A stretch of DNA of 64,000 bases, taken from assembly GCA_045576155.1 (NCBI GenBank), contig JAZNFV010000016.1, positions 20,654 through 84,653 of the forward strand. The letters are read 5' to 3'. The translations under genes and the position numbers were made by a program. Below, in pieces: positions 1 to 64,000 of this stretch. The DNA comes from Tidjanibacter sp. (GTDB lineage: Bacteria > Bacteroidota > Bacteroidia > Bacteroidales > Rikenellaceae). Below the pieces are notes generated by a model. It was not told the origin of the DNA. It ran no database searches and saw nothing but the letters and a program-made list of their open reading frames with translations. How positions within the stretch are numbered: the first letter of the stretch is position 1; each line of letters opens with the position of its first letter.

Positions 1-2940
1 ATATTGGAACTGCTCAACGAGTTGGTCGGTGATGAAATCCTGCTTAGCGTCGGGGAAGGTGAAGTAGTAGTAGATTTTCTCGGTTATATTGTGAGCAAAA
101 TCTTGTGCGAGCCTGTCGCCCTTCTCAATTGCGCCTGCTGCGTAGTAGGCATCGATGTAGGGGAACGACTGGTAGCCGTGAGGCAGCTGCGACAAGGGCA
201 GTTCGGCCAAGCCCCTATCGAGCACCTCCACAGCCTCCTCGCTCCTACCCTCGGCCACCAGTGCCTCGGCCAAGCGAGCAAATGCGCCCCTCACCTGCGA
301 GGAGTTGATGTTGTAGCGCGAGAAATTGTCGATATAGACATCGGGGTCGCTGACGTTGCCATAGCGATAGACACTCATCAGATTGTTGTAGAGGTAGTCG
401 GTGTCGATGCGACCCATTGTTGCGACGCTCTCCACAGGTGTCTTTATGGGCACAAGGCGGTAGGCAAAACCGTCGAATTGGAGATAGTCGTTAAGGCCCA
501 AGTGTTTGAGCAACGAGGGTTGCACAAAATAGACAGGCCTGCTCCAATCGAGCTGAACGAGCATATCGAGAATCATCACCTCGGGCTTTTCGAGCGTCGA
601 GGAGGTGATGTTAATCTCAATGCTATCGAGCATAAGGTGGGCATCCTCGGGCTTGACAATGCCGGCCCTGAGGGCGTTCTCCTTATTGACCGCCAGCGAG
701 AGTTTGTGCTGGGGCATAAAGTCGAAGTCGAGCTCGTCGGAGTAGGCAATCTTGGTGTTGGGGTGCTCGCTACGCACAATATCCATAGCCTGCTTCAAAT
801 CGACCCTATAATCGACAATATCCTCCACCAAGATGTAGTCATTGACATACATATACTTCTCCTTCGGGAACGAGAAGGGCACACCCTCACTCTCGTTGTG
901 GCGAGCCTTCATCTCCTCAACATACCAGCCACCACCGAGGTAGCTCTGATTCATAATCCTCACGTCGGGCCTTACACCCTCCACCTCCTGATTATACCAC
1001 ATTGGGAAGGTGTCGTTGTCGCCGAAGTTGATAACTATTGAGCCGGGGAGTACTGTGGAGAGGTAGTTGTAGCCCATATCGCGCATAACGTAGCGGCCAC
1101 TACGGTCGTGGTCGTCCCAGTTCTCGGCACACAAGATGGTGGGCACCGAAAGGCACACCACAGTAGCCACCGCAGCCGAGGCCACCTCACGCTTGCCAAA
1201 GAGTTTGCCCAACCACTCCGTCAAGGCCAGCACTCCGAAGCCTATCCACATACAGAAGGCATAGAAAGAGCCGGCATAAACATAGTCCCTCTCGCGAGGC
1301 TCTCCCGGGGGCGAGTTGAAATAGACCACAAGGGCCACACCCATCATCACAAAGAGCCACATAACCACCGTAAAGAAACGAGGATTCTTGCCCAACTGCC
1401 ATACCAAACCAATGATACCCAAGATGAAAGGTAGGAAGTAGTAGCGGTTGCGGCCCTTATTATTAGCCATCTCCTCGGGCAAGTTGTCTTGCGGGCCAAG
1501 CATAGCCTCGTCGATGGGTTTCACACCCGAGAGCCAGTTGCCGTCGGTAATCTCGCCCACACTCTGATTGTCGCTCTGGCGGCCCACGAAGTTCCACAAG
1601 AAGTAGCGCCAATACATAAAGTTGAGCTGATAGTCGAAGAAGTAGCGCAAGTTTTCGCCAAAGGTGGGCACAGTATAGCTCTCGCCTGCATAGCGCACAC
1701 GACGACCCTTGACTCTACCCCACGACTGATAGCCCTCAATGTGGCGCTCGTTGCTCGACCACATCCTCGGGAAGAGCATCTTAAACTCGTCGGGATATTC
1801 ATAGCCGGCAATGGTCTGACGGCCAACGTAGCGGCCATCGTCGCCAACATAGTATTTGGTGCGATATTTTACATCTAAAATTGGTGCTGCATACGACACA
1901 CCCGAGAGAATAGGCTGAGCCTCATACTGCTCGCGGTTAAGCAGATAGAGCAGAGCATAGGGGTTGTCGGGGTCGTTGGAGTTCATTGGCGGATTGGCTG
2001 CCGCGCGGATAATCACCGAGGCATACGACGAGTAGCCAATCAAGATTACCGTAAGGCTCATTACAACAATGTTGGCCAACTTCAAGCGACGTTTCTGGGT
2101 CTGCCAAATGGCCACACCCAGCGCCACAAACAGCAGCACTACATATATGGCAAAGCCTACATTCACAGGCACGCCCAAACCGTTGAGCATACGGTCAAAC
2201 CACGCACCCACCTGAGTTGTGTAGGGGATGATGATGCTATTGACAAAAAGCAGCAACACGCCGCTCACAAGCGTAGAGATGACCACACCTTTGAGGCTCA
2301 CCTTCTCGGTCTTGCGGAAGTAGTAGATAAAGACCAAAGCGGGGATGGTCAGCAGGTTGAGGATGTGGACACCAATCGAAAGGCCCATAAGGTAGGCAAT
2401 CAACACTAACCAGCGTTCATTGCCCTTCTGGTCGGCCACAGCATCCCATTTGAGAATAGCCCAAAAGACCACCGCAGTCATCAGCGACGAGAGTGCATAG
2501 ACCTCGGCCTCGACCGCCGAGAACCAAAAGGTGTCGGTGAAGGTGTAGGCCAATGCGCCCACCAAACCTGCGCCCATAATTGCCACCACCTGACCACGCG
2601 AAGGCTCACTCTTGCGCCCCACCAACATCAATCGGGCGATGTAGGTGATGCTCCAAAAGAGGAACATAATGGTGGCAGCCGCAGCCAAGCACGACATAAC
2701 ATTGACCATAAGAGCCACCTTTGTTGTATCGCCAAAAGCAAACTGGGTGAAGAAGTTGGCAATCATCATAAAGAGAGGCGCACCGGGAGGGTGGCCTACT
2801 TCCAACTTATAGGACGTTGGGATAAACTCGCCACAGTCCCAGTAGCTGGCCGAAGGTTCGGTTGTGAGTATATAGACCAGAGCCGAAACAAGAAAAGTGG
2901 CCAGTCCGAGCAGGTTATTGATTCTATTGTAGCTTTTCAT
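1..2940 (-). CDS. DUF2723-domain membrane protein (TMEM260-like GT-C glycosyltransferase), runs off the window start
   Basis: Hand translation from ATG at 2940: [57 protein letters not shown]...[16 protein letters not shown]...[12 protein letters not shown]. Still open at base 1. Absent from the ORF track, presumably because no stop lies in the window. I checked both ends, not every codon between. Confidence 0.85.
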
Positions 2941-2975
2941 AAACAAATAACTATCCAAATAGACGAATTATTTTG

Positions 2976-2983
2976 CAAAGTTA
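2976..2983 (-). promoter_or_regulatory. Bacteroidota -7 promoter element (TAACTTTG) for the DUF2723 gene
   Basis: caaagtta on + = TAACTTTG on -, 36 nt upstream of the ATG; matches the TAnnTTTG consensus. Confidence 0.6.
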
Positions 2984-3033
2984 CGAAAATAATGAGTATT
3001 TTTACAACCCGAATAAACACTATAATTACAACT

Positions 3034-4503
3034 ATGGCTACAAAGTTAATGCTATACAACACCCTCTCTCGCACAAAAGAGGTGTTTCGCCCCATCAACG
3101 AGCAGCACGTTGGTATGTATGTCTGCGGCCCAACCGTCTATGGCGACCCCCACTTGGGACACACCCGCCCCGCCATCACTTTCGACCTGCTGTTCCGCTA
3201 CTTGAAGGCGCTGGGCTACAAGGTGCGCTATGTGCGTAACATCACCGACGTGGGCCACCTCGAACACGATGCCGACGAGGGCGAAGACAAAATCACCAAG
3301 AAAGCAAGGCTCGAACAGCTCGAACCTATGGAGGTGGCACAATACTACACCAATCGCTACCACACCTTTATGGACAAGCTCGGTGTGTTGCCCCCCTCGA
3401 TTGAGCCTCACGCCAGCGGCCACATCATCGAGCAGATTGAGCTTGTAGGTCGCATCCTCGATGCAGGCTATGCCTACGAGAGCAACGGCTCTATCTACTT
3501 CGATGTGACCAAATACAACGAGCGCTTCCACTATGGCAAACTCTCGGGTCGCAACCTCGACGACGTGCTTGTGGGCACACGCGAGATTGACGGCCAGAGC
3601 GACAAGCGCAACTCCTACGACTTTGCCCTCTGGAAGAAGGCACAGCCCGAACACATTATGCGCTGGCCCTCGCCTTGCAGCGACGGTTTTCCCGGCGGGC
3701 ATCTGCAATGTACGGCTATGAGCACCAAGTATTTGGGCGAGCAGTTCGACATTCACGGTGGCGGTATGGACCTTATGTTCCCCCACCACGAGTGCGAGAT
3801 TGCCCAGTCGTGCGCTGCTTTGGGTCACGACTCGGCTCGCTACTGGATTCACAACAATATGATTACCATTGGTGGCCAGAAGATGGGCAAGTCGCTAGGC
3901 AACTTCATCACCCTCGAACAGCTCTTCACTGGCGCTCACGACAAACTCGAACAGGCCTACTCGCCTATGACCGTCAGGTTCTTCATCCTGCAAGCCCACT
4001 ACCGCTCGACCCTCGACTTCTCCAACGAAGCTCTGAAAGCTGCCGAGAAGGGCTACGACAGGCTTATGAAGGCTGTGGAGGTGCTTGGCAAGCTGAAAGC
4101 CTCGGAGAGTTCCACCGTCGATGTGGCCGACCTTCGCACCCGTTGCGAGGATGCAATGAACGACGACCTTTCGTCGCCTATGGTTATCTCGGCTCTGTTC
4201 GACTGGGTGAGGATTATCAACTCCATAGCCGACGGCAAGGAGCAGATTTCGGCCTCCGACTTGGAGGAGTTGCGTAGGGTTGTAAACCTCTATGTATTCG
4301 ACATCTTGGGTCTGCGCAACGAGCGCACCGAGGGTGCCGACGACAAGGTTGCTCCTCTGATGGATATGATTTTGGAGATTCGTCGCAACGCCAAAGCCAA
4401 CAAGGATTGGCCCACCGCCGACCTTATTCGCAACCGCCTTTCGGAGGTGGGTATCCGCGTCAAGGACAACAAAGACGGCTCAATGGATTGGGAGCAGATT
4501 TAG
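3034..4503 (+). CDS. cysS: cysteine--tRNA ligase
   Basis: CGPTVY, HLGH (HIGH-type), [32 protein letters not shown] 3034 follows an A-rich leader. Unusual substitutions are described under findings. Confidence 0.97.
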
Positions 4504-4540
4504 TCCCACCATATTATTATATATAGAGAGTTTTTTACAC

Positions 4541-4575
4541 AAAAAGGGGGGCAACCGTCGGTTGCCACCCTTTTT
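4541..4575. terminator. Bidirectional intrinsic terminator
   Basis: aaaaagggGGGCAAC-cgtcg-GTTGCCaccc-ttttt between convergent cysS and lipoprotein stops. Confidence 0.8.
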
Positions 4576-4594
4576 GTGTGGTGCAGTCGCCACC

Positions 4595-6073
4595 CTATCG
4601 GGCGAAGTTGAAAATCTCCTCTCCGGGGGTATAGACTTTGGCGGGGCGCACAGCCTTCGTATAGAGATTCTGGCGCGCGGTGGGGCGAGCTACGGGAGCT
4701 ACGGCCACCTGACCGCCTGCGGGGTTGATTGCGGCAGGCATCTCCAACAAGTCGGCATTGGTAAGCCTATAATACTTGCCGTCGATGTCGGCCACAAAGA
4801 ACATAAAGTCGAAGAAGGGGTAGCCCTGAACGCTATCGTCGTCGTAGCGCACCAAGGCCCTCTGGCCACCGTCGAGTATGCCTGCAATGCCTATTCCATA
4901 CTCGCCTGCCTCGATGGTATACATACCGCCCTCGTCGTCGAGACCCAAGAAATAGACATCGCCAATGCCGGCTTCGCCGAAATTAACATCCTCAGCCACC
5001 AGCTGTGCATAGAAGAAGAGCGCATCGAGCGAGGCGTTGTAATCGACCTTCACCATAAAGTCGGGGTCGTTCTCCCAGTAGGACATATAGAAGAACTTGT
5101 TGGCCAAACCGTTGGAGAGGTTGATTGTGTAGCTAACGCCATTGTTGCCCACAACCTCCCAGTTGCCGAGCCAAGCCTTGAAGTTGCCTGTAGCCACCTG
5201 CTCCTTCACCTCGAAGGTTTCGGAAACGGCATAAAGACCTGTGAGTGTGCCCTGCTCATTGACACCCAGAGCCACAGCTTTGTAGTAGCCGGGGTTGAGG
5301 TTGAAGGCGTCGTAGCCGTCGCCCACAAAGAGCATATCGGCCAGGGTGTAGGATGTGCCGTTGGCGGAGTTGAACTCGGTGAGGTAGTTGCGGAGGTCGG
5401 TCACGAGGTAGCTACCCAACTCCAAGAGTCCTTCGGGGTCCCACTCGCTGGCATAGACAGCAGTCAGCAGATAGGGGTTGTGGTCGGTGCTGGTCACTTT
5501 GACGATGTGGTCGAACTGCTGGTCGTAGAGCGTGCCTGCGCCAAGGTAGCTGACGCTCCACGCCTCATTGACCCTCATACCGCTTGGAGTGCCGCCACCG
5601 CCGCCGCCATTGCCGCCGCCATTGCCACCACCATTGCTGCCCTCGGCTGTGGTGAACTCAAACACACCGTAGCCACCATAGACCTCGCCTTTTTCGGAGA
5701 GTCCGAAGGCGATGTATTTGTAGGTGGTGGCGGGAGTGAGATCTTTGAGTATGGTCACATAGCTTTTGCTGGCGCGGAGCTGTGCCACGTCGGAGCTTGC
5801 GAGGAAAGCGAGTGCGGCCTCGTCGATGAGTGCTTTTTCGCTCTTATCGACCTCGGCGGTCACAAAGCCCAACCAAGTGTCGGCAGTCGAGCCATTGTGC
5901 GACACCTTCACTTTGGCTGTGGTAGAGGTGATGTCCTCCACATCGACGGAGAGAGTGAGATCGTGATTGAGGTTAGGATTTTCGGTCTGCTCCTCTTGGT
6001 TGTCACAACCTCCGAGGGCTATGGCAGCCACCGCCGCCATAGCCATCAGAGCCAAATGTTTCACGAATTTCAT
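4595..6073 (-). CDS. Surface lipoprotein of unknown function (FN3-like beta domains, Gly-rich linker)
   Basis: Lipobox ALGG-C; YKYIAFGL and YYKAVALGV FN3-like strands; GGGNGGGNGGGGGG linker. Confidence 0.75.
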   Translation of the reverse strand: MKFVKHLALMAMAAVAAIALGGCDNQEEQTENPNLNHDLTLSVDVEDITSTTAKVKVSHNGSTADTWLGFVTAEVDKSEKALIDEAALAFLASSDVAQLRASKSYVTILKDLTPATTYKYIAFGLSEKGEVYGGYGVFEFTTAEGSNGGGNGGGNGGGGGGTPSGMRVNEAWSVSYLGAGTLYDQQFDHIVKVTSTDHNPYLLTAVYASEWDPEGLLELGSYLVTDLRNYLTEFNSANGTSYTLADMLFVGDGYDAFNLNPGYYKAVALGVNEQGTLTGLYAVSETFEVKEQVATGNFKAWLGNWEVVGNNGVSYTINLSNGLANKFFYMSYWENDPDFMVKVDYNASLDALFFYAQLVAEDVNFGEAGIGDVYFLGLDDEGGMYTIEAGEYGIGIAGILDGGQRALVRYDDDSVQGYPFFDFMFFVADIDGKYYRLTNADLLEMPAAINPAGGQVAVAPVARPTARQNLYTKAVRPAKVYTPGEEIFNFAR

Positions 6074-6106
6074 AAATCAATTCTTTCTAAAATTCAGTGT
6101 AGTACG

Positions 6107-9100
6107 TTACTCTTTCTCAGTGTTTTTGTAGATACAAATTGCTGCCTGAGCATCGGTTGCAAGATTTGCTGTTGTCGAATAAGTAGAGAATCCACCCGAC
6201 GAAGACACATAATTGAAACGAACTACCTTGCCAGAACTCTTGGACGTAATAGTTGCTTCACCATCTGCTGCAACATCAATTGTCCAAGCACGACTATTGG
6301 ATGCTTTTGTTGTGTGCATTTTCAAACCACCAGTAGTGTAATACATATAATATGTGGTTCCAGATAAATCAAATTCAAATGCTACTGTACCATCACTATA
6401 CCCTTCCACAAGAGTAAACTTCTGAACATCTTTACTATTAACCTCCTCCGAAGAAATGGAATTACCGTTAATTACCACTTCGCTCTTCTTGGAGTTAGCA
6501 TTGTTGGCATGAGTACTTGTAAAGCAACCAAGTGCGTAATTTGCGTTCTTGGCTACAATGATTACCTCGTCGCCAATAGCGAGTTCGCTTGCATCGGTTA
6601 CAAGTACCCAACCCTTAACCTTTGCGGGGTCAATCTTCTGGGTAACGGTGACGGTGGTCGAAGCCAAACCGGTCTTGAAGGTAACATCTACGCTGCGAGC
6701 TGCCTCAGCCTCGTTGGTGGAGGTGAAGGTAACGGTAGCGGTGGTGTTCTCCGAGGTGGGGTCGGTGGTGTAGCTAATCGTTGCAAAGTCGCAATCGCCC
6801 ATCTCGTAGGTAACATCCAAGCCCGAGGTGGTTGCAATGCTGATGGTTGCAGTAGAACCAGCAGTGTACTCAGCAGCGGTAGCGGTAGCCTCAATGTTGT
6901 AGTGCGAGATGTAGTAGGCGGGCTTGCCGCTCTTACCTGCGGTCTCAACATCTGTCAGACGAGGAACTGTGATGGTAATCACGTCGCCTACTTTCAGATT
7001 GAGGTTGCCTGCAACATTCTGATTGGTTGATTCATCTACAAGACCCCTAACTTGGATAGGATCGCCGCTCTCATCATCAATGGTAAATACAGCGAGGCTC
7101 TGGAAAATATCCTCTGCCTCGATAATCCTACCAGTCAGCTCGTAGCGTACATATTCATTGTCGCTCCTGTCGTTTGCGGGGATTGCAATGTACTCAGCAA
7201 TGGTCATCTTGGGGATGAAGCCCTTTTGGAGCAGATTGAACTCCCAAGTGATGTCGGTCTGACCTGCAAGGGTAGCAGTGATAGTAACGGTAGTCTCACG
7301 AACAGCACCGAGGTTAGCCTCAGCAGTGTAGGTCAGGCAGTTGTTTGCTTTATCGAAAGCGAGCGAGGTAATCCACTCAGCATCGGTGGTGGCGGTAATA
7401 TCCCAGTCGCCAACATAGTTGAATACAACCTCGGGGATGGGAGTAGCGCTAACGGCTGCATCTTCGGAAATAACTGCATCGTTGGCGGTTACGTCGGCAG
7501 CAACTACGGGGATAGTACCCTTAACACCCACCAAGCGGTAGAGGCTCAGAGCTTGGCCAGTGCTGGTGCTACTGATAAAATACTTGCTTGTGTTGTAGGA
7601 GATATAGTTGCCACTGAACTCACCTGCAACATTTTTGATTGTAGCAGCGCCGTCGGCGATGGTAACATTGAAGGATGCGTTCTCATCAACATAGGGCTGA
7701 TTTTCGAGTTTTGCTACGCTTGCAGATGAAGAGGTGATGCTCGAAACAAGGAAGCCCTTGTTGGTTGCATCGTAGAATGCGAAAGTACCATCTACCGAGC
7801 CTGCGCCCAAAACAAAGGTCTGAACATCAAGCGCAGAGGGAACGAGGTAGTAGTTGCCAATCTTGGTAACAGCGGTCTCGGAGCGCCTGTCGGAAGCGAT
7901 AGTGGTGCTCATAGCCACATCGTAGTCCTTAGCAGCGATAATCACTTTGTCGCCTGCTTCGAGGGTTGCAGCGTCGGTCACAAGCTCCCAAGTGTTACCC
8001 TTTGTAGTATCAGCACCCTGAACGATAGCCACAGAGGTGGTTGCCAAGCCATCGGTAAAGGTAGCCACAACCTCACGAGGAGCACCCTCGTTGGTAGGCA
8101 ACTTAACGGTAGCCTCGGTTGCGTTCTCGGTGTAGATGAGCTGTGCAAACAACTCGCTAACGCTACCAGTGATAGTCTGAGGAGTGAGAGTACCACCCTT
8201 AGCGATAGTTACTTTCACATCGCCACCGCTGTATGCAACGTGGTCTGTTTCGACAGTTGCCGAGAGGTTGTAGTAACCCTGGCAAAGAGCGTGAGCCGAG
8301 CTGCTACCACCGTAACCACTATTCGTCTTAGTTGCCAAGATGGTAACTACATTACCTAAGGCATTTGCATCGGTATTATAGAAACTGCTCTTATTGTCGG
8401 CCGTATAAACATACCTAAATTTGGCCGTATTGCCCTTACCATCGGAAATCTCAGTATCAGAGGTGTTAGACTTAACGCTTGTAGTGATAACACCAGTAAC
8501 AAGATACTCAGCGTTTGCATCTACGCCCAACTTGGCAAAATCCTCAACAGAAATAGGCTGAGGCTCGCCCTTCTGAACAACTTTGAAAGTCTTTACGATG
8601 TCATCTTCGCCATCGTGCGAAGCGGTGATGGTAACAACTGCGTTGCGCACTGCACCAGTGTTGGCAGTAGCGGTGTAGGAGAGTTTCTCGTCGGCATAGT
8701 TAAGAGTGAGCCAATCGGCATTGTCGGAAACGCTAATAGTCCAGTCGCCAACATAGTTAAATGCGACAGTTTCAAATTCAGCACCAGTTGCACCCTCCTT
8801 ACCAATCACAACAGGACTGTTCTCAGCAGGTACGGTAAATTGTGCCTCGGGAGTAGGAACAACACCTTTCACACCACCTGCAATTTTGTAAATGCAAATG
8901 TCGTCGTGTTCGTTAGTAATGGTACTCGTACATCCAAATCTACGGTTGCTTGTTGTGTTGCCACCGCTATAAGCTCTATACCTCAGTTTCTTGTATGTAT
9001 GGTCGCTATCGGTTGCTTCAAGAGTCGCCGTACCATCCTCAATAGTAGTATAGAACAAAGACCTACCACTGGGAGTTGTTTGCACTTTCAGATTGTTATT

Positions 9101-10309
9101 TGTGCTATAAGTACATATATAACCACTATAACTGTCGCCATCATACTCGTTTGGCTGATTATAGAACTCAAAGGCATTCTCCTTGCCAGCACGAGGAGCA
9201 ACCACAAGGTGCTGAATCCTATTGTTTGCCTCACTTGCAGCAGCAATGGGGTGGTAGAGATAGTCGCCAATCTTAACAACCTCGGTATATGAAGCATAGG
9301 GATAAGAACTTGCCCATTTACCCATTACCCAATTATAATTCTTCGAAACGAAGGTCACAATGTCGCCTGCTTCGAGTTCGTTTACATCCCTAACAAGCAT
9401 CCACTTGTCGCCGGCAACAACGCCCTCCATATTCACGCCAAAGCGGGTAACCATACCTGCGGCGAATTGGAGCGACTTACCATCGGGAATAGTACCCTTC
9501 TTAACATAGATTTTATCCTCGGTAACAATGGTTACGGTGTATTCGTCGCCAGCAGCGAGGGTGGTGGGCATAAGGGTGAAATAAACTGCACCGTTATTTA
9601 CCGCGCCATCGATAGTAATGGTATCGCTACCCTCTGCAACCACGAAGTTGTGAGTGCCATCCTCATTGGCGATATTTTCGAGGTCGGCATTGATAGTACC
9701 TGCTATATTTTTGCCGTTGGCGGTGAAAATAACCTTCTCAATCGTACCCTCGACACCCTTAATAGACATCTTAGCCACAGCAGCCAAGCGAGTGAACTGC
9801 AAATACTGAGCCTCGGTGGGCTGTGCTGCGGTAGTAACCACCTTCGACACCATCAAATCGGCATTGGGGTCGTAGGAGGCATCGCTGTACATAGTCTGAT
9901 TGTTCGATAAGTAGAGCTTTGCAGCATAGATACTCTCGGAATCACTCTCATAATAACCGGATAGGGGATAGACAGCCACATACTTATACTCACTCTGGCC
10001 TGCATTGTGGTCAAAGGTTGCGGTGATAGTAGCTTTGCCCTCATCGTCTTTGGCATACTCTACATTAGTGGCAGAAGCAAGCGATGTGGTCTGCTCCAAA
10101 ACTGCGAAAGTTTCATTATTACCCCAAGCAAAAACAGGTACGTCGCCCGAAGTATCGACCGATGTACGGCTCTCTGCTGCCGAGTCGGCAACAAAAGTTA
10201 CAACAACCGACTCCTTAGCCTCGATTTTCTCCTCAATATCGTTCTGGCAAGCGGTAAGGCCCATTGCAGCTACTGCAAAAAAGGCCAACATTTTCATAAT
10301 CCTTTTCAT
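6107..10309 (-). CDS. 1400-aa fimbrillin-like adhesin lipoprotein with repeated beta/BACON/OB-like modules
   Basis: Lipobox LTA-C-QNDIEE, strand then SRT (type V pilin-like processing site), BACON motifs (DWLTLN...ANTGAVR; EWITS...ANLGAVR), three WxLVxDxxxLxxGDxV domains. Confidence 0.8.
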   Translation of the reverse strand: MKRIMKMLAFFAVAAMGLTACQNDIEEKIEAKESVVVTFVADSAAESRTSVDTSGDVPVFAWGNNETFAVLEQTTSLASATNVEYAKDDEGKATITATFDHNAGQSEYKYVAVYPLSGYYESDSESIYAAKLYLSNNQTMYSDASYDPNADLMVSKVVTTAAQPTEAQYLQFTRLAAVAKMSIKGVEGTIEKVIFTANGKNIAGTINADLENIANEDGTHNFVVAEGSDTITIDGAVNNGAVYFTLMPTTLAAGDEYTVTIVTEDKIYVKKGTIPDGKSLQFAAGMVTRFGVNMEGVVAGDKWMLVRDVNELEAGDIVTFVSKNYNWVMGKWASSYPYASYTEVVKIGDYLYHPIAAASEANNRIQHLVVAPRAGKENAFEFYNQPNEYDGDSYSGYICTYSTNNNLKVQTTPSGRSLFYTTIEDGTATLEATDSDHTYKKLRYRAYSGGNTTSNRRFGCTSTITNEHDDICIYKIAGGVKGVVPTPEAQFTVPAENSPVVIGKEGATGAEFETVAFNYVGDWTISVSDNADWLTLNYADEKLSYTATANTGAVRNAVVTITASHDGEDDIVKTFKVVQKGEPQPISVEDFAKLGVDANAEYLVTGVITTSVKSNTSDTEISDGKGNTAKFRYVYTADNKSSFYNTDANALGNVVTILATKTNSGYGGSSSAHALCQGYYNLSATVETDHVAYSGGDVKVTIAKGGTLTPQTITGSVSELFAQLIYTENATEATVKLPTNEGAPREVVATFTDGLATTSVAIVQGADTTKGNTWELVTDAATLEAGDKVIIAAKDYDVAMSTTIASDRRSETAVTKIGNYYLVPSALDVQTFVLGAGSVDGTFAFYDATNKGFLVSSITSSSASVAKLENQPYVDENASFNVTIADGAATIKNVAGEFSGNYISYNTSKYFISSTSTGQALSLYRLVGVKGTIPVVAADVTANDAVISEDAAVSATPIPEVVFNYVGDWDITATTDAEWITSLAFDKANNCLTYTAEANLGAVRETTVTITATLAGQTDITWEFNLLQKGFIPKMTIAEYIAIPANDRSDNEYVRYELTGRIIEAEDIFQSLAVFTIDDESGDPIQVRGLVDESTNQNVAGNLNLKVGDVITITVPRLTDVETAGKSGKPAYYISHYNIEATATAAEYTAGSTATISIATTSGLDVTYEMGDCDFATISYTTDPTSENTTATVTFTSTNEAEAARSVDVTFKTGLASTTVTVTQKIDPAKVKGWVLVTDASELAIGDEVIIVAKNANYALGCFTSTHANNANSKKSEVVINGNSISSEEVNSKDVQKFTLVEGYSDGTVAFEFDLSGTTYYMYYTTGGLKMHTTKASNSRAWTIDVAADGEATITSKSSGKVVRFNYVSSSGGFSTYSTTANLATDAQAAICIYKNTEKE

Positions 10310-10324
10310 AGTCCAGAAAAATTT

Positions 10325-10483
10325 TTAGAGTTCAATCCATTCATCGCTGCCCTCTTCTCCGCCAATATATCCGGAGTCTTGACCGGGCGTACCTGCCCCA
10401 CCAAATGGGCTGGCTGCAATACCGTTCTCCACAACTACATCCTCGACGCAGATTGTGGGCTGTGTGTAAATACTCTTTTTCAT
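10325..10483 (-). CDS. 52-aa small peptide (not in ORF track), leader/core-like
   Basis: MKKSIYTQPTICVEDVVVENGIAASPFGGAGTPGQDSGYIGGEEGSDEWIEL*; A-rich initiation region aacaaacaaaaaacact-ATG; homologous to the peptide at 61246-61374. Confidence 0.8.
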   Translation of the reverse strand: MKKSIYTQPTICVEDVVVENGIAASPFGGAGTPGQDSGYIGGEEGSDEWIEL

Positions 10484-10530
10484 AGTGTTTTTTGTTTGTT
10501 AAGTTATTGATTGTTTGATTGTCTGATTGT

Positions 10531-12177
10531 CTAATTTTGTTCCTTCACGCACCTAACCGATGCACCATAGCAACGTGCGCCATAGGAGTACCACGCAGCC
10601 ATCTCAGCACCGTCCATAAGAGGATAGATGCCGTAGTAGATGTCTTCGAAAGCCACGAAAAGCGTTGCCGCCTTGCCAAAGCCCTGATAGCCACTACCAA
10701 AGCTCTCCGATGTCCAATAGAGCATCCTCTCGCTCGTCTCGCCCATAAGGCCCGACACATCGAAGTTGCCCACGCTGGGGAAGTAGTCGCCATTGCCACC
10801 GCTCCACGTCCAACCGTAGTCGGCAGCCTCCCAGTCGCGACCCACATAGGAGCAAGCGTAGCCCGCAGGAATCTCGCCAAAAGCACCAACAGGAGGCACT
10901 ACATAGCCCACTGGGCAGGGGTCGAAGATAGTCTTATAGTCGCTACCTCGCTCGCCACTACCCCAAAGGTTGGAGTCGGACTGCTGCATAAGGCCACCAA
11001 CGCCCTCCAAATCCTGCAACAAGTACCAGTCGAAGACATACTCGCCAATGGGAATATCGACCCTGCAACCGAGGAAGGTGGTGGGATTCTGCAAAGCGTA
11101 GTCTATATTGCCGGGGGCGCGGAGTGCCACAGGGGCAATCTCGCCCACATAGCTCCACTCAAAAATACCCTCGCCCCTCTGCTCGTTGTTCACATTGAGC
11201 ACCGCGCGCACAGCCTCAATCTCGGCCTGCACTCTCTCATACTCCTCCTCGCTCTCCAAGATGTTGAAATCCTCGTCGTGGCGATGGGTGGGCACACTCT
11301 GATACTCCACTGGCGAGGGCAGGAAGGGCTCTTTGCGACCCCACTGGTAGAGCATACCACGATTGGCCACATCGCCCACATTGTTGTTCAGTGCGCCCAA
11401 GTTGCGATCCATCCACACCAAGCCATCGGCACTGGTGGATGTGCCAACCTCGTCGGCCACAACCCAAATGTGCCAGCTCCAAAGTATCTGGCCATCGGCA
11501 CTATGGAGTGTCACCAAAGCGTTACCCTCGCTCTTGCCCGTAGCAAAATAAATCTGTTTCTGTTCGGGCAGGTAGAGAGGTGTGCCGTCGATAATCTGTG
11601 TGCTGCGGGTTTTGTCGCCGTCGAAGGTGGCCTCCCACGCCAACTCGGCATAAGATGCGCCCTCAATGCGTGAGCCACAGGCGGCAATGTAGTTGGAGTT
11701 GCCGTCGCGCTTGGCGTTACCCTTGACAGAGGCATCGAAGCGGTAGGTGGAGTTGGGTTTGGCGATGTAGCAGTTGGCCGTACCCTCCTGCGAGAGTATC
11801 TTGGTTTCTGAGCCCTCCTGCAACACTTTCAGGCGTGCTCGGGCCACGTCGGGGTCACTACCGGCAACCACATCAATCACACCCAAGCGGCTTGGGCCAG
11901 AGTTGTTGGCATCGACATAGATGGTTATGGCGTTGCCCTCGACGCTCACATCGAGCCAGTCGATTTGGTGTTGCACCTCCAACTCAATGCGGTTGGAGGC
12001 AATGTAGATAGTCTTGATACCACCCTTCTCGGCAATGGTTGTGGTCTGCGACGAGAGCTCCACAAAGGCGTAGTCAGCCTCGGGCTGCAACACCTCGGCA
12101 GGCTCGTTCTGGCAACCCACCAAAACACCCATCATCAGGGTAGCTAAAAGAATAATATATTGATTATAACGTTTCAT
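10531..12177 (-). CDS. BACON + fimbrial-tip-like lipoprotein (Fibrobacter succinogenes major-domain-like C-terminus)
   Basis: Lipobox LVG-C; motifs TANCYI, ILWSWHIWV, WMDRNLGA, LYQWGRKEPF, DPCPVGYVVP, SVRCVK. Confidence 0.8.
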   Translation of the reverse strand: MKRYNQYIILLATLMMGVLVGCQNEPAEVLQPEADYAFVELSSQTTTIAEKGGIKTIYIASNRIELEVQHQIDWLDVSVEGNAITIYVDANNSGPSRLGVIDVVAGSDPDVARARLKVLQEGSETKILSQEGTANCYIAKPNSTYRFDASVKGNAKRDGNSNYIAACGSRIEGASYAELAWEATFDGDKTRSTQIIDGTPLYLPEQKQIYFATGKSEGNALVTLHSADGQILWSWHIWVVADEVGTSTSADGLVWMDRNLGALNNNVGDVANRGMLYQWGRKEPFLPSPVEYQSVPTHRHDEDFNILESEEEYERVQAEIEAVRAVLNVNNEQRGEGIFEWSYVGEIAPVALRAPGNIDYALQNPTTFLGCRVDIPIGEYVFDWYLLQDLEGVGGLMQQSDSNLWGSGERGSDYKTIFDPCPVGYVVPPVGAFGEIPAGYACSYVGRDWEAADYGWTWSGGNGDYFPSVGNFDVSGLMGETSERMLYWTSESFGSGYQGFGKAATLFVAFEDIYYGIYPLMDGAEMAAWYSYGARCYGASVRCVKEQN

Positions 12178-12228
12178 ATCGTCTTGTTGTTTATTCCTTT
12201 TACACATTCACTTCTCCTCTTTTGCAGA

Positions 12229-15200
12229 CTATTGCCACGATGAGGGCATCAAGTCGTAGTCGTCAAGACCGCTGCACCCGGCAAAGCAATCCTCGTGGGC
12301 CGAGGTGCTGGAAGGCACGGTAAGGAACTCCGTACCTCGTGTACGCTCGTAGAGGTGTACCTTCTGCTCCACTCCGTCATCGCCAACGATAATCGTATAG
12401 GGCGACTCGCCGGTGAGCGAAGAGCAACCATTGAAGCAGCTGTCGATATAGTTGATGCGCCTAACCGTATCGAAGAGCGCTGCGGGCAGGCTCGCAAGCG
12501 AGCTACAACCCATAAAGCACTCCGAAAAAGTGATGCTCGACGTCTTTGTGCCGATGGCAGCAAAGAGCTCGGCGGGCAGCTCGGTCAGCGACTTACAGCC
12601 CGAGAAGGTGCTCTCGAAAGAGGTGATAGCGGGCGACTGAGCGAAGAGCTCGGCAGGAATAGTTTTCAGCGACTTACAATCCTTAAACATACCCTTCACA
12701 GTTGTGATCTTCTCCTTGCTACCAAGCAGGTCGGCAGGCAGACTCTCCAACGAGCTACAACCATTGAAGGTGTCGGAGAACTGGGCGGCCAGACTATTCT
12801 GGGCAAACAGACCTGCGGGGAGCGTTTTCAGCGCGGTGCAATTCTTAAACGTAGCCGTAAACTTGGTTTTCGATGCAGCCAGAGGGTCAAACAACCCCTC
12901 GGGCAAGCTCTCCAAAGCTGTGCAGCCCTCAAATGTGTAGGCCAAAGTGCTCACCGACGAGCTCTCGGGGAATACGCCACTCTCGATGGTGGTCAGGCAG
13001 TCGCAACCATTGAATGTATTTTCAAAGCCCTGAGTTACGGCCGTATTCTTAGCAAACAAGCCCGAGGGCAAGGTCTCGATGGCCGACCCCGAGAAGGCAT
13101 ACTTGAAGCCGGGCGAAGTGACTGCCGTAAAGGTCTCAAAGAGGCCTGCGGGCACAGTTTTCAGGTTTCTACATCCGGCCAACATATAGGAGAAGTCGGC
13201 CGAGGAGTAGTTGCGTGCGTCGGCAAACAGAGCCTCGGGTATGCTCTCCAAGGCGGAGTCCTCAAAGGTCGATTTGAACTCATAGGCGGCAGTCAAACCC
13301 CTAAACAGACCCTCGGGAATCTCTCTGAGCGAGGTGCAACCCGAGAAGCAATACTTAAACGACTTGGCAGCCGTAAGTCCGTCGAACACACCCTCCTCAA
13401 TCTCGCTCAAAGCAACGCAATCTTGGAACACAGCACCGATGGTCTTAACTGCCGAAAGACCCTCAAACAGACCTGCCGAGAGCTTCTCCACACCAGTGCG
13501 GTAGAAGATATATTCGAGGTTAGTGACCGACGAGTTGTTGGTAAACATACCCACAGGCAAATCCTTCAAGCTCGTGCAACCGGCAAAGAGATATTTGATG
13601 TCGGTAGCCGAGGTAGCCTTGCTCAGAAAATCCTTAGGCACGCTATCGAGATTGACACAAGCCGAGAAAGCGCCCGTAAAGATTGTAGCATTGGTGCAGT
13701 AGGAGAACAGAGCTTCGGGCACCTCCTTGATGGCAGTTGCGCCAAACGTGTAGTCGAGTTGTTTGGCTTTTGGACAACCTGCAAAGAGGTCGGCAGGGAT
13801 GCTGGTGAGCTTACCTGCGCTCACAATAGTTTTCAACTCATCGAGGTTGCCCAAAGTAACGTTGGTAACAATGTAGCCCGAGCCTGTGCCGTAGAAGGTG
13901 TAGGAGAAATCTTCGGCAGCAGCGCAGTTGGCAAACAGACCCTCGGGGATGGCACTGATAGAGCCGGAGTGGCTAAAACAGTCCTCAAAATTCTTGGCCA
14001 CAGTGGCGTGGCGGAACAGACCCTCGGGAATTTCCCTAAGGCTCTCGCAGCACGAGAAAGCGCCAATAAACGACTTAACACCCGCAAACGAGCCTGCTAC
14101 ATCGTTGGGAATGCTCTCCAAGTTGTTGCAACCCAAGCACATATCGGCAGCATTGGTCAATCCCAGCAGACCCCACGAAATGATATTCTTCAACTCGGGA
14201 GCCAGATTGTCGCCATCGCTAAACTCCAACGACTTAGCCTCGCCTGTGATTGATATGGTGTAAAGGCCGGGCTCTTTATAGATATGGCTACCGCGACGCG
14301 AGTCGAAAACCTCCACCTCAGAGCCGTCGCCCCAATCAACACTTATCGAGCCACCCGAAGAGAGGGTCAGCACAGGGGCAGCAATCAGCGTATAGTCGGG
14401 CTCGGTAATCTCCACCTCATAGATGAGTTCGTCGGTGTCTGTACCAATCTGATGCACCCTGAGAGTGGCTTTGGCCAAGTTGTCCTCGTCGCCAACCACA
14501 ACCTCCACCGTGCCGAAGCGCTCCAAGCCGTTGGCATTGGATGCCACCGTCACCACAATCTCGCCCTCACCCTTAGTGGCGGTAAACCAGTCGCTACCGT
14601 CGGTCGTAATACCCCATTCAAGCTCGGGGTTGGAGGTGAGTATGATGTGTCTTTCGCCTCCGCCATCGTCGGTGGCCACATTGTGGCTCGAAAGCACCAC
14701 AAAGGCATTACCATCCTGCATAACTGTAAGTTCGTCACAGAGCGCATCCTCCTTGTTGGGCACAGTGAGCCTAATTTTTGTGGTGCGCTGAGCATTGAAC
14801 TTGTTGTCGTCGGCAGTGAGCCTCAGACCCTCCTCGCACTGTTCCACAAGCAACCACGAGCAGGTGCAGTCAAACGACCACTCATCCACATTGCTCTCCA
14901 CAGCCACTATCTGCTGCAACTCCGTATGGGCCTTTACCCTAAGGCTGTTCTGACCCAGCACCACCTCGGCATTGCCCGAATGGTTTTGCCTAACGGCCAC
15001 CTCAAAGCAGGCCTCCTCATCGCCACGCGAGGCCCTAATTTCAATCACACCACTACGAGCCTCTGTGCCACCATTGGCCTCGGCTGCAATGGTCAGGAAG
15101 TAGTCGTCGGCACTCACCGAGAGCCAATCGCCACCCTCAACAACATCGTAGCGCCACTCGGCTTGGTTGGTCAGCACATCGAGCACAACTTCGCCTCCGC

Positions 15201-15387
15201 GAGTGAGGAAACGTACCTCGGCCTTAGCAGCGTCGGCAGCCTCAAAAAATCCGCTCTCGGAACTTACCTCCAATGTCAGGCGACCTTCCGATTGAGGAGG
15301 AACTATCTCCACAGGGAGATCCTCCACACAAGCCACTGCACCAAAAAGCAGGGCCACACTCCACATTATCCTACTGAGTTTTTTCAT
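12229..15387 (-). CDS. BACON + PKD-like + BspA-type leucine-rich-repeat surface lipoprotein
   Basis: Lipobox AVA-C; three BACON-like units; SVDWGDGS; many FxxCxxLxxIPxxLF repeats. GTG at 15393 is an alternative start. Confidence 0.85.
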   Translation of the reverse strand: MKKLSRIMWSVALLFGAVACVEDLPVEIVPPQSEGRLTLEVSSESGFFEAADAAKAEVRFLTRGGEVVLDVLTNQAEWRYDVVEGGDWLSVSADDYFLTIAAEANGGTEARSGVIEIRASRGDEEACFEVAVRQNHSGNAEVVLGQNSLRVKAHTELQQIVAVESNVDEWSFDCTCSWLLVEQCEEGLRLTADDNKFNAQRTTKIRLTVPNKEDALCDELTVMQDGNAFVVLSSHNVATDDGGGERHIILTSNPELEWGITTDGSDWFTATKGEGEIVVTVASNANGLERFGTVEVVVGDEDNLAKATLRVHQIGTDTDELIYEVEITEPDYTLIAAPVLTLSSGGSISVDWGDGSEVEVFDSRRGSHIYKEPGLYTISITGEAKSLEFSDGDNLAPELKNIISWGLLGLTNAADMCLGCNNLESIPNDVAGSFAGVKSFIGAFSCCESLREIPEGLFRHATVAKNFEDCFSHSGSISAIPEGLFANCAAAEDFSYTFYGTGSGYIVTNVTLGNLDELKTIVSAGKLTSIPADLFAGCPKAKQLDYTFGATAIKEVPEALFSYCTNATIFTGAFSACVNLDSVPKDFLSKATSATDIKYLFAGCTSLKDLPVGMFTNNSSVTNLEYIFYRTGVEKLSAGLFEGLSAVKTIGAVFQDCVALSEIEEGVFDGLTAAKSFKYCFSGCTSLREIPEGLFRGLTAAYEFKSTFEDSALESIPEALFADARNYSSADFSYMLAGCRNLKTVPAGLFETFTAVTSPGFKYAFSGSAIETLPSGLFAKNTAVTQGFENTFNGCDCLTTIESGVFPESSSVSTLAYTFEGCTALESLPEGLFDPLAASKTKFTATFKNCTALKTLPAGLFAQNSLAAQFSDTFNGCSSLESLPADLLGSKEKITTVKGMFKDCKSLKTIPAELFAQSPAITSFESTFSGCKSLTELPAELFAAIGTKTSSITFSECFMGCSSLASLPAALFDTVRRINYIDSCFNGCSSLTGESPYTIIVGDDGVEQKVHLYERTRGTEFLTVPSSTSAHEDCFAGCSGLDDYDLMPSSWQ

Positions 15388-15401
15388 CTTCACATCAACA
15401 A

Positions 15402-16568
15402 TTAGAGGTTCGTAGTCATTTCGTCATTATGCTTTCTGAGCGTGATGGGCGACATTGGGAACATTGTGGGGCGATAGTTCGAGCCGAGAGCCACTTTGTT
15501 CTCGTTCTCGTCGTAAGTCCACAAGCCAAAGCCAACATAGTTGAAACCTGCAACAGTGGGCATATCAAAAGCAATCACATTTCCATCCTCCTCGGGCAAG
15601 GCCTCCACCTCGTAGGCCGCAAAGGAGAACTGACGGTCGGAGACCAGAGTGATGTAGAAAAAGACGTTGTAGGAGAATACTGTCCATCCAAAGGGAATCA
15701 CCATACCTCCCGTAGAGCTGTCGTAGCGCACCTCCAACTCAGTGCCGGGGTAGAGAAAATTCTTCATCACCAGCGTCTGGCCATAGACTCCCTCCTCGAT
15801 GTCGAAGATAAGGTAGTAGTCGCTTGGATTGGGCGAGTAGTCGAGGCTATTGAGCGAGCCGTTGGGCGAGTAGAACCACTTTGAGGAGACAATCTCCCAC
15901 TTTCCAACGAGTTTGTAGTAGGGGTTGTTGGCCCTGATGTCCTGCTTCACCTCAATGTCGAGGCTCTCCTGCTGCACACCACTACCCACCGTTAGGCGCA
16001 GCGTTGCAGTCAGAGGCTCTTCTTCGAGGTTGGGAGCTGCCACAACAACAACTTTGTTGTCCTTCTTGTCGCACTCAACACTCAGCCACTCGGCCTGGGT
16101 CTCTACACTCCACTCGTCGTTGGCCACAACCACAAAGCTAATCTCGCCACCCTCGGAGTCGAAAGCATAGTTGGTCGCAGCACTCGTACTCCAAGAGAGC
16201 TCCTGAGCGCCCTCCTGCGAAACAGCCACCTCGTAGGGCTCGAAACGACCCTCGGGACTAACCAAACGGAACGAGGCACTACGAATGGTGGAGGCTGTGT
16301 TGGGCTCAACACTCACCTCTACACCCTCGGCCACACTCTCGATGGTCGCCCACTCGGGCTGCTGGGTAATCTCCAACTTCCACGCCTCCTCCTCGGGGAA
16401 AGGGGCAACCGATAGGAGCTTTGCTCCACCCTCGGCATCGAATACAACACTCTGCTGCGAAAGTGTCAGTCCATAGACAACAATAGGCTCAGGCTTGCTA
16501 CACGAGCTAAGTGCCAGTGCAGTTGCAAGACCGAGCAACAATGCCGACTTCACGACTCTCAATTTCAT
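15402..16568 (-). CDS. BACON-domain lipoprotein
   Basis: Lipobox LSS-C; two BACON-like units (FDAEGG...W...NT...R; FDSEGGE...WLSV). Confidence 0.8.
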   Translation of the reverse strand: MKLRVVKSALLLGLATALALSSCSKPEPIVVYGLTLSQQSVVFDAEGGAKLLSVAPFPEEEAWKLEITQQPEWATIESVAEGVEVSVEPNTASTIRSASFRLVSPEGRFEPYEVAVSQEGAQELSWSTSAATNYAFDSEGGEISFVVVANDEWSVETQAEWLSVECDKKDNKVVVVAAPNLEEEPLTATLRLTVGSGVQQESLDIEVKQDIRANNPYYKLVGKWEIVSSKWFYSPNGSLNSLDYSPNPSDYYLIFDIEEGVYGQTLVMKNFLYPGTELEVRYDSSTGGMVIPFGWTVFSYNVFFYITLVSDRQFSFAAYEVEALPEEDGNVIAFDMPTVAGFNYVGFGLWTYDENENKVALGSNYRPTMFPMSPITLRKHNDEMTTNL

Positions 16569-16653
16569 ATAAATCAATAGGTTATTAGTAAATTTTTCGC
16601 TGAAAAAAAATATATCCGATTAGCCCACTCACAGCAACCGAATATGCAACTTT

Positions 16654-16661
16654 CAAAGTTA
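16654..16661 (-). promoter_or_regulatory. -7 promoter element (TAACTTTG) heading the lipoprotein operon 16568->4595
   Basis: caaagtta on +; about 85 nt upstream of ATG 16568. Confidence 0.55.
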
Positions 16662-16810
16662 GAAAAAATTATATGGTGTTAAAATTACCCCCCCCCGTAA
16701 AATTATTAACAATTTATCAACAATGTATTGTTTGTAAGTGGGTAATGATTAGCGATTTAGGCAAAACTGGGCGGAATCGAAAAGTAGTTGCAGGGGGGCA
16801 TTTTTAGCCA

Positions 16811-17092
16811 TTGGCTGTTAGCTGTTGGCTGTTGGTCGGGAGGGAGGGAGGTTTGGGAATTTAGGGAGGTTAGGAAATAGGGCCTATAAGGCCTATAAGG
16901 CCTATAAGGCCCATAAGGCCTGTAAGCCCTATAACCCTTGCTACCCCTGTGACCCCTATAACCCCTGTTACCCCTGTTACCCCTGTTACCCCTGCCACAA
17001 AAAAAACGCGGGTATCTTTTTTAATACCCGCGTTTTATATTTGCCTTAGGTCGTTAGACGTTAGACGTTAGACCCACAGCCAGAAGGCTGTG
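16811..17092. repeat. Modular intergenic hairpin-minisatellite element, copy 1
   Basis: 7-mer ctgttRg, ttaggga-type 9-mers, (ggcctataa)n, (cccctgtta)n, core aaaacgcgggtat-ctttttta-atacccgcgtttt (17003-17036), (gacgtta)n, cacagc-cagaag-gctgtg. Confidence 0.9.
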
Positions 17093-17110
17093 TTTGTGCA
17101 AAAGTTACCA

Positions 17111-17617
17111 TCAAATCGCACTCGTAAGTGCGGCATTCTCATACACAAACCGCACCCCATCGAACAACTCCACATCTACCCTAACTCGCACAATGCCAGC
17201 GCTATTCCTATCGAGCAGGATTGTTCCCGAGCGCAGGGGGCGGAAGGGAGCGTAGTAGTAGAGCGGGTCTTCATAGACAAAGATGTAGTCGTCGTTGTGG
17301 AACTTGGTTTGCACATCAATCTCATTGCCCAAAAGGTCGGTGCGTAGGCCCACCACAGCATAGGTAGTGGCGGTGAGCACCTCCTCCAAGGGGGAAAGTT
17401 TGAGCATAAAGTATCCCTCATCATCGGTGGTGATGAACGACTCTACGGGTATCTGTTCCTCGCCCAGATGGATGTAGCCATAGGGTGCTTGGGGCTTCTC
17501 CGAGGGCTCAACAGGCTCATCGGGCTGACTACACCCCACAACTCCAAAGCAAACCGCTCCACAGAGCAGGAGTGCGAGCCTCAACGGGCCAAACGAAATA
17601 GAAAAAGGTTTGTTCAT
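17111..17617 (-). CDS. Small lipoprotein of unknown function
   Basis: Lipobox VVG-C; beta-rich; co-directional with neighbours. Confidence 0.7.
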   Translation of the reverse strand: MNKPFSISFGPLRLALLLCGAVCFGVVGCSQPDEPVEPSEKPQAPYGYIHLGEEQIPVESFITTDDEGYFMLKLSPLEEVLTATTYAVVGLRTDLLGNEIDVQTKFHNDDYIFVYEDPLYYYAPFRPLRSGTILLDRNSAGIVRVRVDVELFDGVRFVYENAALTSAI

Positions 17618-17630
17618 ACCTCGCTGATGA

Positions 17631-19193
17631 TTAGTTGATTATGGTTGCTTTGCCGTCGTAGGCGATGTCGCAACCGGCATAGTTGGTAAATTGCACAAAC
17701 AGGTTGCCACTCTCTTGGTTGAGATTGCAGGTCAGAGTGCCACTATAACCATTGGCCTTGCTAAAAGTTTCGCCATTGAAGGTTACGGTAAGGTGGGGGC
17801 TTTGGGAGAAGCCGCGAGCGTTGCCATCGAACATTGTCGAGGGCATAGTCACCAGTGCGCTCTCGCCTGCGTTGGTAGTGAGTGTAACACTCCACACGTC
17901 GCCACTGCAATCGACCTCGGCAGAGACGATGGTGCTCTTTGTGCCGTTGTAGAGGATGTAGTTGGTCTCAACCACAGGCTCATCGAGGGCCGAGCGGCAC
18001 TCGCCCTCAAACTGAATGGCATAACCGACTGTGCCATAGGTCATTTGCAGCTCAACGGCATAGTTGCCCTCCTTTGAACTTTCCACCCTCAGGCTGCCCG
18101 AAGCGCCCTGCATATCGCCACTGGCAATGTCCCATCCTGCGCTGGCATCTACATTATCGACCAAGCCCATAGCAAACTGCCCCGCAGAGAGGCTCTCCAA
18201 GCTCAGCTCTCCTGCGCCCACCTTGGAGCTTTCGATGCAGAGATAGACGTACCACGTAACAATCTCCAAGTCGGCGAAATAGTCCACACCACCGGGGGTG
18301 AAGTAGAGGTAGGTCATACCCTCCTCCTCCAAGTAGAACGAGGCACGTATGGGTTTGCTCTCAGCGCCACGCACGATGCTATTTTCATTGACACTGATTC
18401 CCTTATCGGCCTCTGCCTCCAAATTCACAGCCACCAAAGTGCCGTCTGCCAATTCGAGCGAGGCCACAAAGGTTGCCTTGTCATCCTTCAACGTCAGGCG
18501 GCATTTGCCCCTAACGACCTCCTCGGTCATACCGGGGGCAAGGGTCTCAATCTGGGCCGACAAGAGTGTGGATATGATGGTGTAGGTGCGGTTTTCGGTC
18601 ACGGGGTCGAACTCCTCGCCATTGAGCAGGGGCGATATGGCGGCAAAGAAGTAGTTGTTGGTGGCCAATATCTCCTCCTCGCCCGAAACCCTACGCTCGG
18701 GGGTGGCAACAATGGCCAAGTTTTCGCCCACCATATAGAAGGCCACATTGCTAAACGACGACTGCTGGCCATTGACGAGGAGGCTATTGGTGGCCGTAGC
18801 CTCGGGCAGAGGCTCTACAACGGGTGCGCTCTTGCCCCTCTGCACAACGTTCACAACCACCTGCTTATCCATAGAGGCAAACTTTATGCTACCCCTACGT
18901 TCCTCTTCCGACTTGTTGTCCCAAGCAACAACATTCACACTTGTCTGCTCGGCTGCCTCGCCCGAGAGAGGGCTCACACCGAGCCAATCGCCACCCTCAA
19001 CAACCTCGGCACTCCACTGGTGGGAGGCGCTGATTTGAAGAGTCTGAACAAGGTCGCTCTCGGCCTCAAAGGTTATGGCAGTGGGCGTAACAGTCAGGGT
19101 GGTTGCTTCATCTACCTGTGGCTCTTGGCAGGCAACAAAACCGGCTGTCGCAAATGCCACCAAGAACATCAATTTCTTTGCAATCTGTTTCAT
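17631..19193 (-). CDS. BACON-domain lipoprotein with repeated beta domains
   Basis: Lipobox FVA-C; BACON (DWLGVSP...NKSEEERRGSI). Confidence 0.8.
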   Translation of the reverse strand: MKQIAKKLMFLVAFATAGFVACQEPQVDEATTLTVTPTAITFEAESDLVQTLQISASHQWSAEVVEGGDWLGVSPLSGEAAEQTSVNVVAWDNKSEEERRGSIKFASMDKQVVVNVVQRGKSAPVVEPLPEATATNSLLVNGQQSSFSNVAFYMVGENLAIVATPERRVSGEEEILATNNYFFAAISPLLNGEEFDPVTENRTYTIISTLLSAQIETLAPGMTEEVVRGKCRLTLKDDKATFVASLELADGTLVAVNLEAEADKGISVNENSIVRGAESKPIRASFYLEEEGMTYLYFTPGGVDYFADLEIVTWYVYLCIESSKVGAGELSLESLSAGQFAMGLVDNVDASAGWDIASGDMQGASGSLRVESSKEGNYAVELQMTYGTVGYAIQFEGECRSALDEPVVETNYILYNGTKSTIVSAEVDCSGDVWSVTLTTNAGESALVTMPSTMFDGNARGFSQSPHLTVTFNGETFSKANGYSGTLTCNLNQESGNLFVQFTNYAGCDIAYDGKATIIN

Positions 19194-19219
19194 ATATTAG
19201 TCTTTATTTCAATCACTTA

Positions 19220-20392
19220 CTATTGCAGCACCATAAACTCTTCCATCCTCACATCGGCCTCCACAGCATAGCTCGCCTCGGAGCTATCACTGAGGGTGCA
19301 GACAATCCTATGTGCCCCGTTCTGGTCGCGTTCAACCACAACCCTACCCTCGTCTATACGGGCATAGTTGGGGCCCCACTCTCCTACGGTGAGTTCCACA
19401 TACCACGAGCCCGACCAGTAGGGGTAGGTAAATCGGTTGGGAAGACCGGGGATGAGCGTATAGGGGACTAAATTATCTCGGTCGATGGAGGTGTCGGCAT
19501 TGCGGGTAGTCATCTCGTATGTGCCTGCGGGAATACCCTCGGCCACATCGCTCTGCCAAGAGACAAGCAGGTCAAGACGCAGAAACTCGCCACTTTCGGA
19601 GGGCTTACCCGAGGAGAAATCGACCCCATCGGAGGCCAAAAAGAGCGTAAAGCAACGGTAGCTCTCGTCGCGCAGGTAGTAGATGTCGCCCCTATCCTGC
19701 AAATACATCCTACTCAACCCATTGAGTGTGACATCGGCAGTCAGCGTACTATTGGGCACTTCGGGCTCTACATAGCTCTTTGGCTCTATTGCGCCACTCC
19801 ACGAGAAGCGATGCTTGCGACACTTTTTACCCACCACAACGCCCTCAATCTCGAAGTGGTTGCCCGAGCGGACAATCTCCACAGCGCCATCGTCAAGCAG
19901 GTCGTAGTCCATTGTGGTTGTGCCCTCGGCCACATCGGCCCAGAAGGTTGCATCGGCTATCTCCAAGCGCTCGCCCGGAAGCTCAATCACGTTGGTATAG
20001 CCACTCACAAACGTACCCGACGAGAAGTCGCCCGAATTGGCCTGCGACAAATAGACACCCGCAAGGTAGGCCACATTGGCAGCTTGCTGGCTATCGTAGG
20101 GGGTGTTGAGCAAAATCTGCACCACACTACCCGGCCCAATGGGGTTGCCCGCAGGGTCTATCTCCATATCGGTGTAGAGTTTAATGAGCCAACCGTCGGA
20201 GGTCTGCTCGCCAACGTCGTCGCCCACATAGGCAACCTCGATGTTGGTAAAAACCACCTCGTGGGCTTCTCGTTCAACAAAACCCTCGGGCTGAGAATTG
20301 TCGGTGGGCTGAGAGTTGTCGCAACACACAAACAGCACCGCTACAAGCAGTAGCCACAACGAAATCAAGCCTCTTATAGAAAGTCTATTCAT
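19220..20392 (-). CDS. Lipoprotein of unknown function (two similar halves)
   Basis: Lipobox LFV-C-C; both halves contain AGxY and DxGxVxxxRxG motifs. Confidence 0.7.
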   Translation of the reverse strand: MNRLSIRGLISLWLLLVAVLFVCCDNSQPTDNSQPEGFVEREAHEVVFTNIEVAYVGDDVGEQTSDGWLIKLYTDMEIDPAGNPIGPGSVVQILLNTPYDSQQAANVAYLAGVYLSQANSGDFSSGTFVSGYTNVIELPGERLEIADATFWADVAEGTTTMDYDLLDDGAVEIVRSGNHFEIEGVVVGKKCRKHRFSWSGAIEPKSYVEPEVPNSTLTADVTLNGLSRMYLQDRGDIYYLRDESYRCFTLFLASDGVDFSSGKPSESGEFLRLDLLVSWQSDVAEGIPAGTYEMTTRNADTSIDRDNLVPYTLIPGLPNRFTYPYWSGSWYVELTVGEWGPNYARIDEGRVVVERDQNGAHRIVCTLSDSSEASYAVEADVRMEEFMVLQ

Positions 20393-20412
20393 AATCTTCT
20401 CCACTAATTCAA

Positions 20413-21552
20413 CTACAACAAACGACGTGCGCCGTCGGAAATAACCACAGGAATAACTTTGGGAGCGTGTCCGTAGCGCTGCTCGAAGCGCTCGGTGGCC
20501 ACACTGATGAAGTTGTCGTAGAGCGACTCACGAATCAGCGAAATGGTGCAACCGCCAAATCCGCCACCCATTATGCGCGAGCCACTGGCGCCACACTCCT
20601 GGGCCACCTCAACAAGCAAATCGAGCTCGGGGCAACTTACCTCGTAGTCGCGAGAGAGCCCCCAGTGGGTCTGGTACATCATCTGACCCACCCTTTCGAG
20701 GTCGCCCTCTTCGAGCGCTCGGCACACTTCCAGCACCCTCGCCTCCTCGCCAACAACATAGCGAGCCCTGCGGTAGTCGTCTAAGGAGAGTTGTGGGCGG
20801 AACTCTTCGAGATGTTCCATAGTCACACCACGCAGAAACTTACGCCCCATAAGCGCAGCCACCCTCTCGCACGAGGCACGACGCTCGTTGTAGGGCGAAC
20901 CTACAAGCTCGTGCTTCACACACGAATTTAGCAGCACAAGGCGGTAGCCATACTTAGCCGCATCGAAGGGGAAGTACTCATACTCCATCGTCTGGCAGTC
21001 GAGCCTTACCAAGTGACCCTCTTTGCCGAAAATAGAGGCAAACTGGTCCATAATGCCACACATAACACCACAGTAGTTGTGTTCGGTGGCCTGACCTATG
21101 CGGGCCATCTCAAAGGGCTCTATACCAAGTTGCCAGAGGTCGTTGAGTGCATAGACAAAGGTGCTCTCCAAAGCTGCCGACGAACTCATACCCGCACCCA
21201 AAGGTACATCGCCACAGAAAACCGTGTCGAAGCCGCCAATGGTGTAGCCTCGCTTTTGAATCTCGCGACAAACGCCAAACAGATAGCAAGCCCACTGCTG
21301 GGAGGGTTTATCCTCTTCCCTGAGGCCAAACTCGCATCCCTCGCCCAAGTCGTTGGCCCAAGCCCTAACTCGCTCAGTACCATTTGGGCGTATGGCTGCA
21401 ACCATAGCCCTATCGACTGCGCCGGGGAAGACAAAACCGCCATTGTAGTCGGTGTGTTCTCCAATCAGATTGATACGTCCGGGAGAGGTATAGAGTATGC
21501 CCTCTGCATTGTAGAGTTGTCTAAATCGCTCCAATAAAGCATTGTTATCCAT
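20413..21552 (-). CDS. galK: Galactokinase
   Basis: PGRINLIGEHTDYN, GAGMSSSAALE, CGIMDQF, GSRIMGGGFGGC. Confidence 0.97.
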   Translation of the reverse strand: MDNNALLERFRQLYNAEGILYTSPGRINLIGEHTDYNGGFVFPGAVDRAMVAAIRPNGTERVRAWANDLGEGCEFGLREEDKPSQQWACYLFGVCREIQKRGYTIGGFDTVFCGDVPLGAGMSSSAALESTFVYALNDLWQLGIEPFEMARIGQATEHNYCGVMCGIMDQFASIFGKEGHLVRLDCQTMEYEYFPFDAAKYGYRLVLLNSCVKHELVGSPYNERRASCERVAALMGRKFLRGVTMEHLEEFRPQLSLDDYRRARYVVGEEARVLEVCRALEEGDLERVGQMMYQTHWGLSRDYEVSCPELDLLVEVAQECGASGSRIMGGGFGGCTISLIRESLYDNFISVATERFEQRYGHAPKVIPVVISDGARRLL

Positions 21553-21650
21553 AGTGATGGTATTATTGGGTTGGGTAAACATAATCGTTCACTACCACAA
21601 AAATAGGTAAAAAATTGGATAATTGTATGCAATTTGGCCCTAATTTGTGT

Positions 21651-21658
21651 TATCTTTG
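21651..21658 (+). promoter_or_regulatory. -7 promoter element (TATCTTTG) for GNAT/GH31
   Basis: tatctttg 25 nt upstream of ATG 21684. Confidence 0.6.
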
Positions 21659-21683
21659 TAACTTACTAATATGTTTTTGCACA

Positions 21684-22130
21684 ATGAACCACACTTTCGA
21701 CATCGCAATCCTTACGAGCGCCTCCGAGCAAGCAGCCTCCCAGCTGAACGAATTGCTCCTTAGCCTCGATGCCACACCTCGCCCACCCCTATCAGCCGAG
21801 CGCCTTGCTGAGGTAGTGGCCAACCCCAATGCCACACTCTTTGTGGCCCAGTCGGAGGGCGTGATTGTTGGCTCGCTCACACTTCTCTACTACCAAACCC
21901 CACTGAACGACAAATGCTGGATTGAGGATGTGGTCACATCGCCCACGCAGCGAGGCAGGGGCATAGGTCGCGCCTTGGTGGAGGCGGCCATAGCCTACGC
22001 CCACAACCACCATCCCTCAGCCACCCTTTGGCTCACCTCCAACCCCTCGCGCACCGCTGCACGCAATCTCTACCATTCGGTGGGATTCGAGGAGTACAAC
22101 ACAGGCGTTTTCCGACTGACAATCAAATAA
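21684..22130 (+). CDS. GNAT family N-acetyltransferase
   Basis: IEDVVT...QRGRGIGRAL acetyl-CoA motif; ARNLYHSVGF. Confidence 0.9.
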   Translation: MNHTFDIAILTSASEQAASQLNELLLSLDATPRPPLSAERLAEVVANPNATLFVAQSEGVIVGSLTLLYYQTPLNDKCWIEDVVTSPTQRGRGIGRALVEAAIAYAHNHHPSATLWLTSNPSRTAARNLYHSVGFEEYNTGVFRLTIK

Positions 22131-22152
22131 TTACACCCAATACATCATCCCT

Positions 22153-23748
22153 ATGAAAAAGACTCTACTGGCTCTCTTTGTGGCCCTCACGGCGCTATGC
22201 TCGGCCAAGGCACAGCAGACCCTCAGCATCGACTTCAACTCCTCAGATGAGTATTGGTGGGGACTGGCCACCGACTTTGGTCGCATAATGCCATTCACCG
22301 ACCAGCACGACATCTCTATCGACCATACCCGACAAAACCTCAACAACCAAACTACGCCCCTGCTCCTTTCAAACAAAGGACGCTACATTTGGAGCTCAGG
22401 CCCAATGGTTTGCACCATAAAGGAGGGTGTAATCCACATCGAAACCCGAGGCGAGATAACCGAGGCAGTAGCCTCCGACCGCTCGCTCCGAGGGGCTTAC
22501 CTTGCTGCCTGCAAGCGCTTCTTCCCCCCATCGGGCGTTGTGCCCCCCGAGGAGTTCTTCACTCAGCCCCAATACAACACTTGGATTGAGCTGACCTACA
22601 ACCAAAATCAAGCCGACGTGATGGCCTATGCCGAGGGTATAGTCAAAGGTGGCTACCCCACTGGCGTGCTTATGATTGACGACAACTGGCAGAAATACTA
22701 CGGCAACTTCGAGTTCCGACCCGACCGCTTCCCCAACCCCAAAGAGATGATAGATAGGCTTCATCAGATGGGTTTCAAGGTGATGTTGTGGGTCTGCCCC
22801 TTCGTTTCGCCCGACAGCAGCGAGTATCGTGAGCTGGCCGCCAAAGGCTACCTCATCAAGCGAGCCGACGGCAGTGGCCCTGCTATTGTGGAGTGGTGGA
22901 ACGGCCACAGCGCCGCCTACGATATGAGCAACCCCGAGGCGGTGGCCCACCTCCGCAAGCAGCTTGTCGATATGCAAGAGAAGTATGGTGTAGATGGATT
23001 TAAGTTCGATGCTGGCGACCCCGAGCGCTACCGTCAAGGCGACGTTCTGCCCTACGACGGCCACTCCTACGACTGCGAGCAGACCGAGCTGTGGGCCAAG
23101 TTTGGACTCGAATTTCCCTACAACGAGTTTCGTGCCTGCTGGAAAATGGGTGGCGAGGCTCTCGTACAACGTCTGGGCGACAAAGACTACTCGTGGACCG
23201 ATGTGGCCAAGCTCGTTCCTTCGATGGTGGCCGCAGGACTTATGGGCCACCTCTACACCTGCCCCGATATGATTGGAGGCGGTCAGTGGGCCTCGTTCAT
23301 TGGCGTGGGTGCGGAGAATATCGACCAGAGGCTTGTGGTGCGTTCCTGTCAGATACACTCTATGATGCCTATGATGCAATTCTCGGTAGCTCCTTGGCGC
23401 ATCCTCAGCCCCGAGAACAACGCCATCTGCCAACACTACGCCAAGTGGCACGCCGAGCTGGGCGACTACATCTACTCTTTGGCACAAGAGGCCTCCAAGA
23501 CGGGCGAGCCGATTGTGCGCCATATGGCCTACGAGTTTCCCGACGAGGGTTTTGAGGAGTGTGTGGACCAATATATGTTGGGCGAGCGCTACCTTGTAGC
23601 GCCTGTTATGGGGCCCGAGGATGAGCGCACAGTGCGCCTTCCCCGAGGCACTTGGCGCGACGACAGGGGCGAGCTCTACGAAGGTGGCCGCGAGTGGACA
23701 ATTGACACACCCCTCTCGCGCCTTCCGTGGTTTACGAGGGTCGATTAG
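22153..23748 (+). CDS. Glycoside hydrolase family 31 (MYORG/NET37-like), with signal peptide
   Basis: PQYNTWIE, MIDDNWQ, DGFKFDAGD (nucleophile), CPDMIGGG (acid/base), PIVRHM. Confidence 0.9.
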   Translation: MKKTLLALFVALTALCSAKAQQTLSIDFNSSDEYWWGLATDFGRIMPFTDQHDISIDHTRQNLNNQTTPLLLSNKGRYIWSSGPMVCTIKEGVIHIETRGEITEAVASDRSLRGAYLAACKRFFPPSGVVPPEEFFTQPQYNTWIELTYNQNQADVMAYAEGIVKGGYPTGVLMIDDNWQKYYGNFEFRPDRFPNPKEMIDRLHQMGFKVMLWVCPFVSPDSSEYRELAAKGYLIKRADGSGPAIVEWWNGHSAAYDMSNPEAVAHLRKQLVDMQEKYGVDGFKFDAGDPERYRQGDVLPYDGHSYDCEQTELWAKFGLEFPYNEFRACWKMGGEALVQRLGDKDYSWTDVAKLVPSMVAAGLMGHLYTCPDMIGGGQWASFIGVGAENIDQRLVVRSCQIHSMMPMMQFSVAPWRILSPENNAICQHYAKWHAELGDYIYSLAQEASKTGEPIVRHMAYEFPDEGFEECVDQYMLGERYLVAPVMGPEDERTVRLPRGTWRDDRGELYEGGREWTIDTPLSRLPWFTRVD

Positions 23749-23786
23749 CCCTACCACCAGCCACCGCTTTCGGCCGGTGTGCTAAG

Positions 23787-23830
23787 AAAAAAAAGAGATT
23801 AGGAGGGATTTCCTCCTAATCTCTTTTTTT
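23787..23830. terminator. Bidirectional intrinsic terminator
   Basis: A8-gagattaggagg-gattt-cctcctaatctc-T7 between convergent genes. Confidence 0.9.
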
Positions 23831-23902
23831 CGCTATAATTACCAAACGCACAGCAACTTATCTCAAACCACAAGCGCCACTTTTGGCATCATTGCCAGAC
23901 CC

Positions 23903-24646
23903 CTACCTGTTGCGGAAGATTTCGCAGACTATGGCGGTGGCTATGGCCACATTTAGCGACTCGCTCCCTCGGCGGTTGCGGGGATAGGGAGGGATGTAGA
24001 GGTGGTGGGAGGTGAGGTTCTGCACCCGAGGGCTTACTCCCTTGCCCTCGTTGCCCATAACAACAACACCGCCGGCCGAGAGTTTTGCACTATGTATATC
24101 GTCGCCATCGAGCGTTGTGGCATAGATAGGCACTCCCCCTTTGCGGGCTTCGGAGAGCCACTCGGCAAGCTCTGTATAGCAAACCTCCACCCTCAGCAGC
24201 GCACCCATAGTTGCCTGCACCACCTTCGGAGCAAAGCAGTCGGCTGTGGTGGGCGAGCAGACAATGTGGCTTATGCCATACCAATCGGCTGTGCGAATTA
24301 TAGTACCCAAGTTGCCGGGGTCTTGAATCTCGTCGAGGCAAAGCACCAACTCCTCGGCAGTAGGCTTAGGCACTCTCCTTTCGGGCAACCTTACCAGAGC
24401 CAACGAGCGGGGCGCACTTTTAAGGTGCGAGAGGCGCTCCATATCCTTCTCGGAGGCGAGTTCGGCACGTGGGTGGGTGGCGTGCTGGCTACCCTCCGAG
24501 GTGAACAATCGCTCGATAGACCAGCGCCCATCTTGGATAATCTCGCCCACGAGTTTGTCGCCCTCGGCCACGAAGAGTCCTCGCTCCAAGCGGGCCGACT
24601 TATCGGCCAAGGAGCGCACCAGTTGGAAATCTGCTTTTGTAATCAT
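23903..24646 (-). CDS. TrmH/SpoU family RNA methyltransferase
   Basis: LDEIQDPGNLGTIIR, VMGNEGKGVS, ESLNVAIA. Confidence 0.93.
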   Translation of the reverse strand: MITKADFQLVRSLADKSARLERGLFVAEGDKLVGEIIQDGRWSIERLFTSEGSQHATHPRAELASEKDMERLSHLKSAPRSLALVRLPERRVPKPTAEELVLCLDEIQDPGNLGTIIRTADWYGISHIVCSPTTADCFAPKVVQATMGALLRVEVCYTELAEWLSEARKGGVPIYATTLDGDDIHSAKLSAGGVVVMGNEGKGVSPRVQNLTSHHLYIPPYPRNRRGSESLNVAIATAIVCEIFRNR

Positions 24647-24718
24647 ATTGCTCTTTCTGAAAAAAAAATCTTCTCGTAGAGGTAGCTACAATTAGTTTGC
24701 AAACCAACCAACTGCCTC

Positions 24719-25441
24719 TTAACCGAAGATGAAGATTGTGGGTCGTTTGTGCATCTCGGGCAGGGGGTGGTTGCGCCACTGCTCCACCCTGAGGGTGCGG
24801 ATATACTGGGTGGGCGAGGTTATATCCACCGCCACCGTCAGGCGCGTCTGGGGCGAAAGTGTCAGCAGCAAGTCGGCAAAGAGCTTTTCGTTGCGATAGG
24901 GTGTCTCTATAAAAATTTGGCTCTGTTTTTCGCTCAAAGCTCTGCGCTCGAATTGTTTGATAGCCCTACTACGCTCGGCAGGCTTGATGGGCAGGTAGCC
25001 GTTGAAAGCAAAGCTCTGGCCATTTTGTCCGCTGGCCATAAGTGCCATCATCAGCGACGAAGGGCCAACCAATGGCACTACCTCTATGCCCCTACTCTGG
25101 GCCGCAGCAACCACATCGGCACCCGGGTCGGCCACACCGGGCAGGCCCGCCTCGCTAATAATACCGCCACTTGCACCCTTCAACAAAGGTGCAAGCAGAG
25201 GCTCAACCTCCATAGCCGATGTATGTTCGCTACACTCCACAAATGTCAGCTCCTCGATGGGCCTACCTATCTTGGCGGCCGAGAGGAAGCGACGTGCCGA
25301 GCGCACATTCTCCACAATGAAGTAGTCGAGCGAGGCCATAATAGCCCTATTATGTTCGGGGAGCACATCGTAGGGGTTGCCCTCGGCTATGGGGCAAGGT
25401 ATCATATAGAGCTTGCCGTAGTTATTGGGGGTGGATGCCAT
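24719..25441 (-). CDS. RsmI-like tetrapyrrole-methylase-fold SAM methyltransferase
   Basis: ISEAGLPGVADPG, VPLVGPSS, FIETPYRN. Confidence 0.9.
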   Translation of the reverse strand: MASTPNNYGKLYMIPCPIAEGNPYDVLPEHNRAIMASLDYFIVENVRSARRFLSAAKIGRPIEELTFVECSEHTSAMEVEPLLAPLLKGASGGIISEAGLPGVADPGADVVAAAQSRGIEVVPLVGPSSLMMALMASGQNGQSFAFNGYLPIKPAERSRAIKQFERRALSEKQSQIFIETPYRNEKLFADLLLTLSPQTRLTVAVDITSPTQYIRTLRVEQWRNHPLPEMHKRPTIFIFG

Positions 25442-25473
25442 AGTTCGATTCTTTAACGGGAGTTTCAATCAAA

Positions 25474-27786
25474 TTACTCCCTTACATATATACGTTTTAC
25501 GCGCGTGGATATGGAGGTCATAATCTCGTAGGGGATTGTACCCAGCAGCGAGGCCATCTCTTCGACACTCCTGCCTTCGCCACCGAAAATCACAACCTCG
25601 TCGCCCTCCTCGCAGGCAATATCGGTCACATCAACCATACAGCTATCCATACACACTCTGCCGAGTATGGGGGCATCGTAGCCACCCACCTTTACGGCCC
25701 AAGCACCCTCGCCAAGTCGGCGGTCGAGTCCGTCGGCATAGCCAATGGGGATGGTGGCCACCTTTGTAGGGCGCGAGATGACACCTCGGCGGCCATAGCC
25801 TACCGTTTCGCCCACGCCAAGCTCTTTGATTTGCACAATGCGTGTGGATAGTTTCGCAATGGGTCTTACACCCTCGCCAACACCATAGAGTCCAATACCA
25901 AGTCGGCACATTTCATAGGTCGAAGAGGCAAAATACTCCATACCGGCCGTATTGTTTATATGGCGCAAGGGCTTATAGGGCAGCGAGGCCATAATAGCCT
26001 CCGACACCTCGGCAAAGCACCTCTGTTGTTGCTCCACAAAGGCTCTCTCCTCGGGCATATCGGCAGTGGCAAAGTGGGAGAAAATGCTCCTCACGGTAAG
26101 CACCCCTTTGAGTGTCGCCAAGCGCTCGCAGAGCCACTCCACATCGCCCATCGTAAATCCCAAGCGGTGCATACCGCTATCTACTTTCAGATGAATGGGA
26201 TAGTCGCTCTCGCCTGCGCTCTCCACCGCTGCCGCAAAAGCCTCCAACGAAGAGCGGTTGTAAATCTCGGGTTCGAGGCGATAGGAGGTCATCAGCGCAA
26301 AGCTATCGGCATCGGCATTGAGCACCACAATAGGCATAGTTATACCCTTCTGGCGGAGTGTCACACCCTCGTCGGCAAAGGCTACGGCCAAATAATCCAC
26401 ACCCTCGTGTTGGAGTGTGGCGGCAATCTCGTAGTCGCCGTGACCATAGCTCGAAGCCTTCACCATAGCCATCAGTCGTGTGCCCTGAGTGAGCCTCTGG
26501 CGGTAGTGGTTGAGGTTGGCAACCATAGTCGATAGGTTCACTTCCAACACCGTTGTATGGCACTTACGCGAGAGGGAGTGGACAATCCTATCGAAGCCCG
26601 ACATTGGGCCTCCCTTGACAAGTATGGCCGAGTTCTCAAACCTATCCTGAGTGAGCACTTTCAGAAATTCGTCGGTGGAGCTATAAAACTCGTCGGTGTC
26701 GGCAAAATAATGTTTGTGGGCCGCAATGAATCGTCCCACACCAATGGTCAAATCAACCCCTGCGGCCTCCACCGCGCGGGCAATGCGGGCATAGACCTCC
26801 TCGTCGGGCAGGGCACTGTAAAGCATATCGGAGAGAATAACCACCCTACGTCGGCCACCCGCCACCTCGCCCAGCGAGTCGAGCGCTATGGTCAGAGAGT
26901 TGATGTCCGAATTGTGCGTGTCGCTCAGCACCACCGAGCGACCCAACCCCTCCGAAAGAGCCAAGCGCAACCTCACAGGCTCCATATCGGCCAGACGCTC
27001 CTCCACCTCGGTGCGGTTGTAGCCCAGCAGGTCGTAGAGTTCGCCCACCATAGCTCGCATACTATCCACCCCACGCTTCGACTTAACGGCCGCCACCGCC
27101 TCGGTAATATAGTGATTGGAGGCGTTGTAGATGACGTGGCGCGTGCGGGCAAAGAGTATGGCCTTCTCGGCAGCCTTATGGCTACGGTCGATGAAGTTCT
27201 CGTCGTGCTGCTCTTCGAGTGCTGTAAAGATTCCCACATCGGGCCTGATGATTGCCTCCAAGCGAGCCATCTCGTCGGGGCGCGATATGCCTGCCTCAAT
27301 GACGGCTATATCCTCGTCGCCCTCCATCATCAAGAGCGAGAGGGCCACTCCAAGCTGTGAGTTGTAGCTGCGAGGCGAGCGAAAGACCTTCACACCCTCG
27401 GGAGCTGCCTCGGCTATCCACTCCTTCACAGCCGTCTTACCAATAGAGCCGGTGATGGCCACCATAACTCCGTCGAAGTGGCTGCGGTAGTTGGCTGCGA
27501 GCTTCTGCAACGCCCTAAGAGAGCGCCCAACAACCACAAATCCCGCCTCGGGATAGGCGCTCCAATCCATCTGTCGCTCAACCATAAACGCCCTAACGCC
27601 CCTACGATAGAGGTCGCCAATAAAGTTGTGGCCGTCGTGGTTGATGCCGGCAATAGCCACAAACAAGGGGGCACTATCGGTGGCAAAGCTGTGGCGTGAG
27701 TCGGTCATCACACTCCTCACAACCACATCCTCGCCATAGTGTTGGCCTCCAACAATGGTGGATACATCCGAAAGTCTATACTTCAT
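25474..27786 (-). CDS. alr: MurF-like domain fused to alanine racemase
   Basis: GSIGKT, SPRSYNSQLG, EAGIS (MurF part); AMVKASSYGHG PLP-lysine, HLKVDSGMHRLG, GRVCMD, YEIMTSI (Alr part). Confidence 0.93.
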   Translation of the reverse strand: MKYRLSDVSTIVGGQHYGEDVVVRSVMTDSRHSFATDSAPLFVAIAGINHDGHNFIGDLYRRGVRAFMVERQMDWSAYPEAGFVVVGRSLRALQKLAANYRSHFDGVMVAITGSIGKTAVKEWIAEAAPEGVKVFRSPRSYNSQLGVALSLLMMEGDEDIAVIEAGISRPDEMARLEAIIRPDVGIFTALEEQHDENFIDRSHKAAEKAILFARTRHVIYNASNHYITEAVAAVKSKRGVDSMRAMVGELYDLLGYNRTEVEERLADMEPVRLRLALSEGLGRSVVLSDTHNSDINSLTIALDSLGEVAGGRRRVVILSDMLYSALPDEEVYARIARAVEAAGVDLTIGVGRFIAAHKHYFADTDEFYSSTDEFLKVLTQDRFENSAILVKGGPMSGFDRIVHSLSRKCHTTVLEVNLSTMVANLNHYRQRLTQGTRLMAMVKASSYGHGDYEIAATLQHEGVDYLAVAFADEGVTLRQKGITMPIVVLNADADSFALMTSYRLEPEIYNRSSLEAFAAAVESAGESDYPIHLKVDSGMHRLGFTMGDVEWLCERLATLKGVLTVRSIFSHFATADMPEERAFVEQQQRCFAEVSEAIMASLPYKPLRHINNTAGMEYFASSTYEMCRLGIGLYGVGEGVRPIAKLSTRIVQIKELGVGETVGYGRRGVISRPTKVATIPIGYADGLDRRLGEGAWAVKVGGYDAPILGRVCMDSCMVDVTDIACEEGDEVVIFGGEGRSVEEMASLLGTIPYEIMTSISTRVKRIYVRE

Positions 27787-27800
27787 AACTTTATACTTTT

Positions 27801-28090
27801 AGTCTAACGTCTAACGTCAAACGTCTAACGACCTAAGGCAACAAACTCTCAACCCAAACTTGGGTATCTTTTTTAATACCCAAGTGTTTTTTTGGAGGGC
27901 GCTGAGAGGACTGAGAGGACTGAGAAGTCCCAGTGAACCCAGTGAACCCAGTGAACCGGTCTTAGGGGTCTCAGGGGTCTCAGGGGTTTCAGGGGTCTCA
28001 GGGGTCTTAGGGGTCTTAGGGGCTTTAAGGGCTTTAAGGCACTAAATTCCCTAAACTCTCTAAATTCCCTAAGCTCCCTAAACCACTTAG
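27801..28090. repeat. Modular hairpin-minisatellite element, copy 2 (modules largely inverted)
   Basis: (tctaacg)n, core acttgggtat-ctttttta-atacccaagt (27858-27885), (ctgagagga)n, (cccagtgaa)3, (ggggtctYa)n, (gggctttaa)2, ttccctaaa-type units. Confidence 0.85.
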
Positions 28091-28100
28091 CCTCCACCCC

Positions 28101-28225
28101 AAAAAGGCGGAGAGTAGGGCAAGAGCAAGGCTTGCGAAGTTGGCGGAGTCCGCAGTTTACATAAGAGTAAATGAGGACTACGCCAACGAGCGTAACACAG
28201 CTATTGCCCTGCTATACGTCTTTTT
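28101..28225. repeat. REP-like nested hairpin 3' of dcp
   Basis: Outer stem agtagggcaa/ttgccctgct; inner ttggcg-gagtcc-gcagtttac-ataaga-gtaaatgaggac-ta-cgccaa; core shared with copies at 53.6-54.3 kb. Confidence 0.7.
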
Positions 28226-30312
28226 TATTTCAGAATCTCGTCGATAAGAGCCTGCGTCTCGGGCTTATGGCCTCGGAAGGCAACATAAAGCTCCATAGGA
28301 TGACGGATGCCACCCTTTGAAAGCACCTCCTCACGGAAGCGATTACCGCACTCGCGCGAGAAGATACCCATCTCCTTGAAGAGCTCGAAAGCGTCGGCAT
28401 CGAGCACCTCGGCCCACTTGTAGCCATAGTAGCCAGCAGCATAGCCGCCCGAGAAGATGTGGCTAAACGAGCAACCCATATGAGTACCCTCAACAGCGGG
28501 GAGCACCTGAGTGGATTGGGCGGCCTTACGCTCGAAGGCTACAACATCGTCGATAGGCTCGGTGATGGTGTGGTAGGCCATATCAATCATACCGAAGGAT
28601 ACCTGACGGATATTGCCATAGGCAGCCAAGTATTTCTTCGATGCGATAATCTTATCCCTCAACTCAGCGGGCATCTTCTCGCCGGTCTGGTAGTGTACGG
28701 CCACGATGTCGAGGAACTCAGGCTGGATGGCCCAGTTTTCGAGCACCTGACTGGGAAGCTCCACAAAGTCGCGATAGACATTCGTACCCGTAAGCGACTC
28801 GAAAGTACCTTTGGCGAAGAGGCCGTGGAGGCAGTGACCAAACTCGTGGAGGAAGGTCTCAAACTCGTCGAAGGTCAAGAGCGAAGGAGCGCTCTCGGTG
28901 GGTTTGGTGAAGTTGCCACAGAGCGAAATGAAGGGGCGCACCTCCTCGCCATCAATAGTTTTCATCTCGCGGAAGGCGGTCATCCAAGCGCCACCACGTT
29001 TGGTTGCGCGGGGGAAGAAGTCCATATAGAGCACGCCGAGGAAGTCGCCATTTTCCTCCAACACGTCGTAGGCCTTAACGTCGGGATGATAGACATCAAT
29101 CTTGTCGTTCTCCACAAACCTAATACCATAAAGCCTCTCTGCCAGAGTGAAGATACCCTTTTTGACATTCTCCAACTCGAAGTAGGGTTTCACATCCTCC
29201 TCGTTGTAGTCGAAGGTGGCTACTTTATATTTCTCATTCCAGTAGGCCCAATCCCAGGGCATAATCTCATACTTAGCGCCATTCTTGCGTGCATAGCGAG
29301 CCACAGTCTCGTAGTCCTTCTTGGCATATTTGATTGTAGCGGCGCGGAGCTCTTCGAGGAAGCCATTGACGGTGGCGGTGTTCTCGGCCATACGCTCCTC
29401 CAACACGAAGTCGGCATAGCAGTCGTAGCCAAACAACTTGGCGCTCTGCAAACGAAGCTCCGAGATACGCTTAACGATGTCGAGGTTGTTCAGCTCACCA
29501 CCCATACAGCGCGAGTTGGAAGCCCTCCACACCTGCTCTTTCAGCTCACGATTGGAGGAGTAGGTCAGGAAGGGGAACATACTTGCCTGTTGGAGAGTTA
29601 CAGTCCAACCCTCCTCGCCACGAGCCTTAGCCTCGGCAGCCATAGCGTCGCGCACAAATGCGGGAAGTTCGGCCACCTGAGCCTCGTCGGTGATGTTGAG
29701 GCTGAAAGCGTTGGTAGCAGCCAGCACGTTCTGCTCGAAGCGCAACGAAAGCTCCGACAACTCCTCAGAGATTTTCCTATACTGCTCCTTCTGCTCGTCG
29801 GAGAGGTTTGCACCCGAGCGAACAAAGCCCTTGTAGGTATTGTCGAGCAGTTTGGCCTCCTCCTCGTTGAGAGTAAGGTTTGCGCGGTTGTCATAGACAG
29901 CCTTCACCCTCTGCCAGAGAGTGGGGTTGAGATTCACGTCGTTGGAGAAAGCAATCAGTTTGGGCTGCACTTCCAGTGCGAGAGCCTGCATCTGGTCGCT
30001 GGTCTCGTTGCCGTTGAGCACAAAGAAGATGGTCGAAACGTGACCCAGCAACTCGCCGCTACGCTCCATAGCCAAGATTGTATTCTCAAAGGTGGGAGCT
30101 TCGGGGTTGTTGATGATAGCATCCATCTCGGCACGAGCCTCTGCCAAAGCATAGTCAAATGCGGGCATATAGTGTTCGAGTTTGATTTTCGAGAACTCGG
30201 GAGTACCATAGGGGGTCTCACCCTGATTGATAAGGGGGTTGTTGCTAATGGAGTTGCCACAACCACACATCATAGCTGTTGCCATAATAAAAGTGAAGAT
30301 TTTTGTTTTCAT
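28225..30312 (-). CDS. dcp: M3 family metallopeptidase (peptidyl-dipeptidase Dcp-like), lipoprotein
   Basis: HEFGH zinc motif, DFVELPSQ, GYYGYKWAEVLDAD. Confidence 0.92.
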   Translation of the reverse strand: MKTKIFTFIMATAMMCGCGNSISNNPLINQGETPYGTPEFSKIKLEHYMPAFDYALAEARAEMDAIINNPEAPTFENTILAMERSGELLGHVSTIFFVLNGNETSDQMQALALEVQPKLIAFSNDVNLNPTLWQRVKAVYDNRANLTLNEEEAKLLDNTYKGFVRSGANLSDEQKEQYRKISEELSELSLRFEQNVLAATNAFSLNITDEAQVAELPAFVRDAMAAEAKARGEEGWTVTLQQASMFPFLTYSSNRELKEQVWRASNSRCMGGELNNLDIVKRISELRLQSAKLFGYDCYADFVLEERMAENTATVNGFLEELRAATIKYAKKDYETVARYARKNGAKYEIMPWDWAYWNEKYKVATFDYNEEDVKPYFELENVKKGIFTLAERLYGIRFVENDKIDVYHPDVKAYDVLEENGDFLGVLYMDFFPRATKRGGAWMTAFREMKTIDGEEVRPFISLCGNFTKPTESAPSLLTFDEFETFLHEFGHCLHGLFAKGTFESLTGTNVYRDFVELPSQVLENWAIQPEFLDIVAVHYQTGEKMPAELRDKIIASKKYLAAYGNIRQVSFGMIDMAYHTITEPIDDVVAFERKAAQSTQVLPAVEGTHMGCSFSHIFSGGYAAGYYGYKWAEVLDADAFELFKEMGIFSRECGNRFREEVLSKGGIRHPMELYVAFRGHKPETQALIDEILK

Positions 30313-30353
30313 TTGCTCTTTTTTATTTAATTAAATTAGTAATTTTTCTATTG

Positions 30354-31592
30354 CTACAAGCGACTAATCTTGTCGCCCTCGATGCGCACCACAAATGCGC
30401 CTGCAAAGTAGCGGTTGGCATCTTTGCAGATTGTGCGTGCCTCCTCCAAACTTGTGGCTGCAATCAGGCAGCGCCACTTGCCCGAGGATGTTTTCTGCTG
30501 AACAATGCGACCACGATATGGGCCAAACTTACGGTCGTTGGGGTCGGACTCCTTCGACAGGGTGCAAATTTGCACAAAATAACCACTCAGCGCCTTCTCA
30601 ACCTGCTGTTCGGGTTTGGTGGCGGATTTTTCGGTTGGTTTTGTGATTGGTTTTTCAGTTGGTTTTATTGCGGGTTTAGCAGCAGGCTCTACCACCGGTT
30701 TAGCGGTAGGTTGTTGCTCGCTCTTGGGAGCGGTCGGCTCGGTTGGCTTAGGCTCGGCCTTCGCATCATCCTTCGTGGGGGTGGCGGAGGCAGTGCTCTC
30801 GTCGGCCTTGGCGTTGCAAATCTCCCTATACTGACTAAACGCATCGAAGAGAGCCTTAACGACCTGCTGCTGACCCACCTCGCTGTGGAGGTAGTCGCGG
30901 TCTTTCTTGTTGGTCATAAAGCCCATCTCGGTCAGCACCGCAGGCATAGCCGTACGCCACAAAACAAGGTAAGGGCCTTGACGTGCGCCTCTGTCGGTCA
31001 CTTTGGTGGTCTTGGCGTAGTTCTTCTGCACCAACTCGGCAAAGAGCATACTCTGCTCCGAGTAGGCATACTGCATCAGCGAGAAGATGATGAAACTCTC
31101 GTCGCTGTTGGGGTCGTAGCCCTCATATTTGGCCTCGTAGTCGCCCTCCATAACGATTACAGAGTTCTCCCTCTGTGCCACAGCCAAGTTCTTGGCCGAC
31201 TTGTCGTTACCCATAATGTAGGTCGAAGAGCCGTTGGCCTCGGTGTTGCCCACAGCGTCGGTGTGGATGCTGATGAAAAGGTCTGCGCCGGCACGATTGG
31301 CAATATCGCCCCTCTCGTGCAACTCCACAAAACAGTCGTCCTTGCGGGTGTAGATAACCTCCACATCGGGGTAGGCCTCGTCAATCATCTTGCCCAGAGC
31401 CAAAGCCACCTTCAAGTTTAACTCCTTTTCTAAGTGTTTGCCCCACGAGCAGCCGGGGTCTTTGCCACCGTGACCTGCGTCGATAACCACCGTCGAGAGT
31501 CGTCGCTCGGCGGAGTCGATTTTTCCTTGCGCGCATACGAGCGCAGGGAGCAAAAGCGTTAATATAAGCAGTAAAGAGGTTGAATGTTTCAT
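30354..31592 (-). CDS. N-acetylmuramoyl-L-alanine amidase (Amidase_3) with Pro/Lys linker and SPOR-like tail
   Basis: VIDAGHGGKDPG, EKELNL, FISIHTD, AVLTEMGF. Confidence 0.92.
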   Translation of the reverse strand: MKHSTSLLLILTLLLPALVCAQGKIDSAERRLSTVVIDAGHGGKDPGCSWGKHLEKELNLKVALALGKMIDEAYPDVEVIYTRKDDCFVELHERGDIANRAGADLFISIHTDAVGNTEANGSSTYIMGNDKSAKNLAVAQRENSVIVMEGDYEAKYEGYDPNSDESFIIFSLMQYAYSEQSMLFAELVQKNYAKTTKVTDRGARQGPYLVLWRTAMPAVLTEMGFMTNKKDRDYLHSEVGQQQVVKALFDAFSQYREICNAKADESTASATPTKDDAKAEPKPTEPTAPKSEQQPTAKPVVEPAAKPAIKPTEKPITKPTEKSATKPEQQVEKALSGYFVQICTLSKESDPNDRKFGPYRGRIVQQKTSSGKWRCLIAATSLEEARTICKDANRYFAGAFVVRIEGDKISRL

Positions 31593-31676
31593 TGTTTTTA
31601 CTATTTTTGCTGAATGATTCGACCACACAAGTGGCGTAAGAATCAGACATTTAGTGGTTTTTGCCGACTCTGTCGG

Positions 31677-31684
31677 CAAAGGTA
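31677..31684 (-). promoter_or_regulatory. -7 promoter element (TACCTTTG) for the amidase
   Basis: caaaggta on + in the divergent amidase/LptD-like intergenic region. Confidence 0.55.
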
Positions 31685-31702
31685 ATAATTTTTTGTGAAA
31701 TT

Positions 31703-34435
31703 TTGGACTACAAACGCATAAAACAGACTATTTTTTTGCTGGCGGCACTGCTATGGTCAGCTACGCTGGGGGCGCAAAATCTCTCCACCGAGGAGAAAAT
31801 TTTGCATCCCACAGCCGACTCTCTACTCTCCGCAAAGAGCATTGAGCCCAACAATAGATTTGCTGCTCGCCAGTCGGTTTTTGCCACCCCCGACTCACTC
31901 GCCCAAAGGGCCGACAACAAAGCCATCGACTCTCTGCTCGTCTTACCCTCCGATACGGCAGGCCGACGCAAAGAGCGCAACTTCCTCGACGAGGTAATCA
32001 GTGGCAAAAACAAAGACTCGCTCTACTACGACGTCAGGGGCAAGATGGTACACATCTACGAGCAGGGCGACGTGACCTATGGCAATATGAACATCAAGGC
32101 CGACTATATGCGTGTCTCGATGGATAGCAAGGAGCTACTTGCCTACGGTAAGGCCGACACCTCGGCCTATGGCCACACCCGCCCCGAGTTTACCGAGTCG
32201 GGCTCGACCTACACAATGGATACCGTAACCTACAACATCGACTCAAAGAGGGCCAAAATCAAGGGCGTTGTCACCAAAGACGGCGAGGGCTACCTGACGG
32301 GTCGCGAGGTGAAGATGATGGACGACAAGTCGTTCAACATCAGGGGCGGTGTCTATACCACCTGCGAACACACCGACCACCCCCACTTCTACATCCAGAT
32401 GACCAAGGCCAAGTTTATCCCCGGCAAGAAGATTGTCTCAGGCCCATTGTATTTGGTTATTGCCGATGTGCCTCTGCCACTGCTCATACCCGAGATTTTC
32501 TTCCCGATGAATATGGAGCGCAAGACGGGCTTTATTATGCCCAGCTATGGTGAGGAGAGCAACCGAGGTTTCTTCTTGCGCGACGGTGGCTACTACTTCC
32601 ACATCAACGACTATCTTGATTTCAAGATTACGGGCGGTATCTATACGCTCGGCTCGTGGGAGGTCAATGCAGCCTCCACCTATCGTGTGCGCTACAAGTT
32701 CAACGGCTCGGTGGGAGTGAACTACGCCCAGACCGTAACGGGCGACAAGGGTTCGAGCGACTATATGAATCAGGGTAGCTTCCGCGTTATGTGGACTCAC
32801 TCGCAGGATGCCAAGTACAACCCCAACTCCACCTTCTCGGCCAAAGTGGACTTCTCCTCGCCCGGATTCAACAAAAACGCCTCAACCGACCTTACGACAT
32901 ACCTCTCCTCGCAGACCAACTCATCAATCAACTACTCCCACTCGTGGAAAGGATTTCCTATGAACCTCTCGATTGGTCTGACCTACTCGCAGCAGCTCAA
33001 TACGGGTGACGTGTCGCTGGGTATGCCTAATATCAACTTCAAAGTCAATCGCTTCTACCCCTTCAAGCGCAAGGTTATGGTGGGCAAGGAGCGTTGGTAT
33101 GAGAAGATTGCAATGACCTATCAGGCCCAGATGCAGAATACACTCAAAACCAAGTTTGAGGATATGTTCAAAAAGGAGAGTCTGGACAATATGAAAAACG
33201 GTGTAAAACACACCCTGCCCATCAGCGCCTCGTTCAATGTGGGCGGTTTTCTGAACGTCTCGCCCTCGATTAACTACAACGAGAGGTGGTATTTCCGCCG
33301 TGTGGACCAACGTTGGAGCGACAAGCAGAATGCTATTGTGGCCGACACAACGCGCGGTTTCTACCGAGTCTATGACTACAACGCCTCCGTATCGGCCAAC
33401 ACCACCCTCTATGGTATGTATCAGTTCAAGAATCCCAACAGCTACCTGAAAGCTGTGCGCCATACAATCAACATCTCCACCTCGGCCTCTATTGCGCCCG
33501 ACTTCGGCAACCCCAAATATGGCTACTGGAAAGAGGTACAGGGCAATGCCGAGGGCACAAGGATGCAACGCTATTCGCCATTCTCGGGCGAGATGTATGG
33601 TGTGCCCAGCAGCAGCCCCAATGCGAGTCTGTCGCTCGACATATCGCAGACCCTCGAAGCCAAAGTAGCCAGCGACACCGACACGACGGGTATGAAGAAG
33701 GTGAAAATAATCGACGACTTCGCATTCAGTTTCAGCTACAACTTCTTGGCCGACTCAATGAAACTGAGCAACATACCTGTGCGTATCCGTTCAAGCATCA
33801 TACCCAACTTCGGTATTAACATCTCGATGAACCTCGACCCCTATGAGGTGGACAAAACTACGGGCAAACGCTACGACAAGTTGCTCTTGAAGCGAGGCAT
33901 ACCCGGACGTATTGCCTCAACGGGTTGGTCGTGTGGCTACACGTTCCGCTCGTCGGATCTCTATACGGAGGCCACCATAAACGACATCTCGAAGCAGTAT
34001 CCCGAATACTCCAACCCATATTTCTACGACCCCAACGACCCGCTCGACCCAGCCCTGCGTCGTCAGCTTATGACCTCGCAGTACTACGACTTCTCGATGC
34101 CCTGGAACTTCTCGTTCAACTACTCAATCAACTACACCAACAATGGTGTGGTTAAGAAGATAGTCAATACGCTCAGTTTCCAAGCCTCACTGACGCTCGA
34201 CAAAGACCGCAAGTGGGCAATCAACTACTCGGGTGGTTACGACTTCGACTCCCGACAACTCACCCCGGGTGCAATGACTCTGGTGAGGGACTTGCACTGC
34301 TGGCAGATGAACTTCACGTGTGTGCCCTTTGGTTATCGTAAGAGTTGGAGCTTCAACATCAGCGTTAAGTCGTCGCTCTTGCAAGACCTCAAATACGAAA
34401 AGTCGTCGTCGCACTACGACAACCTCTACGAATAA
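31703..34435 (+). CDS. Putative LPS-assembly protein LptD (Bacteroidota type)
   Basis: GVYTTC..HPHF, ESNRGFFLRDGGYY, RDLHCWQM...W, LLQDLKYEK. Start uncertain; TTG at 31703 chosen. Confidence 0.8.
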   Translation: MDYKRIKQTIFLLAALLWSATLGAQNLSTEEKILHPTADSLLSAKSIEPNNRFAARQSVFATPDSLAQRADNKAIDSLLVLPSDTAGRRKERNFLDEVISGKNKDSLYYDVRGKMVHIYEQGDVTYGNMNIKADYMRVSMDSKELLAYGKADTSAYGHTRPEFTESGSTYTMDTVTYNIDSKRAKIKGVVTKDGEGYLTGREVKMMDDKSFNIRGGVYTTCEHTDHPHFYIQMTKAKFIPGKKIVSGPLYLVIADVPLPLLIPEIFFPMNMERKTGFIMPSYGEESNRGFFLRDGGYYFHINDYLDFKITGGIYTLGSWEVNAASTYRVRYKFNGSVGVNYAQTVTGDKGSSDYMNQGSFRVMWTHSQDAKYNPNSTFSAKVDFSSPGFNKNASTDLTTYLSSQTNSSINYSHSWKGFPMNLSIGLTYSQQLNTGDVSLGMPNINFKVNRFYPFKRKVMVGKERWYEKIAMTYQAQMQNTLKTKFEDMFKKESLDNMKNGVKHTLPISASFNVGGFLNVSPSINYNERWYFRRVDQRWSDKQNAIVADTTRGFYRVYDYNASVSANTTLYGMYQFKNPNSYLKAVRHTINISTSASIAPDFGNPKYGYWKEVQGNAEGTRMQRYSPFSGEMYGVPSSSPNASLSLDISQTLEAKVASDTDTTGMKKVKIIDDFAFSFSYNFLADSMKLSNIPVRIRSSIIPNFGINISMNLDPYEVDKTTGKRYDKLLLKRGIPGRIASTGWSCGYTFRSSDLYTEATINDISKQYPEYSNPYFYDPNDPLDPALRRQLMTSQYYDFSMPWNFSFNYSINYTNNGVVKKIVNTLSFQASLTLDKDRKWAINYSGGYDFDSRQLTPGAMTLVRDLHCWQMNFTCVPFGYRKSWSFNISVKSSLLQDLKYEKSSSHYDNLYE

Positions 34436-34474
34436 CCCCAAAGGCAGGGCGCAAACCTACTCAGCACAACAACA

Positions 34475-36964
34475 ATGGATAATACGAAACTCGAAATAAA
34501 ACTCGGCTTTGAACGCATACGCCGTCAGGTGGCCGAACTATGCTCCACCCCCTCGGCTAAGGAGTTGGTGGGTCAGATGGACTTCTCCACCTCGGCCAAA
34601 GAGGTAGAGTGGCGACAGAGTGTGGCCGAAGAGGTTAGGCTGGCGTTGCTTACCGAGCCACAGTTTCCTAAGGGGGAGATAGTGGAATTTAGCATTGTGG
34701 TGGCAAAACTCGCTGCACAAGGCTCTTTTCTGGAAGCCGACGAATTGTTACTTCTGAGCGGAGGTCTGAAAGGCGTTGGCGAGGCCACACGAATGTTTGT
34801 GGCAGCCCGCGAGCGCTACCCTCTTATGGCCTCCGAATCAGAGAAAGTTGAGTCGTTTCCCGACATTGTGAGCCACATCGACACACTCATCGACCGTCAC
34901 GGCGAGGTGAGGGATAGTGCCTCGGCAGAGCTGTACGAGATACGTCGCTCCATACGCGCCCACGAGGGTCAGGCCGCCAAGAGGTTGCAGGCCGTACTGG
35001 CTGCCGCAATCAAGGAGGGCATTGTGGAGGAGGGTGCGTCGCTCTCCATAAGGGATGGTCGCAGTGTCATACCCGTTGCTGCGGCCAACAAACGCAAGCT
35101 CCGAGGTTTTGTCCACGACGAGTCGGCCACAGGTAAGACGGTCTATATTGAGCCTGTGGAGGTGGTGGAGATAAACAACGCACTGAAAGAGTTGGAGTAT
35201 GCCGAGCGCAGGGAGATTATTCGCCTGCTGACAGAGTTTACCGAGAACATACGCCCCTATGGCAAACAGATGGCCGAGAGCCGTCGCTACCTTACCGGCT
35301 TCGACTTCCTCCGAGCCAAAGCTCGCTGGGCCGTAGCCAATGGTGCATACAAACCCATACTCTCCGACGAGGGCACTCTGCGACTCGTGGAGGCCCGTCA
35401 CCCACTGCTCCAACAGAGTCACGCCAAGGAGAAGAAAGAGGTAGTGCCACTGGATTTGCGCCTCAATGGAGGCCGTCGCATATTGGTCATCTCGGGCCCT
35501 AATGCGGGAGGTAAGTCGGTATGTCTGAAAACGGTAGGACTACTGCAATATATGTTTCAGTGTGGTCTTGCCATACCTGCTGGCGGACTTAGCGAGTTGC
35601 CCATTTTCGAGCGCATCTTCATAGACATTGGCGACCAACAGAGCATCGAGAACGACCTCTCGACCTACTCGTCACACCTGACGAATATGAAGGAGATGCT
35701 CGCCGGCGCATCCCCCTCGACCCTAATCCTCATCGACGAGTTTGGCGGTGGCACAGAGCCAACCATAGGTGGAGCTATTGCCGAGGCTATGCTCGAAAGG
35801 TTTGTGGAGTCGGGCACTTACGGAATTGTCACAACCCACTACACCAACATAAAGTATTTCGCCTCCAACCACCAAGGTGTGGCCAACGGAGCAATGCTCT
35901 TCGATGTGCAGAACATACGCCCACTGTTCCGACTGGAAATGGGCGAGCCGGGAAGCTCGTTTGCCATTGAGATTGCACGCAAGATTGGACTTCCCGAACA
36001 GATTATCCGCAGCGCCTCCGAGAAGGTCGGCACAGAGGTTATGAGCCTCGAACGTCAGTTGCGCGAGGTGGCCCGCAGTCGCAACTACTGGGAGCAGAAG
36101 CGCGAGCGCATACGCATAGCCGATAGGCGTGTGGAGGAGATGGAGAGCGAGTATGCAGCCCGCTTGGCAGGGCTTAAAGAGGAGCGTGCGGCCATCATCC
36201 GTCAGGCCAAAGAGGATGCACGCGAAATACTCGACCAAACAAACCGCACGATTGAGAATACGGTGCGTGTGATACGCGAGTCGCAGGCCGAAAAGGAGAC
36301 CACAAGGCTTGCCCGTCGTGAGCTGGAATCGCTCAGAGAGAGGGTTGAGAGCGATGTCGATTACCTCTCGGCCGAGAGCGAGAAGGTGGCCCGCGAGATG
36401 GAGAAGATTGAACGTCGTCGCCAGAAGCGTGCCGAGCGTAAGGCCCAGCGTGGCGAGGTGGATAGTGCGCCCAAGACCGAGCCAGAGCCGGTGGTACTAC
36501 CCATAGTTGTGGGTGCAAAGGTGCGCATCGTCGGACAAGAGGGCGTGGGCGAGGTTCTATCGCTCAAAGGAAAGAAGGCCACCGTAGCCATAGGTCAGAT
36601 TACCACCACCATCGCCATCGACCGCTTGGAGGCCATAAGCCAAAACGAATACAAGAAACAGATGCGCCCAACCTCAGCCCGCACCGTTGTGAGTGTGGAT
36701 ATTTCGAGTCGCAAGCTCGCCTTCAAGGACAATATCGACATTAGAGGTATGAGGGCCGGTGAGGCTATGGAGGTGGTGCAAGACTTCATCGACGACGCCA
36801 TAATGGTGGGCATAGGCACTGTGACCATTCTGCACGGCAAAGGCACAGGTGCGCTCAAAGAGGAGGTACGACGCTACCTGCGCTACATACCACAAGTGGC
36901 CTCCGCCACCGACGACCACCCCGACCGAGGTGGTGCAGGCATTACCGTCGTAAAGTTCAAATAG
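34475..36964 (+). CDS. mutS2: Endonuclease MutS2 (Smr domain)
   Basis: SGPNAGGKS, LIDEFGGGTEP, TTHY, IDIRGM...LHGKGTG. Confidence 0.95.
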   Translation: MDNTKLEIKLGFERIRRQVAELCSTPSAKELVGQMDFSTSAKEVEWRQSVAEEVRLALLTEPQFPKGEIVEFSIVVAKLAAQGSFLEADELLLLSGGLKGVGEATRMFVAARERYPLMASESEKVESFPDIVSHIDTLIDRHGEVRDSASAELYEIRRSIRAHEGQAAKRLQAVLAAAIKEGIVEEGASLSIRDGRSVIPVAAANKRKLRGFVHDESATGKTVYIEPVEVVEINNALKELEYAERREIIRLLTEFTENIRPYGKQMAESRRYLTGFDFLRAKARWAVANGAYKPILSDEGTLRLVEARHPLLQQSHAKEKKEVVPLDLRLNGGRRILVISGPNAGGKSVCLKTVGLLQYMFQCGLAIPAGGLSELPIFERIFIDIGDQQSIENDLSTYSSHLTNMKEMLAGASPSTLILIDEFGGGTEPTIGGAIAEAMLERFVESGTYGIVTTHYTNIKYFASNHQGVANGAMLFDVQNIRPLFRLEMGEPGSSFAIEIARKIGLPEQIIRSASEKVGTEVMSLERQLREVARSRNYWEQKRERIRIADRRVEEMESEYAARLAGLKEERAAIIRQAKEDAREILDQTNRTIENTVRVIRESQAEKETTRLARRELESLRERVESDVDYLSAESEKVAREMEKIERRRQKRAERKAQRGEVDSAPKTEPEPVVLPIVVGAKVRIVGQEGVGEVLSLKGKKATVAIGQITTTIAIDRLEAISQNEYKKQMRPTSARTVVSVDISSRKLAFKDNIDIRGMRAGEAMEVVQDFIDDAIMVGIGTVTILHGKGTGALKEEVRRYLRYIPQVASATDDHPDRGGAGITVVKFK

Positions 36965-37186
36965 CTGTTGGCCAGTTGGCCAGTTGAGGGTTATTAGGGA
37001 ACTTAGGGAGTTTAGGGAGTGGCCTATAAGCCCTATAAGCCCTATAAGCCCTATAAGCCCCATAGGCCCCATAGGCCCTATGCTACCCTTGCTACCCCTG
37101 ATACCCTTGTAACCCCTGTAAAAAAAACGCGGGTATCATTTTCGATACCCGCGTTTTATATTAGCCTTAGACGTTAGACGTTAGAC
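36965..37186. repeat. Modular hairpin-minisatellite element, copy 3
   Basis: (ccagttg)n, ttagggagt units, (gccctataa)n, cccctg units, core aaaacgcgggtatc-attttc-gatacccgcgtttt (37124-37157), (gacgtta)n. Confidence 0.9.
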
Positions 37187-38608
37187 CTATTTAATAACAA
37201 CCCTCGGAGCATTATCGGGCACAACAGGGCCACGAGCGAAAAGGTCAATCAAATAGGCCGTAACCAAAGGTGAACGACCCTCCTCCGCACGACGTGGATA
37301 GGCATAGACTTTGTTGCCATAGACGTAGTCCGACATAGCCACCGTATAGAGCTCTTTGCGCTGCTCGGGGCGGATGACGACATCCACCGCATCGCCCGCA
37401 GAGTTGGTCACGATGGTATATTTCAGACCCGAAGGTATCAAATCCTCGCGGTGGGACTCTTTGTAGTTGGTGGTATCATTGAACTTATTGATAATCATCT
37501 CTTTGATTTCGTCAAGAGTCATTGTCGTTATGGCCAAGTAGCTCTGGAAAGGCTCCAACTCATAGATGTCGGCACGCGACACATCGCCCTCGGCCAGATA
37601 GGGCAAGCGAGTGCCACCGATGTGGTAGAAGGCAAGGTCTGTACCAGCCACACGACGGCCCTCGTCGGCCATAAGCTGAGCCAAGCCACGCTTGGAGGCC
37701 TCGGCGGTGAGTGTGCCAATAGACTCCGTTAGGAAAGGATTGTTGCCATAGGCCTCAACCTCCTCCGCGACAGAGGCCTTACCCTCCTCGGGCAGTGAGA
37801 TATAGCGCGTCGTAAGTTCTGCCACCTCTCCGCCACGCATAGTGATGGTCGTAAGGCCAACAGCTTTGAGTTTGTTAGTGCCCTGCACAACAGCCACATC
37901 GCCCACCTTGCCCGAATAGGTTTCGTGGGTGTGACCGCTGACAATCAGGTCGGCATAGGGGAAGGCGGAGGCAAGGTTGGTGGTATCGCGGTCGAGGCCA
38001 CAGTGGGAGAGGATGACCATAAGGTCGCACTTGGAGCGCAACTCCTTACCATAGCGCTCGGCAGTCCACTCGGGCGAGTAGAACTCCGTACCCGCATAGA
38101 CGGGGTCGTCGCCATCGGGGTGGCCATTGGCATAGTTGGTCACGATGCCGAGGAAGCCAACCTTCACACTCCCGGCACGTTTGACCACATAGGGCTTAGG
38201 CTGCTGCCAAGCCGTAGTGCCCGTATTGACATTGGCCAGCACAAGGTCGAACTCGGCATCCTCAACACGCTTTTGGAGCGTATCGAGGCCCATATCGAAC
38301 TCGTGGTTGCCATAGGTGGCAACGTCGTAGCCGAGGCGATTCATCTGCTCAATGATGGGGCGGCCTGCGTGGGTGGCCATATCGACAAAAGCGTTGCCCG
38401 TCCAGCGGTCGCCAGCATCGACAAGAAAAACCTTTGCGCTATCTTGCGCACGTGCCTCATCGACAAGCGTGGCCAAGCGAGGCATCATATCCAACTTGGC
38501 GTGGATGTCGCTCGTGGAGATGATGATAATGTGCTCTGTCTTGGGGGTGCAGGAGGCCACAGCCAAGAGTGTGGCGAGGGAAAAAAGTGTCAAGCGGATT
38601 GATTTCAT
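37187..38608 (-). CDS. Bifunctional metallophosphatase/5'-nucleotidase lipoprotein
   Basis: SDIHA, DAGD, GNHEFD, HCG, GHTH; lipobox VAS-C. Confidence 0.9.
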   Translation of the reverse strand: MKSIRLTLFSLATLLAVASCTPKTEHIIIISTSDIHAKLDMMPRLATLVDEARAQDSAKVFLVDAGDRWTGNAFVDMATHAGRPIIEQMNRLGYDVATYGNHEFDMGLDTLQKRVEDAEFDLVLANVNTGTTAWQQPKPYVVKRAGSVKVGFLGIVTNYANGHPDGDDPVYAGTEFYSPEWTAERYGKELRSKCDLMVILSHCGLDRDTTNLASAFPYADLIVSGHTHETYSGKVGDVAVVQGTNKLKAVGLTTITMRGGEVAELTTRYISLPEEGKASVAEEVEAYGNNPFLTESIGTLTAEASKRGLAQLMADEGRRVAGTDLAFYHIGGTRLPYLAEGDVSRADIYELEPFQSYLAITTMTLDEIKEMIINKFNDTTNYKESHREDLIPSGLKYTIVTNSAGDAVDVVIRPEQRKELYTVAMSDYVYGNKVYAYPRRAEEGRSPLVTAYLIDLFARGPVVPDNAPRVVIK

Positions 38609-38726
38609 ATCCAATAAATGCTCTTTTTGTGTTAGTTTGTGACAAATGTACAAAGTTTTTTTTAACTTTGAAAAGTTGTTCAAGAAAACAACTTCTGAGA
38701 GTAGTATCATCAAACAGTAAGCCGAT

Positions 38727-40394
38727 ATGAATAGCAACAAAATCAAAATCGTATGTGAGAATATAGACTCCACAATGGAGGTTGAGTGGGGAACAACGCT
38801 CGGCTCTATTGCCGAGGGCATCCGCAGCAAGAGTGGCCACCCCTTCCTTGCAGCCTATGTGAACAATAGCATACGCGAGCTTGACGCACGTGTGGGCGAA
38901 CCTATGAGTGTGAGATTTATCGACATCACCCACTTCGAGGGTTCGAGGGTCTATCAGCGTACCCTCTTCTTGGCACTCCACAAGGCTGTGCGCGACCTCT
39001 ACCCCACCCACCGATTCCGCATAACCCACTCCATTTCCCGAGGCTTCTACTGCGAGATTGAGGGCATTAAGTCCACACCCGAGATTGTGAGCGCCATAAA
39101 GAAACGTCTTGATGAGATTATCGCAGCCGACCTCCCCATTGTGCGCCACAAACTGCTCAAAGACGAGGTTTTGGATATTTACCGCAAGCTCGGCTTCGAG
39201 GATAAGGTGGAGATTATCTCCTCGCGACCCCATCTCTACGTTACGGTCTATACGCTCGACGATTTGGCCGGCTACTTCTACGGCGCTCTTGCTCCCTCCA
39301 CACGCTACATCCACCTCTACGACCTGAGGGTCTATTACGACGGCATCTACATTGCTGTGCCCTCACGCACCGCCCCCGATAGTTTCGAGCCTATGGTGGC
39401 GCAAGACAAGATGTTCGACGTCTTTCGTGAGTATCGCGAGTGGGTCGATGTTATGGGCGTGGCCAACATCGGACAGCTCAACCGCAAAATTGCCGAGGGC
39501 GACGGCGGCGACCTGATAAAGATTGCCGAGGCTTTCCACGAGAAGAAACTCGGAGCAATAGCCGACAGCATAGCTCAGGCCCACGCCACCAAAGGCACTC
39601 GTATGGTATTGGTCAGCGGCCCTTCGTCGAGTGGCAAAACCACCTTCTCGAAGCGTCTGGGCATACAGCTACGCATACTCGGACTGCTGCCCACAATGAT
39701 TTCGCTCGACGACTACTTCCTCGATAGGGAGGATACCCCGCGCGACGAGAATGGCGACTACGACTTCGAGACCATCGACGCACTCGACATCGCCACCTTC
39801 AACGACCACCTCACACGTCTGTTTGCAGGCGAAAAGGTAGATATTCCACGCTACGACTTCATCACCGGTCGTCGCCAATGGCACGACGAACCCCTGCAAC
39901 TCGGCCCTCGCTCCATACTCATCGTCGAGGGCATACACGGTCTGAACCCTAAGCTGACGGCACAGATTGAGGAACACCTCAAATTCAAAGTCTATATCTC
40001 GTGCCTGACGTCTATTTCGATGGACGACCTCTCGCGCATCCACACCACCGACAACCGCCTCATCCGCCGTATGGTACGCGACAACGCCTATCGTGGCACA
40101 AGCGCCGAGGCTACGCTCAAACGTTGGCAGAGTGTGCGTCGTGGCGAGGAGAAGTATATCTTCCCCTATCAGGAGAATGCCGATGTGATGTTCAACTCTT
40201 CGCTGCTCTACGAGCTGCCAGTCTTGAAGAGCCACGTAGTACCCCTGCTGCTGGGCGTGCCCGATACGGAGGAGGTCTATGGCGAGGCCACCCGACTGCT
40301 GAAATTCATCGACAACTTCTCGCTTCTCGATGGGCGCGAGATACCCCCCACCTCACTGCTAAGAGAATTTATCGGCGGCTCATCGTTTGATTAA
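38727..40394 (+). CDS. Nucleoside (uridine) kinase with ThrRS-like N-terminal domain
   Basis: SGPSSSGKTT P-loop, SLDDYF, IVEGIHGLN, DNRLIRRMVRD. Confidence 0.9.
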   Translation: MNSNKIKIVCENIDSTMEVEWGTTLGSIAEGIRSKSGHPFLAAYVNNSIRELDARVGEPMSVRFIDITHFEGSRVYQRTLFLALHKAVRDLYPTHRFRITHSISRGFYCEIEGIKSTPEIVSAIKKRLDEIIAADLPIVRHKLLKDEVLDIYRKLGFEDKVEIISSRPHLYVTVYTLDDLAGYFYGALAPSTRYIHLYDLRVYYDGIYIAVPSRTAPDSFEPMVAQDKMFDVFREYREWVDVMGVANIGQLNRKIAEGDGGDLIKIAEAFHEKKLGAIADSIAQAHATKGTRMVLVSGPSSSGKTTFSKRLGIQLRILGLLPTMISLDDYFLDREDTPRDENGDYDFETIDALDIATFNDHLTRLFAGEKVDIPRYDFITGRRQWHDEPLQLGPRSILIVEGIHGLNPKLTAQIEEHLKFKVYISCLTSISMDDLSRIHTTDNRLIRRMVRDNAYRGTSAEATLKRWQSVRRGEEKYIFPYQENADVMFNSSLLYELPVLKSHVVPLLLGVPDTEEVYGEATRLLKFIDNFSLLDGREIPPTSLLREFIGGSSFD

Positions 40395-40600
40395 CTCTCA
40401 ACTAAAAACGCGGGTATTAAAAAATGATACCCGCGTTTTTTAATTGAGAATTGAGGGTTGAGGGGTGCGAGGGAATTTAAGGAATTTAGGGAGGTTAGGG
40501 AATAGGGCCTATAAGCCCTATGCTACCCCTGTGAACCCTGTTACCCCTGCTACCCCTGCCACCCCCACCATTTTTTGCCTTAGGGCCTTTGACGTTAGAC
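40395..40600. repeat. Modular hairpin-minisatellite element, copy 4 (core placed first, loop inverted)
   Basis: aaaaacgcgggtat-taaaaaatg-atacccgcgttttt (40404-40440), then ttgagRR 7-mers, ttaggga, ggcctataa, cccctg units, gccttagg..gacgttagac. Confidence 0.88.
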
Positions 40601-40601
40601 T

Positions 40602-40641
40602 AAAAAAAAGACCGAGAAATCCACGTCTGAATCTCTCGGTC
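40602..40641 (-). terminator. Intrinsic terminator of rplS
   Basis: Minus strand gaccgaga-loop-tctcggtc-T8. Confidence 0.75.
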
Positions 40642-40666
40642 ATTCTTTCGGTAAGCAAAGGATTGA

Positions 40667-41032
40667 CTATTTCTCCTTAGCAACGTAGCGTTTCTCTTTG
40701 ATACGAGCTTTCTTACCAGTGAGGTTGCGGAGGTAGTAGATACGTGCGCGACGTACAACACCAACTTTATTAACCTCAATCGACTCGATGTGGGGCGAGT
40801 AGAGAGGGAAAATACGCTCTACGCCTACACCGTTAGAAATTTTACGGATGGTGAACATTTTGGTTACACCACGACCTTTGATTTGGATTACCACACCACG
40901 GAAGCTCTGGATGCGCTCTTTGCCACCCTCTTTGATTTTGTAGCTTACGGTGATGGTGTCGCCGGCCTTAAACGAGGGAACCTCCTTGGGTGCCCACATA
41001 GCCTCTTCTGCGATTTTGATTAAGTTGTCCAT
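40667..41032 (-). CDS. rplS: 50S ribosomal protein L19
   Basis: [38 protein letters not shown]. Confidence 0.99.
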
Positions 41033-41061
41033 CTTTTATTTAATCGATTAAAAATGTTAAA

Positions 41062-41110
41062 GCGGGGAATGTTACGGACTCCTGTGTTCTCGTAAGAGAT
41101 TCCTCCACCG
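41062..41110 (-). promoter_or_regulatory. Structured rplS 5' leader (candidate r-protein leader)
   Basis: Minus strand gtgg(a)ggaat/attccccgc and ttacg/cgtaa stems lie between the promoter TATCTTTG (41116-41123) and the ATG. Confidence 0.5.
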
Positions 41111-41275
41111 GGCTGCAAAGATACATATAAAATTCAAAATTCAAAATTCAAAATTCAAAATTGATTCTATTTTTGCAACTCCAAAACATCTAACTTGCGG
41201 TAGGACTGCACATTAACCCCCGAAAATCGCACTCAAATTTTTCAACTACTTTGAGCCTTTCAGTGCTAAGAAAGG

Positions 41276-42052
41276 CTACAATTTGAGCCCTTTGAGCCAC
41301 TCCATACGGGTGTAGTCGGTCAAATCGACTTTGATGGGGACTACGGCTATATACTTATTTTTCAGTGCCCACTCGTCGGTATCCTCTGCCTCGGGCTCGT
41401 GGTTGCAGAATCCACCCGTAAGCCAGAAGTAGTCCCTACCGCGCGGGTCTTGACGGCAGAAGAACTCCTCCTTCCAGAAACCTCGTGTCTGGCGACAGAT
41501 GCGGTAGCCCTTAATCTCCTCGGGGCGGGCGATGGGGACATTGACATTCAGGCACAGAGGCTCAACCGAGGTCACACCCAGCATTGCGGGGATAAGCCTC
41601 TCGGCAAAGGCAATGGTTGCGTCGAAGTCGGCATCGTGGTCGTGGTCGTCGAGCGAGAGGCCCACCGAGGGAGCGCCATAGAAGCTGGCCTCGATAGCCG
41701 CACCCATAGTGCCCGAGTAGAGCACATTGATGGCGGCATTGGAGCCGTGATTGATGCCACTAATGTTGAGTGCGGGGGTAAGTCCCAGCTCGGGCAATAG
41801 CCAGTCGTAGGCCATCTTGACACAATCGACGGGAGTGCCGTTGCACGAATAGACCTTGATGTGGGGCTCGTCGCGTTGGAGGGTGAGGTAGAGGGGGTCG
41901 TACATTGTTATGGCGTGTGCCTTGCCCGACTGGGTTTGGTCGGGGGCGAGGGCTATAACATCGCCAAACTTAGCGGCACACTCGACCAACTGGTTGAAAC
42001 CCTTGGCGCGGTAGCCGTCGTCGTTGCTGATAAATATAATAGGTCGTTTCAT
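41276..42052 (-). CDS. surE: 5'/3'-nucleotidase SurE
   Basis: ISNDDG, NGTPVDCV, SGINHGSN, YSGTMGAAIEA. Confidence 0.97.
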   Translation of the reverse strand: MKRPIIFISNDDGYRAKGFNQLVECAAKFGDVIALAPDQTQSGKAHAITMYDPLYLTLQRDEPHIKVYSCNGTPVDCVKMAYDWLLPELGLTPALNISGINHGSNAAINVLYSGTMGAAIEASFYGAPSVGLSLDDHDHDADFDATIAFAERLIPAMLGVTSVEPLCLNVNVPIARPEEIKGYRICRQTRGFWKEEFFCRQDPRGRDYFWLTGGFCNHEPEAEDTDEWALKNKYIAVVPIKVDLTDYTRMEWLKGLKL

Positions 42053-42186
42053 TGTCTAAGATATAATTGCAATTGCCCACAAAGATAGGTTAATTTGGCA
42101 AAATACGAAACTCCTCAAAGGAGACATAGGTTATTTTGGCGCAAGGTTTGCAATCGCAAAGAGTACAAACTAAATTTCATACGCCT

Positions 42187-43368
42187 ATGAAACGCCATAT
42201 TTTTACTACTTATTTATTTCTGCCTCTTGTGTTGTTGGGTGGCGGTTGTAAGCGCCACTCTGCCACCACCGCAGAGCCTACGCCCACACCTCGTGTGGAG
42301 GTGGCGCGTGTGGTGAGCGAGAGAGTGGTTGTGCCAATGAGGTTTCAGACCCTGCTCTACTCCAACTACGACGCTACAATCCAGCCCCGCGTGAGTGGCT
42401 ACCTACTCTCGAAAGAGTTTCAGAAAGGTATGCCCGTAGAGAAGGGGCAGGTACTTTTTAGGCTCGATTCCCACCCCATTGAGTTGGAGGTTGTATCCAA
42501 TCGTGCGGCGCTTGCATCGGCCAAGACCGCTCTGGCCGAGGCCGAGAACAACTACCGACGTGCAGTTCCCTTAGCCCGCATTGAGGCCATAAGCAAGAGT
42601 GCTCTCGACCAATACAAGGCCACCTATGCCTCGGCCCAAGCGCAGGTGGAGCTTGCCTCCTCACGGCTCGACGAGTCGCTCTTGCAGCTGAGCTACACCA
42701 CCATAACATCGCCCATAAGCGGCATAATAGACGACACCGGCGCTACGATTGGCGACTGGGTGGGCGTGGGGACAAACTACTCCATCTTGGGCAGCGTGTC
42801 GAACATCGACGAGATTGGTGTCCACATCCCCATATCGTTTGCACGCTACTATCGTTTGCGCGAAACTCAGGGCGCAGATGGTGCTGCCTACGACAACTCC
42901 ACCCTCCTATCGAACATCCGTCTGCACCTTGCCGATGGCTCTATCTACCCCTACGAGGGCACATACTCCTACACTATGCGCGATGCGGGCGACCAAAGTG
43001 GCTCGATTGTAATTGTGGCCTCCTTCCCCAACCCTTCGGGGGAGCTTAAAGTGGGGCAGTCGGCAGTGGTTGTGGCCGATGTCGGCTCGCCCGAGGGTGC
43101 GCTGCTCGTACCTCAGAGTGCTGTGGTGCAGACCCTCGACAAAGCCTCGGTGTGGGTGGTCGATAGTGGGAGTGTTGCAAGGATGACCCCTGTGGTGTTG
43201 GGCGAGAAGTTCGGCACTCATTGGGTGGTGGAGAGCGGCCTCGAAGGGGGCGAAATGGTGGTCACATCGGGGACTCAGAAGCTCCGCAGTGGCACTAAGG
43301 TTATTGCCTCAACGCCAACCGCAACAACCACAAGCACAGCCAACCAAAAAGAGAACAATAACGGATAA
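42187..43368 (+). CDS. RND efflux periplasmic adaptor (MFP) lipoprotein
   Basis: IQPRVSGYL, GQVLFRLD, ITSPISG, LLVPQSAV. Confidence 0.92.
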   Translation: MKRHIFTTYLFLPLVLLGGGCKRHSATTAEPTPTPRVEVARVVSERVVVPMRFQTLLYSNYDATIQPRVSGYLLSKEFQKGMPVEKGQVLFRLDSHPIELEVVSNRAALASAKTALAEAENNYRRAVPLARIEAISKSALDQYKATYASAQAQVELASSRLDESLLQLSYTTITSPISGIIDDTGATIGDWVGVGTNYSILGSVSNIDEIGVHIPISFARYYRLRETQGADGAAYDNSTLLSNIRLHLADGSIYPYEGTYSYTMRDAGDQSGSIVIVASFPNPSGELKVGQSAVVVADVGSPEGALLVPQSAVVQTLDKASVWVVDSGSVARMTPVVLGEKFGTHWVVESGLEGGEMVVTSGTQKLRSGTKVIASTPTATTTSTANQKENNNG

Positions 43369-43376
43369 ACTGCTCT

Positions 43377-46300
43377 ATGGAAAAGTTTTTTATCAACAGA
43401 CCCATCTTCGCCATCGTCATTGCGGTGGTTATAGTTATCTTGGGAGGCTTATCCATAGGCTCGCTCCCCATTGAGCAATACCCCAACATCACCCCTGTGG
43501 TGGTGGAGGTGGAGGCCAGCTATGCGGGTGCCGATGCCGAGGTTGTAAACGACGCTGTGGCCACCCCTTTGGGCGAGAGTATTATGGGCGTAGGTCAGAT
43601 GCTTTATATGCAAAGCACCTCGGCAGGCGACGGGTCAATGTCGCTCCAAATACTCTTCGACATCGACTCCAACCCCGACATAGACGAGGTATTTGTGCAA
43701 AACCGCGTCTCCTCGGCCACAGCCCAGCTCCCCGCAGATGTTGTTCGTCAGGGCGTTACGACCCAGAAGTCGCAAACTGGCTTTCTGCTCATCTATGCCC
43801 TCTACGACAAGGGCAACATCTACGACGAGAACTTCTTGGCCAACTGGGCCTATATCAACATCCAAAACGAACTGCTGAAAATCGACGGTGTGGGCAAGGT
43901 GCAGATTATGGGTGCGGGCGAGTATGCTATGAGGGTGTGGGTCAATCCCTATCGTATGGCCTTCTACGACATCTCGGTGGAGGATATAGCCTCGGCCATT
44001 GAGAATCAGGCCACCATCTACGCAGCGGGCAAGCTCGGCGCTGAGCCTCTGGCCGAAAAGACCCCTTTCACCTACACCGTTACCACACCCCCATCGCTCT
44101 CGATGGCCGAGCAGTACGAAAATATTGTGCTGAAAATGGACTCCAACGGCCAGAGCATCACTCTGGGCGACGTGGCCCACGTGGAGTTGGGGTGTCAGAC
44201 CTATGGCACATTTTCGAGCTTCGACAGCCACCCCGCAGCCCTCGTGGCCATCTACCAAAGCCCGGGTAGCAATGCTGTGGAGGTGGGCGGAAGGGTGAAG
44301 GAGGCTATGGCCTCCATAGAGGAGCGCTTCCCCGACGGAGTGGCCAGTGCCACAGTCATCGATGCCACCGAGAGCATTGAGGAGGGTATTGGCGAGATTT
44401 TCGCCACAATGCTCTTTACACTGTTGCTGGTTGTTGGCGTAATTTTCATCTTCCTGCAAGATTTCAGAGCCACACTCATACCACTTATTGCCATACCCGT
44501 ATCTATTATTGGTGCGTTTGCACTCTTCCCCCTGCTCGGATTCTCCATCAACATCATCTCGTTGCTCGGCTTGGTCTTGGCCATTGGATTGGTGGTCGAT
44601 GATGCCATTGTGGTGGTGGAGGCGGCACAACTGGGTGTGGAGAGTGGGCTCAGCCCCCGAAAAGCCACTCTCACGGCTATGAAGCAGGTGGCCTCGCCCA
44701 TTGTTGCCACAACAGCCGTACTGCTGGCCGTATTTATCCCCGCCACACTTATGGAGGGAATTACGGGCAAGATGTTTCAGCAATTTGCAATGGGCATATC
44801 GGTAGCCTTAGTGCTCTCGGCCTTCAATGCGCTGACTCTCTCGCCTGCCCTCTGCTCGCTCCTTCTCCACAAAAGCCGTCGCCCCACACGTGGCCCGCTG
44901 GCGCTCTTCAATCGCCTCTACGACAAAGGCGTTGAGAACTACCTGAAAAAGACCTCCGTTGTGGTGCGCCACTCACTCCGCTCGCTGCTGCTTGTGGTGA
45001 TTTTGGGCGGTGGAGCGCTCTGGATGTTCCATCGCTTGCCGAGTGGTTTCCTCACCGTAGAAGACCAAGGCTACCTTATGGTCTCGGTGGAGTTGCCCGA
45101 TGCTGCAAGCGTGAGTCGCACACAAGGGGCAATAAGCAAGGTCTCGGCCCTGATTGCCGACATCGAGGGTGTCAAGCAAACCTCCTCGGTAGCAGGTTTC
45201 GACCTCATCTCGGGCGTGGCAGCCACCAATAGCGGAGTTATATTTGTCACTCTCGACGGCTACAAGGAGCGCAAAATGTCGGCCGAAGAGATAGCCTCGC
45301 TCATCAACCAGAGGCTCTACACCCTCACCGAAGGCCTTTTCTATGCCTTTGAGCCACCATCAATTCCGGGCTTGGGCGTGAGCGCAGGCGTTAGCTTTAT
45401 GTTGCTCGACCAAGGCTCGGCAGACGTGCGCTACTTGGCCGCCACAGCCGAGGAGTTTATGGAGGCGGCTCGCGCACTACCCGAAATTGCCTCCATATCG
45501 ACCCAGTTCGATGCCAATGTACCCCAACGCAAACTCGTCATCAACGAGCCTCTGGCACTCCAACAAGGAGTGTCGCTCGACGAGCTCAGGCAGATGCTCA
45601 GCACAATGCTTGGTGGCGACTACGTTGGCAACTTCAACCGCTTTGGCCGCCTCTACCAAACCTACATACAGGCCGATGCCGAGTGGCGACGCACCGAGGC
45701 CGACTTGGAGGGTTTCTACATCACCTCCTCCGATGGGCGCAGCATACCCATAGCGCCATTCGTCTCGTTGCGCGATACGGTGGGCGTGGAATACATCACC
45801 CAGTTCAACCTCTACGATGCAATAGAGATTAGCGCCACCCCAGCCGCAGGCATCTCCTCCGATACCGCAATGAAAGCTCTTAAAGCATTGGCCTCCGAGA
45901 AACTGCCCGAAGACGTGGGATTTGAGTGGAGCGGTGTGGCCTACCAAGAGGCCACCGCCACAGGTAGCACCACCACCTATCTTTTGGCCTTGGTATTTGT
46001 ATTCTTGGCCTTGGCAGCCCTCTACAACTCGTGGTCGTTGCCTATGAGCGTACTCTTGGGCGTGCCTTTGGCCCTCTTTGGCGGTGTGGCACTGGTGAGT
46101 TTGATGCACATTTTCAACCCCATCTACATAGATAATATATTTATGAAGGTGTCGCTCGTCATGCTCATTGGACTCTCGGCCAAAAGCGCCATATTGGTTG
46201 TGGAGTATGCCGACAAACGATTCTTCGACGACGGTATGGAGCTACACCACGCAGCATTGGAGGCAGCACGTCTGCGTCTGAGACCAATCCTAATGACCGC

Positions 46301-46535
46301 CCTCGCATTCATCGTGGGCATACTGCCTCTGATATTCGCCTCGGGAGCCTACTCCGTTGCACGCAACATTATGGGCGTGGCTCTGGTGGGAGGTGTGGGC
46401 ATTGCCACCCTGCTGGGCATATTCATCTACCCCTCCCTCTACTATCTCATCGGACGTATAGCAGGCTTTGAGGCAAAACGCGAAAGGAACAAACGTAAAA
46501 AATTGGAATATGAAAAAGAGAATACATTGCAGTAG
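43377..46535 (+). CDS. RND efflux permease (HAE1/AcrB family)
   Basis: FINRPIFA, LPIEQYP, VDDAIVVVE, AKSAILVVE, RLRPILMT. Confidence 0.96.
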   Translation: MEKFFINRPIFAIVIAVVIVILGGLSIGSLPIEQYPNITPVVVEVEASYAGADAEVVNDAVATPLGESIMGVGQMLYMQSTSAGDGSMSLQILFDIDSNPDIDEVFVQNRVSSATAQLPADVVRQGVTTQKSQTGFLLIYALYDKGNIYDENFLANWAYINIQNELLKIDGVGKVQIMGAGEYAMRVWVNPYRMAFYDISVEDIASAIENQATIYAAGKLGAEPLAEKTPFTYTVTTPPSLSMAEQYENIVLKMDSNGQSITLGDVAHVELGCQTYGTFSSFDSHPAALVAIYQSPGSNAVEVGGRVKEAMASIEERFPDGVASATVIDATESIEEGIGEIFATMLFTLLLVVGVIFIFLQDFRATLIPLIAIPVSIIGAFALFPLLGFSINIISLLGLVLAIGLVVDDAIVVVEAAQLGVESGLSPRKATLTAMKQVASPIVATTAVLLAVFIPATLMEGITGKMFQQFAMGISVALVLSAFNALTLSPALCSLLLHKSRRPTRGPLALFNRLYDKGVENYLKKTSVVVRHSLRSLLLVVILGGGALWMFHRLPSGFLTVEDQGYLMVSVELPDAASVSRTQGAISKVSALIADIEGVKQTSSVAGFDLISGVAATNSGVIFVTLDGYKERKMSAEEIASLINQRLYTLTEGLFYAFEPPSIPGLGVSAGVSFMLLDQGSADVRYLAATAEEFMEAARALPEIASISTQFDANVPQRKLVINEPLALQQGVSLDELRQMLSTMLGGDYVGNFNRFGRLYQTYIQADAEWRRTEADLEGFYITSSDGRSIPIAPFVSLRDTVGVEYITQFNLYDAIEISATPAAGISSDTAMKALKALASEKLPEDVGFEWSGVAYQEATATGSTTTYLLALVFVFLALAALYNSWSLPMSVLLGVPLALFGGVALVSLMHIFNPIYIDNIFMKVSLVMLIGLSAKSAILVVEYADKRFFDDGMELHHAALEAARLRLRPILMTALAFIVGILPLIFASGAYSVARNIMGVALVGGVGIATLLGIFIYPSLYYLIGRIAGFEAKRERNKRKKLEYEKENTLQ

Positions 46536-47979
46536 GCCCACCCACAAGCCTCTCCTTTGGGCCTTGGGCGCTGGGGCGTTGCTCCTCGGCGGAGGAGGAT
46601 GTGCCGTAGCCCCTCCCGATGTGCCACCCGTAGGCATCCCCGATGAGTATATCTTCGCTCAGGAGGGCGACACACTTGTGGTGGTGGGGGCTGAGTGGTG
46701 GGAGATTTTCGGCGACACCACACTCAACCGACTCATAGCCACCGCCTTGGAGCGCAACAACAACTTGGCCATAGCCGCCTCCAAAGTAGCGCAAGCACAA
46801 GAGCAACTGGCAGCCGTCAGGGCCTCCTTCGCCCCCGCAATCGACATCGAAGCAGACGCCTCGGCAACCTACACCACCCCCACAGGAGCATCGAAAAAGA
46901 GCATCGTGCAGAGCTACTCGCTCCTGCCACGTGTCAGCTGGGAGTTCTCGCTCTTTGGGGGCGTTAGGGCCTCCATTGAGGGCGCAAATGAGCAGTATAT
47001 AGCCACCGAGTGGGGCTACCGCGCCACAAGACTCGCTCTGGAAGCTCAGGTGGCCACAACCTACTTCCAGTGGTTGCAGTATGCTCGCTCGTTGGAGATT
47101 TCCGAGCGTAGCTACACCCTGCGCCAACAAGCCCAGCAGAAGGCCGACTCACTCTACTACTATGGCTACACCTCGGGGGTCGATTTGCAGCAGGCACGCT
47201 CGCTTACGGCCACAGCCGCAGCCGACATTCCCGCCTACCGTAGAGCTATGGTGCAGACCAACCTCATACTCAATACGCTGCTTGGCGGCGAGCCCGAGTT
47301 GCTACCAATGCCTCCCCACTCACGCGAGTGTACTCACTCGCTCGGAGCACAACTCGATGGGCTCTACTGCGGCCATCTGACAGCCACGCCACTGCCGGCC
47401 TACATCCCCAGCGGACTACCCTCGTCGCTCTTGGAGCGCAGGCCCGACGTTATGGAGGCCTACCACAAACTGCTCTCGGCAGCAGCACAGACACAGGTGG
47501 CTCGTGCCGCTCGACTCCCCTCCATAGCCCTCACAGGCGAGGGTGGCCTGCTCTCCTCCACCCTCAAAGGGCTCACGTCGAAAAATCCCGCCTACTGGAC
47601 TGCCGCCCTCTCGCTCACACAACCCCTACTCCGCTTCGGCAAACTTAAAGCCGATGAGAAGGTGGCCTTTGAGCAGTGGCGACAAGCCTCCTACGCCTAC
47701 CGGCAGACCGTACTTTCGGCCCTCACAGATGTGGAGAGTGCGCTTGTGGCCATAGAGAGCTACAACAATCAAGCAGAACGCTACATCGAACTCTTGCAAG
47801 CCAACAATAGCCTCCGCACGATGACTGCGGCACTCTATGCCGACGGCCTTGCCTCGTCGCTCAACCTGATTGATGCCGAACGTAACCTCTACTCCTCACA
47901 GCTCGACTACATTGCCCTGCTGACCGAACAACTCACCGCCTACGTCACCCTCTATAAAGCCCTCGGCGGCGGCTGGTAA
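46510..47979 (+). CDS. TolC/NodT family outer-membrane efflux lipoprotein
   Basis: WWEIFGD..LN.LI..AL..N, LLERRPDV, LYKALGGGW. Confidence 0.95.
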   Translation: MKKRIHCSRPTHKPLLWALGAGALLLGGGGCAVAPPDVPPVGIPDEYIFAQEGDTLVVVGAEWWEIFGDTTLNRLIATALERNNNLAIAASKVAQAQEQLAAVRASFAPAIDIEADASATYTTPTGASKKSIVQSYSLLPRVSWEFSLFGGVRASIEGANEQYIATEWGYRATRLALEAQVATTYFQWLQYARSLEISERSYTLRQQAQQKADSLYYYGYTSGVDLQQARSLTATAAADIPAYRRAMVQTNLILNTLLGGEPELLPMPPHSRECTHSLGAQLDGLYCGHLTATPLPAYIPSGLPSSLLERRPDVMEAYHKLLSAAAQTQVARAARLPSIALTGEGGLLSSTLKGLTSKNPAYWTAALSLTQPLLRFGKLKADEKVAFEQWRQASYAYRQTVLSALTDVESALVAIESYNNQAERYIELLQANNSLRTMTAALYADGLASSLNLIDAERNLYSSQLDYIALLTEQLTAYVTLYKALGGGW

Positions 47980-48154
47980 AGACGCCCTTGTAACCCTTGT
48001 AACCCCTGCTACCCCTGTAAAAAAACGCGGGTATCTTTTTTAATACCCGCGTTTTTTATAGGGCTTATAAGCCACTCCTTAAATTCCCTACATTCCCTAA
48101 CCTCTCTAAATTCCCTAATCTCCCTCTTAATTTTCAATTTTCCATTTTCAATTC
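47980..48154. repeat. Modular hairpin-minisatellite element, copy 5
   Basis: (cccttgtaa)n, core aaaaaacgcgggtat-ctttttta-atacccgcgtttttt (48020-48057), then inverted gggcttataa, ttccctaaa and ttcaatt modules. Confidence 0.9.
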
Positions 48155-49666
48155 TCAATTCTCTTTTTTCTCTATCCAGCGGCCGTCGGCTTTGATGAGG
48201 TCGATGAGGTGGTCGATAGCCTCCTCTTGGGGAATATTGCGCTCAACGAGCGTCTTGCCTCGGTAGAGCGATATGCGGTTGGGCAGGCCGCCCACATAGC
48301 CGTAGTCGGCATCGGCCATCTCGCCTGGGCCATTGACTATACAGCCCATAACGCCAATCTTCAAGCCAACGAGGTGGTCGGTGCGCTCTTTTATGGCTGC
48401 CAAAGTGGTTTCGATGTCGTAGAGGGTGCGGCCACACGAGGGGCAAGCTATATATTCGGTGCGCGAGATGCGTACTCGGGCGGCTTGGAGTATGATGAGG
48501 GCTATCTCGTTGCGCTCCTCCTCGGAGAAGTGGGGGTTGTCGATGCGTATGCCGTCGGCCAGCGAGTCAATCATCATCACACCGAAGTCGGCAGCAGCCT
48601 CAATAGCAAACTGCTCTTTGTTGGCGGTGGTGTAGCGACGATGGAGGATGATGGGCTTGGTGTGACCTCGGCCCACAATTTTGCTCCTCCACTCTTGCAC
48701 CGGGTGGGCGCTGGTGGCCTCAATTAGGATGTAGTCGTCGGGGTTGCTTACCTCACTCCACAGCACTGGTGTACCATAGGGGCGCGGGGTGTACTGGTAG
48801 GCGGAGAAATCCTCCCAGCCGACCTCGTCGAAATGCTCCTCGGGGCGACCTGTAAAGTGGGCCACAAGTTGCTGAGCGGCAGGAATCTCCAACTCGGGAG
48901 CTTCGGTGAGTGACACCCTCACAGTGTCGCCAATGCCGTCGGCCAGCAGTGCGCCAATGCCCACAGCCGACTTTATACGGCCCTCTATGAGGTTGCCTGC
49001 CTCGGTCACACCGAGGTGGATGGGGTAGTCCATCGAGGCCTCGGCCATAGCCTTCGATAGTAGTCGGTAGGCATAGACCATCACGCGCACGTTGCTCGAT
49101 TTGAGCGATACAACAACGTTGTGGAAATCAAGCTGACGGCAACGCTCCAAAAACTCCATTGCCGAGGCGGCCATACCCTCGGGGGTGTCGCCATAGATGT
49201 CGAAGATCTTTTTGGCCAGCGAGCCGTGATTGACACCAATACGCAGAGCCACACCACGCTTGCGACACAGCTCCACAAGCTCCTCAAATCGGCCTCCTCG
49301 GTCGTTGTAGTTGCCGGGGTTGATGCGCACCTTGTCTGCTGTGGTGGCAGCAACGGCGGCCACCGCAGGCACAAAGTGAACGTCGGCCACAAGTGCTACA
49401 TCGGGCCACTTCTGGCGCACAGCTTCGCCTATGGGGCCTAAGGCCAGAGCCTCTTTCTCGTCGCGCGTGGTGAGCCTCACAAGGCGGCCTCCTGCCTCGG
49501 CAATCTGGTCGATTTGTTTGACGCAAGCCTCCACATCGTGGGTGGTGGTGTTGGTCATTGTTTGTACCACAATGGGGGCTGAGCCACCAATGGTGTGGCT
49601 ACCCACTTTCACCTCTCGGGTGGGGCGTCGGGTGTAGGATGTGAGCGAAAAGCAGTAGTGTTTCAT
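48155..49666 (-). CDS. ispG: (E)-4-hydroxy-3-methylbut-2-enyl-diphosphate synthase
   Basis: VQTMTNT, VADVHF, RINPGN, RIGVNHGSL, HLGVTEAG, CPSCGRT, GCIVNGPGE. Confidence 0.97.
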   Translation of the reverse strand: MKHYCFSLTSYTRRPTREVKVGSHTIGGSAPIVVQTMTNTTTHDVEACVKQIDQIAEAGGRLVRLTTRDEKEALALGPIGEAVRQKWPDVALVADVHFVPAVAAVAATTADKVRINPGNYNDRGGRFEELVELCRKRGVALRIGVNHGSLAKKIFDIYGDTPEGMAASAMEFLERCRQLDFHNVVVSLKSSNVRVMVYAYRLLSKAMAEASMDYPIHLGVTEAGNLIEGRIKSAVGIGALLADGIGDTVRVSLTEAPELEIPAAQQLVAHFTGRPEEHFDEVGWEDFSAYQYTPRPYGTPVLWSEVSNPDDYILIEATSAHPVQEWRSKIVGRGHTKPIILHRRYTTANKEQFAIEAAADFGVMMIDSLADGIRIDNPHFSEEERNEIALIILQAARVRISRTEYIACPSCGRTLYDIETTLAAIKERTDHLVGLKIGVMGCIVNGPGEMADADYGYVGGLPNRISLYRGKTLVERNIPQEEAIDHLIDLIKADGRWIEKKEN

Positions 49667-49687
49667 TATTTTTCCTCCAATTTTAGG

Positions 49688-49717
49688 CAAATATACGGCG
49701 AATTTACGTTATCTTTG
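49688..49717. promoter_or_regulatory. Back-to-back -7 elements for divergent ispG and recG
   Basis: caaatata (49688-95, = TATATTTG on -) and tatctttg (49710-17 on +). Confidence 0.6.
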
Positions 49718-49733
49718 CCTTATGCGAGCAGAT

Positions 49734-51836
49734 ATGGACATAAAATTTTTATCGGGAGTGGGCGAAAAGCGTGCTTCGCTCTTGGCTACGGAGCTGGGAA
49801 TACGCACTGTGGCCGACCTTTTGCACTACTACCCCTATCGCTATTTGGATCGCACAAAGGTCTATCGTATAGGCGAAATTACGGAGGAGAATGCCGCCAG
49901 CTTTGTGCAACTGCGCGGGCGCATCGTTGGCAAGGCCTACCTCGGCGAAGGACGCAAACAGCGACTTACAGCCACGCTGGCCGACTCCACAGGCCAGATT
50001 GAGTTGGTGTGGTTTCAGCGCACCTCGTGGGCCGAGAAGCAGATAGAGGTGGGCAGGGAGTATTTGGTCTCGGGCAAGCCTTCGTTCTTCGGCCCAAAGG
50101 CCAATATGGTACATCCCGAGGTGGAGACTGTCGAAAAGTTCCTCTCGCGTGGCAACAACGGTATGCAGGGTGTCTATCGCACCACCGAGCGACTAACCTC
50201 GGTGGGGCTTACCTCCAAAGGACTCTATACACTCCAATGCACCCTCTGGCAGCAGATTAGGGAGCAGATTGTGGAGACCTTGCCCGAGTATGTAATCTCT
50301 CGTTTCGACCTGCTAAGCCGCCGCGATGCTTTGGAGAACATCCACTTCCCCTCGTCGCCTCAGCTTCTAAGCAGAGCTATCTATCGTCTGAAATTTGAAG
50401 AACTATTTGGTGTGCAGCTCGGCATACTCAGCCTGAAAGCGGGGCGCACGACCCACAAAAACGGATTTTTCTTCCCTCGCGTGGGCGACCTCTTCGACGA
50501 CTTCTACCACAACCACATACCCTTCCCACTGACGGGAGCGCAGAAGCGTGTCTTGAAGGAGATTAGGGCCGACCTCACCTCGGGCCATCAGATGAACCGA
50601 TTGTTGCAGGGCGATGTGGGTAGTGGCAAGACGCTTGTGGCACTGATGACAATGTTGCTGGCAGCCGACAATGGCTACCAGTCGTGTATGATGGCCCCAA
50701 CGGAGATTTTGGCACGCCAGCACTACGCCTCCATTGTGCGTATGCTCCAAGGCACAACTGCCGAGGGTCGTGTGGCGGTGCTCACAGGCTCAACGAAGAC
50801 CCGCGAGAGGCGTGACATACTGGCCCGCACACTCTCTGGCGAGATTCTCATCCTCATAGGCACTCACGCCTTGATTGAGGATAGGGTGCAGTTTGAGAAC
50901 TTGGGTATGGTTGTTATCGACGAGCAACACCGCTTTGGCGTGGAGCAGAGGGCTAAGTTGTGGACAAAAAATTCGCAGCCGCCCCACATCTTGGTTATGA
51001 CCGCAACGCCCATACCACGCACTCTGGCAATGACCCTCTATGGCGACTTGGATGTGTCGGTAATAGACGAGATGCCCGCAGGGCGCAAACCCATAAAGAC
51101 CTACCACCTCAAAGAGGCTCTAAGGCTTCGACTACACGGATTTATGAAGAGCGAGATTGCCAAAGGCAGGCAGATTTATGTGGTCTATCCGCTCATAAAG
51201 GAGTCGGAGGCGCTCGACTATCAGAATCTCTACGACGGCTTCGACCACATCATCCAAGCCTTCCCCCTGCCCGAGTATAAGGTGGGGGCAATACACGGCA
51301 AGATGGCCCCCGAGGATAAGGCCGAGGCTATGAAGCTCTTTGCCGAGGGAGTGAACAACATATTGGTGGCTACGAGCGTTATAGAGGTGGGAGTAGATGT
51401 ACCCAACGCCTCGGTAATAGTCATAGAGAGTGCCGAGCGATTTGGCCTCTCGCAGCTCCACCAACTGCGTGGCAGGGTGGGACGTGGTAGCGAGCAGAGC
51501 TACTGCATACTGATGAGTGGCGACAACCTCTCGCGCGATGCCGAAGCAAGGCTCTCGGCAATGGTCGAGACCAACGACGGATTCCAACTCTCGGAGTTGG
51601 ATTTGAAACTGCGTGGCGCAGGCGACGTGAACGGCACTCGTCAGTCGGGCGAGGCTTTGGAGTTGCAGATAGCCTCGCTCTCAACCGACGGACAGATTCT
51701 CGAACACGCACGAGTTATTGCCAGCCACATCTTGGAACGCGACCCACAACTGAGCAAACCCGAAAATCGCCTCCTTCTGGCACTCAAACAACGGTATAAA
51801 GCCCCCAACAGCATCGACTATGGGATGATTTCCTGA
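49734..51836 (+). CDS. recG: ATP-dependent DNA helicase RecG
   Basis: QGDVGSGKT, DEQHRFGV, MTATPIPR, QLRGRVGRG. ATG 49734 preferred because 49722 abuts the -7 element. Confidence 0.97.
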   Translation: MDIKFLSGVGEKRASLLATELGIRTVADLLHYYPYRYLDRTKVYRIGEITEENAASFVQLRGRIVGKAYLGEGRKQRLTATLADSTGQIELVWFQRTSWAEKQIEVGREYLVSGKPSFFGPKANMVHPEVETVEKFLSRGNNGMQGVYRTTERLTSVGLTSKGLYTLQCTLWQQIREQIVETLPEYVISRFDLLSRRDALENIHFPSSPQLLSRAIYRLKFEELFGVQLGILSLKAGRTTHKNGFFFPRVGDLFDDFYHNHIPFPLTGAQKRVLKEIRADLTSGHQMNRLLQGDVGSGKTLVALMTMLLAADNGYQSCMMAPTEILARQHYASIVRMLQGTTAEGRVAVLTGSTKTRERRDILARTLSGEILILIGTHALIEDRVQFENLGMVVIDEQHRFGVEQRAKLWTKNSQPPHILVMTATPIPRTLAMTLYGDLDVSVIDEMPAGRKPIKTYHLKEALRLRLHGFMKSEIAKGRQIYVVYPLIKESEALDYQNLYDGFDHIIQAFPLPEYKVGAIHGKMAPEDKAEAMKLFAEGVNNILVATSVIEVGVDVPNASVIVIESAERFGLSQLHQLRGRVGRGSEQSYCILMSGDNLSRDAEARLSAMVETNDGFQLSELDLKLRGAGDVNGTRQSGEALELQIASLSTDGQILEHARVIASHILERDPQLSKPENRLLLALKQRYKAPNSIDYGMIS

Positions 51837-51906
51837 AAATGCACTATATTTGCAGGGCAAAAGAGCAACATAATCATTTCCGACAACAAACATTTTACTG
51901 TGAGAT

Positions 51907-52983
51907 ATGGCAAAAATTAGTATCAACGACCTTTATAGCCGAGGCGATAGCTCCTACGAGCAGGAGAGCACCCCCACCTTCGTGCCCCCAACGCCCACTC
52001 CCTCCGACGACGACAATGAGGCCAACGACGACGAGCCTACTGCCGAACCCGAGGAAGAACCCACCGAGGAGGAGCAGGGCAATGATGGCGGCGGAGGCCC
52101 TTCGGATGGCGACCTGCAAAAAACCCTCAAAGGCTACCGCATCATTATCATAGCCCTTGTGGCAGTATTGGCCCTTCTGACCTTTCAGCACTTCCGCGTC
52201 ACCTCCGACATCAAGCGTGAGTGGGCTATCGAGCGCGATACACTCAACAACCAGATTGGCGGACTCATCACCGAGATAGACCAGATAAACCTCCGCAACG
52301 ACTCGGTTAGCAACGAGCTTAGGGCTCATATTGCCGTTGAGCGCGATAGGGCCGACTCGCTTATGACCCGTCTTAGGAAGGAGCGCAACCTGAATCGTGA
52401 GAAATTGCGTAAGTATGAGAAGGAGCTGGGCACACTGCGTACAATTATGCGTCGCTATGTCCACCAAATCGACTCGCTCAATACGCTCAACAAACGCCTT
52501 GCAACCGAAAATGTCACCATCCGCAAGAAGGTGGCCGAGGAGACCTCGCGTGCCAACATTGCCGAGGAGAGGGCACAGGAGATGGCCGACAAGATTAAGC
52601 TCGGCTCTATCGTCAAGGCCCGCAACATCTCACTCGGGGCTTATAATACGGGCGGCTCAAATGTTACCCGAGCCTCGCGTGCATCGAAGTTCCGCACCGA
52701 CCTCACACTTACGGCCAACGAGCTGACCATACCCGGCACTCGCAATATTTACGTGCGCATCTTGGGCCCCGATGGAGCAGTGCTCTCGGGTGGTGCCGAC
52801 TGCATTATGGAGTTTGAGGGCGATATGATTAGCTACTCGGCCGAGCGAGAGGTGGATTACGACAACAAAGACCTCGATGTGAGCATCTTCTTCAACTATG
52901 CCGATATGACCGCAGGTGTCTATAAGGTTGAGATTTATATGGACGGCTACCTGATTGGCGAGAGCGAATTGGCCCTGAGGTAA
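51907..52983 (+). CDS. Single-pass membrane protein: acidic N-terminus, long coiled coil, beta-rich C-terminal domain
   Basis: D/E/P-rich N-terminus, hydrophobic IIIIALVAVLALL, heptad region; TATATTTG at 51845-52. Confidence 0.75.
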   Translation: MAKISINDLYSRGDSSYEQESTPTFVPPTPTPSDDDNEANDDEPTAEPEEEPTEEEQGNDGGGGPSDGDLQKTLKGYRIIIIALVAVLALLTFQHFRVTSDIKREWAIERDTLNNQIGGLITEIDQINLRNDSVSNELRAHIAVERDRADSLMTRLRKERNLNREKLRKYEKELGTLRTIMRRYVHQIDSLNTLNKRLATENVTIRKKVAEETSRANIAEERAQEMADKIKLGSIVKARNISLGAYNTGGSNVTRASRASKFRTDLTLTANELTIPGTRNIYVRILGPDGAVLSGGADCIMEFEGDMISYSAEREVDYDNKDLDVSIFFNYADMTAGVYKVEIYMDGYLIGESELALR

Positions 52984-53025
52984 AACTCCACCGCCAACCA
53001 AAATGAACAGATTAAAAACATTGTT

Positions 53026-53634
53026 ATGAAAACCGAAAATAAACAGATAAAGAGCTGGGTGCTGTGGGCCATAGTTGTGGGCCTTGTGGTTATTGACCAG
53101 ATAGTCAAACTCTCCGTCAAGACCACAATGACACTCGGCGAGAGCCACGATGTGCTGGGACGTTGGTTTCGCTGGTGCTTTGTTGAGAACGAGGGCGCTG
53201 CGTGGGGTATGAGCCTCGGTGGCGACTACGGCAAACTCATCCTGAGCCTCTTCCGCATTGTGGCTATTGGCGCACTGGTGTGGTTTGTGGGCCACCTGCG
53301 TCGCAAGGGCGCACCCCGAGGCGTGATTGTGGGCTTTGCCTTGGTGCTGGCCGGAGCTATTGGCAATATGGTCGATAGCGCCTTCTATGGACTTATTTTC
53401 AGCGAATCGACCTTCACGTCGGTGGCCGAATTAGTCCCCTTTGGCGAGGGCTATGCCCCCTTCCTCTATGGCAAGGTTGTCGATATGCTCTACTTCCCAC
53501 TATTCTACTGGCCCGACTGGATGCCCCTCATCGGAGGCAACCTCTTCTTCTCGCCCGTATTCAACTTCGCCGATAGCTATATTACTATTGCGGTGTTTTA
53601 TTTGATTATATTCCACTGGAAATACTTCAAATAA
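53026..53634 (+). CDS. lspA: Lipoprotein signal peptidase
   Basis: DQIVK, NEGAAWG, GAIGNMVD, FNFADS. Confidence 0.95.
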   Translation: MKTENKQIKSWVLWAIVVGLVVIDQIVKLSVKTTMTLGESHDVLGRWFRWCFVENEGAAWGMSLGGDYGKLILSLFRIVAIGALVWFVGHLRRKGAPRGVIVGFALVLAGAIGNMVDSAFYGLIFSESTFTSVAELVPFGEGYAPFLYGKVVDMLYFPLFYWPDWMPLIGGNLFFSPVFNFADSYITIAVFYLIIFHWKYFK

Positions 53635-53635
53635 T

Positions 53636-54314
53636 CCGAGCGCATCTTGCGGGCGACTACTGCGTTGCCCTACGATAAACCACCTCCTCATTTACGCTTA
53701 GTAAACTCGGAGGTGGTTTTCTTGTGCGCCTTGTATTCATCCCGCAATATGCACTCGTTTCGAGCGCGCCTTGTGGGCGTTTTTCGTACCAAACTTGGAT
53801 AGGTGGCATCCTCATTTACGTTCAGTAAACTGCGGAGCCACCTTCTTGTTTGGCACGAAACTCGCCTCACAAATCGCACTCGACCCTCTCCCGACCCAAT
53901 GGGTTGCAGTTTCCTCATCTTCGCAAGCCTTGCACTCGCAGGACAAGTCCTGTTTTGTGATGGCGCAGGACAGACCTCACCCCTGCTCCACAACCACTCC
54001 TCCCCTGACAGGGGAGGAGTGGTTGTGGAGCGAAATACGCCCTTGTGACCCTTGTAACCCTTGTAACCCTTGTAACCCTTGTGACCCCTGCTACCCCTGT
54101 AAAAAACTCGGGTATCTTTTTTAATACCCGAGTTTTATTAAGCCTTAGGTCTTTCGACGTTGGACCTTAGACGTTGGACACACAGCCGTAACCGAGTGCA
54201 TCTTGCGGGATGAATACAAGGCGCACAAGAAAATCCCCTCCGAGTTTACTAAGCGTAAATGAGGAGGGGATTTATCGCAGGGCAACGCAGTAGTCGCCCG
54301 CAAGATGCGCTCGG
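53636..54314. repeat. MITE-like / REP-doublet element bounded by a 122-bp inverted repeat
   Basis: 53636-53757 versus the reverse complement of 54193-54314: 116/122 identical by hand alignment; no credible internal coding capacity. Confidence 0.85.
54036..54190. repeat. Modular hairpin-minisatellite element, copy 6 (nested in the inverted repeat)
   Basis: (cccttgtaa)n, core aaaactcgggtat-ctttttta-atacccgagtttt (54103-54136), gccttagg..gacgttg, cacagcc. Confidence 0.88.
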
Positions 54315-54470
54315 GGCAAAATTCGGGGTGGAGCTATCCTCACAACAACCCCACCCCTCCCTTCATCAACTACACAAAAGCCTTCTGAAAAGCTTTTATC
54401 GGCGGTCTTTCGCCCTCGCACAAAGGGGATTCGAGGGGAAAGCCTATATCGGTTGCGCCAGCTCTGGGCG

Positions 54471-55304
54471 CTACAAATTCTTCAACGCATCGGCAAGGCG
54501 TACAACATTGCGCGTCATCGGCACAACAACTACACCATTCTCATCCAACAGCCACATAGCCGGGCTGGCCGAGGTGTCGAAATGGCACTCCTCCAACAAG
54601 CCTCGTGGAGCACAAAAGACGCTCCATCCGAGCGGGCTCTTCTGGTCGTCGAGCGGAGCAATGCTCTCGGGCGACTGACCCACAGCCACAAGCACCCATT
54701 CGAGTACTCCATTCTGCTGGGCCTTACGAAGCGGCTCGCACTCCTCAACACTCTGCATCATATCGACGCACGAAGGGCAGGTTGTATCAATCATCATCAG
54801 CAGCGTTGGTCGGGCAAGGTAGTCGCCTATGGCAACACTCTCGCCCCTGCGGTTAGTAAGCGCAAACTCCTCCACCCTCTGGCCCACATCGTTGTGGTTG
54901 ATGTAGCCCAAATGTTGGCCCACATAGCTCTTGTCCTCCTCGGGTATGGACTCGCTCCTATTGAGGGCCACAAGCCACTTGCGGTAGATGAGTTGGTTGC
55001 GCTGGGGTGAGCCAATGCCATAGAGGTAGTTGGTGGCCCACTCGCCCACAACAAGGCTCAGCACCCTATCGCTCTCCAACACCTCCACAAGAGCCTCTAT
55101 GGAGGCATCCTGTGCCTGAGGTTCGGCCTTAGCCACCAGCTCAGTCCACTTGCAGAATCGTTGTTCGGCCACCTCCACGTCGGCCACAACACTCTCCAAA
55201 GAGAGCCCGTCCCAGTAGCCATCGAGCGACACCTCCGATGAGATGCAGCCAACCAAGCCGACAATGGAGGCCAAGAGGATTAAGCGAGCAACAAAGGGTT
55301 TCAT
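54471..55304 (-). CDS. DUF5106-like / thioredoxin-fold (CxxC) lipoprotein
   Basis: Lipobox LVG-C; YLY..GSP.RN; DTTCPSC; PAMWLLDENG. Confidence 0.65.
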   Translation of the reverse strand: MKPFVARLILLASIVGLVGCISSEVSLDGYWDGLSLESVVADVEVAEQRFCKWTELVAKAEPQAQDASIEALVEVLESDRVLSLVVGEWATNYLYGIGSPQRNQLIYRKWLVALNRSESIPEEDKSYVGQHLGYINHNDVGQRVEEFALTNRRGESVAIGDYLARPTLLMMIDTTCPSCVDMMQSVEECEPLRKAQQNGVLEWVLVAVGQSPESIAPLDDQKSPLGWSVFCAPRGLLEECHFDTSASPAMWLLDENGVVVVPMTRNVVRLADALKNL

Positions 55305-55320
55305 AGGGCCTCTAACGGAG

Positions 55321-56475
55321 CTATTTGATGTAATCTGATATGAGTTTGGATAGTTCGTAGTTCTCAATCAGGCCGTCGAACTTCTCTGCGCCAGCGCCAT
55401 AGGCAAAGTAGGGCACGAGGATACCATTGTGGCCGCCATTGGCGAAGCCCACCTCCACAGCACCCGTTGCAATATCGCCCCAGAGGAGGGTCATTGCGCC
55501 AGTGGAGTGGTCGGCTGTTACTACAACCAAAGTTTCGCCATCCTGCTCGGCCCAGCTGAGCACGTCGCCCACAACGCGGTCGAAGTCGAGAATCTCCTCA
55601 ACGGCTGCATCCACCCTATTGGCGTGCAACCAGTCGTCGATACACGATCCCTCGACCATAAGGAAGAAGCCCTCCTTGTTGTCGTTACTGAGCATATCGA
55701 GGCTCTTTGTGACCATATTGCGGAAGTCGTCGCCACGCTCGCCACTAAGCGCCGAAGGCATCTCCAAAGGGGCTACAACAGCAGCCACAGGAAGCTCGTC
55801 TGCCTCCATAAGTCCCTCGACACTCTCGTAGGTGTGGTAGCCCTTCTGGCCAATCTCGGCAAAGATGTCGCGACCATCGGTGCGCTTGGTGCACCAGTAG
55901 TCCATACCGCCACCTGCAATAAAATCGACACCCGAAGTGAGGTAGTCGGCAGTAATCTCCTCGGCCTCATCCCTGTCGGGATTGTTGCAGCAGAATGTGG
56001 CGGGGGTTGCGTCGTTCAAGCGGCACACCACAACCACACCGGTGCGTTTGCCTGCCTGCTGTGCCAAGTCCATCATAGAGTCCAACTCCTCGCCATTGGG
56101 GCGAGTGGCAACCATACCTTTGTTGGTCTTTTCGCCCGTAGCGAGCGCTGTGCCTGCCGCAGCCGAGTCGGTAACAACCCAGTCGAGGCAGTAGGTCTTC
56201 TGCAAGCCCACATAGGGCATCTGCACCATATTGAGTGCGCCACGATTGGCCACCCACGCAGTGGACACCTGCTCAACGCCCATACCGTCGCCAATCATAA
56301 AGACGATATTCTTGGGTGTGAGTCCCTCGGCGGGCTGTTCAACACTCACAGGGGTGTAGGGTTTGGGGCAGGTGTATTCGGTCACACCGCCCTCAACATA
56401 GGCTTTGCGAGGCTCCGAGTTGCAGCATCCTGCAAGGAGCATTGCGCAGGCGAGTACTACTATCGCTTTTTTCAT
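55321..56475 (-). CDS. Alkaline phosphatase lipoprotein
   Basis: FMIGDGMG, VTDSAAAGTALATG (catalytic Ser), DATPA, FFLMVEG, VTADH. Confidence 0.93.
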   Translation of the reverse strand: MKKAIVVLACAMLLAGCCNSEPRKAYVEGGVTEYTCPKPYTPVSVEQPAEGLTPKNIVFMIGDGMGVEQVSTAWVANRGALNMVQMPYVGLQKTYCLDWVVTDSAAAGTALATGEKTNKGMVATRPNGEELDSMMDLAQQAGKRTGVVVVCRLNDATPATFCCNNPDRDEAEEITADYLTSGVDFIAGGGMDYWCTKRTDGRDIFAEIGQKGYHTYESVEGLMEADELPVAAVVAPLEMPSALSGERGDDFRNMVTKSLDMLSNDNKEGFFLMVEGSCIDDWLHANRVDAAVEEILDFDRVVGDVLSWAEQDGETLVVVTADHSTGAMTLLWGDIATGAVEVGFANGGHNGILVPYFAYGAGAEKFDGLIENYELSKLISDYIK

Positions 56476-56500
56476 TTTTTGTCGTATTCTAAATTTAACT

Positions 56501-57391
56501 CTATTTCTCATCCTTAGGCTTGGGTTCGAGCGAGAGGGCAACAATAGCCACCGTTGCCAACACCAAACCGATAGCCAACATTGGGCCGGGAATCTTGCCG
56601 TAGAGCACCAGCGAGATGATGATAGTAACTACGGGTGCTAAGCCCTGCATAGGCGACACGATGATAGCCTTGCCATAGCGGTAGGCGTAGTTGATAGTCA
56701 GCGCGCCCACAGCATTGAGGAACTGGATGCCAAAGACCATCCAGAACACCTTGCTCTCAATCAGGATAGCATCCCAACCGCCCTCGGTCATAAGCAAAGC
56801 AACGGGGATGAGCACCAACGACCACACAGTTTGGTAGAAATAGACACTCTCGGAGGGCATCCTATCGTTGGCAAACTTGAAGAAGTAGCCCTGCACACCC
56901 CACATAAGGAATACCAGAGTGGCCAAAACGAGCCAGCCGTAGCCCTTGATGTTGGTGTCGGTGGGGTCTTGCCACGAGAGGAAGAAAATTGCCACCAGAG
57001 CCACAACAATACCAATCCACTGAGTCCTGTTGGCCTTCTCTTTGAGGAAAATCATACTCATCAGGATAGTCACAATAGGCGACATCGAGATGAAGGGGAA
57101 GACAATGTAGGCGGGGCCCTCTTTCAGCGCAGCAAACAGCAGCAGCTGACCGCCCGAGCCGAGCAGACCAACAAGTGCGCCCGAAATGAGGCTCTTGCGG
57201 TCACACACAACCTTCCAGCCCGAAAGCCACAGGGCAACAATCATACAGGGAATCATCGACAAAGCCCACACAACATAGACCATTGTCGAGGGGCAGCCGG
57301 GCACTTCGCTAAAAGCGCCCCATACGCCCCAAGTCACAAGGGTGATGATGGCATACATCAACCACCCCTTCTTACCATTATTTTGGCTCAT
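56501..57391 (-). CDS. EamA/DMT family transporter
   Basis: Ten hydrophobic segments in two repeats; IVFPFISMSPIVT and IVSPMQGLAPVVT. Confidence 0.88.
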   Translation of the reverse strand: MSQNNGKKGWLMYAIITLVTWGVWGAFSEVPGCPSTMVYVVWALSMIPCMIVALWLSGWKVVCDRKSLISGALVGLLGSGGQLLLFAALKEGPAYIVFPFISMSPIVTILMSMIFLKEKANRTQWIGIVVALVAIFFLSWQDPTDTNIKGYGWLVLATLVFLMWGVQGYFFKFANDRMPSESVYFYQTVWSLVLIPVALLMTEGGWDAILIESKVFWMVFGIQFLNAVGALTINYAYRYGKAIIVSPMQGLAPVVTIIISLVLYGKIPGPMLAIGLVLATVAIVALSLEPKPKDEK

Positions 57392-57436
57392 AATTGCTTA
57401 CAACATAAAAGTTCTACTCTCACACGCTCTCTCCGC

Positions 57437-58837
57437 CTACTCCACAGTGATGGTGTGGATGCGGTTGTAGCCTGTCTTGGCATCCCAAACGTTGTCGTTG
57501 GCCAACTGGATGGAGAATTTGGCATCCTTAGCCAAGCTCTCGTAGCCATCGGGGAGGTTGAGGTAGAGTTTATACTCGCCTGCTGCCAAGTCGGCGGGCA
57601 GGGTGATGGTGGTGTCGATGGTGGTCACGCACTTCTCAAACCAGAAGCGGGGGTCGGTGTTGATTTTGAAGTTGTATTCTTTCGAGCCACCCACCAGCAC
57701 GAGCTCGCAACCGCGAGGGTTCATAGGAGCTGCAAAACCGTTATTGGCAATGTTGAGCACAACGCGGAAGTCGCCACCGGCCACAGCCTTAGGAGTGAAG
57801 TAGGCGTTGGTCAGAGCCAGACGGTAGCCCAAGCGGTTCTCAATCTCGGGGAAGCATTTTTCCTGTTGCCAAGTGCTGATAACATCCTGATGGTAGCCGA
57901 TGTTCATATAGCTCCAATGCTGCTCCTCCATACGCTGTATGGCATTCTCGCAGTGGTGGAGTTTAGCGCCAGTGCCGCAAGTCTCGCCACCCATAATGGT
58001 GTAGCGGGTCTCGGCATCCCAGAAGAGCCAGTCGCCAGTGCCACGTTTGTCGTCGAAAGTACCGGTGTCGCTGGTCGAGGCGAGGAAGCAGTCGTTGTGA
58101 CCTGCCAAACGGGACAAGTCGCTGCCGTTGTGAGCGGTTGCTACGGTGATGGTGTCGGCGAGGGTAACGCCATACATCCTCATCTTGAAGTTGGGAGTAC
58201 GAAGCTCCACCTGACGATCTTTGGGAAGTGCTTTGAGGAGTGCATCGACAACCTTCCTGCGGTCGGCATACTGCTCGTCGGTCTTGATTGGGTAGTGGAA
58301 GTTGGAGGTGTAGTACCACTCGCCCCAAACGCCAATGAAACCTGCCTGAACGGTGTAGATAACGTCGGCATTCTTGTTGAGGATGGGGGTTACCTGCTCA
58401 ATGTGGCGGGCCACCATCTCCTGAGTTGCGTCCCAGGGTTTGTTGCTATTGGACTCGTTGTTTTTGTAGGCAAACCTCACGACAGCCTTAGCGCCACCCT
58501 CGCGGAGGTTGTTGAAGGTGGTCTGCATATTGTCCAAGTAGGCCTGCTCGATGTCGCTATCGATATAGTCGGTCAGGTAGAAGAGCGTCAGGAACAGGGA
58601 GCGACCTGCGGTGCGGGCAGCCGACACAGCCGACTTGCTCAGCGTACCATCGCCCACCGAGTGGTAGGATTTCTGGGTGTAGAAACCACGCTCGGGATTG
58701 ACCATACGTTTGTCGTGCGAGGTGTATGTCACCTCGGTAAGGCCGTCGTAGTTGGGGCCTACCTCATCGGGAGTCTGCTCGCAAGCAACCACCATAGAGG
58801 TTGCAAATGCGGCCAAAAGAAATGCGCTGAATTTCAT
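57437..58837 (-). CDS. DUF4874/DUF4832-type lipoprotein, putative glycoside hydrolase
   Basis: Lipobox VVA-C; NPERGFY, VRFAY, QAGFIGVWGEW, HNDCFL, MGGET, RLGYRL. Confidence 0.75.
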   Translation of the reverse strand: MKFSAFLLAAFATSMVVACEQTPDEVGPNYDGLTEVTYTSHDKRMVNPERGFYTQKSYHSVGDGTLSKSAVSAARTAGRSLFLTLFYLTDYIDSDIEQAYLDNMQTTFNNLREGGAKAVVRFAYKNNESNSNKPWDATQEMVARHIEQVTPILNKNADVIYTVQAGFIGVWGEWYYTSNFHYPIKTDEQYADRRKVVDALLKALPKDRQVELRTPNFKMRMYGVTLADTITVATAHNGSDLSRLAGHNDCFLASTSDTGTFDDKRGTGDWLFWDAETRYTIMGGETCGTGAKLHHCENAIQRMEEQHWSYMNIGYHQDVISTWQQEKCFPEIENRLGYRLALTNAYFTPKAVAGGDFRVVLNIANNGFAAPMNPRGCELVLVGGSKEYNFKINTDPRFWFEKCVTTIDTTITLPADLAAGEYKLYLNLPDGYESLAKDAKFSIQLANDNVWDAKTGYNRIHTITVE

Positions 58838-59006
58838 AGTTTTAGTTTTTTTATGTTATATATTTTGTTTCCGTAGTATTTGTTTCTCGTTTGGTGGGTC
58901 GCCCACAGTTTGTGCGGGGCAACCAAAGGGTTGGGTGTGATTCTCTCTTGCAAGCCACCGTTGGAGTGGACTATGCGGTCAAGTTGGTTTGAGCGGAAAG
59001 TAGCAA

Positions 59007-59054
59007 CAAAAAAACGAGTGCCCCCAGAGGCTCTTTCCCCTTTCGGGGGCACTC
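59007..59054 (-). terminator. Terminator-like hairpin inside the PUL-like run
   Basis: Minus strand gagtgccccc-loop-gggggcactc-g-T7. Confidence 0.65.
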
Positions 59055-59070
59055 CAAATCATAGAACTTA

Positions 59071-59865
59071 TTACTCCATCTCGGGAAGGTCGATGTAGAG
59101 CATAGCGGGACGGTTCTCGGTAGTACCGTCGCCCTCGCCTACCAAATCCTCGGCCGAGTACTGAGGCAGCTGACCTATCGACGACCAATCCTCGGTCTCG
59201 ACAATAGCGCCAATACCAATGGTGGAGGCCATATCGACAGCGATTGCGGGACGGAGCAACGAGCACTCAAACAGAGCTTTGTCCTCGCTCTCAACAACAG
59301 GCTCTATGGCAGCCACAACACCAAAGAGGCCGAGATCCTCCCAAGCCCACTCAGGCATCATATCAGCACCAGTGTAGATATCGACACCGGGGTTGTAGGC
59401 CGAAGTGCCACCATAGAAAGCACCCTGCAACATAAGGCCTGCGCAGTTGCTCCAAGCGTAGTAGCGACCAGTTGCGGGGTCGTTGTCTTGGTCGATGAAG
59501 AGATCCAAGTAACGCACGCCCGAGTAGCTACCAAGCTCCTCGATATACTGACCGCGAGGGTCAAATTCGAGATAGATGTAGATGTAGAGCTCGTCGGCGT
59601 GGAGTTTGAGAGTTTTCAGCACAGGGTAGGTGATAGTGCCCTCGGTGGGGAGGGTAGCCACAGCCACCTTGCTTGCATCCAGTGCGGCCCAGTCATCGAA
59701 AGCGCCATCAATGGTCACAGCACCCTTAAACTCCTCTTCCTCCTCTTCGGGCTCTTGGTTCTCAACGTCGGGTTTGGGGTTGGGTTTTTTGGTATCATCC
59801 TCCTTGTCGCCACAAGCGATAAGCATAGCCGCAACAGCAGCAATTGCAATAATCTTTTTAATCAT
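59071..59865 (-). CDS. Surface lipoprotein with DOMON/CBM9-like domain (paralog A)
   Basis: Lipobox LIA-C; VTIDGAFDDW, LYIYIYLE, FIDQDNDPATG. Confidence 0.75.
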   Translation of the reverse strand: MIKKIIAIAAVAAMLIACGDKEDDTKKPNPKPDVENQEPEEEEEEFKGAVTIDGAFDDWAALDASKVAVATLPTEGTITYPVLKTLKLHADELYIYIYLEFDPRGQYIEELGSYSGVRYLDLFIDQDNDPATGRYYAWSNCAGLMLQGAFYGGTSAYNPGVDIYTGADMMPEWAWEDLGLFGVVAAIEPVVESEDKALFECSLLRPAIAVDMASTIGIGAIVETEDWSSIGQLPQYSAEDLVGEGDGTTENRPAMLYIDLPEME

Positions 59866-59911
59866 AGTTTTTTGTGTATTAGGTAGTTAATAAAGGGTTA
59901 TCGTGGGTTGA

Positions 59912-61207
59912 TTAGTTGTGTACGGGAATAACAAGAGTACCAGTTGCAGGCAAAACACCCGATGCACCCCAATTCGACAAAACATAAGCTGCTACGCCAA
60001 TATTCTTAGTAGAGATTGTGGGCAATTCTGCACGAGAGATTGCAAACTCTGCATATAATACACCATTTTCCAAAACTGGCATTGCGCCATTGATAGTGAA
60101 CGTGCCGACCTCTGCTCCGTTCTCGTAGATTGTATTGCTACCCCACTTATACTGAATGAGGGCACTATTGTAGATGCACTGATTCTTCATAAGAGCATCA
60201 CCAGTACCAGTCCAACGACAATCAGTATAAGTGCCACCAGTTGCTTGGTCATTATCCAAATCAAGGAATACGCCCATATGCAGCACATCACTTACTTTCT
60301 CAATCTCAACATAAACATAGATATTATCTTTGTCTGCATAGGTTTTCAGGGTTTTCATAGAAGCATAAGTTGCGCCATCGGCAACAGTAGCCACATTCTT
60401 AGTGATATTTGCCCAATCGGTAAATACGCCATCAATAGCGATTTCAATACCAGCAGCATCGCCATCGGCAAGCACCTCTTCGGGAGCGTCAATAGTACCG
60501 AGGTTGTAGATTTTGTTTTTCTCCAATGTGACAGTAGTCGATTTAACCACCTCGCCCTTCACGGTAGCCGAAAGAGTCATCTCACCCTTAGCAAAGAGAG
60601 GAATGTAGGTAGTACCAGTAGAGGTGGTAGTATATGTGTTGTACTGGCCAATACCCCAACTTTTAATCAATGCAAAGGCATTTTTGCTGGTAGTGAGGGT
60701 TACAAGATAGTCGGAGGTGAGTTTCAAGACTGGTGCAGCGCTCAACGAGATAGCCGACTGACCCAATGCATCAGTGCTACCATCCATAACGATACCATCC
60801 AAACCAGCCGAGCTGTCGCAGAGTACGCCCTGACCTGCAACACCGCAACCCAAGTAGAATACCGACATTGGTTGGCCCACAATTGCGCTAACGCCCTCGG
60901 TTTTGCAAGTAAATACAAAGCTATCGCCATCGGTTTTGGTGTAGGTAAACCAGAAATCGCGCTCGTCGCCATAGCCACCCCAAGCGTCGGTTACGCAGAG
61001 CTGGTCGCCCTCCTCGAAGGAGAGTTTGTAGCCTTTGCCCTCCTCAAAGTCGCCCAAAGCAACCCTTGTGGGCTCGTCGATGGTTACGCAAATCGAAACC
61101 GATTCGCCCTGCTGTTCGGGTTTAACGCCCTCCTCAATATCGTTCTGGCAAGCTACTGCGCCCAAAGCTACAATAGCACTTGCGAAAATGTAGAAAATCT
61201 TTTTCAT
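59912..61207 (-). CDS. Fimbrillin-like lipoprotein with C-terminal DOMON/CBM9-like domain
   Basis: AVA-C-QNDIEE, strand then TRV, GDQLCV; C-terminal IAIDGVFTDW...FLDLDNDQATG. Confidence 0.75.
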   Translation of the reverse strand: MKKIFYIFASAIVALGAVACQNDIEEGVKPEQQGESVSICVTIDEPTRVALGDFEEGKGYKLSFEEGDQLCVTDAWGGYGDERDFWFTYTKTDGDSFVFTCKTEGVSAIVGQPMSVFYLGCGVAGQGVLCDSSAGLDGIVMDGSTDALGQSAISLSAAPVLKLTSDYLVTLTTSKNAFALIKSWGIGQYNTYTTTSTGTTYIPLFAKGEMTLSATVKGEVVKSTTVTLEKNKIYNLGTIDAPEEVLADGDAAGIEIAIDGVFTDWANITKNVATVADGATYASMKTLKTYADKDNIYVYVEIEKVSDVLHMGVFLDLDNDQATGGTYTDCRWTGTGDALMKNQCIYNSALIQYKWGSNTIYENGAEVGTFTINGAMPVLENGVLYAEFAISRAELPTISTKNIGVAAYVLSNWGASGVLPATGTLVIPVHN

Positions 61208-61245
61208 CGTTTTTTCTCTTTTTTTGCTAATTGTTTGACTTTGGT

Positions 61246-61374
61246 TTACCACTCTACATCCTCCTCGTTCAGGTAGATGTCCTCCACAAGGCCGTTGGCA
61301 CTTGCAGCAATGCCCTGCTCGATTACCATATAGGCGACCTCCAATGCGGGCGAAACGTAAGTGTTCTTTTTCAT
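61246..61374 (-). CDS. 42-aa small peptide, homolog of 10325-10483
   Basis: MKKNTYVSPALEVAYMVIEQGIAASANGLVEDIYLNEEDVEW*; A-rich aaaacaaacaaa-ATG. Confidence 0.8.
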   Translation of the reverse strand: MKKNTYVSPALEVAYMVIEQGIAASANGLVEDIYLNEEDVEW

Positions 61375-61598
61375 TTTGTTTGTTTTATTGTTCTTAATAA
61401 GATTAGTGTTTGTGTTCGAGAAGTTTTGCTTAGCTCCATCGCGGAGTATCACCCCCGCGATGGATGGTATTTTCTGCAAGCAGTCGGGCGGGATCTTAGA
61501 AAAACCCTTTTTAATTATTCACTTCTCCCGCTCGGTTTGCCGCAAAAAAGTGTTTTGGTTTTGTTCGTTTCTGCTAAACTAATGTGGAGCAACCGAAA

Positions 61599-62315
61599 TT
61601 ACTCAGCATAGTTGATAGTAACGTTGAACTGAGGAGCCAAACCGTTGGGATCCTCCTCCGAGATAACGTTGCAAGGAAGCAGACCGCAACGACCCCAGTC
61701 TTTCGACAAACCTACACCCATAGTGAAGCTTGCGCCGAAGTCCAAAGGAAGCATATCACGAGTTACCTGAATCTCGTAGCCAGCAGCGGTACCCATACCT
61801 GCGCAAGCACCTGCGATGCAAGCATCAACATCCCAGCTCCAACCCTCAGCACCGATCTCGCCGCTCCAAGGATAAGCCTCGCCACCATACTCAACAAAAG
61901 CGCCCTCGCTATATACAGCACCCTCGATGAGGTAGTCAACACCAGCGTTGCTCCATACGTTTGCATAACCACCGGTCATCTCATCGTTGTCGATGTTGAT
62001 GCAGAGGTCGATGTGGTAAACGCTTGCAGGATCGGGCTCGTTCGACTCGTAGTAAACATAGATGTAGAGGTCGTCAGCGTAGATTTTAACTTTCTTCAAT
62101 TCGCTGTGCAGGGTCTCGCCCTCGGGCAGAGTGGCCTCAACAACCTTGCTTGCGTCGAGAGCAGCCCAGTCACCAAACTGACCGTCGATAGTAATTGCGC
62201 TTACAAACTCGGGCTCGGGCTCACCACCGTCAACGGGTTTTTTGTTCTCTTCACCATTGTCGCCGCAAGCGATCAACATAGCAGCCATAGCTGCAATTGC
62301 AAAAAATTTTTTCAT
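61599..62315 (-). CDS. Surface lipoprotein with DOMON/CBM9-like domain (paralog B)
   Basis: Lipobox LIA-C; ITIDGQFGDWAALDASKV, LYIYVYYE, INIDNDEMTG. Confidence 0.78.
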   Translation of the reverse strand: MKKFFAIAAMAAMLIACGDNGEENKKPVDGGEPEPEFVSAITIDGQFGDWAALDASKVVEATLPEGETLHSELKKVKIYADDLYIYVYYESNEPDPASVYHIDLCINIDNDEMTGGYANVWSNAGVDYLIEGAVYSEGAFVEYGGEAYPWSGEIGAEGWSWDVDACIAGACAGMGTAAGYEIQVTRDMLPLDFGASFTMGVGLSKDWGRCGLLPCNVISEEDPNGLAPQFNVTINYAE

Positions 62316-62446
62316 AGTTTTTGTTTAATTAAAAATAGTTAATAAAAGGGTTTTTTCTATTTGTTTTTCTTATTGTTTCGTAGAGGTGGGTGCTACGGGG
62401 CGTAGGCGCTACCCACGCCCCGGATGTTTGCACCACAAATCTTTTT

Positions 62447-64000
62447 CTATCGGGGGTTCTGACCGATGTCGTTTACGTTCAACTCATCCTGAGGAATCTG
62501 GAAGGGAATACGGTCGTCGGTGTACTCCACAACCTCCCAAGTGTGAAGACCTGCAAAGCGACGGTCCATCGACATCTTGTTCCTCCAAGTGTCGAATGCA
62601 CGATGACCCTCGAAGCACAACTCCAAGCGACGCTCAGCAAGTACAACCTCCAACAAGTTGGCGTAGCCGTGATCCTGCCACCTGTGGTCGGTATCGTTCC
62701 ATACGGGGATACCTGCACGGGTGCGGATAACGTTTACGTCGGCCAAAGCACCAGCCTCATCGCCAGCTTTCAGACGAGCCTCAGCACGGTTGAGAACAAC
62801 CTCACCCCAGCGAACAATGATGGGCGACGAAAGGTTGGAAAGACCATCCTGATTGGAGAATTTCTTCTGCATATAGATGGGGTAGTTGTTACGCAGACCT
62901 TTCAGGCCAACGTTGGGACGTACATAGACTTTGGTCTTTGCACCCTCGTAGGTGATGAAGTACTCGGTGTAGCCGTTGATAACCTCAGGGGTAGCAACAT
63001 ACGATGTGCCCGAGTAGGTGAAGTTGCAAGTACCATCGGCATTCTTGGTTACGCCACGAACAACAGCGTTGTTTCGGAAAGCACCACCCTCATCCAAAGG
63101 CCAGTGTACCATAACCAAACCGTCGTTGGTGGTGTCGTAGAGCTCATACTGAGCCTCCTGACGTTTGTCCTCGGGGTAGCGCTCGAAGAGCTCCAAGAGG
63201 GTGTCGGAGTAGTAGTGCTCGCACCAGCCAATACCACCAGTACCATTGGGCGAGTAGTACATCGAACCCAAGCTACCAGTACCCTTATCCTCGGTGGCGG
63301 TGTGAGCTACGCACCAGAGCACCTCGTTTGAAGTGCGAGCGTTGGTGAAGAGGGTCGAGTAGTTAGAATCGAGCTTCGAGGCAATGTTGCCATAGTCGCC
63401 AGCGCTGCCGGTGAGCATAGTGTTCACAGTCTCGATAACCTTGTCGTACTCCTCCATATAGAGATATACGCGCGAGAGAAGACCCATAGCAGCCTCGTAG
63501 GATACATAACCTTTGTCGCCACGAGCGCTCTTGCCCTTCATCAGGCGAGCAGCCTCTTCGAGGTCGGCTACAACCTGAGCATAAACCTCACCTACGGTAG
63601 CACGCTCAGTTACGGAGCAGTCGGTAGAGGTACGCAAGATAACACCGGGGTTGCTCTCACCACGCGACAGAGGCCTTGCAAAGATGTTCACAAGGTTGAA
63701 GTGAGCAAGAGCCCTGAAAAAGTAGTTCTCGCCCTTCATATGTGCAGCCTCGTCGGAAGCGTTCTCGTCGAGAGCCTCGATGTTGGAGTTAGCCGAGTAG
63801 ATAATCTTATAAGCCAACCACCAGAAACCCTGATTGTTGTTCATAGTTGCGTTGTCGTCGTAGGTGAACGCATAGGAGAAGGGGTCGGAGGTAATACCCG
63901 ACAAAACTACGTTGTCGGCGCGATACTCTGCCATCTGGAAGAAGTGACGAACATAGCTATTGCCACTTGCGTAGATGTTCTTGTACTGCAACTCATCTTT
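62447..64000 (-). CDS. RagB/SusD family lipoprotein, 5' end beyond the window
   Basis: GENYFFRALAHFNLV, AAMGLLSRVYLY, RWGEVVLNRAEA, ERRLELCFEGHR, FQIPQDE..N; frame open to the window end. Confidence 0.95.
   Translation of the reverse strand, partial: KDELQYKNIYASGNSYVRHFFQMAEYRADNVVLSGITSDPFSYAFTYDDNATMNNNQGFWWLAYKIIYSANSNIEALDENASDEAAHMKGENYFFRALAHFNLVNIFARPLSRGESNPGVILRTSTDCSVTERATVGEVYAQVVADLEEAARLMKGKSARGDKGYVSYEAAMGLLSRVYLYMEEYDKVIETVNTMLTGSAGDYGNIASKLDSNYSTLFTNARTSNEVLWCVAHTATEDKGTGSLGSMYYSPNGTGGIGWCEHYYSDTLLELFERYPEDKRQEAQYELYDTTNDGLVMVHWPLDEGGAFRNNAVVRGVTKNADGTCNFTYSGTSYVATPEVINGYTEYFITYEGAKTKVYVRPNVGLKGLRNNYPIYMQKKFSNQDGLSNLSSPIIVRWGEVVLNRAEARLKAGDEAGALADVNVIRTRAGIPVWNDTDHRWQDHGYANLLEVVLAERRLELCFEGHRAFDTWRNKMSMDRRFAGLHTWEVVEYTDDRIPFQIPQDELNVNDIGQNPR

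Follow-up and report, generated by a model that had tools for sequence, protein, structure and literature searches.

What does the short open reading frame (ORF) immediately ahead of a 1400-aa lipoprotein gene encode, and does its product belong to a system of its own? The question arises twice within the window, as we call the whole 64 000-nt stretch of Tidjanibacter sp. DNA analysed here. The ORF, copy 1 of a small-peptide gene, lies at positions 10325–10483 on the minus strand and encodes a product of 52 aa, MKKSIYTQPTICVEDVVVENGIAASPFGGAGTPGQDSGYIGGEEGSDEWIEL, followed by a stop codon (family profile E = 1.8e-22). Copy 2 (61246–61374, minus strand; 42 aa plus stop, MKKNTYVSPALEVAYMVIEQGIAASANGLVEDIYLNEEDVEW; family profile E = 7e-15) stands 38 nt ahead of the gene for a 431-aa lipoprotein and has a near-identical paralog elsewhere in the same genome (C26:51307–51435). 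The likenesses described in the original prediction were recovered: the stop codon of copy 1 is separated by a 15-nt spacer (10310–10324, minus strand) from the ATG at 10309 of the 1400-aa lipoprotein gene, the two peptides share 13 identities over their 25 N-terminal residues in a gap-free alignment (M, K, K, Y, P, V, V, E, G, I, A, A and S), and in both lipoproteins the N-terminal sequence ...ACQNDIEE leads into a strand, with [ST]R[TV] after it.

Pairing of the peptide gene with lipoprotein genes

The recurrence of the peptide–lipoprotein likeness far exceeds chance. A six-frame scan of the genome to which the window belongs (1.9 Mb in 42 contigs, 91% complete) identified six copies of the peptide gene (profile E 1e-14 to 2e-22), located on contigs C10, C16 (two), C17, C26 and C30, and a lipoprotein gene lies directly 3' of each of the six. 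Among approximately 231 lipoprotein-like ORFs of this genome exactly six are preceded by the peptide, and these six are also the only ones in which the lipobox is followed by the pattern C[QET]N[DE]..E..strand..[ST]R. In related loci as a whole, the peptide was found to lead into such a lipoprotein in about 40 of about 47 evaluable cases (our own count over the locus listings), and the pairing also occurs in other families of the Bacteroidales. The spacer measures 15–16 nt at about eight related loci and 4–45 nt at the others, and the genes around the pairs are otherwise unrelated housekeeping genes. A TAnnTTTG -7 box is present 5' of the peptide gene in 14 of 27 loci, indicating that the peptide is often the first cistron. 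No description of this gene arrangement was found in the literature searched.

The larger lipoprotein of the window (6107–10309, minus strand), an ORF with a Pfam BACON match, comprises, in order, a lipobox with Cys21, the sequence QNDIEE, an anchor strand, an SRTS loop, a type V pilin-fold region and a C-terminal BACON extension; it has 616 homologs, some of which are named 'BACON domain-containing protein [Alistipes]'. Neither this protein nor the 431-aa lipoprotein had a fimbrillin match in Pfam or NCBIfam, and comparisons of both with the PDB by sequence and by profile gave nothing meaningful. The N-terminal 330 residues of the 1400-aa protein (9320–10309, minus strand) were modelled by AlphaFold2 as a two-beta-sandwich, type V pilin-like module (mean pLDDT 82.5) with a strand at residues 34–41 and lower confidence thereafter (mean pLDDT approximately 57–61 for residues 41–60). 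A Foldseek search with this model returned 3t2l, 4k4k, 4h40, 4dgu, 3ufi, 3up6, 3pay, Mfa3 (5nf4) and Mfa2 (5nfi) as top PDB matches, with probabilities of 0.99–1.00, E-values from 1.6e-9 to 9e-4 and TM-scores of only 0.23–0.55. These structures belong to the type V pilin superfamily and comprise 'cell adhesion proteins' from Bacteroides as well as Mfa3 and Mfa2 of P. gingivalis. Judged by the model, the 1400-aa protein folds at its N-terminus like a type V pilin (FimA/Mfa), which agrees with the earlier view of a two-part peptide beside a fimbrillin-like lipoprotein. The layout of signal, anchor strand and Arg loop known from such pilins is likewise present (...GLTAC-QNDIEE...VVVTFVADSAAESRTS), with cleavage in the loop being predicted, and the acidic stretch that follows the Cys (QNDIEE) is presumably the surface-lipoprotein export signal of Bacteroidota.

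The 431-aa lipoprotein paired with copy 2 (59912–61207, minus strand; AlphaFold2 pLDDT 84.3) is homologous in its N-terminal signal, anchor strand and TR loop and carries a CBM9-like domain at its C-terminus (matches 1i82). By BLAST the two lipoproteins of the window are alike over the first ~45 residues only, and by hhalign the first ~100 residues of the 431-aa protein are homologous to the family of the 1400-aa protein (96.4% probability); their C-terminal parts differ, with BACON repeats in one and the CBM9-like domain in the other. A fold search with the whole 431-aa model gave CBM- and Ig-like matches only, and no pilin, because the model has several domains, and it is uninformative on the N-terminal fold. 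Relatives of these lipoproteins carry CBM26 or pullulanase-associated domains, and one paired lipoprotein gene adjoins susD. Neither next to the two lipoprotein genes of the window nor in the two further loci with called genes was a gene for a stalk or anchor pilin found.

Sequence, selection and distribution of the peptide family

A profile search (E ≤ 1e-3) against 1.84 billion protein cluster representatives placed at least 376 clusters at 50% identity in the family, nearly all of 32–60 aa, and so provides a testable set of small proteins that are at present annotated as 'hypothetical' or missed entirely. A word-index search gave 55 relatives, the few named ones being called 'hypothetical protein' only; the close homolog MBO5806507.1 ('hypothetical protein [Tidjanibacter sp.]') bears out the expectation that similar short ORFs had been annotated without a function. 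The named matches in the public genome collection were all from Tidjanibacter metagenome-assembled genomes. Pfam and NCBIfam scans with both window peptides gave no match at E ≤ 0.1, searches of the literature for the leader strings VESGIAAS, VEKGFAAS and similar ones found no papers, and the peptide family did not turn up in searches on small ORFs, RRE-containing clusters or HprK-related terms. Of 201 Rikenellaceae genomes, 87 carry the family, with as many as 12 copies in one genome, and it occurs in 13 of the 31 genera; in the rest of the Bacteroidales it is rare, the 8 genomes of ~298 that have it being spread over six families.

Alignments divide the peptide into two parts. The leader, represented in copy 1 by residues 1–25 (10409–10483, minus strand; MKKSIYTQPTICVEDVVVENGIAAS), is 24–25 aa long with the consensus MKKxYxxPxΦEΦxxΦxΦExG[IF]AxS, and in copy 1 it holds both the YxxPxΦ motif and the G-[IF]-A-x-S junction. 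Y6, P9 and E19 are invariant, G21, A23 and S25 are near-invariant, and position 11 is I, L or V. Over 194 distinct members, for which the junction and tail statistics were computed, the junction consists of G at -5 (191/194), I or F at -4, A at -3 (192/194), any residue at -2 and S at -1 (190/194), and 30% of the members have Pro right after the conserved Ser. The remainder, residues 26–52 in copy 1 (10328–10408, minus strand; PFGGAGTPGQDSGYIGGEEGSDEWIEL), is an acidic and variable tail that is presumed to be the exported portion. Tails have 7–38 residues (median 21) and are rich in Gly (18%), in Asp plus Glu (24.5%) and in aromatics, with Lys plus Arg under 1% and a net charge that is always between -2 and -9; Cys is essentially absent (a single residue in one tail of the 194). 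About 29% of tail residues are hydrophobic, and the tails are poor strand formers. The final residue is L, W or F in 73% and the penultimate one D or E in 53%. Since 8 of the 194 tails lack Ser, Thr and Tyr altogether, there is no universal kinase target in the tail.

Two other kinds of leader were considered and rejected. A Sec-type signal peptide does not fit the three to four Asp/Glu residues within positions 10–20, the invariant E19 among them. A double-glycine bacteriocin leader (GG/GA with a C39-peptidase ABC transporter) does not fit either, the junction being G-[IF]-A-x-S and the ABC transporter of the cluster described below having no peptidase domain. The leader sequence VVVENGIAAS loosely resembles the lipoprotein anchor strand VVVTFVADSAA, a likeness that is absent in the second pair.

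The pattern of substitutions is that of a protein-coding gene. Mean entropy at codon positions 1, 2 and 3 was 0.92, 0.68 and 1.55, respectively, over the 20 codons from Tyr6 to Ser25 in 27 distinct DNA copies, the third position varying about twice as much as the first two. Pooled pN/pS was 0.24 in the leader as against 0.50 in the tail; the leader value means that purifying selection, whose lack would have spoken against the original prediction, is present. Because of the codon-position entropy and pN/pS, the ORF is, as far as the sequences can tell, a real gene that is translated and selected as a protein. In the closest ortholog pair the pN/pS of the tail is near 1, and the tail of the WYEQGGQGDF subfamily is strongly constrained; by these measures constraint on the leader is strong and that on the tail differs by subfamily. 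Leader conservation through gene conversion, or through a recombination cassette at the DNA level, was rejected, synonymous sites being nearly saturated between paralogs.

A putative processing cluster and its proposed action

The invariance of Y6 and P9, and a small-x-small junction 17–20 residues past the YxxPxΦ motif that begins at Y6, correspond to the leader motif of lasso peptides, YxxPxL, which occupies positions -17 to -12 and is recognised by the PqqD-like B1 protein (PMC10368454). A protein of the latter type, with an RRE as in lasso B1, is encoded in the genome to which the window belongs (PF05402, 49.5 bits at C23:36095–36292). It belongs to a single-copy cluster (C23:33857–37540) whose genes encode, in order, an ABC exporter (570 aa), an S26-like peptidase (152 aa), the PqqD protein (91 aa) and an HprK-like protein (295 aa). 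The cluster lies on another contig than the window, and the link between the two therefore rests on comparative genomics. The peptidase contains invariant GxSMxP, LHR and GDGN motifs, which we take to be the Ser/His pattern of Sec11/SipW-type S26 enzymes, and its S26-like assignment is below the curated cut-off (TIGR02228, 25–34 bits versus 51.85). The HprK-like protein matched TIGR04352 (HprK-related kinase A, HPr-rel-A) over the P-loop region only, with 19–24 bits against a cut-off of 200, and on this score membership of the HPr-rel-A system was rejected. A single NTP_transf_5 gene of the same genome (C14:25384–26484) was rejected as a part of the system, being located among rfb-like and glycosyltransferase genes.

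Adjacency of the PqqD RRE cluster to a family member was found in three genomes (G357, G052 and G101). In G357, from another family of the Bacteroidales, the homolog MKKLYTSPEIEVVEVIEYGFAASEPLGRSKVSQSFEEEEF heads an RRE operon, with no lipoprotein gene after it, that encodes an HprK-related P-loop protein (287 aa), an S26-like peptidase (149 aa), PqqD (112 aa; PF05402), NTP_transf_5 (369 aa; PF14907) and an ABC transporter (546 aa). The latter has ABC_membrane and ABC_tran domains only, and the 570-aa ABC protein of the Tidjanibacter genome aligns with it over its full length. In the homologous clusters of G052, G101, G206, G351 and G467 the gene order is shuffled. All genes are on one strand in G052 (peptide, lipoprotein, ABC, S26, PqqD and HprK-like); in G101 the peptide and lipoprotein genes are divergent from the ABC gene of the cluster, ~650 nt off; and in G351 the peptide gene is on the strand of the cluster, ~5.5 kb upstream, with genes for a dCache histidine kinase, a response regulator-PP2C and an M28 peptidase in between. 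The earlier statement that no modifying enzyme is adjacent thus holds for the window copies, beside which there is none, but not for the family, since elsewhere in the genome there is a single-copy cluster whose counterparts in other genomes adjoin members of the family.

Presence of the peptide and of the HprK-like gene coincided in 201 Rikenellaceae genomes (81 with both, 6 with the peptide only, 10 with the HprK-like gene only and 104 with neither; odds ratio 140), in the genera of this family (13, 0, 3 and 15, respectively; p = 3e-6) and in 301 Bacteroidales genomes (10, 1, 24 and 266; p = 9e-10, or 5e-7 without Tidjanibacter itself), these counts being partly phylogenetic, as all members of that genus are positive, and kinship being handled only by the counts at genus and order level. 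Four of the six Rikenellaceae genomes that had the peptide without the HprK-like gene were under 90% complete; the ten in the opposite group had the HprK-like gene or cluster and no detectable peptide.

Taken as a whole, the evidence is best explained if the ORF encodes a two-part precursor that is processed by the RRE cluster and paired with a pilin-fold lipoprotein, which we regard as probable. Of the hypotheses put forward in the original prediction, that of a RiPP-like precursor with an RRE-bound YxxP leader is accordingly the best supported, by leader motif, cluster adjacency and co-occurrence, although the cyclase and the B2 peptidase of lasso systems are absent. As the small-x-small junction suits an S26-type peptidase, and as such a peptidase is encoded in the cluster together with an RRE, a kinase-like enzyme and an exporter, we infer a series of RRE binding, optional modification, cleavage and export. 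The PqqD-type RRE of the cluster would bind the leader via YxxPxΦ, as in lasso-peptide leaders, and present the precursor, which the HprK-like, kinase-like enzyme may then modify as an optional step. The S26-type peptidase would cut the junction, either as G-x-A|x-S or as A-x-S|, and the ABC transporter would export the acidic tail, rich in Gly and aromatic residues and ending in [DE]-[LWF]. Pro at +1 blocks cleavage by classical signal peptidase I, and by analogy a cut directly after the Ser would be blocked in the 30% of members with Pro at this position.

The mature tail would most likely act on or with its cognate lipoprotein, although this last step is speculative. Tail subfamilies follow lipoprotein subfamilies, the WYEQGGQGDF tails, for example, occurring with ACTNEPEEG lipoproteins, and because of this match, and because each precursor has its own pilin-fold lipoprotein, a cognate interaction between tail and lipoprotein appears the simplest reading. 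How the two might interact can be pictured from type V pili, whose tip pilins have no donor strand and in which strand exchange begins with the one or two residues at the end of a donor strand, so that the acceptor is detached from its lipid anchor (PMC13655056). A free tail with L, W or F at its C-terminus might in theory start such an exchange. The tails might then be soluble donor-strand mimics that enter the cognate pilin groove after loop cleavage and displace the lipidated anchor strand, an idea we consider unlikely; in principle, such mimicry would stabilise or release a giant adhesin or glycan-binding protein that has no stalk pilin. If true, it would amount to a peptide-triggered maturation or shedding of surface lipoproteins that depends on RiPP machinery.

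What appears to be new here, as inferred from the sequences, is that the maturation of a peptide by way of an RRE is coupled to surface lipoproteins with the fold of type V pilins. If the preferred reading is correct, the family supplies the substrates of an orphan RRE cluster that is widespread in gut Bacteroidales and encodes PqqD, an S26 peptidase, an HprK-like kinase and an ABC exporter, and it represents a leader-dependent pathway with lasso-type recognition, a signal-peptidase-type protease and no cyclase, by which the maturation of a ribosomal peptide would be tied to surface proteins of the type V pilin fold. Because the lipoproteins carry BACON, CBM9-like and CBM26 domains and one of them is encoded next to susD, the system may bear on the display or shedding of glycan-binding adhesins by Rikenellaceae (Tidjanibacter and Alistipes) in the gut.

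Alternative readings and relation to known systems

The alternative that survives best, although we consider it unlikely, is that the peptide is a stand-alone partner of the lipoprotein with no role for the RRE cluster, being either a donor strand that fills the pilin groove or a chaperone acting in the cytoplasm on the signal and anchor-strand region. No linkage is conserved more tightly than that of peptide to lipoprotein, with its short spacers (4–45 nt, often 15–16), and in divergent pairs the conserved parts are the N-terminus of the peptide and the first ~45–100 residues of the lipoprotein; a donor-strand role would also be compatible with tails ending in L, W or F, with tip pilins lacking donor strands and with the initiation of exchange by the donor-strand end (PMC13655056). 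Such a peptide has no Sec signal, however, acidic residues being distributed across the would-be h-region, so that another exit would be needed; in G357 it heads the RRE operon without a lipoprotein, and the strong co-occurrence with the cluster is left unexplained. The Gly- and acid-rich, weakly hydrophobic tail, a poor strand former, argues weakly against the donor strand or chaperone proposed in the original prediction, which is left solely as a possible role of the exported tail.

Somewhat less likely still is a processed and exported signal or antimicrobial with its target elsewhere, such as a pheromone, or a bacteriocin with its receptor or immunity protein, the lipoprotein being merely co-transcribed. 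Leader, RRE, peptidase and ABC exporter together make up the architecture of secreted RiPPs, the sensory genes between peptide and cluster in G351 (dCache histidine kinase and response regulator-PP2C) would suit a signal, and some tails evolve in a near-neutral or diversifying manner. Six different precursors, each with a different pilin-fold lipoprotein, in a genome of 1.9 Mb argue against this view, as does the way in which tail subfamilies track those of the lipoproteins, suggesting cognate pairs. Strongly anionic and nearly free of Lys and Arg, the tails are also unlike membrane-active peptides of the cationic kind.

That the ORF is a regulatory upstream ORF, through whose translation or coupling the lipoprotein gene is controlled while the product itself has no function, is very improbable. 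Its position immediately upstream with a short spacer and the TAnnTTTG box 5' of the peptide (14/27 loci) would suit such a role, but the low pN/pS of the leader, near-invariant residues kept through synonymous change, the conserved C-terminal [DE]-[LWF] rule, family members that exist without a lipoprotein and co-occurrence with a distant cluster all speak against it. The suggestion of a leader for translational coupling only, also made originally, is disfavoured by this purifying selection at the amino-acid level and by the link to the distant cluster. A chance ORF or conserved non-coding element, for which one might cite the short length, the omission from the ORF track and the lack of a Pfam or NCBIfam match, is contradicted by the twofold excess of variation at third codon positions, by 376 clusters of similar size and by gene calls elsewhere such as MBO5806507.1, and its probability is negligible.

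An ordinary lasso peptide precursor is suggested by the YxxPxΦ leader, the PqqD RRE, the HPr-kinase-like protein, the nucleotidyltransferase of some genomes and the McjD-like ABC exporter. No match to the B2 peptidase (PF13471) was found in the Tidjanibacter genome, in which PF00733, the model for an Asn-synthetase-like cyclase, gave two marginal partial matches (model positions 12–82) on other contigs; no cyclase was seen in the six other clusters examined (G357, G052, G101, G206, G351 and G467). The tails are hypervariable, with no Asp or Glu at a fixed distance from the junction that could be the macrolactam acid at core position 7–9. Because there is no B2 transglutaminase-type peptidase, no real cyclase and no conserved ring-forming acid, the peptide system is not a lasso system, and an ordinary lasso precursor is extremely unlikely.

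The resemblance to lasso systems with split B1, K, N and D proteins (paeninodin, BsfA type) is nevertheless extensive, and comprises Y-x-x-P-x-Φ ~17–20 residues before the junction, a PqqD RRE, an HPr-kinase-related P-loop protein, NTP_transf_5 in some of the genomes and an ABC exporter that lacks a peptidase domain. In lasso pathways the leader peptidase and a tailoring enzyme of the HPr-kinase-like type are both stimulated by the B1 RRE (PMC10368454), and genes for HPr-kinase-like proteins and nucleotidyltransferases are known lasso accessories (PMC7533575). The present system differs in that a Sec11/SipW-type S26 peptidase replaces the transglutaminase-type B2 and in that the precursors are encoded at scattered sites, in pairs with lipoprotein genes.

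With type V pili (FimA/Mfa), which assemble by protease-mediated strand exchange, the paired proteins share their nature as lipoproteins, the anchor strand, the Arg loop and the two-beta-sandwich fold. Like type V tip pilins, they have no recognisable C-terminal donor strand, and a large extension follows the pilin module; they are unlike type V pili in that these C-terminal extensions are very large and non-pilin (BACON, CBM9-like and CBM26). The literature searched contained no account of a small peptide as a partner of type V pili.

The S26B signal peptidase SipW of Bacillus processes the fibre proteins TasA and TapA. As in SipW/Sec11 (S26B) systems, a small membrane peptidase with GxSMxP, HR and GDxN motifs occurs here together with a junction that has small residues at -3 and -1, whereas the presumed substrate is a leader that has no hydrophobic core and would be presented by an RRE. 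Prochlorosins, finally, are dispersed RiPP precursors on which one set of enzymes acts from elsewhere in the genome. The peptide family resembles them in its scattered precursors, conserved leader, hypervariable cores and single processing locus; it differs in its enzymes and chemistry, with essentially no Cys, and Ser or Thr not universal, in the cores, and in that each precursor has its own dedicated neighbour gene.

Surroundings of the two cassettes

Directly upstream of copy 1 of the small family peptide (10325-10483, minus strand), three further surface lipoprotein genes lie on the same strand (10531-16577), encoding polypeptides of 558, 1054 and 391 amino acids. The first of these gave a weak BACON match that fell below the cut-off (E = 0.007), and the 1054-aa lipoprotein resembles, as judged by eye, leucine-rich repeats. 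Copy 1 may be co-transcribed with the three upstream genes, given that its ATG lies just 47 nt from the 558-aa gene and that no TAnnTTTG box was present.

The cassette of copy 2 (peptide, 61246-61374; 431-aa lipoprotein, 59912-61207; minus strand) is flanked by two paralogous stand-alone lipoproteins (59071-59865 and 61599-62315, minus strand), both of which contain motifs that also occur in the CBM9-like domain at the C-terminus of the 431-aa protein. Based on a susD-like ORF just upstream (62447-64000, minus strand; likeness judged by eye), the cassette appears to be located within a polysaccharide-utilisation-type locus.

Pilin-like lipoproteins and adjacent nuclease genes

The 1400-aa protein encoded downstream of copy 1 contains three copies of a module with the consensus W-x-LV-[RT]-D-x-x-x-L-x-x-GD-x-V-[IT]-[IF]-[VA]-[AS]-K, interleaved with BACON-like segments (6107-9300, minus strand); a Pfam scan returned no match for this module. 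An OB-fold match (PF01336) was identified in one homolog of the protein, P0346.

Directly 3' of several cassettes of peptide and pilin-like lipoprotein, a gene for a DNA/RNA non-specific endonuclease (PF01223, DRGH-type motif) was found, at 10308-11093 in L033-L035, at approximately 3670-4503 (plus strand) on contig C10 of the same genome as the window, and at 1962-2651 (minus strand) in L059. This subclass of lipoproteins may bind extracellular nucleic acid or aid its degradation.

One public gene call, the 457-aa protein P0439, shared a 90%-identity cluster with a 57-aa family peptide, and may represent a read-through call extending from the peptide into the downstream lipoprotein.

Putative processing cluster and peptide locus of G351

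The putative processing cluster in the genome of the window is located on other sequence than the window itself. There, short tandem repeats fill the 346 nt that separate the PqqD gene from the HprK-like gene (C23:36308-36652), comprising gggtcgcagg (three units), ccctaa-type units and ttttgaa (four units). At the equivalent position, the cluster of a second genome, G052, carries an inserted ORF of 246 amino acids.

In a further genome with the cluster, G351, a family peptide gene is followed on the same strand (contig C4, locus L060, 4301-14161, minus strand) by genes encoding a dCache-HAMP-GAF histidine kinase, a response regulator-SpoIIE phosphatase and an M28 peptidase, with NTP_transf_5, ABC, HprK-like and S26-like genes located 3' of the latter. 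In its gene order, the arrangement at this single locus looks like a peptide-signal module.

Follow-up and report, generated by a model that had tools for sequence, protein, structure and literature searches.

A 64,000-nt stretch of DNA, referred to here as the window, was analysed from Tidjanibacter sp. (Rikenellaceae, Bacteroidales), an uncultured gut bacterium. It corresponds to positions 20654-84653 of contig JAZNFV010000016.1 in a 42-contig, 1.90-Mb MAG (GCA_045576155.1; 91% complete, 0.7% contamination), and binning of such genomes tends to lose IS elements. The MutS2 protein encoded in the window is 97% identical to that of a Tidjanibacter sp. MAG from yak caecum and 77-84% identical to those of many further Tidjanibacter MAGs from ruminant hindguts. 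The window contains six repeat cassettes. A first-pass annotation had placed them at 16.8, 27.8, 37.0, 40.4, 48.0 and 54.0 kb and had ascribed a common palindromic core to them; all six are found at these positions and all six carry GGGTAT-loop-ATACCC. The arrays, located with Tandem Repeats Finder (TRF), span 16811-17073, 27802-28083, 36967-37186, 40470-40565, 47985-48170 and 54040-54102. Gene calls were made with our own crude script based on open reading frames and in-frame hexamers, which was adequate in the window when compared with Pfam. They agree with the annotation that every copy lies 3' of a stop codon and that four lie between convergent genes (spacers 36965-37186, 40395-40666, 47980-48154 and 53635-54470), and the remaining two are between tandem minus-strand genes. 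The repeat cassettes of the window far exceed chance. At a TRF score of at least 40 there are 7 period-7 and 15 period-9 arrays, and 20 third-order Markov simulations of the window yielded no period-7 array and one period-9 array in all.

Read 5' to 3', a cassette consists of (TTGARAA)n, (TTAGGGANN)n, (GSCCTATAA / GCCCTTAAA / CCCYTGTAA)n, a hairpin and GCCTTAGGTC(GTTAGAC)4. With L for TTGARAA, T for TTAGGGANN, Y for GSCCTATAA, K for GCCCTTAAA, P for CCCYTGTAA, H for the hairpin and D for GTTAGAC, the canonical order is L, an optional S, T, Y, then either P and H or K, and finally D. Copy 1 lies on the plus strand and begins with a heptamer array of class S (ctgttRg x3.6, 16811-16835). It is followed by a T arm of degenerate TTAGGGANN 9-mers (ttagggaNN, 16844-16880) that has its G-run on the top strand. 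The Y and P arm (16877-16995; TRF arrays 16877-16934 and 16919-16995) drifts from GGCCTATAA to CCCCTGTTA, such that (ggcctataa)x6 grades into (cccctgtta)x8 in continuous 9-nt phase with the G-run on the bottom strand. The hairpin at 16999-17036 (aaaaaaaacgcGGGTATcttttttaATACCCgcgtttt) is made up of an A-tract, the stem CGCGGGTAT, an 8-nt loop, the stem ATACCCGCG and a T-tract, and as RNA it folds with -20.3 kcal/mol on the plus strand and -23.7 kcal/mol on the minus strand (z about -6 to -7). A conserved linker (atatttgccttaggtc, ending in GCCTTAGGTC) and a D block of GTTAGAC x3 occupy 17037-17073, and linker and D block together are kept as sequence in about 60 copies. The small hairpin cacagcc-agaa-ggctgtg at 17074-17092 is a separate low-copy module, as judged from the copy-number track, and often comes after a D block.

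The other copies vary in the modules that they use. Copy 2 (27802-28083) is inverted, with its D block at 27802-27830 and its hairpin at 27862-27881, and it has variant 9-mer arrays as well as K and T arrays. A gap of 15 nt separates its D block from the ATG of a Mur-ligase/alanine-racemase gene. At the orthologous site of a sister species D and two arrays are present and the hairpin is missing. Copy 3 (36967-37186, plus strand) reads S-T-Y-P-hairpin-D, with the hairpin at 37131-37150, and occupies the entire spacer from the stop of mutS2 to the stop of a convergent 5'-nucleotidase gene. In copy 4 (40400-40602, plus strand) the hairpin comes first (40412-40432) and L-T-Y-P and a degenerate D follow, so that P passes to D with no hairpin between them. 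Copy 5 (47985-48170) has a P array, the hairpin (48029-48048) and inverted Y, T and L arrays, and the L array overlaps the final codons of ispG. Copy 6 (53985-54183, plus strand) has an X hairpin (53985-54031), a P array, the hairpin (54110-54129) and a D block. This short form, X-P-H-D, is very common in the genome, where X, a separate hairpin module (CCTCCCCTGACATAGGGGAGG...), has about 85 copies. A solitary L-type heptamer array on the minus strand (AAAATTC x4.9, 41129-41162; TRF) belongs to the same module kit and has a copy number above 60. The cassettes also generate spurious open reading frames, for example at 36674-37072 and 53771-54124.

From about one copy per 10 kb it had been extrapolated that many copies exist genome-wide, and the count bears this out. 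The hairpin GGGTAT-N4-14-ATACCC occurs 134 times in the genome, and there are 481 period-7 and 708 period-9 arrays, while periods 6, 8, 10 and 11 each have fewer than 100. Arrays and hairpins fall into 402 clusters, 257 of them with at least two modules, that take up 43 kb or 2.3% of the genome. Intergenic DNA amounts to 254 kb by our own gene calls; 38% of it has at least one further genomic copy and 22% has at least 20. For 47 of the 402 clusters no intergenic region could be assigned, mostly at contig ends, and therefore the family breaks the assembly and its real copy number is higher. The repeat vocabulary of the genome is small. Over the whole genome the unit AGACGTT accounts for 148 arrays, CAATTTT / GAATTTT for 125, AGGGAGTTT for 61, ATAGGGCTT for 60, AAGGGCTTT for 42 and the CCCYTGTAA group for several dozen; T-class arrays of TTAGGGANN 9-mers number 148.

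The order and orientation of the modules had been described as shuffled between copies, and this description does not hold. Each array was classed by unit and strand, and among the clusters with at least three kinds of module (n=155) the canonical order was found in 117, with 14.4 expected from shuffling, and the strand signs of the modules were consistent in 140. Within the window the syntax is obeyed by copies 1, 2 (in inverted form), 3, 4 and 6 and is broken by copy 5 alone. The gacgtta heptamers, which the first-pass annotation had taken for a minisatellite of independent local expansion, are mostly a fixed block of four heptads. Exactly four units are present in 130 of 197 D arrays, and four is also the mode for L arrays. 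In about 60 copies the right arm reads gagttttattaaGCCTTAGGTC-GTTAGAC-GTTTGAC-CTTAGAC-GTTAGAC, and because the order of the unit variants is conserved the D block has been copied as sequence and not amplified on site. The 9-mers, which had been listed as separate modules, are all variants of one superfamily, WAGGGNNTT, with the G-run on the top strand in the T arm and on the bottom strand in the Y, K and P arms. With its arms on opposite strands the cassette is therefore an imperfect foldback, and the K-type cassettes that have no hairpin do fold as imperfect foldbacks (z -2.4 to -4.6 against shuffles). A coding reading of the 9-mers, as tripeptide repeats, was also considered and ruled out, because the arrays lie outside hexamer-supported genes, have stops in one frame per strand and occur in both orientations.

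The syntax bears on the origin of the family. One explanation is that simple-sequence repeats have arisen independently at each terminator by polymerase slippage and that no master sequence was ever dispersed. An excess of heptamers and a preference for four units have been published elsewhere (PMC4692102), the numbers of T, Y and P units differ from site to site, and some units are unique to one copy, as in copy 2. However, dozens to 134 sites share the non-repetitive linkers, the order of D variants and the hairpin, and an independent origin at each site is excluded because the strict order spans different unit types. Purely local slippage is largely refuted, and we consider it very improbable as an account of the family.

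The central hairpin, judged by its sequence, has every feature of a bidirectional intrinsic (Rho-independent) terminator. Its stem is 10-12 bp long, an A-tract precedes it and a T-tract follows it in nearly all of the 134 copies, and the RNA folds on either strand with -14.4 to -23.7 kcal/mol (z -3.4 to -6.8). The loop is CTTTTTTA in 93 of the 134. Three stem variants exist for the four base pairs beside GGGTAT, namely ACTC/GAGT (68 copies), ACGC/GCGT (32) and ACTT/AAGT (6), and these four pairs are fully Watson-Crick in 107 of 134 copies, so that changes in one arm are compensated in the other. This compensation means either that the fold has been selected or that the two arms have been copied together. 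There is one conserved hairpin per cassette, and its location is internal and not subterminal.

The annotation had assigned the repeat to gene 3' ends, and genome-wide the family is indeed dispersed, high-copy and intergenic and sits mainly there. By our own gene calls cassettes occupy 83 of 176 convergent intergenic regions (47%), 12-18% of tandem ones and 9% of divergent ones, and only 15 of the 402 clusters are inside called genes. The D end points toward a stop codon in 164 cases and toward a start codon in 48. As copies 3 and 5 illustrate, a cassette may fill a spacer from stop to stop or overlap the last codons of a gene.

Variations in the presence, number and composition of the arrays have been observed among related genomes. 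T arrays were surveyed in 301 Rikenellaceae genomes as (TTAGGGANN)3 with at most 2 mismatches, and a reversed-pattern control gave about zero. They occur in 68 of the 301 genomes and in 3 of 31 genera: in 32 of 47 Tidjanibacter genomes, in a subset of the ~2-Mb genomes of a second large genus and in a few genomes of a third. The other 15 Tidjanibacter genomes and 28 genera have none, and counts per genome range from 0 to more than 300 among congeners. D arrays of the (GTTAGAC)3 type occur sparsely in a few further families of the Bacteroidales, where they adjoin terminators and gene ends and are sometimes in inverted pairs. Two further genomes, G085 (about 76% nucleotide identity) and G252 (from another genus), have the same excess of periods 7 and 9, but their repeat vocabularies differ and their layouts are more palindromic. 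The GGGTAT hairpin is shared within Tidjanibacter, with the stem CGAG/CGCG in the present genome and in the sister species G188 and CGTG in G085. The cassettes are thus homogenised within species and differ between species.

Turnover at orthologous sites proceeds by modules. The spacer after mutS2 contains a plain unique terminator in one species and inverted arrays in others; the relative with 97% identity has the hairpin, L and D there and lacks T, Y and P, whereas the full cassette is present here. A comparison of 208 orthologous spacers with G188, whose flanks are 86-95% identical, showed mosaic blocks that are present in one genome and missing as a whole from the other (680 versus 66 bp, 508 versus 93 bp), and modules that are swapped between conserved flanks.

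The polarity of the cassettes is tied to the direction of replication, as inferred from GC skew only and in this one genome. In 267 of 349 clusters the C-rich strand carries the top strand of the cassette, which runs from L to D and reads GTTAGAC. Each polar module class has a skew bias of 73-77% (p 1e-6 to 1e-12), and for K the bias is reversed, as predicted by the syntax. Only 56% of genes are on the inferred leading strand. The top strand is on the C-rich strand in 97 of 106 cases (91.5%) in convergent regions, in 75 of 94 (80%) between tandem leading-strand genes and in 42 of 74 (57%) between tandem lagging-strand genes; the bias is strongest where transcription has no net direction. On one contig (C35) a negative skew gives way to a positive one at ~107-110 kb, gene orientation diverges there too, and cassette polarity turns from plus to minus at the same place. 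A dnaA gene was sought near this switch and is not there; a DnaA-like gene is on another contig (C5). No skew bias was seen in G085, which has weak, sign-changing skew on one contig and partly self-complementary units, or in G252, where the cassettes are palindromic. The polarity claim is limited to the present genome because these two tests gave no bias. The replication-linked orientation is a new finding that the first-pass annotation had missed.

A polarity of this kind could mean that the cassettes are functional signals of the chromosome or protein-binding arrays, either KOPS-like, Chi-like or nucleoid-organising, that are selected and not selfish. The switch of polarity together with GC skew agrees with such a role, as do the fixed four-heptad unit of the D block and the presence of D-like (NTTAGAC)n arrays at gene boundaries in other Bacteroidales families. 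Cassette density, about 1 per 5-7 kb, is comparable to that of Chi or KOPS. However, KOPS and Chi sites are single 5-8-mers and the cassettes are 200 bp long. The patchy distribution, with T arrays missing from 15 of the 47 congeners and from 28 of the 31 genera, also speaks against a chromosomal signal, as do the species-specific vocabularies, the palindromic cassettes of relatives that have no net polarity and a 136-kb contig (C12) with almost no cassettes. We regard this explanation as quite unlikely.

Another explanation for the dispersal of the family is a classical non-autonomous transposable element of the MITE or REP/PATE type. The transposase that moves it in trans would be one that the MAG lacks or one from an unknown family, and an HUH enzyme that works on single strands at the replication fork would be one candidate. 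Single-strand transposition of the IS200/IS605 type leaves an orientation bias relative to replication, and the bias found here matches that output. The presence or absence of whole blocks at orthologous sites, the range from 0 to more than 300 copies among congeners and the high uniformity of the hairpins are also in keeping with a mobile element. The enzymes are a different matter. The annotation had seen no transposase and had proposed a check for RAYT and reverse transcriptase genes, and six-frame HMM searches of the genome (91% complete) detected no Y1_Tnp (PF01797; RAYT), RVT_1, IS110 (Transposase_20), DDE_Tnp_1 or rve, while control genomes were matched in every search. Multi-copy protein genes were examined as hidden transposases, and no family in this genome has more than 2 copies. 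Y1_Tnp is absent from 46 of 47 Tidjanibacter genomes and the sole carrier has no T arrays, while several genomes of the genus that are 99-100% complete have more than 100 T-array matches and no Y1_Tnp. Because Y1_Tnp is absent and does not track the arrays, neither the REP/RAYT route nor the IS200/IS605 route fits the family.

The structure of the cassette also argues against transposition. Terminal inverted repeats had not been evident to the annotation, and in this genome the 5' (TTGARAA)n and 3' (GTTAGAC)n arrays are indeed not complementary, although related species have inverted heptamer arrays at both cassette ends. No target duplication could be made out at two filled and empty sites compared with the sister species, where about 10% divergence and the arrays themselves blur the boundaries, and the differences between the two species run module by module and not by whole elements. 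Taken together, a classical element is unlikely. The annotation had not recognised the family, and no match to it was found in other sources either. Rfam gave no hit for the whole window at gathering thresholds, and permissive E-values gave only generic hairpins far below threshold; phage and plasmid collections had no match to the X-P-H-D unit; and in the literature neither the repeat sequences nor anything on repeats in Tidjanibacter or Alistipes was found. The cassette family is real, abundant and previously undescribed.

The reading that we favour, and consider somewhat better than an even prospect, is that the cassettes form a non-autonomous mosaic repeat family that is built around a bidirectional terminator, spreads by recombination and slippage and has an orientation linked to replication. 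The anatomy, syntax, copy number, position, lack of known transposases, module-wise turnover and skew polarity of the family are observed. The hairpin would most likely terminate and insulate converging or successive transcripts in both directions, and the arms may add structure to transcript 3' ends, which the cassette would then shape. The shared modules would serve as anchors for ectopic homologous recombination or gene conversion, through which copies exchange and gain modules, slippage would change the number of units in an array up or down, and copies would be tolerated only in 3' intergenic space. The orientation may be set by a strand-specific single-stranded intermediate at the fork during acquisition or by selection of one orientation. 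The first arrival of a cassette at a naive site is not explained by recombination alone, and neither is the 92% orientation bias.

A bolder reading, which is speculative and has a modest chance of being correct, is that intergenic DNA is built and spread in a transposase-independent, replication-coupled manner or, alternatively, that the cassettes are polar chromosome signals made of repeat arrays. Replication-coupled spread would involve strand-specific copying at the fork, either by a single-stranded intermediate that anneals to the lagging-strand template or by hairpin-primed template switching, and growth would occur as tandem 7-mer and 9-mer arrays. If this is true, a small IS-free genome would carry hundreds of polar terminator cassettes that mark its replichores.

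The findings are of wider interest. One would not expect small, streamlined genomes of gut Bacteroidales to devote 2-5% of their DNA to repeats, yet here repeats take up over a fifth of intergenic space with no detectable transposase. A strict syntax, a transposase-free and IS-free 2-Mb genome and a replication-linked polarity are likely to surprise specialists. The combination of syntax, shared predicted terminator and 92% orientation makes this a defined system in which the origin, spread and use of REP/BIME/STRR-like repeats can be addressed. In practical terms the cassettes break short-read assemblies, and they could serve as strain-typing markers and as a source of compact, predicted bidirectional terminators for engineering Bacteroidales.

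Several known systems share features with the cassettes. The first-pass annotation had called them conceptually similar to enterobacterial BIMEs, and the comparison is apt in that both are mosaics at gene 3' ends that include a terminator-like palindrome. The BIME/REP sequences of enterobacteria are also high-copy and extragenic, combine a palindromic unit with other short motifs in a mosaic that has a syntax, and are proposed to act in termination and in stabilising mRNA 3' ends. A REP is defined as an imperfect palindrome of 20-40 bp, one end of which carries a conserved tetranucleotide, GTAG or CGTC (PMC3733652). In contrast, the Tidjanibacter stem starts with ACKC/GMGT, and no GTAG or CGTC head is present among the 134 listed copies. 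The genome itself and 46 of the 47 genomes of the genus have no RAYT, the motifs in Tidjanibacter are tandem 7-mer and 9-mer arrays, and the polarity of the cassettes follows replication. The cassettes are thus mosaics in the sense of BIMEs but lack the two features that define REP/RAYT systems, the tag and the RAYT. With IS200/IS605-type (PATE-like) single-strand transposition the cassettes share the orientation bias relative to the fork (267/349; 97/106 in convergent regions; flip at the skew switch). They lack a Y1 enzyme, however, and have a single internal hairpin where such elements have a subterminal one at either end.

Foldback (FB) transposons of Drosophila have arms of short inverted tandem repeats. 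The opposed T and Y/K/P arms are similar, as are cassettes of the form D+...D- or T+...T- in relatives. However, FB elements are eukaryotic, kilobase-sized and transposase-dependent, and nothing suggests common descent. BrickBuilt, the minisatellite MITE of P. gingivalis, is present in 19 copies, is built from one 23-nt unit, ends in small inverted repeats and has promoter activity (Klein et al. 2015, PMC4596501). It likewise has a Bacteroidales host and a limited host range, is always intergenic and consists of a 'leader' subunit, a tandem array and a 'tail' subunit. The Tidjanibacter cassettes differ from it in their several 7-/9-nt unit types, hundreds of copies and terminator-like core, and they do not have inverted ends.

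Heptamer repeats of the STRR type have reportedly been described in Nostoc/Anabaena. Heptamer arrays that are beside genes, oriented and prefer four units have been published for Xanthomonas and Nostoc (Rehm et al. 2015, PMC4692102). The general class to which the cassettes belong was therefore already published, and the annotation had missed it. The Xanthomonas GGGAATC and Nostoc STRR arrays resemble the cassettes in that tandem heptamers are enriched in non-coding DNA close to gene ends, are rare between divergent genes (here 9% against 47% for convergent regions) and favour four units, as the D and L arrays do here. Their length and sequence also vary between close relatives, and there is no association with IS elements. 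However, those arrays are G-rich and of a single type, without a syntax or a shared hairpin, whereas here several 7-/9-mer types follow one another in a set order, together with conserved linkers and a hairpin that is nearly the same in all copies. The heptamers GTTAGAC and TTGARAA have no G-runs, unlike the quadruplex-capable GGGNATC type; runs of G3-4 do occur in the 9-mers, spaced 9 nt apart and placed on the top strand in one arm and on the bottom strand in the other. An orientation linked to replication has not been reported for the GGGAATC and STRR arrays. The cassettes are closest to BIME-type mosaics and to heptamer arrays, and they fit neither fully.

The cassettes, which are intergenic modular repeats, meet reading frames at several places in the window. 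The gene ispG (GcpE domain) lies on the minus strand at 48155-49690, and its final codons and stop are contained in the array of L-type heptamers (TTGARAA) of copy 5 at 48155-48175. The end of the ispG reading frame is apparently supplied by the cassette. Two other open reading frames run through the repeat arrays, one of 132 aa at 36674-37072 on the minus strand and one of 117 aa at 53771-54124 on the plus strand, and automatic annotation would likely call both as spurious genes. Beside copy 2 a single minus-strand frame of 770 aa (25474-27786) fuses Mur-ligase domains with a complete alanine racemase (Pfam); the D block (GTTAGAC) of this copy stops 15 nt upstream of its ATG.

Copy 6 carries an X hairpin module at 53985-54031 (core CCTCCCCTGACATAGGGGAGGAGTGGTTGTGG), which is a perfect palindrome of 23 bp. 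The X module is separate from the GGGTAT hairpin, is found in about 85 more copies across the genome and lies immediately 5' of most P arrays of 9-mers. Copy 6 and other repeat modules are enclosed by two inverted arms of 125 nt (53636-53760 and 54190-54314) that are 94% complementary to each other. Each arm has an internal stem, and the arms belong to an additional repeat family of 5-20 copies.

On contig C35 of the same genome the GC skew changes from negative to positive at about 107-110 kb, and at the same place the genes diverge and the L-to-D polarity of the cassettes flips. This region is a candidate replication origin. A DnaA-like gene is not located at the switch; it is found on contig C5 at 18626-20047. 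Contig C12 (136 kb) has a strongly positive GC skew and about 3 cassette clusters, whereas about 30 are expected. This contig may be DNA that was acquired recently, a region under special constraint or the product of mis-binning.

Heptamer arrays that resemble the D block occur in two other Bacteroidales genomes. In one, from a different family (G424:C10:23800-24450), an ordinary terminator hairpin comes after a tRNA gene, with (GTCTAAC)x6 directly behind the hairpin. In the other (locus L059, genome G630), inverted heptamer arrays take up the entire spacer between a stop codon and an ATG. Arrays of D-like heptamers are therefore not confined to Rikenellaceae.

Follow-up and report, generated by a model that had tools for sequence, protein, structure and literature searches.

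A conserved small-peptide gene ahead of a pilin-like lipoprotein gene in gut and rumen Bacteroidales, predicted to encode a modified-peptide precursor

We analyzed a 64,000-nucleotide stretch of Tidjanibacter sp. DNA (GenBank assembly GCA_045576155.1, contig JAZNFV010000016.1, positions 20,654 to 84,653), hereafter the window. On its minus strand, a 42-codon ORF encodes MKKNTYVSPALEVAYMVIEQGIAASANGLVEDIYLNEEDVEW, an acidic peptide (net charge −6) ending in EEDVEW, located 38 nt upstream of a 431-aa lipoprotein gene whose product begins MKKIFYIFASAIVALGAVAC followed by QNDIEE. The features of the locus are as follows, in window coordinates.
61246–61374 (−): 42-aa peptide gene, stop codon included.
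61309–61374 (−): predicted leader, residues 1–22 (MKKNTYVSPALEVAYMVIEQGI), with cleavage predicted between I22 and A23 by analogy with LppA.
61342–61359 (−): YxxPxL motif (Y6-V-S-P9-A-L11).
61249–61308 (−): predicted core, residues 23–42 (AASANGLVEDIYLNEEDVEW), with S25 (61300–61302), equivalent to S3 of the LPP (linear polyphosphorylated peptide) core, as the predicted phosphorylation site; the tail motif of the subfamily is [DE]I[YFW]L.EE.V.W.
61208–61245 (−): 38-nt A-rich spacer between the peptide stop and the lipoprotein start.
59912–61207 (−): 431-aa surface lipoprotein with a signal peptide, a lipobox (Cys20), an acidic export motif (QNDIEE), an anchor strand (VSICVTI) and then T47-R48; a fimbrillin-like N-module of about 240 aa precedes a CBM9/CBM74-like C-terminal domain.
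59940–61020 (−): hypervariable body of the lipoprotein gene.
61160–61400 (−): conserved 'head' (initiation region, peptide ORF, spacer and lipoprotein signal peptide) shared with a paralog on contig C26 of the same genome.
61435–61464: hairpin with a 10-bp stem and a 10-nt loop, about 60 nt upstream of the peptide start, which may be a terminator of the upstream gene or a 5'-UTR structure.
10325–10483 (−): the other family member in the window (52 aa), 15 nt upstream of a 1400-aa BACON-containing lipoprotein (6107–10309, −).
61599–62315 (−): stand-alone CBM9-like lipoprotein (238 aa) upstream of the peptide–lipoprotein cassette.
59071–59865 (−): stand-alone CBM9-like lipoprotein (264 aa) downstream of the cassette.

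The earlier note had described this ORF as a second member of a small-peptide family, and this observation is confirmed, far beyond chance. The two window copies share the N-terminal pattern MKK..Y..P...V....VE.GIAAS, the genome holds six copies, and 22 of 24 genomes of the same genus hold 2–14 copies each, all as open frames without stops. Pfam and NCBIfam scans of the peptide gave no hit, and a literature search by sequence fragments found nothing, whereas an exhaustive HMMER search recovered 701 clusters at 50% identity (E≤0.001), nearly all of 31–92 aa and none fused to another domain. In 40 copies, the conserved Y, P, E, G, A and S positions use all synonymous codons, with Ser encoded by both AGY and TCN, so conservation is at the amino-acid level. 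Y and P are each present in 39 of 40 copies, with I/V/L at +5; A23 is invariant, and residue 25 is Ser in 35 and Thr in 5 of the 40. Y6, P9, E19, G21, A23 and S/T25 are followed by a hypervariable acidic tail, which across the family has 19% Gly, 12% Glu, 12% Asp and about 1% Lys plus Arg; the last residue is W, L or F in 70% of tails, and 74% have an aromatic residue among the last three. The subfamily tail motif is conserved with synonymous changes. Both start codons lie in A-rich contexts (0.4–0.7 A over −20 to −1, against a background of about 0.23), the Bacteroidota type of initiation region. There is no exact TAnnTTTG promoter motif between 61375 and 61598, and a search for an invertible promoter or attenuator found only the 10-bp hairpin, with no inverted repeats flanking a promoter and no sequestered start codon.

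To examine the coupling of peptide and lipoprotein, we inspected 100 unique copies, of which 94 lie −23 to +65 nt ahead of an ORF (median spacing 23 nt), nearly all of these ORFs being lipoproteins with a fimbrillin-like N-module. The homologous polysaccharide-utilisation locus (PUL) carries the cassette at the same place in five genomes (our own and four related genomes, G003, G007, G014 and G023), as does L048, a yak-cecum MAG locus labelled Tidjanibacter sp. and the only locus returned by a related-locus search with the lipoprotein; G011 lacks both genes. Relative to L048, the lipoprotein body is 43–77% identical by sliding identity, while the flanks, the peptide and the first ~190 nt of the lipoprotein gene are 87–100% identical. 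The head shared with the C26 paralog is 78–97% identical in DNA, although the rest of the two lipoproteins is only about 42% identical in protein. Pairing is nevertheless not universal, since in G182, a genome of another family, the copies follow other genes or head an enzyme operon.

The downstream protein has features of the type V pilin superfamily (FimA/Mfa1; PF13149, Mfa_like_1). An HMM of its family hits the fimbrillin-like structure 4K4K at E 2e-9 and the genome's own Mfa_like_1 genes at E 5e-22, while Foldseek on the whole chain listed CBM74 and CBM9 at E 1e-8 and 3e-5 and no pilin in its top 50. In the AF2 model, a strand (P0008 residues 93–99, corresponding to lipoprotein residues 37–43) is followed by a low-confidence loop carrying T47-R48. 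R48 lies at about the same distance from the N-terminus as the FimA Arg46 cleavage site and Mfa1 Ala50, the first residue left after cleavage (PMC13655056), a match of position rather than an alignment. Where stalk pilins have a C-terminal donor strand, this protein carries a CBM9/74-like domain, with CBM26, PUD and BACON modules in relatives, so it would be acceptor-only, like tip or adaptor pilins. PF13149 does not recognise this clade in this genome, and the six canonical Mfa_like_1 genes on contig C35 have no upstream peptide. In a tree of the lipoprotein N-modules, peptide-less proteins cluster (3 changes against 8.8 expected), but deep branches were unresolved and monophyly of the peptide-linked clade is not shown.

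The earlier note's interpretation is partly supported. It had correctly inferred a pilin-like lipoprotein with an additional domain (its 'DOMON', here CBM9-like) and a two-gene cassette, but its proposal that the tail resembles a type V donor strand is not supported. To test docking, we modeled a fusion of the orthologous pair in AF2, reading the in-frame stop through as Gly and using 40 paired fusions; the lipoprotein was well modeled, whereas the peptide remained unstructured (pLDDT 35–50), with no docking and no contact with the signal peptide. This negative is weak, because the anchor strand still occupied the groove in cis. The tails are rich in Gly, Asp and Glu rather than hydrophobic like Mfa1/FimA donor strands such as Mfa1 543–563 (PMC13655056). 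AF2 of the peptide alone, with 130 sequences, gave an extended chain with no fold of its own, which would fit a leader that binds as an added β-strand. An amphipathic-helix reading, prompted by a spurious ankyrin-repeat hit (P0137), was dropped because the model showed no helix.

The conserved 25-aa N-terminus is better explained as a leader. It carries the YxxPx[ILV] motif bound by PqqD-type recognition proteins in lasso and LPP (linear polyphosphorylated peptide) leaders (PMC10368454; PMC13381572). The A-x-S motif follows, its Ser 19 residues after the Tyr, against 18 in the LPP consensus YxxPxVLxHQxIxFET|xxS, in which S3 of the core is phosphorylated and LppA is cut before A-x-S (PMC13381572). 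There is no Sec-type signal: maximum 11-residue hydropathy is 1.15 against 2.51 for the lipoprotein signal peptides, the longest uncharged run averages 8.1 against 15.4, short of the uncharged hydrophobic core of 10 or more residues of a Sec or lipoprotein signal peptide, and 2–4 acidic residues lie between P9 and G21, so a dedicated exporter would be needed.

The genome encodes a single stand-alone PqqD-family protein (contig C23, 36032–36307; PF05402, E 4e-13, with weak lasso-PqqD hits), which has no detectable sequence match to any solved recognition domain. It is clustered with three other genes. The MsbA-like ABC exporter (C23:33857–35569) has ABC_membrane and ABC_tran domains with MsbA/HlyB-like hits. 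A 152-aa S26/SpI-like ORF without a transmembrane segment (C23:35572–36030) carries a GFSMRP motif and matches TIGR02228 only below the curated cutoff (E 1.3e-5, 25 bits against 52; E 1.8e-8 for the G182 ortholog). A 295-aa HprK-like ORF (C23:36653–37540), conserved in cluster position, gives only a weak P-loop-region hit to TIGR04352 (E 1.8e-5). A PF14907 nucleotidyltransferase lies in the cluster in other genomes (E 3e-34 in G182 and in G133, a genome of a second other family), while the homolog of our genome is elsewhere (C14:25630–26463; tblastn E 8e-41). The own-genome cluster holds no precursor-like ORF, the precursors lying on other contigs.

The cluster and the peptides co-occur. In 40 of 41 related genomes, the kinase is present exactly where peptides are; G005 and G016, the only congeners without peptides, also lack the kinase, the PqqD gene and the lipoprotein clade, and G030, the only outsider with peptides, has the kinase. 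Within the genus, however, this co-occurrence rests on few independent events. In a 301-genome sample of the order, 8–10 of the 16 genomes with strong kinase homologs have peptides, against 2 of the 285 without; six genomes with a strong kinase homolog showed no detectable peptide, and one peptide-like hit (genome G218) has no PqqD gene. In G182 a family peptide is the first gene of a K-S-B-N-D operon, and in G133, whose peptides include ILAGS-type variants, two peptide–lipoprotein cassettes lie directly upstream of K-S-B-N-D.

We therefore favor, with moderate confidence, the view that the ORF encodes the precursor of a ribosomally made, post-translationally modified peptide of the LPP type. 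In this view, the YxxPxL strand of the ~22-residue leader is bound by the PqqD-family protein and presented to the cytoplasmic S26/SpI-like peptidase and the HprK-like kinase; the leader is cut just before A23-A24-S25, S25 is (poly)phosphorylated, PF14907 may decorate it further, and the very acidic, Lys/Arg-free core AASANGLVEDIYLNEEDVEW is pumped out by the exporter. Each dispersed precursor gene is fused into a conserved 5' head with a fimbrillin-like surface lipoprotein gene, so that both products would be made together. Our analysis establishes that the gene is real and under protein-level selection, that it is coupled to lipoprotein genes, and that the cluster exists, co-occurs with the peptides and is sometimes adjacent to them; binding, the cleavage site, phosphorylation and export are inferred from sequence and analogy, and the least certain inference is that the exported core acts on or with its neighboring lipoprotein in the periplasm or at the surface. 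Several points weigh against this model: the peptidase and kinase assignments rest on weak, below-cutoff hits, the leader does not resemble the Bacillota LPP consensus beyond YxxPxV and A-x-S, many cores have Pro straight after the Ser, and 12% have Thr instead of Ser, whereas an S3T variant of LppA was not phosphorylated (PMC13381572). Nor does the model by itself explain why nearly every precursor gene sits ahead of a pilin-like lipoprotein gene.

The closest described system is the LPP cluster of Bacillota, lppA-K-B-S-D-N (Popov et al, Nat Commun 2026, PMC13381572), whose precursor likewise combines a conserved N-terminus carrying YxxPx[VLI], an A-x-S motif and a hypervariable C-terminus. 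The predicted gene set here matches that pathway, with the counterparts of its peptidase and kinase assigned from weak hits. That paper calls LPPs restricted to Bacillota and does not mention Bacteroidota. In addition to the phylum, our precursors differ in size (35–60 aa against 35–200 aa), in being dispersed at 2–14 loci away from the enzymes, in being joined to pilin-like lipoprotein genes in almost every case rather than embedded in capsule loci, in the middle of the leader (IEVVEVxVExG[IF] against VLxHQxIxFET), and in their short, very acidic cores ending in W/L/F. Phosphorylated lasso peptide pathways (paeninodin, pseudomycoidin, Bsf) share the YxxPxL motif, the split B1 (PqqD) recognition protein, an HPr-kinase homolog that phosphorylates a Ser (Ser3 in BsfA), the nucleotidyltransferase N and the ABC exporter D. 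We rejected a lasso reading, because none of the seven clusters inspected contains the macrolactam cyclase C or the B2 cysteine protease, and Asp/Glu at core positions 7–9 is not conserved in the alignment as read by eye; the product is therefore expected to be linear. Dispersed precursors with a conserved leader and a hypervariable core, served by one remote enzyme set, also occur in prochlorosin-type systems with Nif11/NHLP leaders, but the chemistry and leader family differ, and those precursors are not known to be each coupled to a specific neighboring structural gene.

Among the alternatives, all of which we consider unlikely, the trans donor strand or cap is compatible with the favored model as its downstream step: the whole peptide or exported core would insert as a β-strand into the groove of the pilin-like N-module after cleavage of the anchor strand at R48, thereby capping, releasing or mounting the lipoprotein. 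The position of R48, the acceptor-only architecture, the aromatic tail ends, the essential role of the last residues of real donor strands, and the export route that the enzyme cluster would supply, which the original idea lacked, are consistent with it. In contrast, the docking result, the acidic Gly-rich tails, the near-identical peptides (92–96%) preceding lipoprotein bodies only about 33% identical, and the lineages carrying the peptide without a downstream lipoprotein speak against it. A cis-acting regulatory leader peptide, whose nascent chain or translation would control translation or transcription of the lipoprotein gene as with SecM, TnaC or SpeFL, would account for the position of the ORF immediately 5' of the lipoprotein gene, the short spacer, co-inheritance with the 5' end of that gene and the absence of fusions. 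However, conservation is N-terminal and tail length varies from 10 to 35 aa, leaving no fixed geometry in the ribosome tunnel, the lipoprotein start sits in an unstructured A-rich region, and neither the G182 arrangement nor the co-occurrence with the PqqD/kinase cluster would be explained.

Least likely is a cytoplasmic escort that binds the signal peptide or N-terminus of the lipoprotein precursor and keeps it export-competent, like VirE1 or type III secretion chaperones. The peptide is acidic and encoded next to its partner, and similarity of the leaders tracks that of the lipoprotein N-terminal 65 aa (rho 0.31) more than that of the body (rho 0.09), but AF2 showed no contact with the signal peptide, a 45-aa peptide is very small to hold 400–1400-aa proteins, and the YxxPxL motif and the link to the enzyme cluster would remain unexplained. 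A secreted antimicrobial or signaling peptide, with the lipoprotein as an incidental neighbor, immunity factor or receptor, would fit the leader-plus-hypervariable-core design, the dedicated exporter, a patchy distribution of the kind seen in conflict systems and the hypervariability of the lipoprotein body between near-identical genomes. Against this, the cores are strongly anionic, the core stays nearly identical while the lipoprotein body is swapped, and a 94/100 adjacency is hard to call incidental. Double-glycine/PCAT export was rejected, since the genome has no C39 peptidase (no PF03412 hit) and the leader has no GG at a fixed position.

A more speculative possibility, which we regard as improbable but not excluded, is that the exported and probably phosphorylated core is a dedicated partner of its neighboring lipoprotein, acting as a trans donor strand or cap, or as a phospho-(glycosyl) handle that fixes, releases or mounts glycan-binding tip proteins on the cell surface. 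A modified peptide would then be a structural or assembly component of type V pilus-like surface proteins, which would also give LPP-type peptides a first biological function.

LPP-type peptides were described only in 2026 and only from Bacillota; our findings suggest that machinery of the same predicted kind is common in gut and rumen Bacteroidales. They add hundreds of unannotated small genes to Bacteroidales annotation and expose a conserved 5' head, peptide plus signal peptide, behind which lipoprotein bodies are repeatedly swapped. The precursor genes are wired, locus by locus, to a specific class of surface proteins, fimbrillin-like lipoproteins that carry glycan-binding modules, often inside polysaccharide-utilisation loci, which provides a concrete, testable hint at function.

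The open reading frame at window positions 61246-61374 comprises 42 codons plus a stop and encodes MKKNTYVSPALEVAYMVIEQGIAASANGLVEDIYLNEEDVEW. It ends 38 nt before the start codon of a lipoprotein gene, and a second copy in the window shares its N-terminal pattern:

61246-61374 (minus strand): 42-aa peptide gene, stop codon included
59912-61207 (start codon at 61207): 431-aa lipoprotein gene
10325-10483 (minus strand): second peptide copy, 15 nt ahead of a gene for a 1400-aa lipoprotein

The small peptide gene described in the earlier note was confirmed. The peptide was not recognized by any family in Pfam or NCBIfam. The assembly (1.9 Mb, 42 contigs) contains six copies, and 22 of 24 genomes of the same genus contain 2-14 copies, each an open frame without stops. 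An exhaustive HMMER search of 1.84 billion representative proteins returned 701 clusters at E<=0.001, nearly all of 31-92 aa, and every name found for them was "hypothetical protein". In 40 copies, the conserved positions use all synonymous codons (Tyr, TAT 20 and TAC 19; Pro, four codons; Glu, GAG 23 and GAA 17; Gly, four; Ala, four; Ser, both AGY and TCN), indicating that selection acts on the amino-acid sequence. In addition, the start codons of both the peptide and the lipoprotein sit in strongly A-rich contexts. The 3' end of the reading frame (61249-61290) is purine-rich and contains GAGGAGGA, a Shine-Dalgarno-like string located about 50 nt before the lipoprotein start. At locus L127 (genome G009, contig C5, 9100-10600), a family peptide is cut short by a stop codon directly after the VDVE of its leader (MEKQYVTPSIELLEVDVE), 23 nt ahead of a lipoprotein gene, representing either a decayed copy or an assembly error.

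The family consensus is M-K-K-x(1-3)-Y-x-x-P-x-[IVL]-E-[VI]-x-E-[VM]-x-V-E-x-G-[IF]-A-x-[ST], followed by a variable tail of 10-35 residues. The tails consist of 19% Gly and 24% Asp+Glu, with about 1% Lys+Arg and a mean net charge of -4.7, and end in W, L or F in 70% of cases. The tail motif of the subfamily to which the peptide belongs, [DE]I[YFW]L.EE.V.W, is conserved with synonymous changes, whereas the largest tail subfamily, which includes the copy at 10325-10483, carries a collagen-like G-x-x-G-x-[AP]-G-Q-x-[SG]-x-[YF] motif, as in FGEAGMPGQDSGF. The N-terminus is not a Sec-type signal, as it has 2-4 acidic residues in its core and its longest uncharged run averages 8.1, compared to 15.4 in the neighboring lipoprotein signal peptides. 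Using AF2 with 130 sequences, the peptide was modeled as an extended chain without a fold.

To examine the neighboring genes, we collected 100 unique copies from 24 genomes of the genus and from other Bacteroidales families. Of these, 94 are followed within -23 to +65 nt by an ORF of more than 120 aa, nearly all of which encode lipoproteins with an acidic surface-export motif and a "...TR/TK...W..GD" pattern. The gene order is, however, not fixed across Bacteroidales: at loci L026 and L040 of G182, a genome from another family, the peptide genes lie 20-24 nt after a large ORF instead of before a lipoprotein gene. An HMM of the lipoprotein N-modules ranked the six peptide-linked lipoproteins of the genome first (E 1e-39 to 1e-71) and then found the canonical Mfa_like_1 genes on contig C35 at E 5e-22; these canonical genes have no upstream peptide. 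The family profile hit the fimbrillin-like structure 4K4K at E 2e-9, and five of the 88 sequences in the alignment (40 peptide-lipoprotein fusions plus 48 lipoprotein-only homologs) hit PF13149 directly. The AF2 model of the orthologous protein has a mean pLDDT of 76 overall and mostly 80-96 through the folded lipoprotein part, and shows an N-terminal strand followed by a flexible loop carrying T47-R48, about as far from the N-terminus as FimA Arg46 and the Mfa1 cleavage site. The C-terminal domain matches CBM74 and CBM9, and in relatives the same N-module carries CBM26, PUD or BACON instead. The description of the downstream gene as pilin-DOMON in the earlier note therefore stands.

The cassette lies within a polysaccharide-utilization locus (57437-58837 and 62447-64000) that comprises SusC/SusD, CBM9-like lipoproteins and a DUF4874+DUF4832 protein. 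The syntenic locus L048, from a yak-cecum MAG labeled Tidjanibacter sp., has the same order: SusD, stand-alone CBM9-like lipoprotein, peptide, pilin-CBM9 lipoprotein, second stand-alone lipoprotein and DUF4874/DUF4832. We asked whether peptide and pilin-like gene are gained and lost together, and found that five of the six same-genus genomes with this locus (the window's own genome plus G003, G007, G014 and G023) carry the cassette at the same place, whereas the sixth, G011, has the simplest form of the locus, with just SusD, one stand-alone CBM9-like lipoprotein and DUF4874/4832, and neither peptide nor pilin gene. The two congeners without any peptide, G005 and G016, also lack the lipoprotein clade.

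Compared with L048, the flanks, the peptide and the first ~190 nt of the lipoprotein gene are 87-100% identical, while the body of the gene (59940-61020) drops to 43-77%, marking a sharp divergence or replacement hot spot in a surface protein. Compared with the paralogous cassette on contig C26 of the same genome (51200-51460), only a ~250-nt head (61160-61400) comprising the initiation region, the peptide, the spacer and the signal peptide is similar, at 78-97% DNA identity, although the lipoproteins are about 42% identical, suggesting gene conversion or body swapping behind a fixed head. Several pairs have 92-96% identical peptides ahead of lipoprotein bodies that are about 33% identical, again suggesting that lipoprotein bodies are repeatedly exchanged behind a conserved head.

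The earlier note had further inferred that the peptide tail loosely recalls the aromatic-ended C-terminal donor strands of type V pilins. As the pair in the window is out of frame, we used its ortholog in L048, which has a 36-nt in-frame spacer, read the stop codon as Gly, and aligned the fusion with 39 other in-frame pairs and 48 lipoprotein-only homologs. AF2 folded the lipoprotein well but left residues 1-85 (peptide, spacer and signal peptide) at pLDDT 31-50 without contacts. This is a weak negative, because the anchor strand still fills the groove; even so, the acidic, Gly-rich tail is unlike the hydrophobic donor strands of Mfa1 and FimA.

We next searched the genome for export or processing genes. 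No C39 peptidase was found, whereas exactly one PqqD-family gene was present, on contig C23, in the following neighborhood:

C23:33857-35569: MsbA/HlyB-like ABC exporter
C23:35572-36030: 152-aa soluble S26/SpI-like peptidase
C23:36032-36307: PqqD-family protein
C23:36653-37540: 295-aa HprK-related kinase-like protein

The gap between the PqqD and kinase genes (36307-36653) holds short tandem repeats, reading GVAGVAGVARVTG and PKLPKLPKF in translation. In other Bacteroidales families the same genes, together with a PF14907 nucleotidyltransferase, form one operon; the PF14907 homolog of the present genome is on contig C14. The C23 cluster contains no precursor-like ORF. A preprint (bioRxiv 10.1101/2025.01.13.632881) reports a gut-microbiome "AMP_c423" family flanked by PqqD and Peptidase_S24 genes, called an RRE-containing protocluster by antiSMASH, which may be the same cluster type.

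Several lines of evidence link this cluster to the peptides. The Y6-x-x-P9-x-L11 segment is the YxxPxL motif through which lasso and LPP leaders bind PqqD-type recognition proteins. Among 41 related genomes, the kinase is present exactly where peptides are, being absent from G005 and G016 and present in G030, the only outsider with peptides; the sole mismatch, G017, is a 59%-complete genome. PqqD is likewise absent from G005 and G016 and present in the peptide-positive genome G261. In a 301-genome sample of the order, 8-10 of the 16 genomes with strong kinase homologs have detectable peptides, against 2 of the 285 without; the six cluster-positive genomes with no detected peptide may hold divergent precursors like those of G133, a genome from another family (YLSPDIEVVEIEFEQNILAGS). 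In G182, a family peptide is the first gene of the kinase-peptidase-PqqD-nucleotidyltransferase-exporter operon, and in G133 two peptide+lipoprotein cassettes lie directly upstream of that operon.

Popov et al (Nat Commun 2026, PMC13381572) described linear polyphosphorylated peptides (LPPs), encoded by lppA (precursor), K (HprK-like kinase), B (discrete recognition protein), S (archaeal-type SpI leader peptidase), D (MsbA-like exporter) and N (NTP transferase). The LPP leader consensus is YxxPxVLxHQxIxFET, and the core begins A-Q-S and is polyphosphorylated on S3; cleavage needs LppS and is inefficient without prior phosphorylation. The authors state that LPPs are restricted to Bacillota and that their role is unknown. 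The Bacteroidales cluster has the same gene set, although its peptidase and kinase assignments are below curated cutoffs and the PqqD protein matches no solved recognition domain by sequence. The peptide has YxxPxL and an invariant A-x-[ST] 19 residues after the Tyr, compared to 18 in LPP. By analogy, we predict a leader of residues 1-22, a core of residues 23-42 (AASANGLVEDIYLNEEDVEW) and phosphorylation on S25. A lasso system was ruled out, because there is no cyclase or B2 protease in any of the seven clusters inspected and, as read by eye from the alignment, no conserved Asp/Glu at core positions 7-9. Our data establish a family under selection at the protein level, its coupling to lipoprotein genes, the existence of the cluster and its co-occurrence and occasional adjacency with the peptides, whereas recognition of the peptide, its cleavage, phosphorylation and export are inferred from sequence and by analogy, and an action of the exported core on or with the lipoprotein is the least certain inference.

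The enzyme-cluster model explains the conserved N-terminus, the variable tail, the absence of a Sec signal, the absence of fusions to other domains and the AF2 results. It does not explain why precursors are almost always joined to pilin-like lipoprotein genes. The simplest inference is that the exported core acts with its neighbor in the periplasm or at the surface; the capping idea of the earlier note is one version of this and is now at least topologically possible. The rival readings, namely a cis-acting leader peptide, a cytoplasmic escort, or an antimicrobial or signaling peptide, fit fewer observations.

Overall, the interpretation offered in the earlier note is supported only in part. 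LPPs themselves are already described; what differs here is that this LPP-like modified-peptide system, as inferred above, occurs in a new phylum, with dispersed precursors coupled to type V pilin-like surface lipoproteins.
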